Of a stretch of DNA of 64,000 nucleotides, positions 1-64,000 are shown piece by piece. Positions within the stretch are counted from its first letter, which is position 1. The number at the start of each line of letters is the position of its first letter. Source of the stretch: an uncultured Gammaproteobacteria bacterium (lineage in GTDB: Bacteria > Patescibacteriota > Patescibacteriia > Patescibacteriales > GWC2-42-12); NCBI GenBank assembly GCA_964467155.1, contig CAYXNZ010000005.1:2059-66058 (forward strand). Direction: 5' to 3'. The notes beneath the pieces are model-generated. The model was not told the DNA's origin. It was given only the letters and a program-made list of their open reading frames with translations, and did not search any database. Position numbers and translations under genes: made by a program.

Positions 1-204
1 ATTCGTGACGCTATTGGCATTAGACGATATCTTGGTCAACACGGCCGAACGTTAAACGTGTTAGTAAAAGATTTACGCGATGATAATGTATTGGAAGAAA
101 ATTATCCACGTTTACTTGAAAAAATTGGACACACACCGATACAAGTTTTAATAGGTTCAATGATAGGTTTTATTACCAGTATTATTGGATATTTTATTTT
201 TTAA
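1..204 (+). CDS. DUF212 / divergent PAP2-family membrane protein, C-terminal 67 aa (5' end outside window)
   Basis: Frame 1 is open from base 1 to the TAA at 202-204. The translation ...NYPRLLEKIGHTPIQVLIGSMIGFITSIIGYFIF has the GHTP-x-QV-x-x-G motif and terminal hydrophobic helix typical of this family (recognised by eye). Confidence 0.5.
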   Translation: MRDAIGIRRYLGQHGRTLNVLVKDLRDDNVLEENYPRLLEKIGHTPIQVLIGSMIGFITSIIGYFIF

Positions 205-224
205 ATCCATTATAATCATATCAT

Positions 225-258
225 AAAACCGCCCCTTTAATAAAGAGCGGTTTTTTTA
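225..258. terminator. Bidirectional rho-independent terminator between convergent genes
   Basis: aaaaccgcccctttaataaagagcggttttttt forms a stem (accgc/gcggt plus an inner imperfect stem) flanked by an A-run and a T-run. Confidence 0.55.
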
Positions 259-270
259 TTTTTCAATATA

Positions 271-2991
271 TTATTCTGCCATAAAAGTATATCGACAATA
301 GACAGTTGTACAACAACCAACCCCTTGAGCCCAAATTTGCGCATAAGGCAAATAATTACCAGCTCTAATGCCGGCTGTGCCTGGATATCCATATGTAGCA
401 GATAGCCAAGAAGAATCGTCATAGCTTGTACTATTCCACCCACTTCCTGGAGAGGTTGTACATTTCCAGTTAGTTAGTTCATTTGTAGTCATACTACTGC
501 AACTACCTCTATTGAGAGTAGCTGAAACACCGTATAAAGCACCCCAATCTGTAGCTTTAGTAGATATTACATTTTTCCCTGGTTGTATGGTGACCTCAAA
601 CTCTTGAACTGAACTCCAATCACACGCACTACTAACATATTGTCCATTAAAATAGGTTTCATGGCAATTATCAGCGCATACTTGAATGCCAGCTGTGGAC
701 GGACAACACCTGCCAGCACTACACATATTTGGAGAAACACAAGTACCACAATTTATTGTACCCGTACAACCGTCACTATAAGTTCCACACTCATAACCAA
801 GCGAAGCACAAGTTATTGGCGTACAACAAACTCCACAATCATCAGCATTAACATCGCACTCCTCATCTCCATTACATGTGTCATCACCATACCATTCATT
901 TGGATTAACCGTAATCATAAAATCAGTTTGAGCAATGGCACCACAGAGATTAATTGCAATAACAGTAATAGTATAAGTGCCTAGATCGTTAGTATTGTCG
1001 GTTGGCGTACCTTGAATAACACCAGAGTTTTGGTCAATAGATAACCAAGCTGGGTTATTAACTAAACTGTAAATAACCGTATTGTCTGTATTGGCGACCG
1101 AGGCTGTAGCATTAAATTGGGTTGGGCCATAATAGAGCGGTAAGGTAGCGTTATTTGGATAGACATAGATGGTGGTATTGTTAATCGGATTAACATTAAA
1201 TTGTTCGTCTACAACATTAAGTGTGAAAGTTTTGATGCCTTGGGCTGAATATGGTGGGATGGTTTGATTGTAGAACTGGTCTTGGACAATTGCTTCTATC
1301 GGGTATTCACCTGTGATAATTGGCTGACCGGTTATTCTGTTGTTGGTAGTATCAAAATTTAAATTTAGTGGTAGATTGTTGACTTGATAGTTGTCAATCG
1401 AATGACCGTCAGGATCAGTTGCTACGATTGCCTGCTCGTAATTAATGCAGGCTGTTGCTTGAGTCAGATTGTCAGTTGCAATATTCGGTGGATTATTTTT
1501 GACTGTGATAGTAAAATTAATTGGTACTGATTGACCTTGATAACTATCTTGGGCGGTTAATGTAATATTGTAATCCTTGGTTTGGTCTATCGGTACACCA
1601 GTTATTTGATAATCATGTTGATTGACTACTGTGCCAGTTAAACCACTAGGTAATCCTGATACTTCAAATGTTAATGGATATTGACTATCAGTCTCACTGG
1701 CAATAATGGTTAGATTAAAATTATGACCAATTATTATCTCTTGATTAGCTGGTTGCATAATAATCGGTACATTATCGTTAGTTGTTTTGATATAGTAATT
1801 TTTACTGACTTGTCCGTTCTCACGACTATCGTTAATTGTAATAGTGACTTGGCAATCACCGGCTATACCAGCTGAATCTGCTTTAATTTCTTTTTGGCTG
1901 GCAACTTGTGTATTCTCTAGCATAATATTTTCCCACATATCACAACCTGACATTGGTTCAATACTCCAATTTAAATAATCACCGTCAGGGTCACTAGCTT
2001 CAATATATGATTTACTGTAGGCAAAACCTGAATGAGCTTTAGCTAAATTATCACCCATAAATATTGGCTGATTATTTTCAATAATAAATATCTGCTCAAC
2101 TGCACTGATAGCGCAAGCGCCTAGGTCTAGGTTTGTAATGAAACCTGACTCCATAACTCCACATATACCGGTTAAACCTATGCCTTCAGTTGAATAGACA
2201 TAGACTTGGCTATTCTCTGGTAAATCATCTGGAATAGAACCAGAGAATTCTTTAGTATCGCTATCCCAACAGGTTGTTTCGTCATAGCCTTCGCAGGAAC
2301 CTAACTCGTTAACAGGATCAATCGGCAACACTATGCCCAATTCAGTCGCTAGATTATCTTGCCAACTTGGCCAAGTTGAGAGAGTCTTATTTGGCAAATA
2401 ACTACCTGATTCTAATTGAGGATAATGTCCACGAATCTCTTTGTAATTTTCTAATGCCCTATTAATCTCAACCATATCAGATAATCTTCTGGTATCTCTG
2501 ATAGTTTTAGCTTTCTGACTCAAGCAGTATTCATTGATTGGACAATTGCCATTGGTCAGACAAATAATATCATTTGACTGGCTACAAATGCCTGGCTCAA
2601 CTAAATTAGTATTAAATTTCCAATGAGATAATATTTGACCAAAAATATCAGTCGTGGCTGTTTCGGCTGATTGGTTATATGAAATAATATATATATTGGT
2701 GTAGAGATCGCTACTGACTGAGACATTGGCAGCATTAACATAAACAGTCCGACCATCGCGAACTGCTTCATAACCATCAACTGTTATTGACTGAGGTGAA
2801 CCATCAAACCCTTGTTCATTGTACCAACGATAGGCGCTATAGTGTTCGCTATTTGGCATCACCCGTAAACCAATAGCGTCTGGCGAAGTGGCGGCAGATA
2901 CTAGAAATGAATAAAAGAAAAATAGTCCAAATACCACTAAAAATATGGATAATAATTTATATTTATTTTTAGTAAAAAATAAATTCAGCAT
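271..2991 (-). CDS. Large secreted surface/adhesin-like protein, paralogue A (shared N-terminal module with a pilin-like segment, Ig-like repeats, Cys-rich block, C-terminal jelly-roll lectin-like domain)
   Basis: 906-aa ORF with an N-terminal hydrophobic signal/anchor. Residues ~35-295 are near-identical to the 3895-7287 product. The RDTRRLSDMVEINRALENYK..GHYP segment resembles the start of the type IV pilin globular domain. It has repeated Ig-like modules. The C-terminal pattern CADNCHETYFNGQYV...GKNVISTKATDWG resembles galactose-binding-like jelly rolls. Confidence 0.75.
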   Translation of the reverse strand: MLNLFFTKNKYKLLSIFLVVFGLFFFYSFLVSAATSPDAIGLRVMPNSEHYSAYRWYNEQGFDGSPQSITVDGYEAVRDGRTVYVNAANVSVSSDLYTNIYIISYNQSAETATTDIFGQILSHWKFNTNLVEPGICSQSNDIICLTNGNCPINEYCLSQKAKTIRDTRRLSDMVEINRALENYKEIRGHYPQLESGSYLPNKTLSTWPSWQDNLATELGIVLPIDPVNELGSCEGYDETTCWDSDTKEFSGSIPDDLPENSQVYVYSTEGIGLTGICGVMESGFITNLDLGACAISAVEQIFIIENNQPIFMGDNLAKAHSGFAYSKSYIEASDPDGDYLNWSIEPMSGCDMWENIMLENTQVASQKEIKADSAGIAGDCQVTITINDSRENGQVSKNYYIKTTNDNVPIIMQPANQEIIIGHNFNLTIIASETDSQYPLTFEVSGLPSGLTGTVVNQHDYQITGVPIDQTKDYNITLTAQDSYQGQSVPINFTITVKNNPPNIATDNLTQATACINYEQAIVATDPDGHSIDNYQVNNLPLNLNFDTTNNRITGQPIITGEYPIEAIVQDQFYNQTIPPYSAQGIKTFTLNVVDEQFNVNPINNTTIYVYPNNATLPLYYGPTQFNATASVANTDNTVIYSLVNNPAWLSIDQNSGVIQGTPTDNTNDLGTYTITVIAINLCGAIAQTDFMITVNPNEWYGDDTCNGDEECDVNADDCGVCCTPITCASLGYECGTYSDGCTGTINCGTCVSPNMCSAGRCCPSTAGIQVCADNCHETYFNGQYVSSACDWSSVQEFEVTIQPGKNVISTKATDWGALYGVSATLNRGSCSSMTTNELTNWKCTTSPGSGWNSTSYDDSSWLSATYGYPGTAGIRAGNYLPYAQIWAQGVGCCTTVYCRYTFMAE

Positions 2992-3025
2992 AACAATATA
3001 TCAATTAGCTATGTTTATTATAACA

Positions 3026-3060
3026 CAAAAACCGTCGCTTACATAAAGGACGGTTTTTTA
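3026..3060 (-). terminator. Rho-independent terminator downstream of the 3084-3902 gene
   Basis: aaaaaccgtc-N12-gacggtttttt hairpin with flanking A/T runs. Confidence 0.55.
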
Positions 3061-3083
3061 TTTAAAAAAGTGAATATCAAGAC

Positions 3084-3902
3084 TTACAACTTCCCTTCTC
3101 CGTTTGGGTTATAGCCGTTTTTCACTTCATCACCATCATTATAACCATCACCGTCAGTATCGGGATTGTTGGGGTCAGTTTTATATTTACTTAATTCATC
3201 AATATCAATCAGATCGTCTTCATCAGAATCAATCTTGAACGGATTTGTTCCATATGACCTCTCTTCGCTGTCTGATAGCCCATCACTATCACTATCTTTC
3301 GGTTTATTAATAATTATATTTTTACAATCAGCGCTCAAAGCAATATCACTCATACTGTTACACAATTCAACATCGTTATTTTTATAAGCTATTTTTTTAT
3401 TTATGATATCTTCACAATTCATTTTTTCTTTACCTTCAAAATCAACACAATTACCTATGTCATCCCATTCCCTAAAAAAACTATCCAGACATTGTTGATA
3501 AAATTTATTTACTATTAAAGATTTACAACGAACAACATCTCCTGTTATGACAATTTCTTGGTATATAAAATATTCATAACATTCTTTTTGTATATCTTCG
3601 TTTTGAATCTCTTCGCATAATTCCTTCTTCTGATTAAAACTAGCGACAATATAAATACACTCATCGGGATCGTCTTGCTCCATCTGATAACAATATTCTA
3701 TATTATTTTCTTTTCTTGCTTTTTTTCCAATTTCATAATCACTAAGCTGTTCTTCCTCTACTTGCAAAATGTCTGTCTGAATTACGCCTGTTTTTTTTAA
3801 GTCTTTCTTGTAAAACACAAAAACAGTCATCACTAAAAATAATGATAAAAATATGACAATTAAAATTATAATTTTTTGTTTTCTTTGCATAAATTTAATC
3901 AC
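3084..3902 (-). CDS. Membrane-anchored Cys-rich protein with C-terminal thrombospondin type-3-like Ca-binding repeats
   Basis: 272-aa ORF with an N-terminal TM helix (IIILIVIFLSLFLVMTVFVF). Cys pairs recur through the middle. The C-terminal acidic repeats DSDSDGLSDSEE / DSDEDDLIDIDE / DPNNPDTDGDGYNDGDE match the DxDxDG TSP3-type pattern. Its start overlaps the upstream gene's stop by 8 nt. Confidence 0.7.
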   Translation of the reverse strand: MIKFMQRKQKIIILIVIFLSLFLVMTVFVFYKKDLKKTGVIQTDILQVEEEQLSDYEIGKKARKENNIEYCYQMEQDDPDECIYIVASFNQKKELCEEIQNEDIQKECYEYFIYQEIVITGDVVRCKSLIVNKFYQQCLDSFFREWDDIGNCVDFEGKEKMNCEDIINKKIAYKNNDVELCNSMSDIALSADCKNIIINKPKDSDSDGLSDSEERSYGTNPFKIDSDEDDLIDIDELSKYKTDPNNPDTDGDGYNDGDEVKNGYNPNGEGKL

Positions 3903-6900
3903 AATTCATTTTTAAACCCCATAAAACTGGAGTAATACCTTTTTCGCTTGAACGCATTTTAATTTTTATCTGCGCATATCTGCCTTTTCTAATATCATCA
4001 TTATATTCTAGACTATTCCATGTCTGTGTAGTGACCCAGTTGAAATTATTCAAGTTACTGTCATTACTTGCCCTGACAAATATCTCAATACTTTGTTTTT
4101 CAGAAGTCATAATTGCTTCCCAGCTAATATCACCCCAGTGCTGATTAACAAAACCACTATCAAAAGTATCTTCCCATACTCCGGACCTTAAAAGTAACGC
4201 TCTATTCAAACCGGTCATGTCGCTATAAGAATAAGTCGTCGAAGGTGCTCCGTCTTCATACGCTTTAAATACTCTCAAACCATCTGTGCCTATTGTAGCA
4301 TTACTCACAGTACTATTAGCACCTAAAATATTCCCACCAGAGTCAAGTACTCTTATTGTTCCTGAGGAATTATTCACAACCCAAATATTTCCTTGTGAAT
4401 CTCCGCACGCGCCATGCGCGTCAGAGCCGCCGCTGTTTATGCGAAACACATAGTCTAATCCGGCAGGATGATTACCAGGAGAAATTTTTAATATCCCGTT
4501 ATTGGTATACGTACTGGGCCATATATTATTATTTAAATCAACCGTAATACCTAGGCCATTGTATCCTGTGCCAAAATAATTTACACCACCTGTTGATGAA
4601 TTTAATCTTATAGCTCCGTGTCCACCATTATACCCACCAAGCCAAACATTATCATCCAAATCAATTGTAATGCCATAACCTCCACCGGCAGGATAGTGAG
4701 TGGTTGTAAAATTATTATTCACGTCTATTTTTGTAGCTCCGTTAGTACCATGAGAAGACCAGATATTACCATTACTATCAATTGCTAATCCGTAAGAACC
4801 TACATTAATCGTTTTTAAAATTTCACAATGCGTGTCATCTCCTGAAATTTTAACAACACCACCGCCAGAGTAATTACCGACCCAGACATCTCCGTTCTTT
4901 TCAATTGCCACACCTCTTGGTCCAGATCCCGTAGCGCAAGTTTTTAAGTGCACTCCATTAATATCAAGCTTTGTCACATTTCCTGAATTTCTGTTAGCAA
5001 TCCAAATGTCTCCTGTCTCTACATTAACAGCTGTTCTCGACGGATTAGATCCGACATTATAAGTGCCGATCAATTGTCCCATTTTTTCCCATGTTCCATC
5101 TACCCACCAACAATCAACCGTACCATCAGTATTTCTTTTACAATCTCTTTTTGGACCGTCAAAAGTTCTCAATTTAGCTACCTTTTCAATGCCACTGTTA
5201 GCTATCCATATATACGGTGTAGGCATTACGCCTAATAATTTTAAATATTCACCTTCGTTTACATCTTCTACGTGACTAGAGTTATTGTCGTCATCATACA
5301 CCACTCCATCGCCTCTACCATTATTAAAATCTATATCCATCGCTTTACATGTCCACTGACAAGTATCACTACAAGCATCAATATTTTCAGTATTTCCATC
5401 TTCACAAACTTCTTCATCACCTTCATCATTAGGGTTTTGCTGTAAACCATCACCGCAATAAGTTTTTACCCAAAGCTCATAATTCTGTCTACCCACTGCA
5501 TCATATTGATCTATGGCCTCCAAGTCTATTTCATAACGTCCGATTGGAACACTAGCTATGCCATCCACCAAGCCAGTTGAACTATCGATATTTAAATCAG
5601 ATATACGCCTATCGCCAAAACGATATTGAGTTATCAAATGATTGTCCTGACTATCTGTTGCTTCAACATCATAACTGTAATAATTTCCTACTCGCACCTC
5701 AGTAACAGGTGTGGTGGTAAAGATTGGTGGATTATTGACTACTGTTATAGTAAAATCTTCTTCACTGGAAGCTCCGTAATTATCAGTCACTGAAATATTC
5801 AATTGATAATCAGTGTCTTGAGGGTATGAACCGACGGGAATACCATCAATTTGAAAAGTGTTATCATCAATTTTTTGTCCTGACAAACCTTGCGGTAATT
5901 GCCCTAAAATATTAAAAGTTAATGGGTAATGATTATCATAATCAGTTGCTCTGATTGTAAAAGGATTGACAACAAAATCATTGTGTCCAGCAACCACAGA
6001 TGCACTATTAACTTCAATGACTGGCGGTTGATTAGTAACAACTACTCTAAAATTTATGTTATCTATACCGCCACGGCCATCATTAACCGTGACTGAAAAA
6101 TAATATTCCCCCGCTTGTCCAACTGATTGAACATAAATCTTTTTTATGTTAGACACTTCGGTGTTCTGTCTTTCTGGAACAGATGACCATTGACTATCTA
6201 TCCAATTATTAAGATTCCCGGCATTAATTTCCCACAAAGAGATTGGCGACAAGTCATCGTTATCTGGATCAAAAGCAGACAGAAAATATTCTAATTTCTG
6301 ACCAGCAACTAAATTAATCACTGCGTATCCAGCCCTTAAACCGCTAGTTGGTAGCTGAATTATCGGTGGATGATTTTCTATCTGTTCAAAATATTCAATT
6401 GTACTTTGAGCGCAGACATTATTCTGCGATGTATCAAAATATCCTGACTCCATAACACTGCAACCACTGTAACTTGAACCATCAGACGAAACGTCAAAAA
6501 CATAAGCTTGGCTGTTTTCAGGCAGATTATCTGGGATTGAACCGGCGAATTCTTTTATTTCGCTATTCCAGCAGGTAGTTTCGTCATAATCATCACAAGT
6601 CCCGAGTTTATTAATTGGATCAACTGGCAACACTATGCCCAATTCAGTCGCTAGATTATCTTGCCAACTGGGCCAAGTTGAGAGAGTCTTATTCGGCAAA
6701 TAGCTACCTGATTCTAATTTAGGATAATAACCATGAATTGCTTTGTAATTTTCTAATGCCCTATTAATCTCAACCATATCGGATAATCTTCTAGTATCTC
6801 TAATTGTTTTAGCTTTCTGACTCAAACAATATTCATTGATTGGACAATTGTCATTAGTCAGACAAACAACATCGCTTGATTGGCTACACATGCCAGGCTC

Positions 6901-7287
6901 GGTTAGATTAGTATTGAATTTCCAATGAGATAATATTTGACCAAAAATATCGGTCGTGGCTGATTCGGCTGATTGGTTATATGAGATGATGTATATATTA
7001 GTGTAGAGATCCCCCGTAGTTGAAACGTTGGCAGCATTAACATAAACAGTCCGACCATCGCGAACTGCTTCATAACCATCAACTGTTATTGACTGAGGTG
7101 AACCATCAAACCCTTGTTCATTGTACCAACGATAGGCGCTATAGTGTTCGTTGTTTGGCATTACACGTAAACCAATAGCGTCGGGCGAAGTAGTAGCTTG
7201 TCCAATAGAATTATTTAACAATAAAAACCCTAGTAGCAATAATGTAAAAAGTATTAATTTAAAACAATTTTTATTTTTTAAATTCAT
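3895..7287 (-). CDS. Large secreted surface/adhesin-like protein, paralogue B (shared N-terminal module, Ig-like repeats, CGDG Cys-rich repeat, beta-propeller)
   Basis: 1130-aa ORF with a signal peptide and the same N-terminal ~260-aa module as 271-2991. It has a YCGDG...EVCEDGN Cys-rich repeat. A run of NHL/Vgb-like propeller blades follows (GDIWIANRNSGNVTKLD, GNIWVVNNSSGTIRVLD, DNVWLGGYNGG). Confidence 0.75.
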   Translation of the reverse strand: MNLKNKNCFKLILFTLLLLGFLLLNNSIGQATTSPDAIGLRVMPNNEHYSAYRWYNEQGFDGSPQSITVDGYEAVRDGRTVYVNAANVSTTGDLYTNIYIISYNQSAESATTDIFGQILSHWKFNTNLTEPGMCSQSSDVVCLTNDNCPINEYCLSQKAKTIRDTRRLSDMVEINRALENYKAIHGYYPKLESGSYLPNKTLSTWPSWQDNLATELGIVLPVDPINKLGTCDDYDETTCWNSEIKEFAGSIPDNLPENSQAYVFDVSSDGSSYSGCSVMESGYFDTSQNNVCAQSTIEYFEQIENHPPIIQLPTSGLRAGYAVINLVAGQKLEYFLSAFDPDNDDLSPISLWEINAGNLNNWIDSQWSSVPERQNTEVSNIKKIYVQSVGQAGEYYFSVTVNDGRGGIDNINFRVVVTNQPPVIEVNSASVVAGHNDFVVNPFTIRATDYDNHYPLTFNILGQLPQGLSGQKIDDNTFQIDGIPVGSYPQDTDYQLNISVTDNYGASSEEDFTITVVNNPPIFTTTPVTEVRVGNYYSYDVEATDSQDNHLITQYRFGDRRISDLNIDSSTGLVDGIASVPIGRYEIDLEAIDQYDAVGRQNYELWVKTYCGDGLQQNPNDEGDEEVCEDGNTENIDACSDTCQWTCKAMDIDFNNGRGDGVVYDDDNNSSHVEDVNEGEYLKLLGVMPTPYIWIANSGIEKVAKLRTFDGPKRDCKRNTDGTVDCWWVDGTWEKMGQLIGTYNVGSNPSRTAVNVETGDIWIANRNSGNVTKLDINGVHLKTCATGSGPRGVAIEKNGDVWVGNYSGGGVVKISGDDTHCEILKTINVGSYGLAIDSNGNIWSSHGTNGATKIDVNNNFTTTHYPAGGGYGITIDLDDNVWLGGYNGGHGAIRLNSSTGGVNYFGTGYNGLGITVDLNNNIWPSTYTNNGILKISPGNHPAGLDYVFRINSGGSDAHGACGDSQGNIWVVNNSSGTIRVLDSGGNILGANSTVSNATIGTDGLRVFKAYEDGAPSTTYSYSDMTGLNRALLLRSGVWEDTFDSGFVNQHWGDISWEAIMTSEKQSIEIFVRASNDSNLNNFNWVTTQTWNSLEYNDDIRKGRYAQIKIKMRSSEKGITPVLWGLKMNCD

Positions 7288-7291
7288 ATAA

Positions 7292-8149
7292 CTATTTTTG
7301 ACATTTAGGACAATAATGAGTTCCTCTTCCGCCTAGTTTTATTTTTAAAATAATTGAACCACATTTTTTACATCGCTCCCCTGCCCGACCATAAACTTTT
7401 AAAAATCTACTAAAATTACCCTTGTCCCCTTTTGTATCAATGTAATTATTAAATATAGTTCCTCTATATTTTATTGCTAATTTTAATTTTTTTCTTATGG
7501 CTTGTAATAATTTTTTTATCTCAGCATCCTTTAAGCTATCCACTCTTCTTGAAGGATTTATACCAGCTTCAAATAAAGATTCGTCAGTATAAATATTACC
7601 TATGCCAGCAATTATTTTTTGATCCAACAATGTTTGTTTAATAGTAGACCTCTTTTTATGTTTTAAAATTAATTTAAATTTAAAAAAATCAAATTCTTTA
7701 TCCAGGGGTTCAATACCTAATTTATCTAATATACATTTCAACTCTTGTTCTTTGAATAATTTTACCCAGCCAAAACGTCTCTGGTCATTAAAATACAAGC
7801 AACTCTTATCTTTAAATTCAATTATTAATCTACTATATTTATTAGGTAAATCTTTTCCGATATTTTTTATAGTATGTCCGCCAGCTATTACTTTTTTTTT
7901 ATCAACAAAAACCAATTGCCCTGTCATTTTTAAATGAATGGTCAAGTAATCTCTTCTCAATTTCATTATAATGAGCTTAGCTCTTCTCTTTACACTTACA
8001 ACTTTCTCATTATTTAATAATTTTATAAATAGATTAGGCTGAATATTGATTGTTTTATTATCAACAATTTCTATTTTTTTAATCGTTTTACCAATAATTT
8101 TCTTTGCCAAGTCGTTTACAATTGTTTCTACCTCTGGCAACTCTGGCAT
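7292..8149 (-). CDS. mutM: Formamidopyrimidine-DNA glycosylase (Fpg/MutM)
   Basis: N-terminal MPELPEVE catalytic motif, H2TH region and a C-terminal zinc finger CKKCG...THYCPKCQ. Confidence 0.9.
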   Translation of the reverse strand: MPELPEVETIVNDLAKKIIGKTIKKIEIVDNKTINIQPNLFIKLLNNEKVVSVKRRAKLIIMKLRRDYLTIHLKMTGQLVFVDKKKVIAGGHTIKNIGKDLPNKYSRLIIEFKDKSCLYFNDQRRFGWVKLFKEQELKCILDKLGIEPLDKEFDFFKFKLILKHKKRSTIKQTLLDQKIIAGIGNIYTDESLFEAGINPSRRVDSLKDAEIKKLLQAIRKKLKLAIKYRGTIFNNYIDTKGDKGNFSRFLKVYGRAGERCKKCGSIILKIKLGGRGTHYCPKCQK

Positions 8150-8153
8150 AAAA

Positions 8154-8723
8154 TTAAATTATTATTTTGCCAAAATGATTATCACTATCAATACCAGCAG
8201 CATTAGCTTCATCTGTGTCAATATGCATAGCTGGTCTATAGTCTTCTCTGACCCTAACCACAACATTTTCAAATATTAAGTCTCTAACACCATCAACATC
8301 AACTTTGACTCTGCTGTTATCTTTTACGCCAAGCTTGCTAGCGGTTTTTGGATCCAAATGGATGTGACGCAGAGCAATAATCACACCTTCGTTCAGTGTT
8401 ACCTCGCCTTTTGGACCAACTATTTTTATACTAGCTGATCCACTTAAATCCCCTGATTCACAGACAGGAGGATTAACACCAAGTTTACAGGCTTCTGTTT
8501 TCGAAATTTCAATTTGAGTTTTATCACGACAAGGACCTAAAACTCTTACTTTTTCTATTTTTCCCTCTGGACCAACAAGGGAAACTGTTTCCTCAGCTGC
8601 AAACTGCCTAGGCTGTGAAAGGTCTTTATATTTTTTGAGTTCATAATCTGCACCAAAAAGTTTTTCCAAATCTTCTTTTGACAAATGTATATGGCGTGCT
8701 GATATTTCAATTGGAATTCTCAT
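8154..8723 (-). CDS. pduL: Phosphate propanoyl/acetyl-transferase PduL
   Basis: Two PduL half-domains with the signature ISARHIHLS and IIALRHIHLD. Length of 189 aa is typical. ATGA overlap with the upstream kinase gene. Confidence 0.85.
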   Translation of the reverse strand: MRIPIEISARHIHLSKEDLEKLFGADYELKKYKDLSQPRQFAAEETVSLVGPEGKIEKVRVLGPCRDKTQIEISKTEACKLGVNPPVCESGDLSGSASIKIVGPKGEVTLNEGVIIALRHIHLDPKTASKLGVKDNSRVKVDVDGVRDLIFENVVVRVREDYRPAMHIDTDEANAAGIDSDNHFGKIII

Positions 8724-9703
8724 AAAACATTTTCTTTATTTAATAATCCATTTTGTGCACCCTGTTGACTGACAACAGACGCTGAATTTTTTGCACCTAA
8801 AATCAATGATTTTTTTATATCACCGTCAAATAATTCTAATCCAGTAACAAAAGATGAATTAAAAGCGTCCCCTACTCCAGTTGTATCTATTCTTTTAGTC
8901 TCTTTAATAATCGCTTGATGATAAAATTTACAACCATCATATGCGTCTGCGCCATACTTTCCGTTAGTAATAACTACTATTTTAGAGCCCCATGATTGCA
9001 AAATTGATAATAAATTTTTTATATTATTTAGATAATCTCTGGATTTTAATTTATTCTTTTTATCCGATAGCACCAACTCTATAGCTTCATCTTTGTTCAA
9101 CATTAATACGTTAGTTTTTTTTATAAACTTTTTAATAATCTGACAACCAGCATCCAGCTGAACATGTCCTGGATTCCAAGCGATTTTAATATCTTTCAAA
9201 GAAAATAATTTTTTTAACAATTCTCCCCAATCACCACTCAAGGAAGTCAAATAAATCCATTTAGTTTTTTTCAATATTTGTAAATCATAATTTGTAATCT
9301 GTAGTTGGCTATTTGCTGCCCGATTAGAAAAAACAATATGTTCATTCTTTTGCCCGACTAGCAAAAAAGAAAAACCACTTTCATAATCTTTTAATTTTTT
9401 AATTAACTTTACGTCTACTTTTTGTTTTTTAAGATTATTTATGATATTTTTTCCCCTATCATCTCGGCCAACTGCTAGTAGACTACCCACTTTAAAACCT
9501 AATTTAGAAAAGCAAACTGCCGTATTAGCTGCACCACCGCCAAATGTGCTGTGAGCACGATTAATTTTCATTTTTGCACCATATTCAAAAGCCAATAATT
9601 TCTGCCTCAAAATATCCTTTTTATTGTTTATTAAAACGCCGTCGTTGGTATAAAAAGTAATATCTTCGGTTGCGCCACCAATAGTTATAAAATCATATTC
9701 CAT
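8720..9703 (-). CDS. PfkB-family carbohydrate kinase (ribokinase-like)
   Basis: N-terminal GGA.N motif (TFGGGAANTAV) and the C-terminal PfkB signature DTTGVGDAFNSSF. Confidence 0.8.
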   Translation of the reverse strand: MEYDFITIGGATEDITFYTNDGVLINNKKDILRQKLLAFEYGAKMKINRAHSTFGGGAANTAVCFSKLGFKVGSLLAVGRDDRGKNIINNLKKQKVDVKLIKKLKDYESGFSFLLVGQKNEHIVFSNRAANSQLQITNYDLQILKKTKWIYLTSLSGDWGELLKKLFSLKDIKIAWNPGHVQLDAGCQIIKKFIKKTNVLMLNKDEAIELVLSDKKNKLKSRDYLNNIKNLLSILQSWGSKIVVITNGKYGADAYDGCKFYHQAIIKETKRIDTTGVGDAFNSSFVTGLELFDGDIKKSLILGAKNSASVVSQQGAQNGLLNKENVL

Positions 9704-9756
9704 AATTATTTTTTATTTTTTATCTTCTTATATTATAACACAAAGTAAACTATAAA

Positions 9757-9785
9757 TAAAAACATCTCAAGTGAGATGTTTTTTC
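9757..9785. terminator. Rho-independent terminator (bidirectional shape)
   Basis: aaaaacatctca-ag-tgagatgtttttt, a 9-bp stem flanked by A and T runs, downstream of the 9808-10740 gene. Confidence 0.6.
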
Positions 9786-9807
9786 TAAAAAAATAAATAG
9801 TATTTAC

Positions 9808-10740
9808 TTATCTTAACTGCCAAATTTGCTTGTCTAATATATTTTTTTGTTCTTCGGTGATCAAATAGATATTATCGCTATCAGCACGTTTAGCATAATA
9901 AAATCCGCTATCATTTTTATTGCCAATCATAATCGTATTACTAAAGTCATCACCAGATACTTCAATAATAATCAAATGTTTCTCTAATCCAGTTTTCTCA
10001 AAATCCTGTTCTGGAATCATTATTGAATATAAACTTGATATCATATTAGTTGTTTCTCTTATTTTTTCTTCTGAGACTGTAAAGTCATACGGCAAAACTC
10101 CTGTCCAAATTTCATTTTGTTTTTCGATAGTAAATTCACGATTTGGATACTGAAATCTTATTTTATTAATTTTATCCTGATCAAAAGAAAAAATCATTAA
10201 ATCACGCCAATCAGTTCGAGCAAATATATTTTTTAATAATACTTTCACGGAACAAACTTTTTCTGAATCAGTTAAACTTAAATAGTTAGAAGAATAATCA
10301 CTACTAATTTTTCCTACAAAAAAACTACTGAGTAAATCATCGTCAAAATACACTTTTAATTCAATTGTTTCTTTATCTAAGCCAAACTCTGATTGACGAT
10401 CCTTGTCTTTGCTTACTAAATCAAAATTGTTTTCTTTTATCTGAGTTAATTTATTTAATAGTTCCTTCACTCTTATCTGGTCAGCATAAAAATCTTTTGT
10501 ATTATCAATTTTCCATTTAGTAATAATATCACCATTGACTGCTTTATCTTGTTTTAATAAAACGGTAACCTTATTATCTTGTTTGATTTCTATTTTATTA
10601 ATTTGATTAATATCTACTTCTGATAAAAAATTATCTGAACTGAAAATATCTGAATACCATTTATTAATCGGCAATTTATAAATTAACGCTACTACTAACA
10701 AAATTATTAAAACTAAAAACAGTCGAAATGTTTTACTCAT
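9808..10740 (-). CDS. Membrane-anchored DUF4340-like protein
   Basis: 310-aa ORF with an N-terminal TM. The pattern INKIEIKQDNKVTVLLKQ...WKIDNTKDFYADQIRVKELLNKL resembles DUF4340 repeats (by eye). Confidence 0.5.
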   Translation of the reverse strand: MSKTFRLFLVLIILLVVALIYKLPINKWYSDIFSSDNFLSEVDINQINKIEIKQDNKVTVLLKQDKAVNGDIITKWKIDNTKDFYADQIRVKELLNKLTQIKENNFDLVSKDKDRQSEFGLDKETIELKVYFDDDLLSSFFVGKISSDYSSNYLSLTDSEKVCSVKVLLKNIFARTDWRDLMIFSFDQDKINKIRFQYPNREFTIEKQNEIWTGVLPYDFTVSEEKIRETTNMISSLYSIMIPEQDFEKTGLEKHLIIIEVSGDDFSNTIMIGNKNDSGFYYAKRADSDNIYLITEEQKNILDKQIWQLR

Positions 10741-10744
10741 AATT

Positions 10745-11011
10745 TTATTTATCTAAATTTTCCTTGATAGTTTTTACTAATTCTTCTTTATTTTGAAGAC
10801 CAACTAAACGTAATATTTCTTTATCCTCTTTATCTAAAAAGATAAAGGTTGGAATACCTTCAACATTATATTTTTCCATAGTTTCTTTACTGTCATCAGC
10901 TTCATGAAATTCAGTTTTTAATTTAGGCATTTCTTGCTCAATTTCTATGAACATAGGTTTCATAATAGCACACTCCTTACACCACGTAGCTCCAAATTTT
11001 AAAATTTTCAT
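10745..11011 (-). CDS. Thioredoxin-fold protein
   Basis: 88 aa with a WCKEC (WCxxC) active-site motif at the usual position and thioredoxin-like spacing (..GIPTFIF..). Confidence 0.75.
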   Translation of the reverse strand: MKILKFGATWCKECAIMKPMFIEIEQEMPKLKTEFHEADDSKETMEKYNVEGIPTFIFLDKEDKEILRLVGLQNKEELVKTIKENLDK

Positions 11012-11136
11012 AGATTTTAAAAAATTAATTTATTAATATTATTATTCAAATATAAATTACAGCAATTGAGCAAAAATAGTCATAAAAAAATTCGCAAAAT
11101 AATACGAATTCTTTTATTTAAATATGAGACTAATTA

Positions 11137-12261
11137 CTATTCTTTAAATTCATCCAATGTTACCACTCTAATTATTACCTTATCACCTCGTCTGATTTTT
11201 AAACCGATTTTGTCGCCTGGTTTGTATTTTTGTATTACGGATAATAGAGTATTTTTACCTTCTATTTTTATCGCGTTAATTTCCATCACAATATCTCCTT
11301 CTTCTATACCACCTTTTTGTGCTGGAGAATCAGACAACACCGCTGGTAAATCTAATCTATCACCACGACTTATCCAAGCGCCAATATTGATCGGCAAATC
11401 ATAATCTAGAGCAATTTGTGGAGTTAGCATAAAATAACGAATACCGAGACGAGTTCTAACTATTCGTCCAATTTCTTTTACACTATTAATTACCGGACGA
11501 GCATCATTGATTGGGATAGCAAAACCGATTGACGAACCAGCTTCATCGATGGCTACGTTAATACCAACTATTTTACCTTCAAGATTAATTAATGGTCCAC
11601 CAGAATTACCAAGATTAATTTCTGCATCAGTTTGGATGACGTTATCAAAAGATTCAGCATAGCCTGACTGGTCTGAAGCGACCAACTTTCTGCCTAAACC
11701 ACTAACAATACCCTTGGTTACGCTATTTTGATATCGACCCAAAGCGTTACCTATCGTCATAACCGTTGATCCAAGCTCTAAATTGTCGCTATTACCTAGC
11801 TCAACATAAGGCAAATCTTTATCAAATATTTTCAAAATTGCTAAATCATTTAGCGGGTCTTTACCGATTAATTGAGCATAATATTGTTTTCCAGAATTTA
11901 ACAAGATCCTGTATTCAGCAGTTTTTTCTTGCCCAGCGCTAACTACGTGTTTATTGGTTAGTATTAACCCATCAGAAGAAATAATAAAACCGGTTCCCCT
12001 GCCCTTCTCAATTTTTTTATCTTGGCTTATTTGCTGTCCAGTTGATAAATTAATTGTAAAATGTTCTTGTTGATCATAAACAATAATACTAACTACTGAT
12101 GGTATTACTTTTTTTATTGCTCTGATTGTTGCTTCCTGATCGTCTAGACTCAAATCATCAGCCACTACAGTATTTATTGTTGAATAATAAAAACCGAATA
12201 CGCCCAAACCAACACTTAAACCTATAACAAAAATTAAACTAATAAATATAATTTTCTTCAT
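11137..12261 (-). CDS. htrA: HtrA/DegP-family serine protease with PDZ domain
   Basis: Catalytic triad contexts TNKHVV, DLAILKI and GNSGGPL, with a C-terminal PDZ-like region. The start is moved to the ATG at 12261 (MKKIIFISL signal/anchor), which removes the overlap with the upstream stop at 12266. Confidence 0.85.
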   Translation of the reverse strand: MKKIIFISLIFVIGLSVGLGVFGFYYSTINTVVADDLSLDDQEATIRAIKKVIPSVVSIIVYDQQEHFTINLSTGQQISQDKKIEKGRGTGFIISSDGLILTNKHVVSAGQEKTAEYRILLNSGKQYYAQLIGKDPLNDLAILKIFDKDLPYVELGNSDNLELGSTVMTIGNALGRYQNSVTKGIVSGLGRKLVASDQSGYAESFDNVIQTDAEINLGNSGGPLINLEGKIVGINVAIDEAGSSIGFAIPINDARPVINSVKEIGRIVRTRLGIRYFMLTPQIALDYDLPINIGAWISRGDRLDLPAVLSDSPAQKGGIEEGDIVMEINAIKIEGKNTLLSVIQKYKPGDKIGLKIRRGDKVIIRVVTLDEFKE

Positions 12262-12265
12262 ATTT

Positions 12266-12874
12266 TTATTTATCATCATCCTCGTCAAAAGGACCAAATA
12301 TATCTACTCTTTTTTTAATTTGCTCGATTTTTCTTTGTTCATCCTCTGAAATACTGAGGTGTTTTTTTACTTTTTCTTCTTCTTCTTTTTTTCCTTCAAT
12401 ACCTAGTTGCACTCTTAATATACGTATAATTTCACTATCCACTATTATATTTTTCCTTGCCAATATATAAATAATTTTTAAAGTTTCTAAGGCCTGCTGA
12501 TGACATTTTATTTCGTTCAACGTCTGTCCACTTACAGGAAATTCATCACCGTCATTTTTCTCTTCTTTGAATCGAGTTTTACATACTGACTGTATGAAAC
12601 TAAATAAACCTAGTAATATTTTATTTTTATTACCGTCCAATTGTTCAATTTCATTTTTATTTTTTTCATCATCTATTATCTCTTCTATTGTTTTTTCCAA
12701 TTCATTATCACCTTCTTTGATCCAATCCATTTCTTTCTGATTAATCTTTAATTCAGTCAATCCACTTTCACTATTTATTGATTCTATCAAATCTATTTGT
12801 TTACATTCTGTCGATGTCTTTAGCCCCTTAATTTCTAATTGATTTTTTTTAGATAGACATTCATTATTATTCAT
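12266..12874 (-). CDS. Hypothetical acidic coiled-coil protein
   Basis: 202-aa ORF in an operon with htrA. It is E/K-rich and has no recognisable motif. Confidence 0.5.
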   Translation of the reverse strand: MNNNECLSKKNQLEIKGLKTSTECKQIDLIESINSESGLTELKINQKEMDWIKEGDNELEKTIEEIIDDEKNKNEIEQLDGNKNKILLGLFSFIQSVCKTRFKEEKNDGDEFPVSGQTLNEIKCHQQALETLKIIYILARKNIIVDSEIIRILRVQLGIEGKKEEEEKVKKHLSISEDEQRKIEQIKKRVDIFGPFDEDDDK

Positions 12875-12934
12875 ATAATTTTGTTTAATTATAAGATAAT
12901 GACATTATATCACTATAAACAAAAAAATAAAATT

Positions 12935-12963
12935 TTGACAAATACTTAATAATATCTTAATAT
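12935..12963 (+). promoter_or_regulatory. Sigma-70-type promoter upstream of tRNA-Gln
   Basis: TTGACA (12935-12940), a 17-nt spacer, then TAATAT (12958-12963). Confidence 0.55.
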
Positions 12964-13002
12964 ATTTACATCCGCCAGAAATGGTGGTTTTAAATTGATT
13001 AT

Positions 13003-13048
13003 TCGGGGGTCGTTCCGCCTATATTGGCGGAGACAGCTGGTTCCCCTG
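13003..13048 (+). pseudogene. Pseudo 5' half of tRNA-Gln with the D-loop replaced by a GC hairpin
   Basis: TCGGGGGTCGT (identical to the tRNA-Gln 5' end), then the hairpin TCCGCC-tatatt-GGCGGA (13014-13031), then GACAGCTGGTT (identical to the D-stem 3' strand plus anticodon stem), then CCCCTG. Confidence 0.7.
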
Positions 13049-13064
13049 TTTAGTGAAAAAATAT

Positions 13065-13135
13065 TCGGGGGTCGTCTAACGGTAGGACAGCTGGTTTTGG
13101 TCCAGTCAATCGGGGTTCGATTCCCTGCCCCCGAG
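13065..13135 (+). tRNA. tRNA-Gln (anticodon UUG)
   Basis: Manual cloverleaf: acceptor TCGGGGG/CCCCCGA (U1:A72, G73), anticodon stem GCTGG/CCAGT with loop TTTTGGT, T-arm CGGGG-TTCGATT-CCCTG. CCA is not encoded. Confidence 0.85.
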
Positions 13136-13183
13136 CAGATTTTTTAAAAAAAATATCGTTATTTTAAATTTAATATAAATACT

Positions 13184-13717
13184 ATGCAGGAACTTATACT
13201 TAATTTTATAAAACAAAATATAACAGATGCTATCTGGATTATTATTTTATTCTTTTTTAGCAGAATAGTTTTAAAGATTATAGTTATGCGGTTTGCGAAG
13301 ATAGTCGATGACGGAGACGATGATTATGAATCACAAAAAGAAAAACGGGCAAAAACTCTAAGTCATATCATCATAACAACCGGGAATATTATTATTTACG
13401 CTATAATTTTAATTATGATTTTAAGTGTATTTGGAGTAGATATTCGACCTATTCTGGCCGGGGCAGGTGTTGTTGGATTGGCAATCGGTTTTGGCGCGCA
13501 ATCATTAGTCAAGGATTTTGTTTCAGGACTTTTTATTTTAGTTGAAAATCAATATGGAATAGGTGATAAGATAAAAATAGGTAGTTTTGAGGGGGTTGTT
13601 ATTAGAATTACGATGCGTTCCACAGTATTAAAAAATAAAGAAGGAATGTTATATTATATTTCTAACGGATTGATAAAGGATGTGCTTAATATGTCTCAAC
13701 AAAAAAAATCTTTATAA
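13184..13717 (+). CDS. Small-conductance mechanosensitive channel (MscS)-like protein, short form
   Basis: 177 aa. The pore helix and start of the beta domain (GLAIGFGAQSLVKDFVSGLFILVENQYGIGDKIKIGSFEGVV) are paralogous to 36878-37732. It ends before the C-terminal alpha/beta domain. Confidence 0.65.
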   Translation: MQELILNFIKQNITDAIWIIILFFFSRIVLKIIVMRFAKIVDDGDDDYESQKEKRAKTLSHIIITTGNIIIYAIILIMILSVFGVDIRPILAGAGVVGLAIGFGAQSLVKDFVSGLFILVENQYGIGDKIKIGSFEGVVIRITMRSTVLKNKEGMLYYISNGLIKDVLNMSQQKKSL

Positions 13718-13729
13718 TATATTAATTTT

Positions 13730-13759
13730 GGTTCGAACATCGTCCACGACCCCGAGCAG
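13730..13759 (+). repeat. tRNA-Gln 3'-end-like direct repeat, copy 1 (att-like)
   Basis: GGTTCGAAcatcgtccacgaCCCCGAGCAG mimics the T-loop and acceptor 3' end of tRNA-Gln (GGTTCGATTCCCTGCCCCCGAGCAG), with a TCGT-cc-ACGA mini-palindrome. The core aacatcgtccacgaccccgagc (13736-13757) recurs at 19332 and 19704. Confidence 0.7.
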
Positions 13760-13763
13760 TTTT

Positions 13764-13792
13764 AAATAGCCCTGAAATAGGGGCTATTTTTG
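13764..13792 (+). terminator. Rho-independent terminator
   Basis: aaatagccc-tgaaata-ggggctattttt. Confidence 0.55.
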
Positions 13793-13927
13793 ATACCTTG
13801 GTAGGGTTTAGAACTTTTAGTTAAGGTAATTTTAGAGTATAATAAATTAATGAACGACGCTGTTGCATTAGATTCTAGAAACTGAGTAATATATAAAAGC
13901 GAAATTTATAATAATCCTTTTAAATTT

Positions 13928-14317
13928 ATGATTGGTTTAAAAAAAATAGACAAGCGCGGCGAAGCTATTCCCGGACTGTTAACGCTCCAAGTGGAAAGAC
14001 CATGGGGCTATTTTAGGCAATTTTGCGAGAACTCACCGGTAACCGTTAAGCTTATTGTTGTTAAACCCAATAAAATTCTGAGTTTACAAAGCCATGCTAA
14101 ACGTTCAGAATTTTGGCGCGTGCTAGAGGGTAGCGGACAAGCGGAGATAGACGGAAAAATGCAATCTCTAAAGATTGAAGACGAATTAATTGTTCCCGTT
14201 AAGGCTAAGCACCGTCTAAGAGCCGGAATTAATGGCTTAGAAGTTTTAGAAATATCATTTGGAGAATTTACCGAGAACGATATTATTCGCTATGAAGATA
14301 AGTATGGACGAATTTAA
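13928..14317 (+). CDS. Cupin-domain protein (mannose-6-phosphate isomerase type II C-terminal-like)
   Basis: 129 aa. ERPWGYF...LSLQSHAKRSEFWRVLEGSG...H is the cupin motif pattern seen in type II PMI cupin domains. Confidence 0.7.
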   Translation: MIGLKKIDKRGEAIPGLLTLQVERPWGYFRQFCENSPVTVKLIVVKPNKILSLQSHAKRSEFWRVLEGSGQAEIDGKMQSLKIEDELIVPVKAKHRLRAGINGLEVLEISFGEFTENDIIRYEDKYGRI

Positions 14318-14322
14318 TTTTT

Positions 14323-17300
14323 ATGTTTAAACTTAAACGCTATGAAGCCGGACCGATTCTTCGCCCCGATGATAAATTAATTTGGGAACGGGGCGGCGTT
14401 TTTAATCCCGGCATAACTAAAATCGGAGATAAAGTATATATGCTTTATCGCGCCGTCGGGGAAGATGGAACTTATGTTTCTCGCTTGGGCTTAGCCACCA
14501 GTCGGGATGGCGTTAATTTTACGCGCGTTTCTCAGGAACCAGTCTTCGGGCCGAAAGAATTTTTTGATAAATGGGCAACAGAAGATCCGCGCATTACAAA
14601 AATCGCTAATGATTACTACGTTACTTATGTGGCGGTGGCGCAACGTATTATGAATAACAGCCAACCGATAAATCGCTTCTTGCCGCTTGAAACTTCGACC
14701 GCTCTGCTAGAAACTCATGATTTTTTGACCTATGAAAATTTAGGAGTCATTTCTCCGCCTAATTCAGATAATAAAGATATTGTTTTGTACCCGCGTAAAA
14801 TCAAAGGGCGCTATTATATGCTCCATCGCCCAAATCGCTGGTCCCAGGAATGGTTTAAGGGGCCATACGAAAAATATGTCAATGAAGGCTTACCTTGCAA
14901 TGTTAAAGATTTGCCGGCTAAGCCCAGTATTTGGATTTCCTCATCAGAAGATCTTAGTAATTGGGTAGATCATCGTTTATTAATAAGCCCAGCGCATCCC
15001 ACTGACGCTAAAATTGGGCCGGGTTTGCCGCCATTGGAAACGCCGGACGGCTGGCTGATTATTTATCATCATGTAGAAAAGGGAGCGGAAACAAATAAAC
15101 CGATCTATTCTATAAGAGCGGCTTTGTTTGATCGCAAAGACCCTACTCGCCTCATCGCCGAGCTGCCTTATGATATTTTATCTCCGGAAATGCCGTACGA
15201 AACAGAAAATTGTTCCGGTATTATTTTTCCAACCGGCGGATTTATAGCCGGAGATAATCTTTATGTTTATTATGGAGCATCTGATCGCTATGTTTGTTTG
15301 GCCACCGGGTCGCTATCTGAACTTTTATCAGAACTTAAAAAAGAGGCCGTTAAAAAAACGTCTTTAAAAAATATCAAACAATTAAGCAATAAAATGTGGG
15401 TTGTTTTTTTAGCAACATATCCGCCCCGGGAATGTGGCATTGCCACTTTTACCTCGGATTTGATTAAAAATTTTGATTCTCTTTTTGCGCCTCGCGAGGA
15501 GACAAAAGTAGTGGCGATGAATACGAATTTTTTACAGACTTATAACTATCCTAAAAAAGTTATTTTTCAAATTTCGGAAAATAAGCCAGCCGACTATTTG
15601 GTGGCCGCCAAAAAATTAAATGAATTGACCGAAGTTAAACTCGTCTCTATTCAGCATGAATTCGGGATTTTTGGAACTAATTATGGCGAAAATCTCTTAA
15701 TTTTTTTGGCTGAATTAAAAAAGCCGGTAGCGGTTACTTTTCATTCTGTTTTGCCGCAACCGACTGTAGAGATGAAGCAAGTGGTGCAAAAAATAATCAA
15801 GCGCGCTGATCGTCTAATCGTTATGACCAATCAATCTAAGAATATACTGGAAAAAGTTTATGCGGCGCCAAATGAAAAAATAAAAATTATTCCGCACGGA
15901 ATCCATCCCTTACCTTATGCCGATGTTAAGGTTGCTAAATTAGCCCTAGGTTTTGCTGATAAAAAAGTGCTATCAACTTTTGGCCTGTTAAGCCGAAACA
16001 AGGGAATTGAAAATGCTATTGCCGCTCTTCCGCCAATAATTGCCGCCTGTCCGAATGTTGTTTATTTGGTAATCGGAGCAACTCATCCGGTAGTGTTACG
16101 CCGAAAAGGGGAAACTTATCGTAATCAATTGATTGCCCAAACTCTAAAACTAGGCGTTCAGGATCATGTTATTTTTTATAACGAATATTTAGAAACCAGT
16201 GAGTTATTAAAATTTCTTCAGGCGACTGATATTTATTTATCACTTTCGCAAAATCCGGATCAGGCCGTGTCAGGAACTTTAACCTATGCTTTAGGCGCGG
16301 GCCGTCCGGTAATTTCTACTTCTTTCGGCCAAGCCAAAGAAATGATAACGCCGGAAGTAGGCGTGTTGGTAGATTTTCAAGATAGCGCCGGTATCGCGCG
16401 AGAAACGATCGCTTTACTTAGTGATTCTGATCGCTGGGCAACTATGAGTCGAGCGGCATATTTTAGAACTCGGGGCATGGCTTGGCCGAATGTCGCCCTT
16501 TCCTATATGCGTGAATTTATAGAGATATCTCCGGAATTGGCGAAAAAAGAAAAAAATCTGCCGGCCATTAAATTAACTCATCTTTCCCATCTCACGGATG
16601 ATTTTGGTATTTATCAATTCGCGATTTTAGATAAACCGGACCCGCAGTGGGGTTATACGCTTGATGATAACGCCCGCGCTTTAATTGTTATTTGTCGGTA
16701 TTATCAAATTTATAGTGGTATTACCGCTAAACGTTTAGCTGATATTTATTTAAATTTTTTAGAACGAGCGGCGCAAAGCTCTGGAGGATTTTTCAATTAT
16801 TTTACAGCTGACTATCAAGCGGACCATTCTCGTAATCAGGACGAAAATTTAGAAGATTCCGAAGCGAGAGCATTGTTTGCCTTAGCAACCGCTTCCGCCA
16901 GTAAACTACCGGATGAGTTAAAAAAACGGGCGACAGACTTATTGAATAAACAGTGGGACAAATATAGCCAAGTACTTTCTCCCCGCGCCGTCGCTTTTCA
17001 CATTAAAGCCCTGGTGGCTTGGCAAGAAGTTGCGACTAATAAAAAAATAGTTGAGCAACTAACTCATTACGCTGACTTTCTTTTAACCTTATTTAATAGT
17101 AATTCTACTAATGATTGGCAATGGTTTGAACAGTCTTTGACTTACTCTAACGCTATCCTACCAGAAGCTTTGTTATTGGCATTTAAGGTTACCGGCAAAC
17201 AGGCTTATTTTACGGCCGGACAAGCCGCTTTAAATTTTTTAATTAGCCAATCTTTTCAAGAAGATGTTTGTGTGCCGATTGGACAAAACGGCTGGTACAA

Positions 17301-17583
17301 ACGGGGTGGGGAAAAAGAAATTTACGATCAACAGCCCGAAGAAGTGTCAGCCTTAGTGCAAACGCTGAAAACAATACATAAACTTACCGGCGATATATTT
17401 TATTTACAAAAAATGACCCAAGCCTTTAATTGGTTTTTAGGCAACAATCTACTTAATCAAGTTGTTTATTCTCAAGCCACCGGTGGCTGCTATGACGGGT
17501 TAGGAGAACAACAAATTAATCTCAATCAAGGGGCGGAATCAACAATTTCCTATCTTTTAGCCAGATTGGCAGTTAATTCTTAA
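14323..17583 (+). CDS. Three-domain fusion: GH130-like glycoside phosphorylase + GT4 glycosyltransferase + C-terminal domain of unknown function
   Basis: 1086 aa. The N-terminal part (..GGVFNPG..MLYRAVGEDG..SRLGLATSRDGVNF..EDPRITK) looks like GH130/DUF377. The middle part (MWVVFLATYPPRECGIATFTSDL ... GTLTYALGAGRPVISTSFGQAKEMI) looks like GT4. The last ~350 aa are unassigned. GC content is visibly higher than in the flanks. Confidence 0.75.
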   Translation: MFKLKRYEAGPILRPDDKLIWERGGVFNPGITKIGDKVYMLYRAVGEDGTYVSRLGLATSRDGVNFTRVSQEPVFGPKEFFDKWATEDPRITKIANDYYVTYVAVAQRIMNNSQPINRFLPLETSTALLETHDFLTYENLGVISPPNSDNKDIVLYPRKIKGRYYMLHRPNRWSQEWFKGPYEKYVNEGLPCNVKDLPAKPSIWISSSEDLSNWVDHRLLISPAHPTDAKIGPGLPPLETPDGWLIIYHHVEKGAETNKPIYSIRAALFDRKDPTRLIAELPYDILSPEMPYETENCSGIIFPTGGFIAGDNLYVYYGASDRYVCLATGSLSELLSELKKEAVKKTSLKNIKQLSNKMWVVFLATYPPRECGIATFTSDLIKNFDSLFAPREETKVVAMNTNFLQTYNYPKKVIFQISENKPADYLVAAKKLNELTEVKLVSIQHEFGIFGTNYGENLLIFLAELKKPVAVTFHSVLPQPTVEMKQVVQKIIKRADRLIVMTNQSKNILEKVYAAPNEKIKIIPHGIHPLPYADVKVAKLALGFADKKVLSTFGLLSRNKGIENAIAALPPIIAACPNVVYLVIGATHPVVLRRKGETYRNQLIAQTLKLGVQDHVIFYNEYLETSELLKFLQATDIYLSLSQNPDQAVSGTLTYALGAGRPVISTSFGQAKEMITPEVGVLVDFQDSAGIARETIALLSDSDRWATMSRAAYFRTRGMAWPNVALSYMREFIEISPELAKKEKNLPAIKLTHLSHLTDDFGIYQFAILDKPDPQWGYTLDDNARALIVICRYYQIYSGITAKRLADIYLNFLERAAQSSGGFFNYFTADYQADHSRNQDENLEDSEARALFALATASASKLPDELKKRATDLLNKQWDKYSQVLSPRAVAFHIKALVAWQEVATNKKIVEQLTHYADFLLTLFNSNSTNDWQWFEQSLTYSNAILPEALLLAFKVTGKQAYFTAGQAALNFLISQSFQEDVCVPIGQNGWYKRGGEKEIYDQQPEEVSALVQTLKTIHKLTGDIFYLQKMTQAFNWFLGNNLLNQVVYSQATGGCYDGLGEQQINLNQGAESTISYLLARLAVNS

Positions 17584-17857
17584 CTTTATAAAAATAAATC
17601 GCATTATTTTTTATCTCTGATTGTTTTATTAGTTTTATCTCTGCTTTTTCGTTTTCTGAGTGCCGTTTTCTAATCAATAGCTTCGCAACATCTGATTAGG
17701 AGTTTGAAGCCCCAAACTAAGGTGGAGTCTTAATTTTCTTCATAATTAGCCATTCGAGTTCGAAAGCAGTCCCTCTAGGAGAGCAGAGTAGAATGAGTAT
17801 GAAGAAAATCAATAAAAAAATAAAAAATATGCTATTTATTATTTATATATTTTAGTA

Positions 17858-19315
17858 ATGTTTTTAAGAAAAATTATAAAAAAGAATAGTTGGATTTTTG
17901 TTGCCAATTTGATTATAAGTTTGATTTTATCTTCAACGCGAAGAGGTGTTGACGCTACATTCTTTAATTTAGTGCCTGCTATATTTGTTTTGTTTTTATT
18001 ATTGCCCCTAGTAAGCGGAATTATATTGGTATTAATTCAAAATAAAAATAGGAGTTACGAATTTTTGCCGAATCTATTGTTCGGTTCCTGTCTGAATAAC
18101 GCTATTATTATTTTGGTTATAAGTTCAACCGAATATTTCCGTCATGGTTATGCATATTGCCAGTTCATCGATATTTTTGAAATGATTCATTTATTTCTAC
18201 CTTTGTTTGCCATTTCTATTTTTGGCGGTTTGATTGGGTTGGTTATCAAAGGCACTTCTATACAATTTAAGAAATATCCCGATTCAAAAATAACCTTGGT
18301 TCTCAGGAAAATATTTGGAGGAATCTTTTTAAGCATCGGGGCAATCGGGTCATCCGTAGCTATCGTGGTTTTTTTAATATTAGTGCTTCATCCTTCAAGT
18401 TCTTGGCTTAATATGGTGATGGTTGATTTTAAACTTATAGAAGTGGTGGGATTTATGGCTTATTACTTATTACTTTTGTCAGCTTTGTCTATTGTTCTGA
18501 TTCCCTTGATTTTAATCATGATTTTGGGCTTAATGCTGTTCTTTTTTAAAAAGAAATTTTTTAATAAAAAACTATTTTCTCGCCTGATTATATATTTTTT
18601 TATCTGGCTAGTGATATTTTTACTTCTATCTTCTTACACCAAATCTAACTTTGAATTGAAAAAAGCAGAAATGAAAGAAAATCAAATAGAAAGACATTTT
18701 AATATTAAAAATTTTGATAATATTTACATTTCGCGTTTTGTTAAATTTGATGAAATAATAATCGGACAAGGCGATCAATTTGATATCATGACTAGCGGGA
18801 GCCAATACGATCAGATAGGTTTAAATTTTGAAAAAAAAGATGACGATACTTTATTGATAAAAAGATCTGAACTTGAAACTTATTATAATACTGATACATG
18901 GACAATGGAAAATAGAAATGCCTTATTTCCTGCAGGTACAAAACATTTAACAATAAAGATTATAATGCCAGATATAAGTAAGATAAAATCTGAGGGTGGA
19001 CATATCGAATTGCTTGATTTTAATATCGATAATATTGATATTAAATTAAATAAAAGGTTTAATAATATAAAAGGAAATATTTCAGTCAAAGATACATTAA
19101 AGCTTGATACCAAAGGTGGGATAATAAACTTAGTAGGATCGGCAAAAAATTTAGTAATAAATTCAGGTGACTGTTGGATAGAAATGGACAAGTTTAGTGT
19201 CGAAAATGCGACAATCAATGCAAAAAACACAAGCAGATTGAATGTAAATGTGAGTAACAATATGAAAATAGAGTTAAACAAAAATTCTGGCATCACTAAT
19301 CATTATATCGAATAA
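17858..19315 (+). CDS. Polytopic membrane protein with C-terminal DUF2807/DUF4097-like beta-helical (putative adhesin head) domain
   Basis: 485 aa with ~8 hydrophobic helices. This is followed by FNIKNFDNIYISRFVKFDEIIIGQGDQFDI..LIKRS.. and repeated I-x-L-x-V strands. Confidence 0.55.
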   Translation: MFLRKIIKKNSWIFVANLIISLILSSTRRGVDATFFNLVPAIFVLFLLLPLVSGIILVLIQNKNRSYEFLPNLLFGSCLNNAIIILVISSTEYFRHGYAYCQFIDIFEMIHLFLPLFAISIFGGLIGLVIKGTSIQFKKYPDSKITLVLRKIFGGIFLSIGAIGSSVAIVVFLILVLHPSSSWLNMVMVDFKLIEVVGFMAYYLLLLSALSIVLIPLILIMILGLMLFFFKKKFFNKKLFSRLIIYFFIWLVIFLLLSSYTKSNFELKKAEMKENQIERHFNIKNFDNIYISRFVKFDEIIIGQGDQFDIMTSGSQYDQIGLNFEKKDDDTLLIKRSELETYYNTDTWTMENRNALFPAGTKHLTIKIIMPDISKIKSEGGHIELLDFNIDNIDIKLNKRFNNIKGNISVKDTLKLDTKGGIINLVGSAKNLVINSGDCWIEMDKFSVENATINAKNTSRLNVNVSNNMKIELNKNSGITNHYIE

Positions 19316-19331
19316 ATATAATTTTAATTCT

Positions 19332-19353
19332 AACATCGTCCACGACCCCGAGC
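19332..19353 (+). repeat. Direct repeat, copy 2 (aacatcgtccacgaccccgagc)
   Basis: Exact 22-bp match to 13736-13757, 17 nt after the stop of 17858-19315. Confidence 0.8.
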
Positions 19354-19361
19354 CTCGAATA

Positions 19362-19392
19362 AAAAACATCCGCCCTTAGCGGATGTTTTTTA
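19362..19392 (+). terminator. Rho-independent terminator
   Basis: aaaaaacatccgc-cctta-gcggatgtttttt. Confidence 0.65.
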
Positions 19393-19408
19393 TTTTTCTC
19401 CTAAATTA

Positions 19409-19417
19409 TGCTATAAT
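19409..19417 (+). promoter_or_regulatory. Extended -10 promoter element TGCTATAAT
   Basis: The same 9-mer is found upstream of two other plus-strand genes (21508, 38390). Here it lies 48 nt upstream of the GTG start at 19465. Confidence 0.45.
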
Positions 19418-19464
19418 TTAGAATAATAATATCTTTATTTAAATAAAAATTAATAATTAAAACT

Positions 19465-19689
19465 GTGAAAATCAAAAAGTTATTTTTATTAAGCTGGAGA
19501 AAACTTTGGATAGTTGTTGTTGGAGGATTTATTTCAATAATTCTGCACAACTTAATAAGTGAATTGACGGGAACAGAGGAAGTTTTCTTCTTCATGCTCG
19601 TAATTTTCGTGTTACCCATTTATATTTTAATTGCCGTCATATACAGCTTGATTTACAAAATCAAAAATAGAAACCATAAGAATCCTTAA
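19465..19689 (+). CDS. Small two-helix membrane protein (hypothetical)
   Basis: 74-aa ORF with a GTG start and two hydrophobic segments. It is bracketed by a promoter-like element, direct repeat copy 3 and a terminator. Confidence 0.4.
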   Translation: MKIKKLFLLSWRKLWIVVVGGFISIILHNLISELTGTEEVFFFMLVIFVLPIYILIAVIYSLIYKIKNRNHKNP

Positions 19690-19703
19690 ATTACACCTAC
19701 TTA

Positions 19704-19721
19704 AACATCGTCCACGACCCC
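19704..19721 (+). repeat. Direct repeat, copy 3 (aacatcgtccacgacccc)
   Basis: Exact 18-bp match to the core of copies 1 and 2, 15 nt after the stop of 19465-19689. Confidence 0.75.
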
Positions 19722-19749
19722 AAATAAAAAATACTCAAAAAAATAAGAT

Positions 19750-19776
19750 AGCCCCGACCACTATGTGATCGGGGCT
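19750..19776 (-). terminator. Rho-independent terminator of the beta-CASP gene
   Basis: agccccga-ccactatgtga-tcggggct. The T-run is on the minus strand (the A-run at 19735-19749 on plus). Confidence 0.6.
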
Positions 19777-19781
19777 TTCTG

Positions 19782-21353
19782 TTATAAAATTTTGATTTCC
19801 TCATTCAATTGCGGAATTGAAATTTTACCTCTCCAATTACGTTCTGGAAAATCTAAAAGTTTTCGTTTTAATGCCAATCCGCTTTTTCTTTCTCCGTGGA
19901 CAATAAGTATCCGTGATTCATTGTCAGTTACCGCATTGGCATATTCTGTTAAATAACGACTGTCAGCATGAGCCGATAAACTGTCAAAAGAAACTATTTT
20001 CGCTCTAATAATAATTTCTTCATCATTCATATTGACAGCTCGGACTCCCTCCTTGAGTCTTCTCCCTAAGGTATCCTTTGCCATATAACCGACTAGACAT
20101 ACAGTGGTGTCATAGCGTGGTAACCCGCAACGCAAATGATTTCTGACTCTACCAGCATTGCACATGCCAGAACCAGCGATAACAATATAGGGCCCAGGTA
20201 ATTTTAATAAATTAACTGAGTCTAGCTCATCTGTTATCACCTTCAAAAAAGAATTATCATCTACAGCAAAAGGGTTAAAAGGTAAAACGTCTTGTCCTTT
20301 AAACATCGGGGAAGACCAATGTCTGGCATATACCGCAGTAATTTTGGAAGCCATGGGGGCGTCCAAGTAAATCGGGATTGAAGAAATCTTTCCTTCATGT
20401 ATTGCACAAGATAAAAGATAAATAATTTCCTGTGCTCTTTCAAGAGCAAATGAAGGAATGATTATTCTGTGTTTTTGTTCAATCGCCTCAGATACAAGAC
20501 TGAATAATTTATCTATTTCTTGCTGTCTTTTCGGATGCCTCCTATCACCGTAAGTAGATTCAATCATTAAATAATTAATTTTTGACTTAGGCATTTGAGG
20601 TGCAGGCAGTATAATCCCATCTTTTCTGCCTAAATCTCCAGCAAAAGCAAGCTTAAAATCCGGTGCATTATTTCGCGTAATACTAATTACGCCTAATGCT
20701 CCGCCTAAAACATGCCCAGTTTCATAAAATTCTAAATGAATACCTGTATTCAATTTAATTGAACGTCTATAGCCAAAACCTTCATTTTTCACTGAAGCAA
20801 GACAATTCTCTACATCTTTTACTGTAAAGAGGGGCTGTGTTTTTTTAATAACAGGATTCTTTTGTTTTTTATACTCTCCCCTGTGTCCCGCACAACCGCT
20901 ACGTCCACCTCTGTACCCCCCTTTGCTATGACCGTTACTCTTACATTTTCTTTGATTTTCGCTTACTCTCTTTTTTTGTTTGTCTTGATTTTTTGCATTC
21001 TGCATTTGTATCTTGGCAGAGTCCAAAAGCATTACTGGCAATAAGTCGCTAGTAGCTTCAGTGCAAATTACTCTACCTCGAAAACCTTTCCGAACAAGCA
21101 ATGGTAAACGCCCAACATGATCAATATGTCCGTGAGTAAGAAAAACGTAGTCAATACTACTCACATCCACCTTTTCTAAAATAGCGAGATTATTTTCTAC
21201 AAAATTTTTGAATCCACACTGGAACAATCCAACGTCCGTTAAAATTCTTGTAGTCCTTTTGCCTCTTTTTATAGTTGTTAAATAGCAAGATCCAGTTAAA
21301 TTTTCCCCAGAAGCAGTCCCACCTAAAATTTTCATATCAACCGTAACTCTCAT
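19782..21353 (-). CDS. MBL-fold beta-CASP ribonuclease (RNase J/CPSF-like) with a basic RGG-like insertion
   Basis: HGHIDH metallo-beta-lactamase motif (LTHGHIDHVG), beta-CASP-type downstream motifs (..ESTYGDR.., ..SAHAD.., ..VHGE). A K/R/G-rich insert lies at about residues 117-172. Confidence 0.8.
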   Translation of the reverse strand: MRVTVDMKILGGTASGENLTGSCYLTTIKRGKRTTRILTDVGLFQCGFKNFVENNLAILEKVDVSSIDYVFLTHGHIDHVGRLPLLVRKGFRGRVICTEATSDLLPVMLLDSAKIQMQNAKNQDKQKKRVSENQRKCKSNGHSKGGYRGGRSGCAGHRGEYKKQKNPVIKKTQPLFTVKDVENCLASVKNEGFGYRRSIKLNTGIHLEFYETGHVLGGALGVISITRNNAPDFKLAFAGDLGRKDGIILPAPQMPKSKINYLMIESTYGDRRHPKRQQEIDKLFSLVSEAIEQKHRIIIPSFALERAQEIIYLLSCAIHEGKISSIPIYLDAPMASKITAVYARHWSSPMFKGQDVLPFNPFAVDDNSFLKVITDELDSVNLLKLPGPYIVIAGSGMCNAGRVRNHLRCGLPRYDTTVCLVGYMAKDTLGRRLKEGVRAVNMNDEEIIIRAKIVSFDSLSAHADSRYLTEYANAVTDNESRILIVHGERKSGLALKRKLLDFPERNWRGKISIPQLNEEIKIL

Positions 21354-21507
21354 ACACTCTCCTTTCGATTTGGAAGTCAGAATGAGTTTTAATTTATTTT
21401 TTCAACGAACATCTCCTCCTTATTATTATTTATATTATCTAACAAAAATTAATCTCTCACAAGTTGATAACTTTTTAGATTAATTTACTGCTATTTACTC
21501 TGAAATA

Positions 21508-21516
21508 TGCTATAAT
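21508..21516 (+). promoter_or_regulatory. Extended -10 promoter element TGCTATAAT
   Basis: Lies 37 nt upstream of the ATG at 21553. Confidence 0.5.
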
Positions 21517-21552
21517 AATAGATAATAAAAACTTAAAATTAACAACAACTCT

Positions 21553-22695
21553 ATGAGTAAACAAAGTTTTTTTATTTCTTTGACGATAATCTTCGTCATA
21601 GCTTTCTCATTCAGCTCAATGGTCTTGGCTGAAGAAACAAATATAATAGATGAGAGTATTATCACTGCTGAAAACTTAGAAGAAATTGTTGATAAAGCAA
21701 TCGCTGATGCCGAAGACATAGTGTTAGCACCAGCTGAAGAACTAGAAGGAATTGAAATTAATGAATTAACTAAAATTCCTAGCGCTTTTGGTTTATTTTG
21801 GAAAAATATCAAAGAAAATGTCTCCCTGGCGTTTACTTTTAATGAAGAAAAAAAGACTGAACTACAATTAAAATTTGCTGAAGAACGAATAAAATTAGCC
21901 GAACTGATTACTGAATCAAGTGATAGTTCAGAAATGCAAGAAAAAGCAACTGCCATGATAAAAAAAGCCAAACAATATATGGAAAAAATTATGACCAAAA
22001 AGGAAAAATTTATTGAAAAAACTGATGACAGAACTACAAAACTATTAAAAAATATTTCTAAACATGAATTAAACAAAGAACGAGTGTTAGAAAAAATTGA
22101 AGATAAAATACCAGTCGAAAAATTAGAACAATTCCAAGCTTTCCGTCAAGAGATTGAACAAAAAGCTAAAACATTTTTTGATGATATAGAAAGTAATGAA
22201 AATATTTCTGATGAATTAAAAGAATTAATTATTGAAAAACAACAGCTTATTAAAAATAAAATACAAGAACGAGAAGAAGTTAGAAATGGACATCAAGAAC
22301 TATTAGAAGAAGCTTTGTCTGGCAATGACAAGGCAAAAGTTGAATTGCAAACACTTCGCACAGAAACTCTTGAGCAGAGAAAAGAAACAACCGATAATAT
22401 GCAGCTCTTGAAACAAGAATTGTTGGATAAACTAACTTCTGGTGATGAAAAATTAAAAACCGCTGCACTAGAACAACTTAAAAAATTGAAAGCTTCAACA
22501 ACCATGATTCAAAACCAATTAAAAGCTGAGGTAAAAAATATGATTAGAACAAGAAATGAAATAAAACAAAATGATAGTGGGAATAGCGATGAAGCCAGTC
22601 GAGTCAGAGCAGAAAACCAAAATAAAATTGAACGAGCTGAAAAATTAATTGATATGGTCATGCCAGCTAAAAACCAAACTGGACAAAACGAATAA
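21553..22695 (+). CDS. Secreted coiled-coil protein (hypothetical)
   Basis: 380 aa with a signal peptide (FFISLTIIFVIAFSFSSMVLA) and a long E/K-rich heptad-like sequence. It has its own promoter element and terminator. Confidence 0.65.
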   Translation: MSKQSFFISLTIIFVIAFSFSSMVLAEETNIIDESIITAENLEEIVDKAIADAEDIVLAPAEELEGIEINELTKIPSAFGLFWKNIKENVSLAFTFNEEKKTELQLKFAEERIKLAELITESSDSSEMQEKATAMIKKAKQYMEKIMTKKEKFIEKTDDRTTKLLKNISKHELNKERVLEKIEDKIPVEKLEQFQAFRQEIEQKAKTFFDDIESNENISDELKELIIEKQQLIKNKIQEREEVRNGHQELLEEALSGNDKAKVELQTLRTETLEQRKETTDNMQLLKQELLDKLTSGDEKLKTAALEQLKKLKASTTMIQNQLKAEVKNMIRTRNEIKQNDSGNSDEASRVRAENQNKIERAEKLIDMVMPAKNQTGQNE

Positions 22696-22713
22696 AAAAC
22701 AAAAATATATATT

Positions 22714-22752
22714 TAGACTAGACCATTTTATATAAAATGGTCTAGTTTTTTT
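22714..22752 (+). terminator. Rho-independent terminator
   Basis: ctagaccatttt-atat-aaaatggtctag followed by ttttttt. Confidence 0.7.
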
Positions 22753-22845
22753 AATGATATAAATATTAATTTAAGTCATTGGATAAAAATTCATTTTTGC
22801 AAGAAAATATTGTTTTTTTCGTATTACTTTATGTATACTATAGTT

Positions 22846-23433
22846 ATGATAGATAGCGAAAAATATCGCAAAAAAACCGACAATGAATTAGTTGAATTAA
22901 CTTTGGAAAACCAAAGCTATTTTTTGTATTTAATCGAAAAATATGAAAATAAACTTTTAAACTATATTTTAAGAATTTCTAATGTTAGTTACGAAGAAGC
23001 TGAAGATATTTTGCAAGACTCATTTATCAAAATTTATACAAATTTAAATGACTTTGACTTTAATCTAAAATTTTCTTCGTGGGCCTATCGTATTGTTCAC
23101 AATCAGGTTATAAATAATTATCGAAAGATACAGGCTCGCCCTCAATTATCAAATTTGCCCGACATTGATGACAATATGTTGAACAATTTAGCTTCTGATT
23201 TAAATTTAGAAAAAGAAATTGATTTCAAATTTTTGAAAAAAAATATCAACAAAATTTTAGATAAAATGGATATCAAATATAAAGAAATTTTAATATTAAA
23301 ATTCTTAGAAGAAAAAAATTACAATGAAATTTCAGATATTTTAAAAAAATCTTCGGGTACAGTTGCTTCTTTAATTAATCGAGCTAAGAAAAATTTTCAA
23401 CAAGAGCTAATCAATCAAAAAATTAAATTATAA
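22846..23433 (+). CDS. ECF-type RNA polymerase sigma factor (sigma-70 family, group 4)
   Basis: Region 2 (DILQDSFIKIY...FSSWAYRIVHNQVINNYRK) and region 4 HTH (YKEILILKFLEEKNYNEISDILKKSSGTVASLINRAKK). The start is set to the ATG at 22846 rather than the TTG at 22810. Confidence 0.85.
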   Translation: MIDSEKYRKKTDNELVELTLENQSYFLYLIEKYENKLLNYILRISNVSYEEAEDILQDSFIKIYTNLNDFDFNLKFSSWAYRIVHNQVINNYRKIQARPQLSNLPDIDDNMLNNLASDLNLEKEIDFKFLKKNINKILDKMDIKYKEILILKFLEEKNYNEISDILKKSSGTVASLINRAKKNFQQELINQKIKL

Positions 23434-23437
23434 ATAT

Positions 23438-24481
23438 ATGACTAATCATATCATTAGCAAAAAAATTCTCAACACCATAAAAGAAAAGAAAATACTACCT
23501 AAACCAAGATGGGAATTTGTATTAAAAAATTATTTTGTTTGGTCAATTGGCATTTTAGCTTTAATTGTTGGCAGTTTGGCGTTCTCGGTAATTATTTACA
23601 TGTCAAAATATAATGATTGGGATGTTTATCAAAACATTGAGAGTAATTTGGTAAAATTTATTTTAATGACTCTCCCCTATTTTTGGCTTATTTGTCTTGT
23701 CCTTTTTATTATTGTTGCTTTTTATAATTTTAAACATACTAAAAAAGGTTATAGATTTAATTTAATGGAGATAATTATCGCAATTATCTCCATCAGCCTT
23801 CTTTTTGGCGTTTTGTTGTATAATTTTGGTCTTGGACACGCAATTGATAAATTATCAACTGAACGTCTACCTTTTTATGAAAAATTAATGAATAACCGAC
23901 GTGCAATTTGGCAAAATCCAAATAAAGGTTTTTTAATCTGTGAAGTGATAGAAGTTGTGGACGATAAAAATATTATTACCGAAGATCCTACGGGAAATAT
24001 ATGGAATATCATCATAAAAGATATTCTGTCAAATTTTTCTAATATAATTCAAAAGGGAGATAAAGTTAAAATAATTGGTGAAAAACAAAACGATAATCTA
24101 TTTTATGCAAAAATAATTATACCAGCTCGACCACCAATGGAGACTTGGTTTAATGCTAGACGACCAATGCCTCACGATAATATAAAAAACAAATTAGAAA
24201 TGATAAATCAATTAGAAAAAGACAAAAAAGAAATTGGTAAAATTTGTGAAAATAATAACGATTGCCGAGTTCCCTTTTTCTACGCTATACGATCAGATTG
24301 CCCCTACGAATCAAAATGTATTGATAATAAATGTACTGTTCTCTGTCCCTGGACTGGACCAAATATTATAAATGCACCCTGTGAACAAACTTCAGACTGC
24401 GACTGCTCAAACTACTTACTAAACAATAAGGGAGAATGTATTTGTTTTGAAAAAAAATGTGCAATTGTTATAGATAAATAA
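23438..24481 (+). CDS. Membrane protein with extracytoplasmic Cys-rich C-terminal domain (possible anti-sigma partner, by position only)
   Basis: 347 aa with 4 TM helices after a short cytoplasmic N-terminus. The C-terminal region has 12 Cys. It starts 5 nt after the sigma gene. Confidence 0.55.
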   Translation: MTNHIISKKILNTIKEKKILPKPRWEFVLKNYFVWSIGILALIVGSLAFSVIIYMSKYNDWDVYQNIESNLVKFILMTLPYFWLICLVLFIIVAFYNFKHTKKGYRFNLMEIIIAIISISLLFGVLLYNFGLGHAIDKLSTERLPFYEKLMNNRRAIWQNPNKGFLICEVIEVVDDKNIITEDPTGNIWNIIIKDILSNFSNIIQKGDKVKIIGEKQNDNLFYAKIIIPARPPMETWFNARRPMPHDNIKNKLEMINQLEKDKKEIGKICENNNDCRVPFFYAIRSDCPYESKCIDNKCTVLCPWTGPNIINAPCEQTSDCDCSNYLLNNKGECICFEKKCAIVIDK

Positions 24482-24544
24482 TGAAAGAAAAAAACATTTT
24501 AAACGTATTAATTATAAGAAGGTTATTATTTAATTTCTATATTT

Positions 24545-26413
24545 ATGAAAAATTTTTTAGCTTTGATACTGAGGCATAAAATAATTGTCTCAATTATTGT
24601 GCTGTCATTGGTTGGTGGCAATTATTTTATTTATCAAAAAACAAATACTAGCGAAAGTGTTGTCAAATATACAACAGCAACAGTTGAATATGGCATGCTA
24701 ATTAATTCTCTGTCTGGCACAGGGCAAGTGTTGGCTAGCAATCAAGTAGAAATTAATCCAAAAGTTTCAGGTGATATTGTTCTATTGAATATCAAAAATG
24801 GACAAGAAGTTAAGAAAAATGATTTAATCACACAAATTGATGCTCGAGATGCAGTTGGCGAAGTCAACGAAGCTAAAAATGCATTAGAAAATGCTAAATT
24901 TGATTTAGAAGAGTTATTGGAGTCAGTTGATAGCTACATTCTTCTTCAAGCTGAAAATAATTTAGCTGACTCCCGCGACACTTTATCTAAATTAATAGTC
25001 AACCAAAAAAACGAATATCAAGATTTTTTGAAAGACAAGGATGACGCGGAAGATGATTTAGTTGAATCTTACGAAGATGCTTATAGCACTATCTCTAATG
25101 TATTTCTAGATTTACCTGATGTAGTCACCGGACTCTACGACACCTTATTTGGTGATACATTATCTGAAGCTGAAATTGTTTTTGGCAATAGTACGAACGA
25201 TCAAGCTTTGCTAAGTTCTTTTGATTCTAATGATTATGAACAACGAGACGAATTTGAAGAATTTGTTGATAGAGCTATTGACTACTACAACGATACTAAA
25301 GAATATTACGATTTAACTTTTGATCATTATAAAAATACCAACAGATATTCTAACGAAACAACAATAGAAGAACTTCTAGCAACAACCATTGAAACAATAA
25401 AAAAAACATCTGACACAATTAAAAGTGAGGTTAATATGTTTGATTATTGGATTGCTTATCGTACAGAAAAAAATTATGAAATTTATGGACAGATTGACAA
25501 TTATCAATCTGCTTTAAATTCATATACTTCTCTAACTAACAGTCATTTATCTAGCCTTTTGTCTGCCCAAAGATCAATTAAAAATTATAAAGAAGCTATA
25601 GAAGACGCTGAAAAAAATATAACCGATGCTGAAGTGGATAATCCGCTTGATTTAGCCCAAGCCGAAAGAAATGTAAAAGAAAAAGAAGAAAATTTAGCTG
25701 ATTTAATAGAAGGCGCCACTGAATTAGAAATTAAAAATGAAAAAATAACAATTCAGCAGAAAGAAAATTTATTAGTAACTGCTCAACAAAATTTGGCTAA
25801 TTGCTATATACGTGCCCCATTTGACGGTATTATGGCAGAAGTGAATATAAGTTTAGGCGATACGGTTTCTTCAGGCACAAATATAGGCTCTATAATTACT
25901 AATCAAAAAATTGCTGAAATAACTCTCAATGAAATTGATGCTGCTCAAGTAGCAATTGGGCAAAAAGCTAATCTAACTTTTGATGCAATATCAGATTTAT
26001 CAATTACTGGTGAGGTAGCTGAAATTGACACATTAGGAACAGTTAATTCGGGTGTAGTTAGTTATGATATAAAAATCGCCTTTGATGTCCAAGACGAAAG
26101 GATTAAGTCTGACATGAGTGTGAGCGTAGATATTATTACTGAATCTAAAGCTAATGTATTATTAACACCAATTAATGCTGTTAAAACTGTTGGTACAAAT
26201 AATTATGTAGAAATTTTAATTGACGGGCAAGTACAGAAAAAAAATGTAACGATTGGACTGAGTAGCGACATAATGATTGAAATTGTAGAAGGATTAGAAA
26301 AAAACGAAGAAATCATCACTCAGACTACAAATGGCTCCACCAGCTCTCAAACACAAAGTTCAAGTAAAAATAAAAACTCAAGCAAAATGGGTGGCATGAT
26401 GATGCTACGTTAA
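24545..26413 (+). CDS. Periplasmic adaptor (MacA/HlyD-family membrane fusion protein) with very long coiled-coil hairpin
   Basis: N-terminal TM, lipoyl-like (VSGDIVLLNIKNGQEVKKNDLI ... APFDGIMAEVNISLGDTV) and beta-barrel motifs. It is adjacent to ABC ATPase and permease genes. Confidence 0.75.
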   Translation: MKNFLALILRHKIIVSIIVLSLVGGNYFIYQKTNTSESVVKYTTATVEYGMLINSLSGTGQVLASNQVEINPKVSGDIVLLNIKNGQEVKKNDLITQIDARDAVGEVNEAKNALENAKFDLEELLESVDSYILLQAENNLADSRDTLSKLIVNQKNEYQDFLKDKDDAEDDLVESYEDAYSTISNVFLDLPDVVTGLYDTLFGDTLSEAEIVFGNSTNDQALLSSFDSNDYEQRDEFEEFVDRAIDYYNDTKEYYDLTFDHYKNTNRYSNETTIEELLATTIETIKKTSDTIKSEVNMFDYWIAYRTEKNYEIYGQIDNYQSALNSYTSLTNSHLSSLLSAQRSIKNYKEAIEDAEKNITDAEVDNPLDLAQAERNVKEKEENLADLIEGATELEIKNEKITIQQKENLLVTAQQNLANCYIRAPFDGIMAEVNISLGDTVSSGTNIGSIITNQKIAEITLNEIDAAQVAIGQKANLTFDAISDLSITGEVAEIDTLGTVNSGVVSYDIKIAFDVQDERIKSDMSVSVDIITESKANVLLTPINAVKTVGTNNYVEILIDGQVQKKNVTIGLSSDIMIEIVEGLEKNEEIITQTTNGSTSSQTQSSSKNKNSSKMGGMMMLR

Positions 26414-26418
26414 AACAT

Positions 26419-27126
26419 ATGATAAAATGTAAAAATATTTCAAAAGTTTATAAAACTGGTGACGTAAAAGTTGAAGTTTTAAAACAAATAAATTTTGATA
26501 TAGCCCAAGGTGAATTTGTAGCTATCATCGGTCCTTCTGGTTCTGGCAAGTCAACTTTGATGCATATACTAGGGGCTTTAGACAAACCGAGTGACGGTAA
26601 ATATTTTCTTGATAAAAAAGATATTTCAAAATTTTCTGAAGATGAATTAGCAGAAATCCGCTCGCGAAAAATTGGTTTTGTTTTTCAATCTTTCAATCTA
26701 TTATCTCGTTCCACTGTCTTGCGAAATGTAGTTATGCCATTACTGTATGACAATAAAATTTCAAAGGATAAGCGTCAACAAAGAGCAGAAAACGCTTTAA
26801 ATGCTGTTGGTTTAGAAAAAGAACGATGGCATCATTTATCAAACCAATTGTCTGGCGGACAAATGCAAAGAGTAGCTATCGCTAGAGCATTAGTCAACGA
26901 ACCAGACTTAATTTTGGCTGATGAACCAACTGGCAATCTTGACTCCAAGACTGGGGATATTGTTCTAGCTACTTTTAAAAAATTAAATAAAGAAAAAAAT
27001 CATACTGTTATTTTAATTACTCATGAGCGTTATGTAGCTGATCATGCCGACAGAGTTATCGAAATCAAAGACGGTCAAATTATTTCCGATAAAGAATCAA
27101 ATCATAATGGTCTAAAAAATAAATAA
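26419..27126 (+). CDS. ABC transporter ATP-binding protein (MacB/LolD-type)
   Basis: Walker [10 protein letters not shown], signature [15 protein letters not shown], Walker [10 protein letters not shown]. Confidence 0.9.
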
Positions 27127-27142
27127 TACCAATAAAATAAAT

Positions 27143-28369
27143 ATGCTATTCCCAGATCTATTACAAGAAACATATTTTGCTTTATCTGCCAATAAATCAC
27201 GTTCAGCTTTAACAATACTTGGAATTGTTATTGGTATTGGTTCGGTAATATCCATGATTTCTATTGGACAAGGTGCAGCTAAAAATATTGAAGAGAATAT
27301 ACAATCTCTCGGATCAAATCTATTGGTTGTCATGCCTGGTTCGCAAGGAGGTGTTGGTTCAATGGTTAAGGGTGGTATGGGTTCGGCTGATACATTAACC
27401 ATGGAAGATGCAGAAGCTATAAAAGAACAAATTGAATACGTAGAAGAAATAGCTCCCTATGTATCATCCAAAAAACAAGTTAAAACTACACAGGGTACTA
27501 ATACAAATACTAGTATTTATGGAGTAACCGAAGCATATACAACAGTAAAAAATATTGAAATTGAGCTAGGTAATTTTTTAAATACTGTCCAAGTTGATAA
27601 AAATTCTAAGGTAGCAGTAATTGGACCAACTACTCGAGACGATTTATTTGGTGAAACGATCGACCCAACTGGACAAAAAATTAGGATTGATAATTTAGAA
27701 TTTACAATTATTGGCATGACCACTAGTAAAGGTAGCTCTGGAATGGGTAATTCTGATGATTTAATCTATATCCCAATTTCCACTGCTCAACGATATTTAA
27801 CGGGAAATGATTCTGTGAGCACTATAAACATCCAAGTTGCAGATGCAGAAATGATGACAATTGTTGAAGAGAAAATTACCAATTTACTTTTAGATAGACA
27901 TAATATCGCTGATGCCACTCAAGCTGATTTTAGCATCATGAACCAAGCCAATATTATAAATACCATGACATCAGTCACGGACACTCTAACATTACTTCTT
28001 GGCGCTATTGCTGGAATTTCTCTTCTGGTTGGTGGTATCGGCATAATGAATATGATGCTAACTACAGTTACAGAAAGAACCAGAGAAATCGGTTTACGCA
28101 AATCACTAGGAGCCAAAAATAAAGATATTAGCACGCAATTCTTAGCTGAATCTATTGCCCTAACTTTTATCGGTGGGTTTATTGGCATTATATTCGGCTA
28201 TATTGCCTCTATTTTAATTACTAAATTTTCCGGCACTACCACAAGTATTAGTGCTAACTCAATTTATTTGGCTTTTGGAGTTTCAGCTGCTATCGGCATT
28301 ATCTTCGGCTATTACCCTGCTCGAAGGGCAGCTAAGCTGAACCCAATTGAAGCTTTAAGATATGAATAA
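27143..28369 (+). CDS. ABC transporter permease (MacB-type: periplasmic core domain + FtsX-like 4-TM domain)
   Basis: 408 aa with a TM1-large periplasmic domain-3 TM layout. The C-terminal FtsX-family motif is TERTREIGLRKSLGA. Confidence 0.85.
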   Translation: MLFPDLLQETYFALSANKSRSALTILGIVIGIGSVISMISIGQGAAKNIEENIQSLGSNLLVVMPGSQGGVGSMVKGGMGSADTLTMEDAEAIKEQIEYVEEIAPYVSSKKQVKTTQGTNTNTSIYGVTEAYTTVKNIEIELGNFLNTVQVDKNSKVAVIGPTTRDDLFGETIDPTGQKIRIDNLEFTIIGMTTSKGSSGMGNSDDLIYIPISTAQRYLTGNDSVSTINIQVADAEMMTIVEEKITNLLLDRHNIADATQADFSIMNQANIINTMTSVTDTLTLLLGAIAGISLLVGGIGIMNMMLTTVTERTREIGLRKSLGAKNKDISTQFLAESIALTFIGGFIGIIFGYIASILITKFSGTTTSISANSIYLAFGVSAAIGIIFGYYPARRAAKLNPIEALRYE

Positions 28370-29024
28370 AATAAACATTATGTTTACAAAAAAAAGTCTT
28401 TTTATTATTCCTTGTTTAGCTATTACTCTAATATTTTTTACGGGTTGTGCAACAAAAAATAAAGTTAACGAAGATATTCAAGAAAATCACAGCCAAACAG
28501 AAACAAAAGATTCAAATGCCCCAGCCAATACTTTTGGCAATAACCTTGAGGAAGCTAATTTAGACGATTTAACAATCGGCCAAAAAATTATAGTTATGGC
28601 AACCGAAGATTCTGACGGTAATGCATCTGCCAATCAAATTCTTATCGGCAACGCAGAAACTGATTTTAAAAAATTTAATCAAATGGCGCGACCAAAAATC
28701 CAGACCGTAGAAAATAACGTTGAATCAAAAACAATAACTCACCCAACTAATATGCCAGACAGGCAAAATTTTGAACAATTTCAAAATATGACCGAAGAAG
28801 ATCGTGCTAAATTGCGAGAAAAAATGCAAGCCAACAACGTGAATAAGGGTACTAAAACGTTTAGTACTAAACAAGCTATAACTCGATTTATAGGAGAAAT
28901 TATAAAAAAAGATAAAACTAGTTTAACCATAAAGCTTGATGTTGGTGGCTCTAAATTAATATTTTTTTCCACAGATACTAAAGTCAATATTATAAAAATA
29001 GAAGCAGAAAATCAATCAAAATAA
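28362..29024 (+). CDS. Lipoprotein (hypothetical)
   Basis: Signal peptide with a lipobox-like FFTGC. Its start overlaps the permease stop. Confidence 0.6.
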   Translation: MNKINIMFTKKSLFIIPCLAITLIFFTGCATKNKVNEDIQENHSQTETKDSNAPANTFGNNLEEANLDDLTIGQKIIVMATEDSDGNASANQILIGNAETDFKKFNQMARPKIQTVENNVESKTITHPTNMPDRQNFEQFQNMTEEDRAKLREKMQANNVNKGTKTFSTKQAITRFIGEIIKKDKTSLTIKLDVGGSKLIFFSTDTKVNIIKIEAENQSK

Positions 29025-29092
29025 TGAAAGAAAAAATTTAAAAATGCGTATTAAGTAGTAGGTACCTAATTAATTATTAAGTCTACAAAAAT

Positions 29093-29683
29093 ATGAATAA
29101 TACAATTTGGCGAATGAGTGCCGTTGCGTTAGCAATCGTCGCTACCACAGCAATCGTCGCTGGCGCAACATACGCTAAAGATAACGAAATGTTTGGCAAA
29201 AACCTTAGACCTAATTCAGAGAATATGCAAGCTGTTAAAACAGCCCTAGCTAACAACGATTATAGCGCTTGGCTAGAAGCTATCGATACAGACAGCCCAA
29301 CGGCAAAAAAAATTACTGAGGAAAATTTTCCTAAATTAATTGAAATCAATGAGCTACGCAACCAAATCAACGCATTAGAAGAAGAATTAAAATTAACTCC
29401 TAGTAGGGGCACTATGGATGCCAACCAACCAAATTTCCGCGGTCCGAGAGCAGGCGGAGATATGGCAAAAAACATGGAAGTCGCTAAAACAGCATTGGAT
29501 AATAATGATTACACTGCTTGGCTAGAAACTGTTGGCACAGATAGCCCAATAGCAGAAAAAATTACAGTAGAAAACTTCCCTAAATTAGTTGAAGCGCACA
29601 ATTTAATGCAGGCTGGTAATTTTGAAGAAGCCAGACAAATCAGAAGTGATCTAGGCTTAAATCAAGGACACAACAGAAAATAA
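29093..29683 (+). CDS. Secreted protein with two ~70-aa internal repeats (hypothetical)
   Basis: Signal peptide. The repeat ALANNDYSAWLEAIDTDSPTAKKITEENFPKLIEINEL recurs as ALDNNDYTAWLETVGTDSPIAEKITVENFPKLVEAHNL. Confidence 0.6.
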   Translation: MNNTIWRMSAVALAIVATTAIVAGATYAKDNEMFGKNLRPNSENMQAVKTALANNDYSAWLEAIDTDSPTAKKITEENFPKLIEINELRNQINALEEELKLTPSRGTMDANQPNFRGPRAGGDMAKNMEVAKTALDNNDYTAWLETVGTDSPIAEKITVENFPKLVEAHNLMQAGNFEEARQIRSDLGLNQGHNRK

Positions 29684-29790
29684 TATATTTAAAACAAGCA
29701 TGGAGATTCCATAAAAAAATCGCTAGGGTAAAACCGAAGCGGTTTTTTTATTTAGCTATATTTTTGTTGTTTTAACTCTTTTTTTATCTC

Positions 29791-29819
29791 TTGACAAATT
29801 CCTATTTTGGGTATATACT
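29791..29819 (+). promoter_or_regulatory. Canonical sigma-70 promoter of the DUF5320-DUF134-metal cluster
   Basis: TTGACA (29791-96), a 17-nt spacer, then TATACT (29814-19). It lies 28 nt upstream of the ATG at 29847. Confidence 0.6.
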
Positions 29820-29846
29820 CATAATATAATTATTAAATATAAATTT

Positions 29847-30086
29847 ATGCCTGGATTTAATGGAACTGGCCCAAGAGGCACAGGAGCTGGCAGCGGTCGA
29901 GGTTTAGGACCTTGCGGAGCTGGTCAAGGACGTGGATTTTTTGGTCGCGGTTTTGGCAGAGGTGTTGGCCAATTTTTCGGAGGGAATTCCAATTCTAATG
30001 TAAGCAAAGAAGATCAATTGTCAGGACTTGAAGAAGAAAAGAAATACTTAGAGGAAGAAATTAACAGCCTCAAAGACAAAAAATAA
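29847..30086 (+). CDS. DUF5320-family small protein
   Basis: MPGFNGTGPRGTGAGSGRGLGPCGAG... Gly-rich N-terminus with a single Cys, followed by a C-terminal coiled coil, as in DUF5320. Confidence 0.7.
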   Translation: MPGFNGTGPRGTGAGSGRGLGPCGAGQGRGFFGRGFGRGVGQFFGGNSNSNVSKEDQLSGLEEEKKYLEEEINSLKDKK

Positions 30087-30092
30087 ACCACT

Positions 30093-30128
30093 CCCCTCCT
30101 TCACGGGAGGGGTGTTGTGTTTATTTTT
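30093..30128 (+). terminator. Terminator/attenuator-like hairpin between the DUF5320 and DUF134 genes
   Basis: cccctcc-ttcacg-ggagggg followed by the T-rich tgttgtgtttattttt. Confidence 0.45.
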
Positions 30129-30149
30129 AACTAATAATGAATCTAAATT

Positions 30150-30425
30150 ATGCCTAGACCAAGAATGTGTCGGCGCATCAATTTTCGCCCCAAAGCTAGT
30201 ATTTTTAAACCTCAAGGTGTTCCCTTGAGATTTTTGGATTATATAACCGTCACCCATGAAGAAATGGAATCATTGCGTTTGAAATATATTGAAAACCTTG
30301 ATCAGGAAACATCCGCCAAACAAATGAAAACATCACAAAGTACTTTTCAACGAATTCTTGCGTCAGCGAACAAAAAAACAGCTAAAGCATTGATTGAAGG
30401 GAAAGCTATTAGCATGGTTAAATAA
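30150..30425 (+). CDS. DUF134 (UPF0251) predicted DNA-binding protein
   Basis: MPRPRMCRRINFRPKASIFKPQGVP...EEMESLRLKYIENLDQETSAKQMKTSQSTFQRIL matches the DUF134 N-terminal MPRP..CR..FKP motif and HTH. Confidence 0.8.
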   Translation: MPRPRMCRRINFRPKASIFKPQGVPLRFLDYITVTHEEMESLRLKYIENLDQETSAKQMKTSQSTFQRILASANKKTAKALIEGKAISMVK

Positions 30426-30444
30426 TCAATGTTATAATAAAGAT

Positions 30445-31677
30445 ATGCTAAACGCGAAAAATCTTTCATTATTATCAGCTTTAACTAATTTAGTTTTAGC
30501 TTTAGCGAAATTTTTTATCGGTTTTCTAACCCATAGCATGGCTATTATGGCCGATGCTCTTCATTCCAGTCTTGATGTAATTTCTTCTCTGGTTGCTTAT
30601 GTTGGAATAAAAATATCAGGCAAACCAGCTGATAGTCAACATCCCTATGGAAAGGAAAAATATGAAAGCCTAGCTAGTTTTATAATTGTTTTATTGCTTT
30701 TTTTATCGGCTGGCTGGATTCTTTTTGAGGCAGTTGACAATATTTTAAAAAAAGAACACATAGCTATTTTCAGTTTTTGGGGAATCGGTTTAATCGCCTT
30801 GACGATTGTTATAAACGAAATAATGGCCAGACTTAAGTTTACTGTTGGTAATAAATATTCGTCTCTAGCTTTAGTATCTGACGCCGAACATTCAAGAGCT
30901 GACGCCATATCTTCTGTTGGCGTGTTAATCGGATTATTTTTTATAAAATTTTACCCGCTAGCTGATAGTATTCTAGCGATTTTGGTTTCATTTTATATTT
31001 TTTATGAGGCTTACCACTTAAGCAGAGAAGCCATTGACTCTTTAGTTGATAAAGCTAATCCTGAGTTGGAGGAAAAAATCAGAAAATTCTTAGAAAAAAA
31101 TAATTTTAAATTTTCCGAAATAAAAACAAGAAAAATTAGCGCTAATAGTTTAGCAGAAATATCCCTGCTCTGTGATGCCAAGGCAAAAATAGAAGAAATA
31201 ACTTTAATGACAGAAAAGCTTGAAAAAAAATTAATTGACTATATCCCAAATCTTAAACAAGTAACCATAAAAGTAAAATCTCATAAATATTCAAGGGGTT
31301 CTATCCGACCAGGTTTTGGCAGAAGATTGAGGTTTTTAGACGCTGGGCAACTACGAGCACCCTTAGAAAAAGGCCAACGTATACTAATCCCTTTGATTGA
31401 TAATAAAATAGCTGACAAATTCGGTGTAGCCGACTATTTATTAATAGAAATTGATTCTGACAAAAAAATCATCAAAAAACAAAAGATAACCAACCCTTAT
31501 TATGACATAGAAGCAGGCGCCCATGGATCTAAATTTATAAAATCAATTTCTGCCGACAAAATAATAGCCAAACATATAGGCGATAGTGCCAAGGCTAATC
31601 TAAAAGCACAAAAAATTGAAATAGAAATAGTTGGAGAAGATAAAAACATAGAAACTATCTTGTCTAGATTTAAATAA
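30445..31677 (+). CDS. Cation diffusion facilitator (CDF) transporter fused to a C-terminal NifB/NifX-like (FeMo-cofactor-binding fold) domain
   Basis: CDF motifs HSMAIMADALHSSLDVISS and DAEHSRADAISS in a 6-TM core, plus the cytoplasmic CDF domain. The last ~105 aa (RILIPLIDNKIADKFGVADYLLIEID...IIAKHIGDSAKANLKAQKIEIEIV) follow the NifX-like pattern. The start is set to the ATG at 30445 rather than the TTG at 30394. Confidence 0.75.
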   Translation: MLNAKNLSLLSALTNLVLALAKFFIGFLTHSMAIMADALHSSLDVISSLVAYVGIKISGKPADSQHPYGKEKYESLASFIIVLLLFLSAGWILFEAVDNILKKEHIAIFSFWGIGLIALTIVINEIMARLKFTVGNKYSSLALVSDAEHSRADAISSVGVLIGLFFIKFYPLADSILAILVSFYIFYEAYHLSREAIDSLVDKANPELEEKIRKFLEKNNFKFSEIKTRKISANSLAEISLLCDAKAKIEEITLMTEKLEKKLIDYIPNLKQVTIKVKSHKYSRGSIRPGFGRRLRFLDAGQLRAPLEKGQRILIPLIDNKIADKFGVADYLLIEIDSDKKIIKKQKITNPYYDIEAGAHGSKFIKSISADKIIAKHIGDSAKANLKAQKIEIEIVGEDKNIETILSRFK

Positions 31678-31692
31678 TATAATTTATAATTT

Positions 31693-32067
31693 ATGAAAAT
31701 TTGCATTTCTTCAACCGGACCAAACATTTCCGACCAAGTAGACCCTCGCTTTGGCAGATGCCAATATTTTTTAATTTTTGACACTGAAACAAAAAAAACT
31801 GAAGCTATCTCTAATCAAGGTGTCAGACAAGGCAGTGGCGCCGGCGTCAGTGCGGGCCAATTAGTAGCTGACAAAAACGTTGAAGCTATTATTACTGGGA
31901 ATATCGGTCCAAACGCCTTTACGGTTCTCGGGCAAGTCAAAGTAAAAATATATGCCGGTGTTTTTGATTTATCTTGCGAAGAAGCATTAAAAAAATTCCA
32001 AGCCAATGATTTAACTGAAACTTCTGGAGCAACTGGACCTGGTCAACATGAACACGAACCAGAATAA
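31693..32067 (+). CDS. NifB/NifX-family (dinitrogenase FeMo-cofactor-binding fold) stand-alone protein
   Basis: MKICISSTGPN..VDPRFGRCQYFLIFDTE...AIITGNIGPNAFTVLGQVKVKIYAG is the typical family pattern. Confidence 0.8.
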   Translation: MKICISSTGPNISDQVDPRFGRCQYFLIFDTETKKTEAISNQGVRQGSGAGVSAGQLVADKNVEAIITGNIGPNAFTVLGQVKVKIYAGVFDLSCEEALKKFQANDLTETSGATGPGQHEHEPE

Positions 32068-32104
32068 TTAAAAGGCCGATCTGGCTCTGGACACAATAAA
32101 TAAT

Positions 32105-32929
32105 ATGAAAAAAATTGCAATTACTGGCGGTAAAGGTGGCACGGGAAAATCTACCTTTGCCGTTCTCTTTGCCAATAAACTTATAAAAAAAGATAAAAAA
32201 ATCTTTTTGGTTGATTGTGATATTGAATGTCCCAATCTTCATCTCTTAATTGGCAAAAGAATTGGCAAAGCACAAAAAAAAGTTTATACCCAAAAACCAG
32301 TTATTGATAAAAATAAATGCCAAAAATGTGGCTTATGTGTTAAGAATTGTCGCAACAATGCAATTTTCATGCCCTCTGGAAAATATCCCATTATTTTGGA
32401 ACATTTATGTTCAAGTTGTGGTGCTTGTTGGCTAACCTGTCCACATGAAGCCATAAAAACCAAGAAAGAAGAAATTGGTAAAATCCATTTAAATAAAATA
32501 AGTCCAAAATTAACTTTAATCACCGGCGTAGCTAAACCAGCGCTTGAAGATACTTCAGCTGTCGTCAAACAACTCAAGGATTTTACTTTAGATTTAGCTC
32601 GCAAAAACAAAATTGATTATATAATTTACGACACAGCTGCCGGCACACATTGTCCAGTTGTCGTTGCATTGCTTGATAATGATTTAACTTATGTTGTAAC
32701 AGAACCAACTCCTTTGGGAGCACATGATCTTGATCTTATTTTACAATTAATAAAAAAAATTAAAATAAAGAGCAAAATTGTTTTAAACCAAGCTGATTTA
32801 GGAAAAACTGATTCCACTCTTAAAATATTAAAAAAACACAAAATAGCAAAAATTGATATAAAAATCCCCTACTCAAAAAAAATAGTAAAACATTATTCCA
32901 CAGGTAGTATGCTTAACTGTTCAATATGA
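32105..32929 (+). CDS. MinD/ParA-type P-loop ATPase with inserted 2x[4Fe-4S] ferredoxin domain
   Basis: Deviant Walker A GGKGGTGKST. Two CxxCxxCxxxC motifs (CQKCGLCVKNC, CSSCGACWLTC). Confidence 0.85.
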   Translation: MKKIAITGGKGGTGKSTFAVLFANKLIKKDKKIFLVDCDIECPNLHLLIGKRIGKAQKKVYTQKPVIDKNKCQKCGLCVKNCRNNAIFMPSGKYPIILEHLCSSCGACWLTCPHEAIKTKKEEIGKIHLNKISPKLTLITGVAKPALEDTSAVVKQLKDFTLDLARKNKIDYIIYDTAAGTHCPVVVALLDNDLTYVVTEPTPLGAHDLDLILQLIKKIKIKSKIVLNQADLGKTDSTLKILKKHKIAKIDIKIPYSKKIVKHYSTGSMLNCSI

Positions 32930-33516
32930 AACAAAGTCCCCAGCTAAAAAAAATAAAAGATGAAGTCATCTCTTGTCAAAAATGCCCGCTTTATAAAACC
33001 AGAAATATGCCGGTTATCGGACAAGGCAATCATGAAGCTGATATTATGTTTATCGGAGAAGCGCCGGGTGCTAATGAAGACCGAACAGGCTTCCCTTTTT
33101 GTGGTCGTGCTGGCGACATTCTTGATCGTTTGTTGACTTCTGCCAATCTCAAAAGAGAAGATATCTATATTGCCAATATATTAAAATGTCGTCCACCAGC
33201 TAATCGTAATCCGGATAAAAATGAAATTAAAGCCTGCTCTCTATATCTTCAAAAACAAATTGAATCAATCAAACCAAAACTAATTTGTACCTTAGGTAAT
33301 TTTGCCACTGCTTTCATATTTGAGCAATATGGTCTAAACGAAAAAATACAAGGCATAGGCAAGCTTCATGGATTATTGCATAAAACAAATGGAATATCTA
33401 TTATGCCTCTTTATCATCCAGCTGTTGCTACCTATAACGCAAATATGATTGAACTTTTGATTGAAGATTTTAAAAAAATTAAACTACGCACCGATCTTGT
33501 CGGTGGAATTAGTTAA
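32926..33516 (+). CDS. Uracil-DNA glycosylase, family 4 (4Fe-4S type)
   Basis: CQKCPL...GEAPGANEDRTGFPFCGRAG...C..PP.NR ... LYHPA motifs. ATGA overlap with the upstream ATPase gene. Confidence 0.85.
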   Translation: MKQSPQLKKIKDEVISCQKCPLYKTRNMPVIGQGNHEADIMFIGEAPGANEDRTGFPFCGRAGDILDRLLTSANLKREDIYIANILKCRPPANRNPDKNEIKACSLYLQKQIESIKPKLICTLGNFATAFIFEQYGLNEKIQGIGKLHGLLHKTNGISIMPLYHPAVATYNANMIELLIEDFKKIKLRTDLVGGIS

Positions 33517-33554
33517 TTAACGAACTTCGTTCTTGATACTAACAACTTTTTTTC

Positions 33555-33660
33555 CTGTCATTCTGGAATGGAGCGAAGCGAAATGATAGAATCTAAACCG
33601 AACAGTGTTTTAATGTTTGACTATCGGCAGAGTCCTCTGCGAGAGACTCTGCCACAACTG
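33555..33660. repeat. GC-rich hairpin modules (gtcattctgg...agaatc type and a 9-bp perfect hairpin)
   Basis: ctgtcattctggaatggagcgaagcgaaatgatagaatc and ggcagagtc-ctctgcgaga-gactctgcc. The gtcattc motif recurs at 38088 and 48622. Confidence 0.5.
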
Positions 33661-33692
33661 AAAATTTCTTAAAAAATTAAAACAGACGCAAT

Positions 33693-34430
33693 ATGAGTAT
33701 TTTATCATGGATTATTCTGAGTACTTCGGCCATGAGCCTGATAGCTTTAGTTGGCGTAGTAACGATATTTTTAAATGAACGATTACTTAAAAAAATAATC
33801 TTGCCACTAGTAGCCTTTTCAGCTGGTGCCTTGATGGGTGGCGCTTTTTTACATATGCTACCTGAAGCAATTAATTCTATTGGCCCGAATATTGGAATTT
33901 TTGTTTGGTTAATAGTCGGTTTTTCTCTATTTCTATTACTTGAACAATTCATAAATTGGCATCATTGTCACAAACTACCATCAGAACATAAACGACCAGT
34001 TACTTATTTAATATTGATTGCCGACGGTATTCATAATTTTATCGGTGGTTTAGCTATCGCTGGAGCCTTTCTGGTTGATATAAAAGTCGGCATTATTACT
34101 TGGTTAGCCTGCGCTGCCCATGAAGTACCGCAAGAATTAGGTGATTTTGGAATACTAGTACATGGTGGCTGGAAAAGATCAACCGCTTTAATATTTAATT
34201 TTTTATCAGCCTTAACTATAATACTAGGAGGATTAACCGCTTATTTTATTTCTTTTAAAATAAATGTAGCATTTTTATTACCCTTTGCTGCTGGTAATTT
34301 TATTTATATCGCTGCTTCTGACTTGATTCCAGAAATAAAACATAGTAAAAATATAAAAAACGCCATAATTAATTTTTCTTTTTTCGCCTTGGGTATTTTA
34401 TTACTCTTGGCGGTAAGGTTAATCGCATAA
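33693..34430 (+). CDS. ZIP-family divalent metal transporter (ZupT/GufA-like)
   Basis: HNFIGGLAIAGAF and AHEVPQELGDFGIL signature helices, with ~8 TM. Confidence 0.85.
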   Translation: MSILSWIILSTSAMSLIALVGVVTIFLNERLLKKIILPLVAFSAGALMGGAFLHMLPEAINSIGPNIGIFVWLIVGFSLFLLLEQFINWHHCHKLPSEHKRPVTYLILIADGIHNFIGGLAIAGAFLVDIKVGIITWLACAAHEVPQELGDFGILVHGGWKRSTALIFNFLSALTIILGGLTAYFISFKINVAFLLPFAAGNFIYIAASDLIPEIKHSKNIKNAIINFSFFALGILLLLAVRLIA

Positions 34431-34437
34431 AATCAAA

Positions 34438-35331
34438 ATGAAAAATAAACCATTCAAAATAGCTGTTGCTTCCGGCAAAGGTGGTGTGGGTAAAACTATG
34501 CTCGCGTCGTCTCTAGCTATACTTTTTTCCCGAGCAAAGAAAAAAATAGTTGCCTGTGATTGTGATGTCGACGCACCAAATTTATCGATTTGGCTAAATG
34601 AAACAGGAAAGCCAGAAAAGACTTCAAAATTATCAACTCTTTATAAACCAGAAATTGATCGGAAGAAATGTACAAATTGCGGACTCTGTGCAAGCAATTG
34701 TCGGTTTAACGCTCTGTCTATTTCAAAAAATAAGCTTAAATTTAATTATTTTCTATGTGAAGGTTGTGGCGTCTGCGAATTAATTTGTCCAAACAAAGCC
34801 ATCACATTAAAACCTGTAAATAATGGGGAGATAAAAATAAGAAAAACCAAATACGGCTTTCCTCTAATTAGCGGTCATCTTTTGCCAGGAGAATCCAATT
34901 CTGGCAAAGTGGTAGTTGAGACAAAAAACAAGGCAGAAAAATATAATTATGATATAATGATTATAGATTCAGCTCCAGGCACAGGTTGCCCAGTAATAGC
35001 TTCTCTGCAAGATTCAAATCTTGTTGTTTTAATAACAGAACCAACTCCATCTGCTTTTTCTGATTTAAAAAAAGTCATACAAACTGTTGAATATTTTAAA
35101 TTGCCATATTTAGTCGTAATAAATAAATGGGATATTAATAAAAAATTAAGTAAAAAAATTGAAGCTGAATACAATAATAAACTGCTAGGTAAAATTTCCT
35201 ACGATCAAAAAATTTTTCAAGCAATTTCTGAATTAATACCAATACCGGAAAGCAATCTGCAAGCTAAAAATGAAATAGATTTAATTTTTAATAAAATAAA
35301 AGAAAAAATAAAACAGAATCAATATGTTTAA
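34438..35331 (+). CDS. MinD/ParA-type P-loop ATPase with inserted 2x[4Fe-4S] ferredoxin domain (second paralogue)
   Basis: Deviant Walker A SGKGGVGKT, plus CTNCGLCASNC and CEGCGVCELIC. Confidence 0.85.
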   Translation: MKNKPFKIAVASGKGGVGKTMLASSLAILFSRAKKKIVACDCDVDAPNLSIWLNETGKPEKTSKLSTLYKPEIDRKKCTNCGLCASNCRFNALSISKNKLKFNYFLCEGCGVCELICPNKAITLKPVNNGEIKIRKTKYGFPLISGHLLPGESNSGKVVVETKNKAEKYNYDIMIIDSAPGTGCPVIASLQDSNLVVLITEPTPSAFSDLKKVIQTVEYFKLPYLVVINKWDINKKLSKKIEAEYNNKLLGKISYDQKIFQAISELIPIPESNLQAKNEIDLIFNKIKEKIKQNQYV

Positions 35332-36646
35332 AAAACTCTTTACTATTGTTTTTTTTGTTGGGTTATTTTTTGTTGGTAATTTTTCTTTGGCCTCAGAAGG
35401 CACAACTGAAATAAACTTTTTTTATAGCATAACTTGTCCTCATTGCGCTAGAGAACAAGTCTTTCTTGGTGATTTAGAGGCTAAATACCAGAATATTACT
35501 ATCAACCGTTGGGATATAGCTGAAAACCAAGAATTAATTAGGCAATTCTATCAAAATGCCAACATCCCTACTAATTACTGGGGCTTAACACCGGTTACTT
35601 TTATCGACCAAAAAGTATTCCTCGGCTTTAGCGAAACACAGACTGGCCCGGCAATTGAACAATATTTGTCGCAAATATTCAAATCTTGCCCAGAAGAAGA
35701 TGAATTAGATAATGCTAATATAAATAATACTAATAAAGAAAATAATACAGCAGGAGAAGAAGCTGATGAAAACGAGAAAGAAACAGTCGCCAATGAAGAA
35801 AATAATAATAATCAAGACAATGAAGACTGTGTTGTACCAGAGAAAGACATGTCGCCAGAAATCGCCCAAACAATTAAAAATGTTAAAATTCCGTTAATCG
35901 GCGAAGTTGATCTGTCTAATCTCTCCATCATGTCATTAACTGTAATTATTGGCCTTTTAGATGGTTTTAATGCTTGCGCTATGGCCGCGCTCGGATTTTT
36001 GTTAGCAATTTTGGTGGCCACTGGCGTCAGAAAAAGAATTTTTTGGATTGGTGGTACCTTTATTTTTATATCCGGTTTAATGTATTTTTTGTTTATTTCT
36101 GCCTGGCTTAATCTGTTTCTATTTGTCGGTTATTTAAAAATTATTTCTTTGATTATTGGCGTTTTGATTATTGCATTTTCTTTATTCCTACTCAAAGATT
36201 ATTTTTCTGGCATAGTTTGCAAACTATGTAATATTGATCCAAAAAATACTAGTATCTTAACTGGTTGGCAAAGAAAACTATTCTCTCAAATGGACAAGCT
36301 GATTTCCGCAGAAATGGCTTTGCCGATTACACTTCTTGGCGTAGCGATAGTGGCTGCTGGCATAAATTTGATTGAATTGGTTTGTTCGCTGGGCTTTCCA
36401 ATGGTTTACGCTAAAATATTGGCTTCATCTGATCTTTCCGCTTTTTCCTATTATGGTTATTTACTTCTCTATATATTTTTCTACATGCTGGACGATTTTA
36501 TTATATTTCTGGTTGCCGTTATGACATTAAGATTAACAAATGTCGGCGACAAATATCTAAAAGCAATTAAGCTTATCAGCGGTGTAGTCCTCTTGATAAT
36601 GGGAATAATCATGTTATTCAGACCAGAATTACTATCATTGTCATAA
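35324..36646 (+). CDS. Thioredoxin/glutaredoxin-like periplasmic domain fused to a polytopic membrane domain (possible thiol-disulfide or metal-handling protein)
   Basis: Signal/anchor, then a CPHC motif in FFYSITCPHCAREQVFL, an N/E-rich linker, and ~6 TM helices containing LDGFNACAM. It overlaps the upstream gene by 8 nt. Confidence 0.55.
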   Translation: MFKKLFTIVFFVGLFFVGNFSLASEGTTEINFFYSITCPHCAREQVFLGDLEAKYQNITINRWDIAENQELIRQFYQNANIPTNYWGLTPVTFIDQKVFLGFSETQTGPAIEQYLSQIFKSCPEEDELDNANINNTNKENNTAGEEADENEKETVANEENNNNQDNEDCVVPEKDMSPEIAQTIKNVKIPLIGEVDLSNLSIMSLTVIIGLLDGFNACAMAALGFLLAILVATGVRKRIFWIGGTFIFISGLMYFLFISAWLNLFLFVGYLKIISLIIGVLIIAFSLFLLKDYFSGIVCKLCNIDPKNTSILTGWQRKLFSQMDKLISAEMALPITLLGVAIVAAGINLIELVCSLGFPMVYAKILASSDLSAFSYYGYLLLYIFFYMLDDFIIFLVAVMTLRLTNVGDKYLKAIKLISGVVLLIMGIIMLFRPELLSLS

Positions 36647-36663
36647 TTAAATATCAATATTAT

Positions 36664-36701
36664 AAAAAAAAGGTTTAGAATTAATTCTAAACCTTTTTTT
36701 T
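36664..36701. terminator. Bidirectional terminator (perfect 24-nt palindrome)
   Basis: aaaaaaa-aggtttagaatt|aattctaaacct-tttttttt. A near-identical copy is at 48433-48467. Confidence 0.7.
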
Positions 36702-36718
36702 ATTTCTAAATTTTATAA

Positions 36719-36877
36719 CCCCCACCCCAGCCCCTCCAGAGGCGGGCAGGAGTAAACCGTATAAACGTTACTTCCCCCACCCCAGCCCTCCCCCACAACA
36801 AGTTGCGGGAGAGGGAGCACAACATTTACATAGTTCCCTCTCCCGCGAGGAACGAGCGGGGGAGGGTTAGGGAGAGA
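36719..36877. repeat. GC-rich modular palindromic repeat locus A (MITE-like)
   Basis: Contains module ggcaggagtaaaccgtataaacgtta, the left hairpin ccctccccc-acaacaagttgc-gggagaggg, the centre gcacaacatttacatagt, and the right unit CCCTCTCCCGcgaggaacgaGCGGGGGAGGGTTAGGGA (36836-36873). It ends 1 nt before the mscS stop codon. Confidence 0.8.
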
Positions 36878-37732
36878 CTACTTCCCTGCCTGATGCACCA
36901 CCATCTGTGGAAATGGAATCTCAATCCCCTCTTTATCAAAAGCAATTTTTAATCTTTTGCGGAACTCTCCAGCAACTGCCCATTGTTGAAGTGGTTTGGT
37001 ATCGCCTAATATCTTTACTATTATTGCTGAATCAGCAAACTCATTTACTCGAACAAAATGCGGTGCCTCAATTATAAATTCTTTCCATTCTGAATCATTA
37101 AATAATTCTTGTCCAACTTTATCTATCACTTTTATTAATTTTTCTAAATCAGTATCGTAAGCAACACCTAAATCAATATTTACTCTGGCAAATTCTTTTG
37201 ACAGATTAGCAACCTTGGTAATCTCACCGTGAGGAATATGATGAACTGTACCGTCTAAATCTCGTAAAACCGAAACGCGCAAATTAATATCCTCAACTGT
37301 GCCAGAGATATCTCCAACACGAATGACATCACCAACGCGATATTGATTTTCCAAAATTATAAATAATCCTGAGATAAGATCACGGATTAAATACTGACCG
37401 CCAAAACCAACTGCTAATCCAATAATCCCAGCCGCTGCAATCATCGGTCCAATTTCTACGCCAAACTCAGACACAATCATAATAGCCGCTACTATCCAAA
37501 TAATTAATTTAAGTGTTGTGTCAAAAATCTTGATTAAAGTATCTTCTCTTTTTTTCTCCGCTTCTGGGCTAATAAAATTTTTCGAAACCACTGTTTTTCT
37601 AACAGTTTTTTCAATTAATGAACCACTGAATGTTTTTATCAACCAAGCAACAATTATAATCGCTACTATTTTTAAACCATGAGTAATTAACCACGGTTCA
37701 AGTGTCTTGAATATATTTTCCACAATTTCCAT
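36878..37732 (-). CDS. mscS: Small-conductance mechanosensitive channel MscS
   Basis: 284 aa with 3 TM. The pore helix GLAVGFGGQYLIRDLISGLFIILENQYRVGDVI is present, along with full beta and alpha/beta cytoplasmic domains. Confidence 0.85.
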   Translation of the reverse strand: MEIVENIFKTLEPWLITHGLKIVAIIIVAWLIKTFSGSLIEKTVRKTVVSKNFISPEAEKKREDTLIKIFDTTLKLIIWIVAAIMIVSEFGVEIGPMIAAAGIIGLAVGFGGQYLIRDLISGLFIILENQYRVGDVIRVGDISGTVEDINLRVSVLRDLDGTVHHIPHGEITKVANLSKEFARVNIDLGVAYDTDLEKLIKVIDKVGQELFNDSEWKEFIIEAPHFVRVNEFADSAIIVKILGDTKPLQQWAVAGEFRKRLKIAFDKEGIEIPFPQMVVHQAGK

Positions 37733-37800
37733 ATTTTTTATATTAATTAATAAATAAATTATTAAGCATCGCTATTTTAGTATATCACAAAACCTTTATA

Positions 37801-38260
37801 TTCCCCCACACCAGCCCCTCCAATTCGGAGGACGGGAGAGGGAGCATATATTTATTATAGTCCCCTCTCCCGTGAGGAACGAACGGGGGAGGCCTGCCCG
37901 CCGAATTGGAGGGGTTAGGGAGGTTAAAATAAGAAAAAAAATAACCCCCTTAATCCCCCTTTACAAGAGGGACAAAATAGTTCCCTCTCCCGTGAGGAAC
38001 GAGCGGGGGAGGGGTTAGGGAGGGGGTTTCTTTCACTTTAGTCCACAAAAACCTAGACTAAAGTCTATATTTTAAATTTCTATTCTGTCATTCTGAGGAT
38101 CTTTATAACCCCCACCCCAACCCTCCCCCACAACAAGTTGCGGGAGAGGGAGCACACATTTGCATAGTTCCCTCTCCCGTGAGGCACGAACGGGGGAGGC
38201 CTGCCCGCCGAATTGGAGGGGTTAGGGAGGGGGTCTCTTATCCCCTCCTTCTCCCCTTTC
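37801..38260. repeat. GC-rich modular palindromic repeat locus B (three right-hand units plus accessory hairpins)
   Basis: Right-hand units lie at 37863-37923 (long variant), 37983-38026 (short) and 38170-38233 (long). The accessory hairpin ccccctttacaagaggg lies in 37941-37980. A gtcattctgaggatc module is at 38088-38101. Confidence 0.8.
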
Positions 38261-38389
38261 TTATCCACATTTTTTTATGAGCGTTATCCCAGAATCATCA
38301 ACTTGACTACTTACCTAGTTTTAATTTTTAATATAAAGATATAGCACGTCTTTTTATTCTTGAAATTTATTTTTTTTATTTTTAAAAAA

Positions 38390-38398
38390 TGCTATAAT
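38390..38398 (+). promoter_or_regulatory. Extended -10 promoter element TGCTATAAT upstream of the giant surface-protein gene
   Basis: Same 9-mer as at 19409 and 21508. It lies ~390 nt upstream of the ATG at 38787. Confidence 0.4.
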
Positions 38399-38617
38399 AT
38401 AACAAAGTTATCCACATTAAAAATTTATTAAAATAATCTAAAAATCACAAATAGATTTTTCTGTAATAATTCTAATAATAATATTTGCATACATAAAAGA
38501 TAATAATATAATATTATTAAAGTATTATTATCTAGATTTAAATTTTTATCTAGTTATTTTATTTCTGTTTTATTACCCATGCAAGGTTTAACTCAGACAA
38601 TCAAACAAACAAATATA

Positions 38618-38666
38618 AAAGCTTGCTTTTTTATAAAGGTCGACTTTAAGCAAGCGGTTTTTTATA
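38618..38666 (+). terminator. Terminator-like hairpin inside the long leader (possible attenuator or sRNA end)
   Basis: gcttgctt (38621-28), a 19-nt loop, aagcaagc (38648-55), followed by ggtttttta. Confidence 0.3.
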
Positions 38667-38786
38667 TCCAAAAAATTAATTAATTAAATACTAAATAAAT
38701 CAATTTCCAAAACACACTCATTAGCGTTTAACATATAATTTATTTAATTTAAAAAACGCTAAGTGGTTTGGAATAAGGAAAATATT

Positions 38787-41700
38787 ATGATTAAAAAAAC
38801 TAAAAAAATGAAACTTCTATCAAAGCTTTTTATTATAGCTTTGGTTATTAGCTTTGGCGCTCTAGGTAGTGCTTTTTCACCAATTGAACAAGCGCAAGCG
38901 GCGGCGGATATCACTCTATCAGATGATACCATCAATGAAGGTTCGGAAAATGAAGAATTAATTACTGTCACGTTAGCAGGTGATACCTTTGTTGGTTCTC
39001 TTAATACAGCCAACTGGGCGGTTACCAATCTCCCAGCTGGAGTAGTAAAATCAACTATCTCCAGGACAGACGAAACTACTGTCACGATTGCTTTAAGCGG
39101 TGATAGAGCTGTGGATTATGATACCAGTATTGAAAATGTGACTGTGACAATAGCAGCTGCTGAATTTACAAGTTCTGCAGTCCAAGTTTCAGCAAGCACT
39201 GGCGTAACTTTAGTAGCCACTGCTGACGATGAATCTGTTACTGCTGCCTGGGCAACTTCTCCTGGTACAAGTGGAGCAGAAGCTACAATGGATGCTGAAG
39301 TTCTAACTGTTACCTTAGCTGGCGGTACTTTGATTTCAGAGCAAGTTACTATTGGTAATATCACCGCTACTGGAACAGCTGTTAGTGCAGCAGGAGTAAC
39401 TATTGAAAGTGTTACCTGGACTGATGCCACACACTTTGATGTTGCTTTGGCTTGGACTGCGACAGATTATGACGAAGATAAAACACTTATTATTAATGTA
39501 GCCGCAGCTGCCTATGATGAAGGAGCTATCGCCATTGCTACTGACGAGATTACTCTGACGGCAACTGTTGAGCCAATTGCGATTGCTCTCAGTGACAATA
39601 CTATCGCTGAAGGTTCGGAAAGTGCAGGAGTGATTAATGTGACACTGACAGAAGATACTTTTATAGCAACCTTGGTTCAAGGAAACTGGGCGGTTACCAA
39701 CCTTCCAACTGGAGTAACAAAAGGAACTGTTACCAGGTTGAGCGATACTACTGCTACGATCGCTTTAGTTGGCGACAGAGATGAAGATTATGATACCAGT
39801 ATTACTAACGTGATTGTGACTGTTCAGGCTGGAGACTTGACTCTTTCAGATGCTATAGTCGCTTCAGATGGCACCGGTGTGACCTTAGTAGCCACTGACG
39901 ATGCTGAATCTATTGCAATTACAAATGATGGAATAACAGAAGGCGCAGAAGGTGGCGAAGTTATTACCGTTACTTTAACAGGCGGTACATTTGCAGACCC
40001 ATTAGTCCCAGCAAGCTGGGTAGTTACCAACCTTCCAAGCGGCGTTACAGCTGGTGATCCCGAGAGGACAAGCGCTACAGAAGCCACGATTACTTTAAGT
40101 GGAAACAGAGATGTAGATTATGATTCAAATATTACTGATTTAACAGTAACAGTAGCTTCTGATGACATAGACGATATTGATGTTCCTGTTTCAATAGCTA
40201 CAGGTGTTACATTCACGGCCTCTAATGATGCAGAATCTGTTGCTGCTACTTGGAATGGGGATCCTGGAACTAATGGAGCAGAGGCAACTTTAGATGCAGA
40301 TATAATAACTGTTACTCTTACTGATGGTACTTTTGTTAAAGCTAGTGTGGATAATATTACAATAAGTGCCGGTGCAGGAATAACAAAAGAAAGTGTAACT
40401 TATACCGATTCAACTAATGTAGATATATTATTGGCTTGGGATGGAACAGATTTTGACGATCATGAAACAATAACAGTTAGTGTGCCGGTCACGGCTTACG
40501 CAGATTCAACAAGCGGCGACGCGATTACAGATACAATTAATACTGTTGCAACTGATGATGGTGAATCTATTGCAATTACAAATGATGGAATAACAGAAGG
40601 CGCAGAAGGTGGCGAAGTTATTACCGTTACTTTAACAGGCGGTACATTTGCAGACCCATTAGTCCCAGCAAGCTGGGTAGTTACCAACCTTCCAAGCGGC
40701 GTTACAGCTGGTGATCCCGAGAGGACAAGCGCTACAGAAGCCACGATTACTTTAAGTGGAAACAGAACTGTAGATTATGATTCAAATATTACTGATTTAA
40801 CTGTGACAGTGGCTGCTGGTGACATAGATGATTCTGGCGGCTCTGTTTCAATAGCTACTGGTGTTACATTCACGGCAACTGATGATGGTGAATCTATTGG
40901 AGTTGCCTGGGCAGGAACTCCCGGTACTAATGGAGTAGAAGCGACAATGGATGCTGAAATAGTAACTGTTACTCTATCTGACGGTACTTTGATTGAAGGT
41001 TCGGTTAATGCTACGAATATTACTGCTACTGGAACAGCCGTTGATGATGCTGGAGTAACTATTGAAAGTGCTACTTATGTCGATGCTACAAGTTTTACTG
41101 TCGCTTTGGCTTGGGATGACACGGATTATGATGTTAATAAAATTTTAACTATTAATGTAGCCGCAGTTGCCTACGATGATGCAGGTGGCGCCATCACCGG
41201 AGATATTACTTTGACAGCAACTGTTGAGCCACCTTCGATAGCCTTGACAGACGATACTATCAATGAGGCTGCAGAAACTGGCGAACTGATTACCGTCACG
41301 TTGACAGGTGATACTTTTGTTGAGAGTTTGACTCAAATAAACTGGACAGTCACCAACCTCCCAACTGGAGTATCAAAAGGAACTGTCACCAGGACAGGCG
41401 CTACTACTGCTACGATTGCTTTAAGTGGAAACAGAACTGTAGATTATGATACAAGTATTGAAAATGTGACTGTGACTATTGCAGCCGATGAACTTTATTC
41501 ATATACTCTTGGTTCAATTTTAGCAAGCACCGGCGTAACTTTGGTAGCCGATGCTAGCGCTGAAACTATCGGAGTTGCCTGGGCAGGAACTCCTGGCACT
41601 AGTGGAGTAGAGGTGACTATGGATAGCGAAATCGTAACTGTTACCTTGACTGAAGGTACTTTGATTTCAGATCAGGTTAATATGACTAATATCACCGCTA

Positions 41701-44700
41701 CTGGAACAGCTGTTAATAGCGCGGAAGTAACTATTGAAAGTGTTACTTATACTGACACCACACACTTTAATGTTGCTTTGGCATGGAGTGGACTAAATTA
41801 TGATGTTGAAAAAACACTTACCATTAATGTAGCTGGAGCTACCTATGATGAAGGAACTGATCCTATTACTGACGATATTACTTTGACGGCGACTGTTGAG
41901 CCAACAGTAGAAGTAACCATGGGTGCTAATACTTTTAAGGTTGAAGAATCAACCCTGGTTACATTTACCTTCTCATCAGCTCCAACTGGATTTACAGTTG
42001 ATGATGTGACTACTATTGATAATGGTCTTCTTTCAGGATTCACAGTTACTGGTGATACAAAGATTTACACTGCAACTTTTACACCAACTGATGATACAGA
42101 AGCCGCAACAAATGTTATTACAGTTGGAACTGATTGGACTGATGGCACAAGCGCTCCATTAGCAGGAGATAGTTCTCCTAATTATACTATTGATACGAAG
42201 GAACCAACAATTACTATTACATCAAATGACGAAGCTCTATATACCGGAGATGCTGTCGCCACAATTACTTTTGATATTATTGGAGGCACGGTAGACTTTG
42301 CCCTTGAAGATGTTGTCGCGGTTGGTGGCAATCTTAATGCTTTCACAGAAGTATCAGCTGGAGTTCAATATACTGCTATCTTTACCGCGAGTAACGATAG
42401 TACTACTGGCGCAACAATTAATGTAGCGGCTGGAACATTCACAGATGCTGCTGGAAATAACAATACAGTTGCAATTCAAGAAACAATGACGGTTGATACT
42501 CTTGCTCCAACAATAAATACTGTTACTTCTAATGCTACAGAAACTGGTACATTAAAAGTGGGTGATGCGATTATTTTCACAGTTACACCTACTATCCAAG
42601 AAGCTGGCTTAACTGTTCTTCCTGCTACTTATAATGGAGGTGCTTTATCATGGTCAACTGGCGATAGTGGAGTAACCTATACCGCAACCTATACTGTTGC
42701 AGAAGACCAAACTGACCAGGATCCAGCTTTACAATTATTAGGCGTTACTTTGACAGATGCGGTTAGTAATACTGGCGCTGGTGTTAATGGTACTGATGTA
42801 GCAAAATTGATTGATGCTAATTCACCTGACATAACTTCTGTTACTTCTAATGCTACAGTAGAAGGTACATTAAAAGTAACCGATATGATTGTTTTCACAA
42901 TTACACCTGTTGTTCAAGAAGCTGGCTTAACTGTTGCTCCTACTACTTACAATGGAGGGACATTAGAATGGTCAAGTGTTGATGGAACAACCTATATCGC
43001 AACTTATACTGTTGTAGAAGACCAGGACGATCAGGATCCAGCTTTACAATTAACAAGCGTTACTTTGACAGATGCAGCTGGGAACGATGGTGTTTCTGCT
43101 GATGGCGCCGATGTAGCGAAGAAGATTGATGCTAATACTCCAACCGCAGCCTTTACGGCAGCCACAGATAATGTCGGTTCTGTCATGGGTCCTTTGAATA
43201 CTGGCGACACGACCGATGATACTGAGCTTCTACTTACCGGTGCCAATGAAACCGGTTCGACTGTGGAAGTCTTTAACGGAGCAGCATCGTTAGGCGCAGC
43301 CACAGTTAATGGCACTGGTTGGACTTACTCCGCTACTGTTGTTAATGGCACAACTTATCAATTCAATATTAAAGAAACAGACGCGGCAGGAAATATTAGC
43401 GATGCAACAGATGACTTCACAGTGATAGGAGATACCGCCGCTCCAACAGCCGTAGTTGTAGCCAACGAGGTTGCTATTTATGACAGTGATGCTGGTACTG
43501 ATGCATTTATAATTACTGCAACATTCTCTGAGGCTATGGATAATACAAAGATTCCAACCGTAGTATTCGATGCTGCTTTAGACTCAACTTTAACAAGTCC
43601 AGAAGGTGCTTGGAGTACAGTTGCTCATGATAATGATACATATACCTGGACTTATGATATTGCAGATGCAGGTGTTACAGTTGCAGATGTTGATGTCACT
43701 GTTGATGGTGGTGATGATATAGCAGGTAATGATCAGACTGCTAAAACTAATACAGATTACATTGATGTTGATACAGAAAATCCAACCACAACAATTTCCG
43801 ATGACGAAGATGGCGTAGCCAATATTACCGGTGGCAATATTACTTATACTTTTACCTTCGGTGAAGGTGTAACAGATTTTACTGTTGCTGAAGCTGTTGT
43901 AACGGGTGGTACTAAAGCTGTGGATTTCGCATCAGGTGTTTCTGGTGAGGCCGTCTATACTCTTGTAGTTACCCCAGACTCTGATTCTACAACTAATATT
44001 ACTGTCAATGTCGCCGGTGGCGTAGCTATTGATATAAACGGTAATGACAATGTTGTAGCTGCTGAATCAACACAGACAGTTGATACTCTGAGACCAACCG
44101 TTGGCATTACTGATGATAATGCTGGTACCGTCAATGACGGTAATCCCGAAGTGCTTTATACTTTTGAATTCAGCGAAAATGTTACCGGCTTTACCACCGA
44201 CGATGTCACTGTGACCGCTGGAGGAATCGCAGGCGAATTCAGCGCCACTGATGGCAGCAATACATATACTTTGGCTGTGACTGCGGACGATGGCAGTACC
44301 ACAAATATTAGTTTAACCATTTCTAATGCTGATTTAATTGATGCTAATAGCAATACTATGGCCGCTGATGCGACTGACACCGATCAAGCGGTTGATAGAA
44401 TAGAGCCAACCCTCTCAAGCGCTGCGCGAGATAACAATACACAAATTACTGTTACTCTAAGTGAACTTGCTAATGGAAGTAGCATTACTGATGCAAGTGA
44501 TGGTGGTTTCGTTGTTGCTGAAACTGACGCAGCTGAAACTACTTATGCAGTTTCGGATATCACTCCAGGAGTTACTAACGATTTAGTAGTCTTAACTGTT
44601 GCTGATCTCGGAGTATCTGCTAAAGAAGGCATTACCGTTACTTACTCTTCTGCAAACAACGGAGCCGTAACCGATGTAGCAGAGAATGATCTTGCTACAG

Positions 44701-46454
44701 ACACAACCGGTGTGACAATCGCTGCCTGGGATACGACAGCTCCAACTGTCATAGATGTGACATCTAATTTAGAAGATGGCTCATACAAAGTAGATCAAGT
44801 TGTTGATATTGATGTGACTTTTTCGGAAAATGTTATTTCTTCTGGCGATGTAACTATTACTTTTGATACAGGCGGAACTTGTACTTTCACAGTAGATGAT
44901 TCTGATACTGGAACATGTAACTACACTGTACTTGTAGGACATACCAGCGCTGATCTAACAGTCTCTTCTATTACTGGTGTGGTGAATGATATTGCAGGTA
45001 ATACGCTTGTAGTACCTGCGACACCGACTACAAATCTTGCGGCTAATAAGGCATTCGTTATTGACACAACCGCGCCAGCACTTTCAGTTGATGCTATAGT
45101 TGGTACTACTGTTTCTGAAGCCAATGATACAATCGTCTTGAATTTTGACGGTCCAGTAGTAACACATGATGGCGGAGCTTGGGCGGTTGAAGAATTTGAT
45201 TCTATTTCAGGATCTGAATCCGGCACTCTTGTTCTTACTACTGCAACCTTTGAATATACTAGTAATACATTGACTATTACTCTAGATGAAACAACAGATC
45301 ATGAATACTTAAAAACTGGAGAAACATTAACAGTCAATCCAGCTACTGATAAGATTAAAGATGCCGCTGACAATTCTCTAGTTACAACTGCAGTGGAAGC
45401 GACAAATCCTGTTGGTGGTGATAGTGTAGCCCCAACAATCTCATCCATGGTTTATACCCAAGGGGAAACTACTGTTACCGTTATTAGACCATCAGTATAC
45501 GGTTTAACAACAAGAGTAACTACAACATTTGATGAAGCCATGGAAGAAGGAGTTAAACCTCAAATTGCAATTGATGCGCAGGGAACAAGCGTTGATGTTA
45601 CAGCAACTAATATGACAAAAACATCGAGTACCGTTTGGTATTATGATTGGACCGTCCCAAATATTGATGCTATTCAAGGTGAAGCGACTATTACGCTTAC
45701 AGGAACAGACCTTGCCGGTATTGCCTTTAATTCCGCCTCTACACAAACAGTAACTATTGATGAAAAAAGTCCGGTAATAGCAAATGGTGGAGTTACTTTA
45801 GATAAAGATTCATATAGAATAACTCAAGATGCTAATGTAGAGGTTACTGTGGTTGAAGATAACACTGCTTCAACGATAACTGTAAATGGAGTTTCAGCAA
45901 TTGAGTCTGAAACGGCAGGAACATGGATCGGAACATTTGCTCATGGACAAGTAGCCGTCAGCACTTATTCATTTGATGTTGTCTTGACAGACGCTTATGG
46001 AAATGTAACTACCCAGATGGTTCAATATAGAGTAGTAGCTGATACTGCAACTGAACCAACAGAAATATCTGTTACTACTGCTTTAGTTAAACGAATTGCT
46101 ACTAAAAATGGTGAGTTTGACGATGGTTGGAGATGGGTTTTAGATGTTACTCTTCCAACTGCTTCAACAACTTTAAGTATGAGTTTTGATGATTTGACTG
46201 GTGCTGGAACGATTGATGCTACTAATATCCGTTTCTATTCAGCTGAATCTGACCATACTTCTGCCGGTCCAATAGTAATTGCGGCATCAGGAGCTGGTAC
46301 AGAATGGTCAGAAAGCATACTTCTCGATACTGATTTATATTCTAATATTGCTGGTAGACAAATTCAGATTACTGTCCAAGCCGCTGTTCCAGAAGGTAGT
46401 ACTAGCGGTGCCTATTCTGCCAGTTATGACATTCAAGCCAGTTTAGTGGAATAA
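38787..46454 (+). CDS. Giant repeat-rich secreted surface protein (S-layer/adhesin-like), 2555 aa
   Basis: AAGGA RBS 8 nt before the ATG at 38787. Signal peptide MIKKTKKMKLLSKLFIIALVISFGALGSAFSPIEQAQA. About 8 N-terminal ~110-aa modules (..NWAVTNLPxGV..T.TR...T.ATIALSGNR.VDYD..I.N.TVT..) alternate with a second module type. These are followed by many ~95-aa bacterial Ig-like modules (TxDTxxPT...FSE.V.GFT..D........). The protein is T/A/V/D-rich and has no Cys. Confidence 0.85.
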   Translation: MIKKTKKMKLLSKLFIIALVISFGALGSAFSPIEQAQAAADITLSDDTINEGSENEELITVTLAGDTFVGSLNTANWAVTNLPAGVVKSTISRTDETTVTIALSGDRAVDYDTSIENVTVTIAAAEFTSSAVQVSASTGVTLVATADDESVTAAWATSPGTSGAEATMDAEVLTVTLAGGTLISEQVTIGNITATGTAVSAAGVTIESVTWTDATHFDVALAWTATDYDEDKTLIINVAAAAYDEGAIAIATDEITLTATVEPIAIALSDNTIAEGSESAGVINVTLTEDTFIATLVQGNWAVTNLPTGVTKGTVTRLSDTTATIALVGDRDEDYDTSITNVIVTVQAGDLTLSDAIVASDGTGVTLVATDDAESIAITNDGITEGAEGGEVITVTLTGGTFADPLVPASWVVTNLPSGVTAGDPERTSATEATITLSGNRDVDYDSNITDLTVTVASDDIDDIDVPVSIATGVTFTASNDAESVAATWNGDPGTNGAEATLDADIITVTLTDGTFVKASVDNITISAGAGITKESVTYTDSTNVDILLAWDGTDFDDHETITVSVPVTAYADSTSGDAITDTINTVATDDGESIAITNDGITEGAEGGEVITVTLTGGTFADPLVPASWVVTNLPSGVTAGDPERTSATEATITLSGNRTVDYDSNITDLTVTVAAGDIDDSGGSVSIATGVTFTATDDGESIGVAWAGTPGTNGVEATMDAEIVTVTLSDGTLIEGSVNATNITATGTAVDDAGVTIESATYVDATSFTVALAWDDTDYDVNKILTINVAAVAYDDAGGAITGDITLTATVEPPSIALTDDTINEAAETGELITVTLTGDTFVESLTQINWTVTNLPTGVSKGTVTRTGATTATIALSGNRTVDYDTSIENVTVTIAADELYSYTLGSILASTGVTLVADASAETIGVAWAGTPGTSGVEVTMDSEIVTVTLTEGTLISDQVNMTNITATGTAVNSAEVTIESVTYTDTTHFNVALAWSGLNYDVEKTLTINVAGATYDEGTDPITDDITLTATVEPTVEVTMGANTFKVEESTLVTFTFSSAPTGFTVDDVTTIDNGLLSGFTVTGDTKIYTATFTPTDDTEAATNVITVGTDWTDGTSAPLAGDSSPNYTIDTKEPTITITSNDEALYTGDAVATITFDIIGGTVDFALEDVVAVGGNLNAFTEVSAGVQYTAIFTASNDSTTGATINVAAGTFTDAAGNNNTVAIQETMTVDTLAPTINTVTSNATETGTLKVGDAIIFTVTPTIQEAGLTVLPATYNGGALSWSTGDSGVTYTATYTVAEDQTDQDPALQLLGVTLTDAVSNTGAGVNGTDVAKLIDANSPDITSVTSNATVEGTLKVTDMIVFTITPVVQEAGLTVAPTTYNGGTLEWSSVDGTTYIATYTVVEDQDDQDPALQLTSVTLTDAAGNDGVSADGADVAKKIDANTPTAAFTAATDNVGSVMGPLNTGDTTDDTELLLTGANETGSTVEVFNGAASLGAATVNGTGWTYSATVVNGTTYQFNIKETDAAGNISDATDDFTVIGDTAAPTAVVVANEVAIYDSDAGTDAFIITATFSEAMDNTKIPTVVFDAALDSTLTSPEGAWSTVAHDNDTYTWTYDIADAGVTVADVDVTVDGGDDIAGNDQTAKTNTDYIDVDTENPTTTISDDEDGVANITGGNITYTFTFGEGVTDFTVAEAVVTGGTKAVDFASGVSGEAVYTLVVTPDSDSTTNITVNVAGGVAIDINGNDNVVAAESTQTVDTLRPTVGITDDNAGTVNDGNPEVLYTFEFSENVTGFTTDDVTVTAGGIAGEFSATDGSNTYTLAVTADDGSTTNISLTISNADLIDANSNTMAADATDTDQAVDRIEPTLSSAARDNNTQITVTLSELANGSSITDASDGGFVVAETDAAETTYAVSDITPGVTNDLVVLTVADLGVSAKEGITVTYSSANNGAVTDVAENDLATDTTGVTIAAWDTTAPTVIDVTSNLEDGSYKVDQVVDIDVTFSENVISSGDVTITFDTGGTCTFTVDDSDTGTCNYTVLVGHTSADLTVSSITGVVNDIAGNTLVVPATPTTNLAANKAFVIDTTAPALSVDAIVGTTVSEANDTIVLNFDGPVVTHDGGAWAVEEFDSISGSESGTLVLTTATFEYTSNTLTITLDETTDHEYLKTGETLTVNPATDKIKDAADNSLVTTAVEATNPVGGDSVAPTISSMVYTQGETTVTVIRPSVYGLTTRVTTTFDEAMEEGVKPQIAIDAQGTSVDVTATNMTKTSSTVWYYDWTVPNIDAIQGEATITLTGTDLAGIAFNSASTQTVTIDEKSPVIANGGVTLDKDSYRITQDANVEVTVVEDNTASTITVNGVSAIESETAGTWIGTFAHGQVAVSTYSFDVVLTDAYGNVTTQMVQYRVVADTATEPTEISVTTALVKRIATKNGEFDDGWRWVLDVTLPTASTTLSMSFDDLTGAGTIDATNIRFYSAESDHTSAGPIVIAASGAGTEWSESILLDTDLYSNIAGRQIQITVQAAVPEGSTSGAYSASYDIQASLVE
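39906..40109 (+). repeat. Exact 204-bp intragenic repeat, copy 1
   Basis: Base-for-base identical to 40563-40766 (checked by eye). The offset of 657 bp equals 219 codons. Confidence 0.9.
40563..40766 (+). repeat. Exact 204-bp intragenic repeat, copy 2
   Basis: Identical to 39906-40109. Near-identity continues for ~40 bp further downstream. Confidence 0.9.
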
Positions 46455-46503
46455 ACCAAAATGATAACTTCTAATTTGTTAATAAATTAATATATATTAT
46501 GAT

Positions 46504-48252
46504 ATGAAAATACATAAAATTATCTTTTTGGTTACTCTAGGGCTATTGTTAACCGCTTCAACTTGTCTTGCTACCTGGACAATCGATAACGGTATTAGTA
46601 CTGGTAGTGGTGAAGCCATTACTGCTTACGAACCCGTTGCTAGTCCAGCTGCAGGAACATATCATGCTACCCAAAGTGTTATTTTAACAGCTACTGACGC
46701 TTCAGCTATTTGTTATACTATCGATGATAGTGATCCAGATTGCGCGACTGCAACTACTTGTAGTACTGGTACGGTTTATGATTCGGCTATTTCCGTGACC
46801 TTAACGGATACTATTAAAGCTATTTCTTGTTATGATGATAATAGTTATGTTTCTAAGTCTACTGTTGCTACTCATACTTATACTTTAACCTGCACAACCA
46901 GCAGTGTAACCAACGGAACAGTTGGAGCTTATTCGGGTTGTGCTGTTACTTGTAATTCTGGTTATACTTTGAGTGGTAGTACCTGTGTTACTTCCGGCGG
47001 AGGTGGCGGAAGTAGTGGTGGCTCTACAGCTACTGTACCAACCACACAACAAACTTCCATTACAACTACTGATGGAACACAAGTAACTACTTCAACTGAT
47101 ACTACTGGCGGAACCGCTACTGCTACTATTAATACTGTTTCATCCCCTACTAATAGCCAAACAGTTACCCTAGATACTTCCACTGTTGCTGATGCAAGCA
47201 GTGTTTCTGTTGAACTATCTGCTTTAGTTATGCAGGAGCTGGTCGCTGATCATGGCGCTGACATAGACTTAACCGTTAATATTACTAGTCAAACTGCTTC
47301 CTCTGACCAAAGAACAAGTACTGCTCTAGGTACTGGTACATTTTTAGTCGGTCTTGATGTTTTTAATGTAGAAATTCTGGCTGGAGACACTTCTATTACC
47401 AATTTTGACAATCCGCTAACTCTTTCTTTTGATGTTTCAGATATACCAAACCCAGAAAATTTAACTATCTCTTGGTTTGATACAACGCAAAACAAATGGG
47501 TGGATTTAGGTGGTACTCTATATGATGGTGTGCTAACAATTACTGTTAATCACTTAACTGACTTTGCAGTTATTAGAACAGGCACTACTACTGAAACTAC
47601 ACCTGCTACTACCCCTGAAACCAGTCCTACCGCTACCGTCACTACACGTGAACAACAAATCGTAAATATCTTAAATGAATCTTCTCTGATTTTTGATAGT
47701 GGTTATGATTTGACCAATTTACTATCTCATAATGGAGTAGCAGAAAATGCAACCGAACAAACTGCTAGCATGGAAAAATATACCAATACTTTAACTGCCG
47801 ACATGACTGACCTGACAACTGAAAATACTTACTCAATCAACAACTTTATTCTTTATGGTACTCAAACCACGAGAGTATTAGGCGCTGGTGAAAGAGCTGG
47901 TGTGGTTAATTCCTATAAATCAGCCTTTGATAAATTACCAACTACCGCTGATGAATGGGCTGATGTCATTAAAATCGGTAATGGTCGCTGGCCAAGCGAG
48001 GCTAGTCAAACTGCCGAAGATCGAGCAAAAATTAGCTTCAATACAATTTACTTGCGTGAAGCAGACATGGCTAATCCAAATGATAATGCCGCTGTCACCG
48101 TTATGGCCTACGGACTACGACCGGATGCGAGAAATTTAGACAGTGAGAAAGTCGCCATTAAAACCTTCAAAGCAATCTTTGGTTACAACCCAGTCGAAGC
48201 AACTTCTTGGGATGCAGTCAGAGCTATCGCCTACTCAGGTGCTGTGAGATAA
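46504..48252 (+). CDS. Secreted protein with N-terminal chitobiase/hexosaminidase-C-like (Fn3-associated) domain and a conserved C-terminal domain
   Basis: 582 aa with a signal peptide. PAAGTYHATQSVILTATDASAICYTIDDSDP is the typical CHB_HEX_C-like pattern. There are T/S/G-rich linkers. The C-terminal part is ...GAGERAGVVNSYKSAFDKLP...GNGRWP...WDAVRAIAYSGAVR. Confidence 0.75.
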   Translation: MKIHKIIFLVTLGLLLTASTCLATWTIDNGISTGSGEAITAYEPVASPAAGTYHATQSVILTATDASAICYTIDDSDPDCATATTCSTGTVYDSAISVTLTDTIKAISCYDDNSYVSKSTVATHTYTLTCTTSSVTNGTVGAYSGCAVTCNSGYTLSGSTCVTSGGGGGSSGGSTATVPTTQQTSITTTDGTQVTTSTDTTGGTATATINTVSSPTNSQTVTLDTSTVADASSVSVELSALVMQELVADHGADIDLTVNITSQTASSDQRTSTALGTGTFLVGLDVFNVEILAGDTSITNFDNPLTLSFDVSDIPNPENLTISWFDTTQNKWVDLGGTLYDGVLTITVNHLTDFAVIRTGTTTETTPATTPETSPTATVTTREQQIVNILNESSLIFDSGYDLTNLLSHNGVAENATEQTASMEKYTNTLTADMTDLTTENTYSINNFILYGTQTTRVLGAGERAGVVNSYKSAFDKLPTTADEWADVIKIGNGRWPSEASQTAEDRAKISFNTIYLREADMANPNDNAAVTVMAYGLRPDARNLDSEKVAIKTFKAIFGYNPVEATSWDAVRAIAYSGAVR

Positions 48253-48410
48253 AGCTTGCTTGTCCGCCGAAGCTTTAGCGTAGGCGGAGGATGCAGTCAG
48301 AGCGATTGCCTATTCAGGAGCTGTAAGATAAAGCTTGCTTGTCCGCCGAAGCTTTAGCGTAGGCGGAGGATGCAGTCAGAGCTATCGCCTACTCCGGAGC
48401 TGTGAGATAA
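48253..48410 (+). repeat. Two tandem 79-bp units, each a 37-nt GC hairpin spacer plus a copy of the last 13 codons and stop of the upstream gene
   Basis: Spacers at 48253-48289 and 48332-48368 are identical (TCCGCC-N14-GGCGGA). Tail copies at 48290-48331 and 48369-48410 still encode DAVRAIAYSGAVR-stop. Confidence 0.9.
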
Positions 48411-48432
48411 TACTTGATTTCAATTACATACC

Positions 48433-48467
48433 AAAAAAGGTTTAGAATCAATTCTAAACCTTTTTTT
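48433..48467. terminator. Bidirectional terminator (copy of the 36664-36701 hairpin)
   Basis: aaaaaa-aggtttagaat-ca-attctaaacct-ttttttt. Confidence 0.7.
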
Positions 48468-48488
48468 ATTGTCTAAATTTTTTGTCAT

Positions 48489-48700
48489 ATCCCCCTCCCT
48501 AACCCTCCCCCACCTCGCCGATTCGGCGGGCGGGAGAGGGAGCACGCGTTTGCATAGTTCCCTCTCCCGTGAGGAACGAGCGGGGGAGGGTTAGGGAGGG
48601 GGAAAATCCCCTCTCTTTTTTGTCATTCCCGCGAAAGCGGGAATCCCTGCCCGCCGGCAGGCAGGCAGGAGTAAACTGTATAAACGTTATTTGTTCCATT
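48489..48700. repeat. GC-rich modular palindromic repeat locus C (112-bp MITE-like unit with perfect 21-bp terminal inverted repeats, plus accessory hairpins)
   Basis: ccccctccctaaccctccccc (48491-48511) is the exact reverse complement of gggggagggttagggaggggg (48582-48602). The inner arms are cgggagaggga / tccctctcccg. Downstream lie the hairpin attcccgc-gaaa-gcgggaat (48625-48644) and the module ggcaggagtaaactgtataaacgtta. Confidence 0.85.
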
Positions 48701-48929
48701 TCATATCATGTAATAAATCTCTCCAAGTTGGATTTTCTTTTTTATACTCCATATTTCTACTGCTCTCTCCTGGATCCCCAGTCAAGCTGAGGATGACAAG
48801 CAGAGATTTATTTGTTCCTTAGTTGTACCTAGAGTATAAATGCCAATGATTATTTAGACATTATTTATTCTTTAGACGGTTTGCATTAAAAGCTCCAGTT
48901 AAAAACTGGAGCTAGCGAGGTAACCTAAA

Positions 48930-49101
48930 TACGTCCCCTCTCCCGTGAGGAACGAGCGGGGGAGGGTTAGGGAGGGGGAAGAAATAAAAATTAAAATAAC
49001 CCCCTCAATCCCCCTTTGCAAGGGGGACAAATACGTCCCCTCTCCCGTGAGGAACGAACGGGGGAGGCCTGCCCGCCGGATTGGAGGGGTTAGGGAGGAG
49101 G
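48930..49101. repeat. GC-rich modular repeat locus D (two right-hand units plus the ccccctttgcaaggggg hairpin)
   Basis: Units lie at 48936-48978 (short) and 49038-49101 (long, with a nested cctgcccgccggattggag insert). The hairpin lies in 48996-49030. The locus ends directly at the ftsX stop codon (49102-49104). Confidence 0.8.
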
Positions 49102-50016
49102 TTACACCTTCGAGTACTTCCCTACTGCTATCAAACTAGCTAAAACATTTATAAATGCTGCCGCTAAAAATTCCAACCCAAATATCATGAAGAAGTTGCT
49201 ATTATAAAAAGAAATGAGATTAAAACCATAATCTGAAAAGAATGATGCCAAATAAGGCTGCAGAAGCCCCAAAAATGGATAGAATAACGCTATAGTTATC
49301 AACACACCAATAAACGTATAAACTAAGCTAGAAACAAGATATGGCGCTCTAATAAACCAATTTGAAGCCCCCACTAGCTTCATAATGCCAATTTCTCTTT
49401 TGTGGGTATAAATTGCTACCCTGATTGAATTGTAAACTACCAAAAGCATAATAATCACAAAAAGCGCACTGATAAACAAACCTGCTTGACTGGCTTTTTC
49501 AGCTATCAAATTAATCTTGGTAATCATTGCTTTGTGGTCATCAAAATTCTTTGATTCAATAATATCATCTTCTACCTTTACTAAAGATTCAATCAACTCA
49601 TCATATTTATTAGTATCTTTTGGTTTGACTATTAAACTGGGTGATAACGGATTTTTTCCTAATTCAATCAACGCCTCAAGTATCTCTGGGTCGTTTTTAT
49701 GTTCAATTCGAAATGTTTCCAAAGCTTCAGCTTTAGAAATATAATTAACTTGTTTAACTTGACTTAATGCATTAATTTTTGATTGTAAATTAACAATTTC
49801 CGTTTCAGCTGAATCTGATTTCAGATATAAACTAACATCAATTTTTTCTTTGACAGCTTGAATTGTTTCACTACTAATTATTTTTACAACAAGCAATAAA
49901 TTAATAGAAAAGAGTGCTAAAACTAAAATAGTAATAGTAGCGATTGATAACCAAATATTTCGCCCCACGTCTTGTACGCTCGCTTTTATTACTCTTAAAA
50001 ATGATAAAATAAACAT
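49102..50016 (-). CDS. ftsX: Cell-division ABC transporter permease-like protein FtsX
   Basis: TM1, a periplasmic domain and 3 TM, immediately downstream of ftsE. The start is set to the ATG at 50016 (MFILSFLRVIKASVQDVGRN..), just after the ftsE stop at 50021. Confidence 0.8.
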   Translation of the reverse strand: MFILSFLRVIKASVQDVGRNIWLSIATITILVLALFSINLLLVVKIISSETIQAVKEKIDVSLYLKSDSAETEIVNLQSKINALSQVKQVNYISKAEALETFRIEHKNDPEILEALIELGKNPLSPSLIVKPKDTNKYDELIESLVKVEDDIIESKNFDDHKAMITKINLIAEKASQAGLFISALFVIIMLLVVYNSIRVAIYTHKREIGIMKLVGASNWFIRAPYLVSSLVYTFIGVLITIALFYPFLGLLQPYLASFFSDYGFNLISFYNSNFFMIFGLEFLAAAFINVLASLIAVGKYSKV

Positions 50017-50020
50017 AAAT

Positions 50021-50701
50021 TTATAAAAAATATTTACCGACTTGCTGATCATTAACCAGCATTCCGTCTTCAACAGTAATCACGCGCCGTCTAAGCTTGT
50101 TAACTATGTCACGATTATGCGTAACTAAAACTACTGTTGTGCCAAATTTATTTATTTTTTGTAACAACTCAATAATTTCATCAGCATTGATTGAATCTAG
50201 ATTCCCTGTCGGTTCATCAGCCAAAAGTATCCTTGGTCGATGCACTAAGGCTCGAGCGATTACAACTCGCTGTTGCTCACCACCAGAAATCTGCTGAGGA
50301 TAACGATGCATCTTGTCTTCCAGTCCGACTATTTTCATAACCTGAGGTACTACACTGTCAATTTTTTTTATTGGTTGACCGCAAACTTGCAAAGCAAAGG
50401 CAACATTTTCAGCCAAAGTTTTTCTATTTAACAATTTGAAATCTTGAAATACTACGCCAATTTGACGTCTCAAAATAGGAATCTCTGGTTGAGCAATATT
50501 TGTAATATCCCAACCACCAACTACAATTTTTCCTCCATCTACTTTTTCTTCTCCGATGAGTAATTTTACTAATGTTGTTTTGCCAGTCCCTGATTGTCCA
50601 ACAATTGACACAAATTCTCCCGGCTTGATATGTAAGTTAACTTCATGCAATGCCCTAGTATCAGGTTCGTATAATTTTGAAACATTATGTAATTTTATCA
50701 T
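50021..50701 (-). CDS. ftsE: Cell-division ATP-binding protein FtsE
   Basis: Walker [10 protein letters not shown], signature [15 protein letters not shown], Walker [10 protein letters not shown]. Adjacent to ftsX. Confidence 0.9.
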
Positions 50702-50706
50702 TTTTT

Positions 50707-52311
50707 TTATTGTGTTAATCTCAATAATCCAAATTTAGCTAAATCTTCTGCTTCAAAGAAACTATTATTTCTAGAATTAGCATTCAAGACGACAACTATG
50801 ACTTTGTTATTCCCCTGCTCTGCTCTCAACATTAAACAATAACCCGCCTCATCTAAATATCCGGTTTTTGAACCAGTGATATTTAAATTACTAATATGAA
50901 TTAATAGATTTGTATTTCTAAGTGTATGTTTTTCCTCGGTGTTAATGGTGTAAAAAACATATCTACCCATAGTGCTAGCTTTTTGGATTATGGGATGCTT
51001 AAACAATTCTTTTGTTATTATAGCATAATCCAAAGCTGAACTCACGTTTTCCGGTGATAAACCTGTCGGTTCTACAAATTTAGTAGATACTGTACCCCAA
51101 TTTTTAACCGCTAAATTCATTTGATTAATAAATTCGTCTCTAGCTAGACCACTAACTCTAACCAATGACTCAACTGCATTATTAGCTGACCCGACTAAAG
51201 CCGAATAAACCAAATCTTCAATCGTCAAAGTGTCGCCGTCATTTAATGTCACGCGTGCTGATTCCCATTTATTGCAATATTGATAATTGTATTCCTCATC
51301 TTTAACGCTATAACTTACTTCCCTACTCAATGTTGGACGCATATCCAAAAACACCTTTATCGCCACTAATTTTGTTAAACTAGCAATCGGCAAAGTAGAC
51401 GTAGCTTTCTTTTGCCATAGCACTTCCATTGTAGATTCATCCAATAAAACAGCTGAAACAGCCCCCACGCTAGGATTAAATTCCGCACCAATTTCTGAAA
51501 TACCCAAAACACGTCCATTATCAGAAGCTGTTTCCAGAGACTCTATTCTTACATTAATAATGCCCGCACCAAGTGAAGCAATTTGTTTAAAAGCTACTTT
51601 GTCTAAATCGACCACTCTGTTAGGATGTAATTTTCTTTCTGGACCAAAATCATTAACTTCAACGTCAACAAATTTGTTATTATCTGTATTATAAACCCTT
51701 ATTTTTGAACCTTTTGGAAAATCTGGAGAAGCTGTGTAATTTCCGCCTTTGTAACCATACCAACTTGCCTGACCGATTGCTAAAACATCAGGATTAGAAA
51801 AAACAGCTATTCTGGCAAATGGCAAATGGATCAATGATCTGACAAATTTTTCATCAGGATAATCTTTGGTTGGTAAAGGTCGCCAAGTTGAATAATTTTT
51901 ATCAAAAAAATAAACCTGTTTTAAATAATTAGATTCGTCTTCATATGAAAATTGAATATAAAAAGGTTTATGATCGTCATAGGCTTCTTTATTTTTAAAT
52001 TCAAACTGATAAATATTACTTAATTTTTCTAATTTCCAAGACACATCAATTGTTTCGTTTAGTTTGACAACATCAACGCCTGTCGCCTCGCTTAAAATAC
52101 CCGGCACTAATGACAATTTTATCGAATTATCAAACGCTGAAACAGTATAACCCTTAGCTATCGTCGATTGATCTAAATTAATATGATAAAATTTATTTAA
52201 TTCTTCTGCAATTATTTCTTCACTAGCCACAACAAAATTACCAGCTACAACAGCTAGTAAAATTAAAAATAATAATAAAAATCTTTTCCACATTTGACTG
52301 AATATATACAT
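50707..52311 (-). CDS. Secreted fusion: RlpA-like double-psi beta-barrel domain + D-alanyl-D-alanine carboxypeptidase (peptidase S11)
   Basis: Signal peptide. The RlpA-like segment is GQASWYGYKGGNYTASPDFPKGSKIRVYN..VDVEVNDFGP. The S11 motifs SLTK (SxxK), SANN (SxN) and KTGY (KTG) are present. Confidence 0.8.
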   Translation of the reverse strand: MYIFSQMWKRFLLLFLILLAVVAGNFVVASEEIIAEELNKFYHINLDQSTIAKGYTVSAFDNSIKLSLVPGILSEATGVDVVKLNETIDVSWKLEKLSNIYQFEFKNKEAYDDHKPFYIQFSYEDESNYLKQVYFFDKNYSTWRPLPTKDYPDEKFVRSLIHLPFARIAVFSNPDVLAIGQASWYGYKGGNYTASPDFPKGSKIRVYNTDNNKFVDVEVNDFGPERKLHPNRVVDLDKVAFKQIASLGAGIINVRIESLETASDNGRVLGISEIGAEFNPSVGAVSAVLLDESTMEVLWQKKATSTLPIASLTKLVAIKVFLDMRPTLSREVSYSVKDEEYNYQYCNKWESARVTLNDGDTLTIEDLVYSALVGSANNAVESLVRVSGLARDEFINQMNLAVKNWGTVSTKFVEPTGLSPENVSSALDYAIITKELFKHPIIQKASTMGRYVFYTINTEEKHTLRNTNLLIHISNLNITGSKTGYLDEAGYCLMLRAEQGNNKVIVVVLNANSRNNSFFEAEDLAKFGLLRLTQ

Positions 52312-52396
52312 AACAATATAATTATATCATAAATAATTATAAGCTACGAAATAAAATATTTCTAAACTTAAAATTTTGCAAATTTTAGACAAATTT

Positions 52397-52611
52397 GCGG
52401 GTGTCGTATAATGGTTATTACATCAGCTTCCCAAGCCTAATAAAAATAAATATGCAGGATTAGTACAATGGTAGTACATTTGCTTCCCAAGCAAGAAACA
52501 CGAGTTCGATTCTCGTATCCTGCTCAATCCGGCAGGCAGGCAAGCTGAGAAAGCCAGTCCCCTGCCCGCTCGTGCCTCGCGAGAGGCAGGCGGGGATTCT
52601 GGTCACCCGCT
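52397..52611 (+). pseudogene. Disrupted tRNA-Gly(CCC): the 5' part (52397-52436) and 3' part (52544-52611) are separated by an insertion that contains an intact tRNA-Gly; a 37-nt hairpin sits in the T-loop
   Basis: The 5' part is GCGGGTG-TC-GTATAATGGTTATTAC-A-TCAGC-TTCCCAA-GC. The 3' part is GCTGA-GAAA-GCCAG-T[hairpin 52559-52595]ATT-CTGGT-CACCCGC-T. The acceptor and anticodon stems are complementary across the gap. CAAGC occurs at both junctions. Confidence 0.7.
52454..52524 (+). tRNA. tRNA-Gly (anticodon CCC)
   Basis: Manual cloverleaf: GCAGGAT/ATCCTGC acceptor, D-arm GTAC-AATGGTA-GTAC, anticodon stem TTTGC/GCAAG with loop TTCCCAA, T-arm ACGAG-TTCGATT-CTCGT. CCA is not encoded. Confidence 0.85.
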
Positions 52612-52620
52612 CAAATATAA

Positions 52621-52693
52621 GCCGACCTAGCTCAACTGGTAGAGCAACGGTATCGTAAACCGTAGGTTGTGGGTTCAATTCCCACGGTCGGCT
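52621..52693 (+). tRNA. tRNA-Thr (anticodon CGU)
   Basis: Manual cloverleaf: GCCGACC/GGTCGGC acceptor, D-arm GCTC-AACTGGTA-GAGC, anticodon stem ACGGT/ACCGT with loop ATCGTAA, T-arm GTGGG-TTCAATT-CCCAC. CCA is not encoded. Confidence 0.85.
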
Positions 52694-52700
52694 CAAATAA

Positions 52701-52820
52701 ACGGTATCGCCCGCCCGCAACGACTTACGTCTTGCGGAAGTCGAGCGGGTAAACCGTAGGTTGTGGGTTCCCTGCCCGCTCGTGCCTCGCAGAGGCAGGC
52801 GGGAATTCCCACGGTCGGCT
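52701..52820 (+). pseudogene. Partial tRNA-Thr copy A (anticodon stem to 3' end) with a 40-nt hairpin inside the anticodon and a 33-nt hairpin in the T-loop
   Basis: ACGGTATCG[52710-52749]TAAACCGTAGGTTGTGGGTTC[52771-52803]AATTCCCACGGTCGGCT. Apart from the two inserts it is identical to tRNA-Thr positions 27-73. Confidence 0.8.
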
Positions 52821-52827
52821 CAAATAA

Positions 52828-52947
52828 ACGGTATCGCCCGCCCGCAACGACTTACGTCTTGCGGAAGTCGAGCGGGTAAACCGTAGGTTGTGGGTTCCCT
52901 GCCCGCTCGTGCCTCGCAGAGGCAGGCGGGAATTCCCACGGTCGGTT
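52828..52947 (+). pseudogene. Partial tRNA-Thr copy B (second 127-bp tandem unit)
   Basis: Same structure as copy A, with inserts at 52837-52876 and 52898-52930. There is one C>T change in the acceptor 3' strand (GGTCGGT). Confidence 0.8.
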
Positions 52948-52954
52948 CAAATAA

Positions 52955-53047
52955 ACAGTGCTGGATCCGGGCTTTGTCCGGAGCTATAGTGAAATTTTAC
53001 CCGTCCGAATCCGCCAACTGGCGGAATATGCGGGCCCACGGTCGGTT
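52955..53047 (+). pseudogene. Third, more degraded tRNA-Thr 3'-end remnant preceded by other GC hairpins
   Basis: Ends in CCCACGGTCGGTT (the T-stem 3' strand plus acceptor). Upstream are the hairpins TCCGG-gctttgt-CCGGA and TCCGCC-aact-GGCGGA (53010-53025). Confidence 0.55.
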
Positions 53048-53065
53048 CAGAAATAATCATATAAT

Positions 53066-53098
53066 AAAAAATAATCCATGAAAAATGGATTATTTTTT
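53066..53098. terminator. Bidirectional rho-independent terminator
   Basis: aaaaa-ataatccat-gaaaa-atggattat-ttttt. Confidence 0.7.
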
Positions 53099-53107
53099 AT
53101 TATATGA

Positions 53108-54637
53108 TTATTTCACTAAACTAAAAATTTTAGCATTTCTTATTTGATTATCTATATATTCATTAAAACTTAACCCTTTTACAAAAATAAATCTCAAACC
53201 TGAAGAATTTTCTCTTTGTCCGTATTTAAATAAAATATAATAACCATTATCTTTAATAATAACTTCACTGATTTGATTTACTTCTAAACCCAAAGCCACC
53301 CTGCCAAATCGTTCCAAAATATCATTTTCATTTAGATAATCGCCATAACTAGAACTATCTGCGTATTTTTTTACTTCATCAATAGTTTGGCCTAATTGCA
53401 TTTTCTTTCTCATGTCATTAATTCTAGCTATACCGATTTGATTATAATCTTCATCCATTAAAAAATTAGAATTTAATATTTGTTCGAGAGGTTTTTGAGA
53501 AATTTTTGTCAAAAAATATTTTTCTGTAAATTCTTTTATTATTAAATCTTTTATCATCTTGTTATCCATGACTTCTGATGCAAATTGGGAATATTGATTA
53601 TCATATTCTTTTACATAGTCAATATAATCATAAAAATCTACTGAACCAACATTACTTACAATTGCTGGGATAAAAATATAATCATTAATTTTTCTTAAAC
53701 ATTTGTTGTCAATCTTAAAAATTATTAATAATGAAAAAAGTATAAAATATAAAAATATAAAAATAATCAAAATCATTATCAAAAACTTAAAAAAAAATTT
53801 TTTGGCTTTATACAAAAACCTAATTCCATAAAAAAGTGTTGTTGTTACCCAATTTTTAATATTTAACTTTAAAGCCTTTAATTTTCGAATTCTTCTATTT
53901 TTATTTCTTCGTCTGTCTTTGGTCTTTTTTTTCATTGCTTCTATCTTTATTCCCACCTCTATTTCAGTTTTCTCTTTTTTTTCCCGCTCCAACTGCTCTT
54001 TAGCTAATTGTTTTTGTCTCGCTATACCTACTTTTAACTTTATTTTTCCTAATTTTAAATCTTCTCTTTTTTTTAATCTCTTTTCTTCTTCCTCTCTTTC
54101 TCGCTTTTTTAATTCTTCTTTTATTCTTTCCTTTTCTCTTTTTTCTCTCTCTTTCTTTCTGGCTTGTTTCTCTTTTTTTATTTTTTTATCTTCTTCATTT
54201 TTTAATTTTTCTTCCAATATTCTTGTTTTTTGTGCTTTTTCTATTTCTTCTTTTTTTCTTTCGATAACCTCTTTTTCTTCTTGATGTCTTTTATTCTCTT
54301 CATCTAAAATTTTTTTTCTAGCATCTCTTTGTTTTTCAATTGCCTCTTTTATTCTTTCCTTTTCTGCTCTTTCGTTTAATGCCTTTTCTTCTTGCAATTT
54401 TTTCTGTTTTTCTTTTTCAATAATCTTTTCCTGACGTTTTAGCTCTGTCTTCATTTTTTCTTTTTCTTCCTTTGACAAAACACCATCAACCTTAGAGATT
54501 AACTTCTTCTGTGAATCTTTTGACAATAAATTCTTCCTCGTCTTGTCTTGCTCGCCAATATATTTCAATAAGACATTTCTTGATTTTTTTAATTCTTCCG
54601 AATTTATTTTTTTTATACTATCAACGTCTTTGTTCAT
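53108..54637 (-). CDS. Membrane protein with K/E-rich cytoplasmic N-terminus and extracytoplasmic parvulin/PrsA-like (PPIase-like) domain
   Basis: 509 aa. About 240 aa of charged coiled coil are followed by one TM (FLIMILIIFIFLYFILFSLLIIF). The C-terminal ..YADSSSYGDYLNENDILERFGRVALGLEVNQISEVIIKDNGYYILFK resembles a degenerate PpiC-type domain. Confidence 0.55.
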   Translation of the reverse strand: MNKDVDSIKKINSEELKKSRNVLLKYIGEQDKTRKNLLSKDSQKKLISKVDGVLSKEEKEKMKTELKRQEKIIEKEKQKKLQEEKALNERAEKERIKEAIEKQRDARKKILDEENKRHQEEKEVIERKKEEIEKAQKTRILEEKLKNEEDKKIKKEKQARKKEREKREKERIKEELKKREREEEEKRLKKREDLKLGKIKLKVGIARQKQLAKEQLEREKKEKTEIEVGIKIEAMKKKTKDRRRNKNRRIRKLKALKLNIKNWVTTTLFYGIRFLYKAKKFFFKFLIMILIIFIFLYFILFSLLIIFKIDNKCLRKINDYIFIPAIVSNVGSVDFYDYIDYVKEYDNQYSQFASEVMDNKMIKDLIIKEFTEKYFLTKISQKPLEQILNSNFLMDEDYNQIGIARINDMRKKMQLGQTIDEVKKYADSSSYGDYLNENDILERFGRVALGLEVNQISEVIIKDNGYYILFKYGQRENSSGLRFIFVKGLSFNEYIDNQIRNAKIFSLVK

Positions 54638-54664
54638 AAACTTATTATACCTGTTTTAATATTT

Positions 54665-55093
54665 TTATTCAAAAAAATAAACTAGCCATTTTTGTGTATT
54701 CGTAATATTATCCTTAGAAATACTTTTTTCAAGCCATGGTATTTTAATCATTGAATCAGAAATTGTATCAACACTACCAGAAATATTTTGAGAATCTTCA
54801 ATAACAATTACTTTTTCGCCCTGTTTTTTTAATCCCAAATTAAGACGTGCTTGTTCTTCTACGAATTGATCAGATTCTAAATAATCTATAAGCCCTCTCA
54901 ATTCATGGTTATTATTACCTAATTTTTTTATATCATCTTCTAAACTTTTTATTTCATTATTTATTTTATTTCTCTGACGAATATTCTTCACTAGTGGTAT
55001 AGCAATTAATAAAATTATAATCAAGCCGACAAGAGTTAAAAACTTCTGATTTAAAATCGTCTTATTAAAATTTACATTTTTTTTATTTAACAT
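54665..55093 (-). CDS. Septum formation initiator family protein (FtsB/DivIC-like)
   Basis: 142 aa. An N-terminal TM is followed by a coiled coil and the conserved DYLESDQFVEEQARLNLGLKKQGEKVIVI motif. Confidence 0.75.
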   Translation of the reverse strand: MLNKKNVNFNKTILNQKFLTLVGLIIILLIAIPLVKNIRQRNKINNEIKSLEDDIKKLGNNNHELRGLIDYLESDQFVEEQARLNLGLKKQGEKVIVIEDSQNISGSVDTISDSMIKIPWLEKSISKDNITNTQKWLVYFFE

Positions 55094-55095
55094 AA

Positions 55096-57789
55096 TTATA
55101 TAGCTTCCCTGTCTTTCCGTTGTGCAAAAATGAATTTAATTATTTCAATAATAATTAAATTAGTTAAACCTATGGCAATAACTGGTAACCACATTTTCAT
55201 CGACAAACTTGAGGTAGATATAAAAGTCATCAAAGGTGGCCAATAAATAGCTCCCAGTAGCAACGTTAAGCTTATTAATACAGCACCAATTAAATACATA
55301 TTCTCGAATGGATTTAAACGCCAAATTGGTCGATGTAAACTTCTCAAACCAAAGACATATATTAATGAATCCAAACCGATAGCGGCAAAAACTACAGTTC
55401 TAGCATAACTTAATTCAACTTGTTTAAATAATAAATAATAAAACAAACCAAATATCATGAAATTACGGATTGTACCAGCAATAAAAATTATTAATTTCAT
55501 CTTGGTATTGATTATCGACTCATTTCTCTTGACCGGCTTTTTTTTCATAATACCGGATTCACCTTTTTCAAAAGCTAAAGCAAAATCTGGTAATCCATCA
55601 TTAACAATATTTATCCATAAAATCTGAACGGCAATAATCGGCAATGGCAATTTTAAAATAATTGAACCGATTATTAAAAACATACCGCAAAAACTATCAG
55701 AAATAAGATAAATGACTACTTTACGAATATTAGAAAAAATAACTCTGCCCTGTTCAACTGCCGAAACTATTGTTTTAAAATTATTATCAAGCAAAACTAT
55801 ATCAGATGTTTCTTTCGCTATATCTGTGCCTGTACCAAGAGATATCCCAATATCAGCAGCTTTTAGCGCTGGCGCATCATTAATACCATCACCCGTCATG
55901 GCAACGACTTCACCCGTCTCTTGTAAAACTTTAACTATTCTTAATTTGTGATGCGGACTAACTCGTGCATAAACATTTATTTTTTTTATAATTTTTTTTA
56001 ATTCTCTATCGTCAATTTTATCTAAAGCGTCACCAGTCACAATATTATCTGCGCCGACTTCTAGACCCACCTCTTTGGCAATAGCCCAGGCAGTCAATTT
56101 GTGATCACCCGTAATAATAATTGGTCTAATACCGGCTTGACGACATATTTCAATTGTTTCTTTACTTTCAGGTCTCAGTGGATCTTTAATGGCAATAAAC
56201 CCAACAAAAATTAAATCTTTATCTAATTCTGCCCAATTTATATTATCAATTAATTTCTCATTTAAATTTTCTGATCCTTTTGCGTATTCTTTCATAGCTA
56301 CTCCGATAACTCTTAATCCTTGATTAGTCATTTTTTCATAAACCAAGTTAAGTTTTTTTAAATTGTCCTTGGTTAAATTAACTATTTTACCATGATGAAA
56401 AAATTTACTTGATTTAGCTAATAATTTTTCTGGTGCACCTTTTTCATAAAAAACAAAATCACCCGATTTTTTCTTATGTAAGGTGGCCATAAATTTTGTC
56501 TCACTAAAAAATGGCAAGGTAGCAATCTTAGATTCAATATTCGATAAACTAGTCTTATTAAGACCTGATTGAACCGCCGCTGATAACAAAGCAGCTTCTG
56601 TCGGGGTGCCAATAATCCTCCATTTTTTCAATACATCATTTGGGTTTTCAATAACTGCTTCATTACACATCATACCAATCTGCAAAGCTAAACTAACATT
56701 TTTTGCTTCCTGTTTATTTTGTCTTGAACCTAGATTTTTTATCTCAAATTCCTTTTCTCCGATAACGATATGGGCAACACTCATTTTGCCTTCAGTCAAA
56801 GTGCCTGTCTTGTCTGAACAAATAACTGTTGTTGATCCTAACGTCTCAGCGGCTACTAATTTTCTAATTAATGCCTTACGCTTCAGTATTGTTTGCATGC
56901 CTAATACTAGAATAACCGTAACAGCAGCAGCTAAACCCTCTGGTATAGCCGAAACAGCAATAGCGATACTTAATGTGAATAATTCAAAAAAATCTTTACC
57001 TGCTAAACTACCGACAATTAATAAAATTAATAATATTGCACCTACTAAAAAACCAATAAATTTTGATAATTTAGCTAGCCTTACTTGAAGAGGAGTTTTT
57101 TCTTCTTTTGTTGTTTTAACCATCTCGGCAATCTGCCCAATCTCTGTTAATCGACCGATATCAGTCACTAAGGCTCGGCCACTCCCTCTAATAATAATCG
57201 TACTAGCAAAAACCATATTACTACGATCAGCTAAAGCAACTCCTTTACCGACTTTTTCTATATTTTTCTTCGATGGCATTGATTCACCAGTTAAATTTGC
57301 TTCATCAACAGTCAGCTCAGTTGCCTCAATTAGTCTAGCATCAGCTGAAATTCGATTACCTGGTTTTAAAATAATAATATCACCAGCTACTACCAAAGAA
57401 CTATCTATTTCCATCTCTTGTCCATTACGTAAAACAATCGCTTTATAAGCAATTATTTTTTTCAAAGCATACAAGGCATTGTTAGCTTTATTTTCCTGAA
57501 AAAAACCAATTAATGTATTCAAAAAAACTGCCGTAAAAATAACGACAGCGTCAATATATTCCTTGAGTAAAATAGAAATAAAACCAGCGATTAGTAAAAT
57601 AAAGACTAATGGACTTTTTAACTGCTCCAATAATATAATCAATTTCCCAAGTTTTTTTTCTTCAGCCAATTTATTTGGTCCAAAATTATCATGTCTTTTT
57701 TTTGCTTCAGCTGTATTCAAACCTTGTCTATCTGACTGAAGTTCTTTAAAACAAGTTTCTATCGATTGATGATGAAAATTCATTTTCAT
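55096..57789 (-). CDS. Cation-transporting P-type ATPase (P2-type, Ca2+/Mg2+-like)
   Basis: TGES (LTGESMP), phosphorylation motif CSDKTGTLT, hinge MTGDGINDAPALK, ~10 TM and an N-terminal Cation_ATPase_N-like segment. Confidence 0.9.
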   Translation of the reverse strand: MKMNFHHQSIETCFKELQSDRQGLNTAEAKKRHDNFGPNKLAEEKKLGKLIILLEQLKSPLVFILLIAGFISILLKEYIDAVVIFTAVFLNTLIGFFQENKANNALYALKKIIAYKAIVLRNGQEMEIDSSLVVAGDIIILKPGNRISADARLIEATELTVDEANLTGESMPSKKNIEKVGKGVALADRSNMVFASTIIIRGSGRALVTDIGRLTEIGQIAEMVKTTKEEKTPLQVRLAKLSKFIGFLVGAILLILLIVGSLAGKDFFELFTLSIAIAVSAIPEGLAAAVTVILVLGMQTILKRKALIRKLVAAETLGSTTVICSDKTGTLTEGKMSVAHIVIGEKEFEIKNLGSRQNKQEAKNVSLALQIGMMCNEAVIENPNDVLKKWRIIGTPTEAALLSAAVQSGLNKTSLSNIESKIATLPFFSETKFMATLHKKKSGDFVFYEKGAPEKLLAKSSKFFHHGKIVNLTKDNLKKLNLVYEKMTNQGLRVIGVAMKEYAKGSENLNEKLIDNINWAELDKDLIFVGFIAIKDPLRPESKETIEICRQAGIRPIIITGDHKLTAWAIAKEVGLEVGADNIVTGDALDKIDDRELKKIIKKINVYARVSPHHKLRIVKVLQETGEVVAMTGDGINDAPALKAADIGISLGTGTDIAKETSDIVLLDNNFKTIVSAVEQGRVIFSNIRKVVIYLISDSFCGMFLIIGSIILKLPLPIIAVQILWINIVNDGLPDFALAFEKGESGIMKKKPVKRNESIINTKMKLIIFIAGTIRNFMIFGLFYYLLFKQVELSYARTVVFAAIGLDSLIYVFGLRSLHRPIWRLNPFENMYLIGAVLISLTLLLGAIYWPPLMTFISTSSLSMKMWLPVIAIGLTNLIIIEIIKFIFAQRKDREAI

Positions 57790-57819
57790 ATACTACTTAT
57801 TATAACATAGAATAAATTA

Positions 57820-59337
57820 CTATCGTTTTTTTGGTGTTATCCAAAAACCTAAATATTTTCCAAACATTAATCGTGTCTGAGCTGATAAGCCAGGTATAGC
57901 GCCAAAAATAATAATACTAAAAGGCAAAACTAACCATTGAAAAAACATAATAATATTTTTACTAAAACCATATTTTTTTGGACGAGGCGGTAATAACAAT
58001 GTAGAAATTATAGCGGAAAAAACTAAACCAACCATAGCTAAAGTCATTAAACTTCTTGTAACGACAGGTAGATTGGTTGACAATACTGTTGTGTTAAATC
58101 TATCACCTCCTAAAAGTATCGGCATCCATCCAATTACTGCAATAAGTAAGGCATTAGTTGCCCATGAATGAAAACCATGGAGCTGAACTAAAATTTTATT
58201 AACAAATTTACCACGCGGTAAATTTTTCCAATTTTTTATGGTATTAAACATTAGATAGGGCACATTTTCTACTCCCCAGCCCCAACGACGTTGTTGCTTA
58301 TACAAACTCTTCATCGTTTGCCAAACATTTCCTGCCATACAAACATCCATAGAAACTGGATAATAAAGAGGTTGAACTTTGTAATCACCTTTATAATGAA
58401 GTAAACAATGCCAAAATATTCTTGAATCCTCACTTACCATATGAGTACCCCAAAAACCAATATCAACTAACGCTCGCCAAGTCATTGAATGAGAAGAATA
58501 AGTCGCTAATTTGTCTTGTCTAATTTGTTGCATCATTTGCCAAAAAGTATTTGAAGAAGATGCTACTCTAGCAAAAAACGGAGATTGCCATAAATTATTA
58601 TGATAAACTGGAATCGGTTGGTAACTGGTCTGATATGGTTTCTCTACTGTTAAAAATTCATATGTTAAACGGAAAAAATAACCACAGCTAACAATAGTAT
58701 CTATATCAAAAATACTAACCATAATCTTGTCGTAATTATAATGGTATTTGTCAATAATCTGACGCTTTACTTCTTTAGCTGACCACGCTTGATTTGATCC
58801 TTTACCCTTGATTTCACCAGCTAAATTTTCTGGATGAATTGTAATTACAAAATGCTTAAATTTATTACCAAATTCTCGTTCAATTTTTTTTGCTCTTGTC
58901 TGAGCTTCTTCGCCAGCTCTTTCCTCTGTAGCTAAAACAACTATCATCTTATCTGTTGGATAACCATCGTCCAATAATGCCTGAAAACTTGTTCTAATTA
59001 CTTCAATGTCTTCATTGCAAACTGGAAAAATAATCAAATGTAAAACGTTTTGCCAATCTAAATCACGACACTTCCTCTTCCAATTTATTTTTACATTGTC
59101 TTTCATCTTAAAATAAGCGGCAAATAGATGAACTCCCAAATATATTACTAATAATAACCAATAAACATCAAAGGCTATCATAAAATAAGCCACCCAGATT
59201 GGTTTAAAGTAGGATAAAACAAGTAGACCCAACAAAGTGGACCAAGACAAAAACCCCGGAAAAATTTCCAGTAAACGATAAAGAAATCTATCTCGCCCTT
59301 CTAAATCAGTTGCTTTACCTATTTTTAAATAATCCAT
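57820..59337 (-). CDS. Membrane-embedded family-2 glycosyltransferase (processive synthase-like, QxxRW type)
   Basis: N- and C-terminal TM helices flank a cytoplasmic domain with DxD-like FDIDT and a QQRRWGWG (QxxRW) motif. Confidence 0.75.
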   Translation of the reverse strand: MDYLKIGKATDLEGRDRFLYRLLEIFPGFLSWSTLLGLLVLSYFKPIWVAYFMIAFDVYWLLLVIYLGVHLFAAYFKMKDNVKINWKRKCRDLDWQNVLHLIIFPVCNEDIEVIRTSFQALLDDGYPTDKMIVVLATEERAGEEAQTRAKKIEREFGNKFKHFVITIHPENLAGEIKGKGSNQAWSAKEVKRQIIDKYHYNYDKIMVSIFDIDTIVSCGYFFRLTYEFLTVEKPYQTSYQPIPVYHNNLWQSPFFARVASSSNTFWQMMQQIRQDKLATYSSHSMTWRALVDIGFWGTHMVSEDSRIFWHCLLHYKGDYKVQPLYYPVSMDVCMAGNVWQTMKSLYKQQRRWGWGVENVPYLMFNTIKNWKNLPRGKFVNKILVQLHGFHSWATNALLIAVIGWMPILLGGDRFNTTVLSTNLPVVTRSLMTLAMVGLVFSAIISTLLLPPRPKKYGFSKNIIMFFQWLVLPFSIIIFGAIPGLSAQTRLMFGKYLGFWITPKKR

Positions 59338-60007
59338 AAAAATCTATATCTATAAATAAAAACTTGCCTATAAAATATAACAAATATAAAAACAATGAAA
59401 AAACTAACCAATTAATAAATAAAGTAAAATCTGTAATATAAAATAAAATGCTTCTTAAAACTTCTACTGGATAGATAAAAATATCCCAACTATTCCAACG
59501 ATTAAATAAACCTAGTAAAACTCCCAACGATATGATTGGAATAATTAAAAAAAGACAATATTCAGCCATTTTATTCCCAATCATTTTTTTAATTAATTTT
59601 AAAAATTCTGCCAGAATATAATAATATACCAACCAGCCTATCAATGAATAAAGGAAGAATAAAGTAATCATCCAGGCATTATTTAAACAAATCTGATTAA
59701 TTGAGTCAATTGGACAATAATTCAACAAATGCCTTATGTCTGCAATAACATATGGTGCATTGGGTAGAAATAAAAAAGTACTAACGCCGACAACGATAGC
59801 CTTAAATTTTTGACTATTTTTTTTAAATCCAGTATTTTCATATTGCTCACGCAACCACAATAATAATATTAAGGGAATGAAAGCTAAAAATAAATTCCAA
59901 AATATCGTTAATACATGAAAATTATTAATAATAAAACCATTTAAAAAAAGGCTATTTTGATAAATTGCCTCTAATCCATAAGAAGATTGCCCAAATATGT
60001 TAAGCAT
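59315..60007 (-). CDS. DUF1361-family integral membrane protein
   Basis: WNLFLAFIPL and LPNAPYVIADIRHL motifs are characteristic of DUF1361. It overlaps the GT2 gene by 23 nt. Confidence 0.7.
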   Translation of the reverse strand: MLNIFGQSSYGLEAIYQNSLFLNGFIINNFHVLTIFWNLFLAFIPLILLLWLREQYENTGFKKNSQKFKAIVVGVSTFLFLPNAPYVIADIRHLLNYCPIDSINQICLNNAWMITLFFLYSLIGWLVYYYILAEFLKLIKKMIGNKMAEYCLFLIIPIISLGVLLGLFNRWNSWDIFIYPVEVLRSILFYITDFTLFINWLVFSLFLYLLYFIGKFLFIDIDFYGLFKNR

Positions 60008-60025
60008 GACAAAAAAATAATAAAT

Positions 60026-61816
60026 TTATAATTTTATACTCCGCCCTTCTTCTAATTCTTCCTCATTGTTTTCTGAATGAAAATTATTTGTCTGTTTATG
60101 AATTTCATTCGACGAATCTTGAATTTTTTTACCATTGAAATTGACTGGTCCTTGACTAACTGCCTGCTGTAATGACACTGCACTTGCTGATTCAATGTTA
60201 TTTATTTGATTTCCATCCAATTTATTTAATTCTTCTTTTTTTATTTTTTTCCTTAATTCTATCTCTTCTCTTTTTTCTGCCCTAATTAAAGCTAAGCATT
60301 CTTTACAATAAATCGGACGAATTTCGTCTGGCTTAAAAGATATTTTAGTTAGTTTACTACAACGAGCGCAAACAGCTTCAAATTTATATATACTATCAAT
60401 GTTTGTTTCTGCTGGTTTTGTTTCTGCTGGTTTTGTTTCTACCAGATTACTTTGTTTAATTTGTTGCTTAATATTCTGGACAGGCTTTTTGTCAAAAAAA
60501 GTTTTTTTTCTGGGCTCTGATTTTATTTCATCTTCATTATTTTCGTGCCATTTAGAAATTTTTTCTTCAACTTTTAATTTTTCACCAGAATATCTCTCCC
60601 TAGAAACTCTAACTACTTTATCGATACAGCCAGTCTTTTCTCCTTCGGTTAATGGTGCTAAACCAGTGGCCGAGAAAGGATCTGAGGCTACCCCGTCAAT
60701 CATCAATTTTATATAAAAATTATATTTTGGTAAATTTACAATATCTTCTTCTATGAAAGTTGGGGAAAACTCTTTAACTAACTCTTCAGCATCAATAGCA
60801 CCAACTCTAAAAACAACCAAAGTGCCTACGTTGCCAAACACAGCTGCTTTAACTACGTCACCCAACTGCTCAATATATTGATGAGCCATAATTAAATTTA
60901 AACGATATTTTCTGGCTTCAGATAAAATATTAGCAAAACTCTCTGTAGTAAAATTCTGAAATTCATCAATATATAAATAAAAATCACGACGTTCATTTTC
61001 TGGAATATCTACTCGACTCATAACCGCCAATTGTATTTTGGTAATCATCATCGCCCCCAACAAAGCTGAATTGTCTTCACCGATTCTGCCTTTACTTAAA
61101 TTTAAAATCAGAATCTTTCCGTTATCCATTACTTCTCTCAAATTAATTGAAGATTTTATCTGACCAACAATATTTCTAATTAAAGAACTGGACAAAAATT
61201 GCCCAACTTTATTTTGGATTGGTGACACAGCTTCAGATGCAAACTTGTCAGCATAGCCAGAAAATTCATTTACCCAAAAAGCTTTGACAACTGGGTCCTG
61301 AATTTTTTCAATAACCCTCTTTCTAAAAGATTTGTCGGATAACATTCGAATCACACCCAATAAAGTCGATCCTGGATAATCTAAAATCGCTAAAATTGTA
61401 TTTCTTAAAATATATTCTAATCTCGGTCCCCATGAATCAGCCCACAATTTTTGAAATACGCCGATTAAACCAGAAGCAACTAGATGCCGAAGATGTGGCT
61501 CGACTTGTTCAACCACATTAAAAGCAATTGGATATTCCGTATCTGCCGGATTAAAGTAGATAACATCATTAATTCTATCCGTTGGAATATAATTAATTAT
61601 TTTTTCTGCCAAATCACCATGTGGATCAACTACAGCCACTCCATGTCCAGCTCTAATATCTTCCACTATCATATTTTCTAAAATAGTGGATTTCCCCATG
61701 CCCGTTTTACCAATCAAATACATATGACGTCGACGGTCATCTTCTTTGATACCGAAACGTTTAAAACTATTTCTAAAATTTGTTTCGGCAAATGCAACTA
61801 TTTCTTGATTAGACAT
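60026..61816 (-). CDS. T4CP(VirD4/TraD)/HerA-like P-loop ATPase with C-terminal zinc ribbon
   Basis: Walker A GKTGMGKST, then VVDPHGD, and Walker B-like YLYIDEFQNF. The C-terminal tail has a tandem ETKPA repeat and CARC-x17-CKEC. Confidence 0.7.
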   Translation of the reverse strand: MSNQEIVAFAETNFRNSFKRFGIKEDDRRRHMYLIGKTGMGKSTILENMIVEDIRAGHGVAVVDPHGDLAEKIINYIPTDRINDVIYFNPADTEYPIAFNVVEQVEPHLRHLVASGLIGVFQKLWADSWGPRLEYILRNTILAILDYPGSTLLGVIRMLSDKSFRKRVIEKIQDPVVKAFWVNEFSGYADKFASEAVSPIQNKVGQFLSSSLIRNIVGQIKSSINLREVMDNGKILILNLSKGRIGEDNSALLGAMMITKIQLAVMSRVDIPENERRDFYLYIDEFQNFTTESFANILSEARKYRLNLIMAHQYIEQLGDVVKAAVFGNVGTLVVFRVGAIDAEELVKEFSPTFIEEDIVNLPKYNFYIKLMIDGVASDPFSATGLAPLTEGEKTGCIDKVVRVSRERYSGEKLKVEEKISKWHENNEDEIKSEPRKKTFFDKKPVQNIKQQIKQSNLVETKPAETKPAETNIDSIYKFEAVCARCSKLTKISFKPDEIRPIYCKECLALIRAEKREEIELRKKIKKEELNKLDGNQINNIESASAVSLQQAVSQGPVNFNGKKIQDSSNEIHKQTNNFHSENNEEELEEGRSIKL

Positions 61817-61818
61817 AA

Positions 61819-63261
61819 TTAAACAAAAGGTAAATTATTTGGTGGAGCATTTTTTACCACCAGTTGATCTTTTTCTTTTTTATCTAAATTACTATTGCTA
61901 TCAATCTCATCAGTAAAGAAAGATGAATCACCTCCTAAAACTTTTTTCTTACTTAAAGGTAAACTAGCTGGCGGTTCAACTTTTTTAGCTGGAGTTTTTT
62001 GTACTAAAGGCCCTTTAACAACTGATTCAACTGGAAAGTGCCATAAACTAGCCATTTCTTCTGTGTTTAATATCATTCGCGATCGACCGGCAGTATCATC
62101 CCTATCTTTGTATGTCCTAATAACTTTATTTTTTTTGAGCGTTAGACGTTTTTCAGCAAAAATAGGATAATTAACTTTTGTAATTGTTCCTTTATCACCA
62201 ATATCAGGCTTAAAAGAGTTTAAATGAGTAAAAGTAAATTGTTTCATAAAACCAACTATACCACTACCAGCCTTGGGTTTATTCATCACATCTTTTTTAG
62301 CTAAATAAGCAACTCTAACTTTTATTTCGTAACCTAACTTGCCAGTTTTTTCTTCTACGGCTTCAACCTGTTTTTTTTGAATCGGTGTTAAATTCATCAT
62401 TCTGAATACGTCTTCTTTTTCTTCTTTTTTTTCTTCATCAGCAATAACAAAAAGCTTGTCCCAGCGATTTAAAAAATCTAACATCCCATCAATCGCGTCA
62501 CCAAAGATAGATGATGATTTTTCTTTTATTCCAACAATTTTATTTATTTCTTTCTCGGCTTGTTTAACCCAGTCAAAACCAGTCGGAATAACTATAATTT
62601 GATACCAAAATTGCTCACCCTTTTTCATACTACTACACAAATCCATTAAAGCCGCCATTGTATCTTTATACTGCGTATCTGGTGAAGATGTTGCATCTTC
62701 AAAATCCTTAAAAGTTTTTATCGGATAAACAAAGGGCTTTACCTGAATAAATTCTCCACCCCATATATCATATTCATCATCAGGAAATCTGTCAGGTGTA
62801 CCAACAGTATAATCATTTACTTCTGTTATTTCGGCATCTGGATATTGCGAATATATAGATGATTCAAGTACGTCGCGATATTTCTCGAAAGTACGTACTA
62901 AAAATTGAGTATAACCCTCTATACTGACTATTTCAAAACTAAAATGAAGTTGAAATTCACCAACCCACCATTTCTCATGTAAATTAAAAGTGCTATGCGC
63001 GCCAGCTAAATAAGCAAATACATTTTCGACTGCTTTCGGCGTTTGTTGATTGCCTTTTGGTATGTCAATTGCCAAAAAAACATATTTTTGTTTGGCAATC
63101 CATAAGCCTCGTCGATATTTTAACCAAACTTGAGCTGAACCCCAGATAAAAGTCAATGCAATTGGCATCCAGCCAAACATCCAAAACAGCCTTTGCATCA
63201 TTTGGTCCAAAGGTAGATTCAAAAAATTTAATATTGGCTCTAGATTAATTACAAACTCCAT
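61819..63261 (-). CDS. Membrane-anchored partner protein of the ATPase (hypothetical)
   Basis: 480 aa with an N-terminal TM (LFWMFGWMPIALTFIWGSAQVW). Its stop lies 2 nt before the ATPase start. No recognisable catalytic motif. Confidence 0.6.
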   Translation of the reverse strand: MEFVINLEPILNFLNLPLDQMMQRLFWMFGWMPIALTFIWGSAQVWLKYRRGLWIAKQKYVFLAIDIPKGNQQTPKAVENVFAYLAGAHSTFNLHEKWWVGEFQLHFSFEIVSIEGYTQFLVRTFEKYRDVLESSIYSQYPDAEITEVNDYTVGTPDRFPDDEYDIWGGEFIQVKPFVYPIKTFKDFEDATSSPDTQYKDTMAALMDLCSSMKKGEQFWYQIIVIPTGFDWVKQAEKEINKIVGIKEKSSSIFGDAIDGMLDFLNRWDKLFVIADEEKKEEKEDVFRMMNLTPIQKKQVEAVEEKTGKLGYEIKVRVAYLAKKDVMNKPKAGSGIVGFMKQFTFTHLNSFKPDIGDKGTITKVNYPIFAEKRLTLKKNKVIRTYKDRDDTAGRSRMILNTEEMASLWHFPVESVVKGPLVQKTPAKKVEPPASLPLSKKKVLGGDSSFFTDEIDSNSNLDKKEKDQLVVKNAPPNNLPFV

Positions 63262-63440
63262 TAAAAACGCTTAAGTTAATATTTTCCATTAACCAACTTT
63301 AAACATATTTTACCATATTTTTGTCTTTTTTGCCAAACAAAAAACAGATTCAAAAATAACTATTCATCTAATTATCTTAGAATCTGCTTCTAATTTTGTC
63401 ATATTATTAATTTTTATTTTTATTTTTGCTAACTAATAGT

Positions 63441-64000
63441 TTAAGCTGTTTTCAAGCTATATTTTCCGTCTTCAGCTTTTTCAAATTTTTGTTTATTCAT
63501 TAAGGCTAAATTAATAGTTGCCTTTTTTACCATCCTTTGTTCGAAAACCTTTTCGATTATTTCGTCTCGATTTAAAGTCTTGTCAGATTTCTTTAAAATA
63601 TCTTCAATAATATCTGCCACTGTACCTTGTTGATACCCCCAATCTTTTAAACCGTAAAGACCGCGACCAATTAATACATACTTTTTATCCAGAATAAGTT
63701 CATTGTGGACAGTAGCTGCATTAGCTTTTTTATTATCAAAACTAATTTTATTAATTTCATCAGCGATTTCTACAAAATGCATTGGCTTACCACGATGCTT
63801 CAAAACTAAATAAATCTTATCATTAATTGTTTTTGGCTTAATGTCTCTCCAGTCATCCATGCCCCAATAACCAAATTTATTTTGTTCTAATTTCTTTAAT
63901 GCTTGCATTATTGAATAAATAATTTTATTTCTATTCACAATATCTGTATTTTCATCAAAATAATCACCACCCAAAACATTAGAAATATCTAAATTACTAG
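63441..64000 (-). CDS. HARE-HTH domain protein (RNA polymerase delta-subunit-like winged helix), N-terminus may lie outside the window
   Basis: The frame stays open to base 64000 upstream of the TTG at 63974. ..KIYLVLKHRGKPMHFVEIADEI......TVHNELILDKKYVLIGRGLYGLKDW matches the HARE-HTH pattern. Confidence 0.6.
   Translation of the reverse strand, partial: SNLDISNVLGGDYFDENTDIVNRNKIIYSIMQALKKLEQNKFGYWGMDDWRDIKPKTINDKIYLVLKHRGKPMHFVEIADEINKISFDNKKANAATVHNELILDKKYVLIGRGLYGLKDWGYQQGTVADIIEDILKKSDKTLNRDEIIEKVFEQRMVKKATINLALMNKQKFEKAEDGKYSLKTA

Follow-up and report, generated by a model that had tools for sequence, protein, structure and literature searches.

Partial copies of tRNA genes interrupted by short hairpins accompany all three tRNA genes in the 64-kb stretch of metagenomic DNA analysed here (hereafter the window), and they are found in relatives as well; the intact tRNA genes themselves are free of hairpin inserts. 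On balance, and with somewhat more confidence than doubt, we read the principal locus as the Gly-Thr tRNA operon of a Falkowbacteria-like Patescibacterium, in which pseudo-copies of tRNA genes were colonised by a superfamily of miniature GC-rich palindromic insertion elements. One of these hairpins, named X, recurs across several phyla, and the evidence supports it as a discrete, transposable-looking element and not a product of local decay.

Organisation of the tRNA-Thr locus

An intact tRNA-Thr(CGU) gene occupies 52621..52693 of the forward strand, where ARAGORN and Rfam (68.9 bits with the tRNA model) place its end at 52693/4, and its trailer CAAATAA (52694-52700) follows directly. Two 127-bp units come next on the same strand, unit A (52701..52827) and unit B (52828..52954). 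Each consists of tRNA-Thr positions 27-73 with two inserts (52701-52820 and 52828-52947) and then CAAATAA, and the sole difference between them is a C at 52819 that reads T at 52946. The initial annotation had described the intact gene followed by two such units, and ARAGORN, Rfam and Tandem Repeats Finder (period 127, 2.2 copies, 99% matches, 52677-52956) agree with it; a repeat search returns 2 copies of 127 nt at 100% identity. Its derivation of the units from positions 27-73 plus trailer, with one C>T change, is likewise what the sequence reads.

Both hairpins of each unit lie where they had been placed. H1, of 40 nt (52710-52749 in unit A and 52837-52876 in unit B), sits in the anticodon loop between ATCG and TAA, a placement ambiguous by 1 base, and X, of 33 nt (52771-52803 and 52898-52930), sits in the T-loop between TTC and AATT. 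The inserts measure exactly 33 and 40 nt with zero duplicated bases, and the number of matches expected for H1 or X in shuffled controls is 0.

Further downstream on the same strand, an older unit remnant (52955..53056) begins with ACAGT and carries a small hairpin at about 52965-52986. It also holds the composite hairpin H3 (53000-53034, CCCGTCCG...GCGGG), which encloses the mini-hairpin TCCGCCAACTGGCGGA (53010-53025). The further degraded tRNA 3' end reported in the initial annotation is present behind H3 as CCCACGGTCGGTT (53035-53047), then the trailer CAGAAATAA; a fourth 3' end, CCCACGGTCGGTTCA, can be read at 53035-53049. The operon is closed by a perfect, AT-rich inverted repeat of 30 bp (53050..53114, not assigned to a strand) that we infer to be its terminator, and comparable hairpins also end the locus in the relatives L135 and L129. 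A consensus terminator scan misses this structure because its stem has too few G-C pairs. If it does terminate transcription, the whole array is bounded by tRNA-Thr on one side and the transcript end on the other. At the other extremity, a candidate promoter (TTGACT-17-TATAAT, 52294..52322, forward strand), which is a consensus match only, at 11 of 12 positions, has 75 nt between it and the first tRNA-derived base downstream.

Interrupted copies of tRNA-Gly and tRNA-Gln

The same operon contains an old tRNA-Gly(CCC), here called Gly*, that is broken twice. Its 5' half (positions 1-40; 52397..52436, forward strand) ends in CAAGC and is identical to the 5' part of its intact tRNA-Gly orthologue in the relative L127. 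The anticodon loop is occupied by a 104-nt block (52437..52540, forward strand) whose left end is AT-rich and which carries an intact tRNA-Gly(CCC) of its own (52454-52525, forward strand, called by ARAGORN and Rfam), different in sequence from Gly*. The block terminates in CCGGCAGGCAGG (52529-52540), a 12-mer that recurs at 48654-48665 within another GC-rich palindrome, and a 5-nt sequence, CAAGC, is directly repeated on its two sides (52432-36 and 52541-45). The 3' part of Gly*, from the anticodon loop to CACCCGCTCA (52541..52613, forward strand), bears X', a 34-nt copy of X with one extra base (52561..52594, forward strand), between TCC and GATT of its T-loop, at a place where L127 reads TTCAATT. 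The T-loop hairpin had been said to split this tRNA-Gly too, and it does. tRNA calling with and without the inserts, proposed as a check in the initial annotation, gives a clear result: ARAGORN calls a tRNA-Gly(CCC) from Gly* only after both 52437-52540 and 52561-52594 are removed, and calls nothing when X' is retained.

Introns of tRNA genes, whether archaeal (BHB) or bacterial (group I), are rejected as an account of these inserts. The Thr units have no positions 1-26, therefore no tRNA can result from them; the inserts, of 33-40 nt, have no Rfam intron match and the host is bacterial; and Gly* yields a tRNA only if a block holding another tRNA is taken out as well.

The third tRNA gene of the window, an intact tRNA-Gln(UUG) (13065-13136, forward strand), has just upstream a 5' partial copy of tRNA-Gln(UUG) (13003..13050, forward strand) in which the hairpin TCCGCCTATATTGGCGGA (13014-13031) stands in place of the D-loop and which breaks off in the anticodon loop. 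Across the window, all seven CCCGC...GCGGG hairpins fall in tRNA fragments, as do both TCCGCC-N-GGCGGA hairpins; chance expects 0.06 and 0.01, respectively.

X as a discrete element

The consensus of X, CCTGCCCGCTCGTGCCTCGCAGTGGCAGGCGGG, is a GC-rich imperfect palindrome of 33 nt with the ends CCTGCCCGC...GGCAGGCGGG, folding at -18.8 kcal/mol. More than 115 near-identical copies occur in Desulfobacterota, several lineages of Patescibacteria, Nitrospinota and others, and 65 of about 118 match the consensus exactly. Across 120 copies in unrelated contexts the boundaries are sharp at 33 nt, with an information content of about 2 bits over the element and about 0 in the flanks. One pair of nrdD genes provides a filled and an empty site, which differ by exactly 33 nt and show no target duplication. 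These sharp ends and this clean pair uphold the initial view of the T-loop hairpin as a discrete element.

The length of X is a multiple of three and none of its six frames contains a stop codon. About 15 copies lie in frame within conserved genes, including rpoB, leuS, uvrB, nrdD, tgt, murC (Mur ligase) and others, and all reading frames are represented. An artefact or adaptor origin is ruled out: X lies in the interior of contigs that come from many independent projects, varies by point changes, is nested within other repeats and is present at the same locus in seven other assemblies. Searches of viral contigs (with the window variant and a consensus 19-mer), phage genomes and plasmids returned no X, and searches of the literature by sequence, encoded peptides and topic found no description of it.

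A mobilising enzyme was sought at several scales. Pfam scans covered 35 of the 47 window ORFs of at least 120 aa, a set that includes all genes flanking the array, and detected neither an integrase nor a transposase domain in them. No RAYT-like ORF appears in about 0.8 Mb around some 118 X copies, where E. coli RayT, used as a single-sequence phmmer query against these partial genomes, matched none of 3278 ORFs at E<=10. All-against-all clustering of 1607 ORFs recovered housekeeping families only and no recurrent protein family beside X.

Insertion sites

The initial annotation had argued for structure- or site-specific insertion, and the argument holds in part. X occupies T-loop position 56/57 in the tRNA-Thr copies and in Gly*, and again in a third tRNA-like scaffold found in L135; more generally, the inserts occupy single-stranded loops of cloverleaf arms. 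Flank-to-flank complementarity around X is enriched as well (31% against 8% of control positions, p ~1e-7, for pairing at -15 kcal/mol or lower after removal of redundant contexts), and nesting reaches three levels in L006. The strict form of the claim fails: the insertion point falls in a predicted hairpin loop in 24% of cases versus 20%, which is not significant. The preference for tRNA loops expected elsewhere also failed to appear, as the roughly 118 copies of X known from other genomes all lie outside tRNAs, and excising X from all loci adds no tRNA calls (13 before, 13 after). Among the roughly 12 true X copies from metagenomes that are preceded by TTC, the T-loop is the site at the homologous locus only. 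Because X avoids tRNAs elsewhere, its association with them is lineage-specific.

Related hairpins and conservation among relatives

X, X' and H1 share the terminal inverted repeats CCCGC...GCGGG, which are shorter in H3 (CCCG...CGGG); X, H1, H3 and the inserts of relatives have the 5' terminus CC(C/T)GCCCGC and the 3' terminus GCGGG in common. H1 was found only here and, as a diverged copy, in the homologous locus of L135. Its exact core matches neither viral contigs nor metagenome contigs, the latter collection being evidently without the JGI contigs that hold the locus, which makes this negative a weak one, and blastn-short finds no H1 in 119 X-bearing loci.

The relatives carry variations on the same theme. 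L135 has one Thr unit and an X-bearing T-arm, and the T-loop insert of that single unit is homologous to H3. L153 has a pseudo-Gly with a composite insert in its T-loop, and in L155 a hairpin abuts a 46-nt repeat running from T-loop to trailer. L129 has no Thr units but contains 5' fragments of Gly and Gln, the Gln fragment being orthologous to 13003..13050 with more hairpins. Hairpin-bearing fragments are kept across lineages in which the protein encoded next to them is no more than about 70% identical, a long persistence for neutral DNA in a streamlined genome, which leaves room for a function.

The fragments might accordingly be processed small RNAs, sites or decoys for RNase P/Z processing, or stabilising or terminating structures, a proposal to which we attach little probability. 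The array, placed between tRNA-Thr and the closing hairpin, is probably co-transcribed, judging from this arrangement; the window and L135 agree at 100% of positions in the tRNA-derived parts of the unit; the tRNA-Gln and tRNA-Gly fragments persist at 70% protein identity; and E. coli offers a precedent in rtT, whose three 178-bp repeats include a last one overlapping the 3' end of tyrV (rttR). The hairpins themselves behave otherwise. In L135, 5 of the 40 positions of H1 carry changes, which break pairs and are not compensatory. The kind, number and position of hairpins vary among relatives, and L129 is devoid of Thr units. Copy number differs between assemblies, and X is plainly the same element as in unrelated genes elsewhere. 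Rfam recognises no such RNA: at the gathering threshold it reports tRNAs only, and at E<=10 only chance-level matches are added.

Number of tandem units

The same locus is present, identical, in seven other metagenome contigs, and not all of these agree with the tandem number of two given in the initial annotation. Four (L001, L003, L004 and L125) hold one unit, which ends with the T variant, and their intergenic distance is 670 bp versus 797 bp in the window. Two others (L002 and L005) end within the unit, and L126 begins in the tRNA-Gly region, at a point downstream of the array.

The second unit could therefore be an assembly artefact in a genome with one insert-bearing unit. Its period, 127, is also a value often chosen as the largest k-mer size. 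We consider this rather unlikely. The period is also found in the one-unit version, where it is the sum of 54, 40 and 33. A one-unit genome offers no source for the junction between the units (X, the C-variant 3' end, the trailer and H1), given that the tRNA and the unit share stretches of only 10-21 nt. Moreover, L005 stops exactly before the C/T branch and L002 inside the unit, as an unresolved repeat predicts. Since the unit-to-unit junction cannot come from a one-unit genome, at least two units appear to be real in some genomes, the number differing between assemblies. The artefact would in any case touch the tandem only and not the inserts, and is compatible with colonisation of tRNA pseudo-copies by palindromic elements.

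Possible origin of the partial copies

Recombination by tyrosine integrases takes place in the anticodon loop or T-loop of a tRNA gene and leaves the 3' part of the tRNA duplicated. The partial copies could in principle be scars of such att sites, left in tandem by successive integrations and deletions, with the hairpins arriving later or with the integrating element. The copies do start in the anticodon stem or T-loop and continue across the 3' end into the trailer (54 nt here, 46 nt in L155), extents that fit known sublocations of tRNA att sites. The Thr units directly repeat the 3' part of the tRNA, gene end included (positions 27-73 plus the 7-nt trailer), and tandem accretion of elements gives repeat arrays of this kind. 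We nevertheless hold this origin to be unlikely. The Pfam scan of 35 of the 47 window ORFs of at least 120 aa shows neither an integrase nor element genes, and 0 nt separate the successive units. An att duplication does not give rise to 5' parts such as the Gln and Gly fragments, and hairpins inside the would-be crossover loops would destroy the att core.

Under the colonisation that we favour, pieces of superseded or duplicated tRNA genes would survive beside the working genes, and the elements would be copied in trans, by some enzyme, into DNA able to extrude hairpins, such as tRNA gene loops or the apices of other palindromes. Insertion into a single-copy tRNA gene would be lethal, so that only insertions into spare copies would be seen and the surviving genomes would be those in which an intact copy was kept or gained. 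The fragments would be junk transcribed along with the tRNAs. Exchange with the working gene beside them, by gene conversion or unequal crossing-over, would keep their tRNA-derived parts identical to it, and the same process would have given rise to the 127-bp tandem duplication.

A broader proposition, which we put forward as tentative, is that X and its relatives are active, horizontally spreading elements of 33-40 nt, made harmless in genes by a length divisible by three, six frames free of stops and the lack of target duplication, that enter single-stranded hairpin loops and, in streamlined Patescibacteria, mainly the loops of the tRNA cloverleaf. If so, insertions into tRNA loops would have survived only through partial duplication or replacement, leaving a hairpin-split fragment beside each tRNA gene. 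We know of no smaller insertion element; if mobile, X would be among the smallest spreading elements known, one that crosses phyla and enters rpoB, leuS and uvrB. If X is mobile, this bears on the persistence of selfish DNA in bacteria with the most reduced genomes, and also on the origin of insertions in conserved proteins of uncultivated lineages. The tRNA locus offers a test case of such elements meeting single-copy essential RNA genes, with intact and hit copies adjoining, a relative with an uninterrupted orthologue and variation in copy number. It also carries a warning: such hairpins break short-read assemblies at tRNA loci and can be misread as tRNA introns or novel protein insertions.

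Comparison with known systems

Several known systems resemble parts of this picture. Direct repeats running from the anticodon arm or T-loop to past the gene end are shared with tRNA att-site repeats, which differ from the present case, where no integrase was found, no DNA separates the repeats, other tRNAs have 5' fragments and inserts sit in the presumed crossover loops. The 178-bp repeats of E. coli tyrT-tyrV (rtT RNA) are also tandem, distal in a tRNA operon and carry a tRNA 3' end; however, the repeat there takes in just 19 nt of the tRNA, the tRNA loops have no hairpins, and the Rfam RtT model is unmatched at the tRNA-Thr locus.

Among mobile repeats, the RAYT-mobilised REP/REPIN sequences are likewise GC-rich imperfect palindromes of 20-40 nt, non-coding, in many copies and often clustered or nested. 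Unlike them, X bears neither a GTAG nor a CGTC tag at its ends, and it also lies inside conserved genes whereas REPs are extragenic. REPs are specific to a species, while X hardly differs between phyla, and the single-query search turned up no RAYT-like gene near its approximately 118 copies. MITEs share with X a non-autonomous nature, short terminal inverted repeats (CCCGC...GCGGG in X), dispersal and the capacity to nest; yet no target site is duplicated in the nrdD filled and empty pair, the MITEs described from bacteria are several-fold larger than X, and we know of no parent insertion sequence.

Rickettsia palindromic elements (RPE) come close in another respect, being palindromes tolerated in frame in protein genes and found in RNA genes too. 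They measure about 100-150 bp and are restricted to Rickettsia, as opposed to 33 nt and several phyla for X, and no sequence relation between the two is known to us. Finally, the GC clusters and byp elements of yeast mitochondria are short GC-rich hairpins that spread within an AT-rich genome and enter both coding and RNA genes. They are organellar and belong to a different sequence family, and whereas ribosomes skip byp, X is probably translated, since it is stop-free and a multiple of three in length.

The tRNA-Thr array and its chromosomal context

Three tRNA genes are recognized in the window by both ARAGORN and the Rfam tRNA model: tRNA-Gln(UUG) at 13065-13136, tRNA-Gly(CCC) at 52454-52525 and tRNA-Thr(CGU) at 52621-52693. 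Tandem Repeats Finder reports a period of 127 bp over 52677-52956 (2.2 copies, 99% matches), and a repeat search of the window retrieved a pair of 127-nt copies with 100% identity. Alignment to the intact gene resolves two units, 52701-52820 and 52828-52947, each consisting of tRNA-Thr positions 27-73 followed by CAAATAA and interrupted by two clean insertions: a 40-nt hairpin, H1, at the ATCG/TAA boundary of the anticodon loop, and a 33-nt hairpin, X, at the TTC/AATT boundary of the T-loop. A fourth copy of the tRNA-Thr 3' end, preceded by other hairpins, lies at 53035-53049. The initial annotation had described the units, the positions of both hairpins and this last 3' end accurately, and all were found again. 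Neither H1 nor X occurs elsewhere in the 64 kb, apart from a copy of X with one extra base in a broken tRNA-Gly(CCC), here called Gly*; shuffled sequences lead one to expect none.

The array is flanked by chromosomal genes encoding FtsE, FtsX, DivIC, a P-type ATPase and an RlpA-S11 peptidase whose closest homologues belong to Candidatus Falkowbacteria and other Patescibacteria. The hairpins are conspicuous because the G+C content of the window is only ~33%. A 509-aa ORF without Pfam match (53108-54637, minus strand) adjoins the array and contains a C/T-rich low-complexity tract at 54062-54261 with periods of ~8 and ~34 nt. Other nested GC-rich palindromes are clustered at 36716-38222 and 48490-49095; they comprise seven copies of CCCTCTCCCGTGAGGAACGAGCGGGGGAGGG(TTAGGGAGGGGG), some interrupted by CCTGCCCGCCGAATTGG, as well as CCTGCCCGCCGGCAGGCAGGCAGG. 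These clusters flank an MscS gene and bracket ORFs of 2563 and 582 aa (38763-48252), in a region whose G+C of 0.40-0.46 exceeds that of the rest of the window. The stop codon that ends the 582-aa ORF marks the start of two tandem copies of an ~80-nt unit, AAAGCTTGCTTGTCCGCCGAAGCTTTAGCGTAGGCGGAGGATGCAGTCAGAGC... (48250-48410).

Number of units

The S11-peptidase gene with identical flanks was found on seven further contigs (JGI, ENA and Logan assemblies). Four of these seven (L001, L003, L004 and L125) show a single unit with the T-variant end; L002 ends within the unit, L005 ends immediately 5' of the C/T position, and L126, which begins downstream of the array, falls outside the count. The two units have an exact stretch of 145 nt in common, longer than the largest commonly used k-mers. 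Short-read assemblers handle such repeats by collapsing them, here to one unit, or by ending the contig, and either outcome is to be expected. The junction between units, which runs from X through the C-variant end and the trailer to H1, cannot arise from a one-unit genome, and we therefore infer that some genomes contain two units or more.

A broken tRNA-Gly and two tRNA-Gly types

The 5' half of Gly* (52397-52436) is separated from its 3' part (52541-52613) by a 104-nt block that has a 5-nt CAAGC repeat on each side and carries the intact tRNA-Gly(CCC), of different sequence. X plus its extra base occupies 52561-52594, in the T-loop of the 3' part. ARAGORN calls Gly* as a tRNA-Gly, as it had been initially annotated, once both inserts are removed, and makes no call when X is left in place. 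In a relative with 80% protein identity (L127), which has a single tRNA-Gly, the Gly* gene is uninterrupted and its T-loop reads TTCAATT; this orthologue fixes the insertion point at position 56/57. X interrupts the Thr units at the same position, so that its reported placement at the equivalent T-loop site of two different tRNA scaffolds holds.

Two tRNA-Gly(CCC) sequence types exist in this clade. In the window, with CAAGC flanks, and in L129, one type is placed within or beside the site at which the anticodon loop of the other is broken; L127, L128 and L155 carry one type only, and the second type is the sole one in L152 and L153. This looks like the replacement of one tRNA-Gly by another through insertion at a shared anticodon-loop sequence. 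The spacer between tRNA-Gly and tRNA-Thr holds a small ORF or its remnant in L152 (959-1291), L155 (~1060-1120) and L129 (~2760-2790). Its product ends in ...HPYEEPAIDIMPRYDIV in some relatives, the last codons alone are kept in others and it is lost in the window, a pattern that marks this tRNA operon spacer as a site of repeated gene loss.

Hairpin-bearing tRNA fragments in the window and its relatives

A partial copy of the 5' part of tRNA-Gln (13003-13050) lies a short distance 5' of the intact gene; it is broken at the anticodon loop and carries an 18-nt hairpin, TCCGCCTATATTGGCGGA, instead of the D-loop. Each of the three tRNA genes in the window thus adjoins a hairpin-bearing partial copy; the working genes themselves are insert-free. 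The motif CCCGC-N10-40-GCGGG falls within tRNA fragments in seven of its seven occurrences in the window (0.06 expected), as do both TCCGCC-N-GGCGGA mini-hairpins (0.01 expected), one in H3, the composite hairpin of the older Thr unit, and the other in the D-loop place of the tRNA-Gln copy.

In relatives the pattern recurs with other hairpins of this family, the inserts having in common a left terminus CC(C/T)GCCCGC and a right terminus GCGGG. In L135, whose flanking gene is ~75% identical by eye, tRNA-Thr is followed by a tRNA-like 3' fragment with X in its T-loop at TTC|AACT, then by one Thr unit in which H1 is identical at 35 of 40 positions and an H3 homologue occupies the T-loop. L127 carries a CCTGCCCGCCATCGCC element in the D-arm of a tRNA-Thr copy at the contig end. 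L129 (70% protein identity) has no Thr unit; the anticodon-loop end of its tRNA-Gly 5' half abuts CCGCCTGCC, and its tRNA-Gln 5' fragment (6910-7075), orthologous to that of the window, contains several GC-rich hairpins including TCCGCCAGCTGGCGGA. A T-arm pseudo-copy of tRNA-Gly in L153 bears a composite T-loop insert of ~75 nt, CCTGCCCGCC...GGCGGGGC. In L155, a hairpin abuts a 46-nt repeat running from the tRNA-Gly T-loop into the trailer, and tRNA-Thr is followed by a gap of Ns and a T-loop-to-trailer copy. In the 70% relative (L129/L131, 4639-5040), the interval between the S11 peptidase gene and ftsE also holds a gene matching Pfam 23S_rRNA_IVP; in the window this interval contains no gene.

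Partial tRNA copies could be the scars of attachment sites, a reading that accounts for the extent of the 3' repeats but explains neither the 5' fragments, nor the zero spacing between units, nor the inserts within the presumed crossover loops. Among the ORFs scanned in the window, no integrase or transposase gene lies near the array.

Element X across genomes

Exact matches to a 19-mer of X number more than 119 in one-genome-per-species GTDB contigs; two matches in 70%-GC genomes were dismissed as chance. Among the matches listed, the unit is CCTGCCCGCTCGTGCCTCGCAGTGGCAGGCGGG and its ends are sharp: the information content is ~2 bits over its whole length, initial C to final G, and ~0 in the flanks, and 65 copies are identical to the consensus. 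Most of the host genomes belong to Desulfobacterales and other Thermodesulfobacteriota; a Parcubacteria-group genome, Saccharibacteria, Berkelbacteria, Microgenomates and other Patescibacteria, one Nitrospinaceae and one Actinomycetota genome are also among them. X in the window has a T>A change that is found in L038, L042, L052, L054, L070 and L075 as well. X was not found in phage genomes, IMG/VR contigs or plasmids, has no Rfam match, and no description of it was found in the literature by sequence, encoded peptide or topic. In four MAGs (L040, L069, L074 and L077) X lies beside a similar ribosomal-protein operon (L3/L4/L2/S19) under different labels (Patescibacteria, Desulfobacterales, Actinomycetota UBA9087 and Microgenomates); the explanation is either wrong labels on some bins or a shared site.

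X is mostly intergenic among the matches listed, with ~15 copies in frame deep within long ORFs. Its length is 3 x 11 nt and its six frames are free of stop codons; the in-frame copies use all reading frames and add 11 residues whose sequence is set by the frame (e.g. PARSCLAVAGG, PPATARHERAG, RLPLRGTSGQ). By Pfam assignment, such copies interrupt leuS (L075, 4974-5006), uvrB (L080, 6806-6838), rpoB (L122, 3743-3775), nrdD, encoding anaerobic ribonucleotide reductase (L067, 1111-1143), tgt, encoding tRNA-guanine transglycosylase (L086, 2411-2443) and a mur ligase gene (L101, 6723-6755); further ORFs of this group encode a tyrosine recombinase, an M16 peptidase and an HtrA-type protease. The leuS, uvrB, nrdD and tgt hosts are labelled Berkelbacteria, Parcubacteria group, Desulfobacterales and, in one case, 'bacterium'. 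In one filled/empty pair, nrdD with and without X, the alignment gap is exactly 33 nt and the target is not duplicated, demonstrating clean insertion.

Insertion preference

None of the other X copies among the matches listed lies in a tRNA, and excising X from the X-bearing loci reveals no hidden tRNA (13 ARAGORN calls before and after). TTC followed by X was found at 20 metagenomic loci, ~12 of them true X, and a single one, homologous to the window locus, is a T-loop. With redundant contexts collapsed to 67, 24% of insertion points lie in the loop of a predicted hairpin, against 20% of control positions, a difference that is not significant. Pairing between the two flanks at <= -15 kcal/mol is found in 31% versus 8% of control positions (p ~1e-7), and X is often nested within other GC-rich palindromes, up to three levels. 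X therefore tends to lie between complementary arms, without general affinity for tRNA genes. The non-random, structure-related insertion proposed initially is supported in part: it stands within this lineage and, more broadly, as a leaning towards palindromic surroundings, but a preference of X for tRNA loops in general does not stand.

Age, constraint and proposed mechanism

Both the window and L135 contain H1 and H3, and in both the unit begins at position 27; the insert-bearing unit is therefore older than their split. The five H1 differences between them all break pairs without compensation; the tRNA-derived parts are 100% identical between the window, L135 and the working gene. From these alignments, the hairpins are probably decaying, and gene conversion with the neighbouring working gene, which is under selection, probably homogenises the tRNA-like parts; these parts may also be under constraint themselves.

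The inserts are discrete elements that share termini, are tolerated in genes, tend to lie between complementary arms and, in this genome, are exclusive to tRNA fragments. They would be copied in trans by some enzyme that takes hairpins, extruded or single-stranded, as its substrate, hits would survive only where an intact tRNA copy exists, and the 127-bp duplication would result from unequal exchange. At the X-bearing loci, no RAYT-like gene was found near any copy and no protein family recurs beside X.

Comparison with known systems

The X family resembles REPs, Rickettsia palindromic elements, MITEs and mitochondrial GC clusters in its working, but lacks some defining feature of each. Unlike REPs, X has no GTAG/CGTC tag and is not restricted to extragenic DNA; unlike MITEs, it makes no target duplication; and, in contrast to lineage-restricted palindromic elements, it is spread across lineages. 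The 178-bp tyrT-distal repeats of E. coli, re-checked in K-12, form a similar array, whereas ours has no RtT family match and contains loop insertions. The finding is real and unusual. The element belongs to a known kind, the miniature palindromic insertion elements; what looks new is its size, near-identity across phyla and gene-compatible design, together with the way in which hairpin-split fragments repeatedly accompany working tRNA genes in a Patescibacteria clade.
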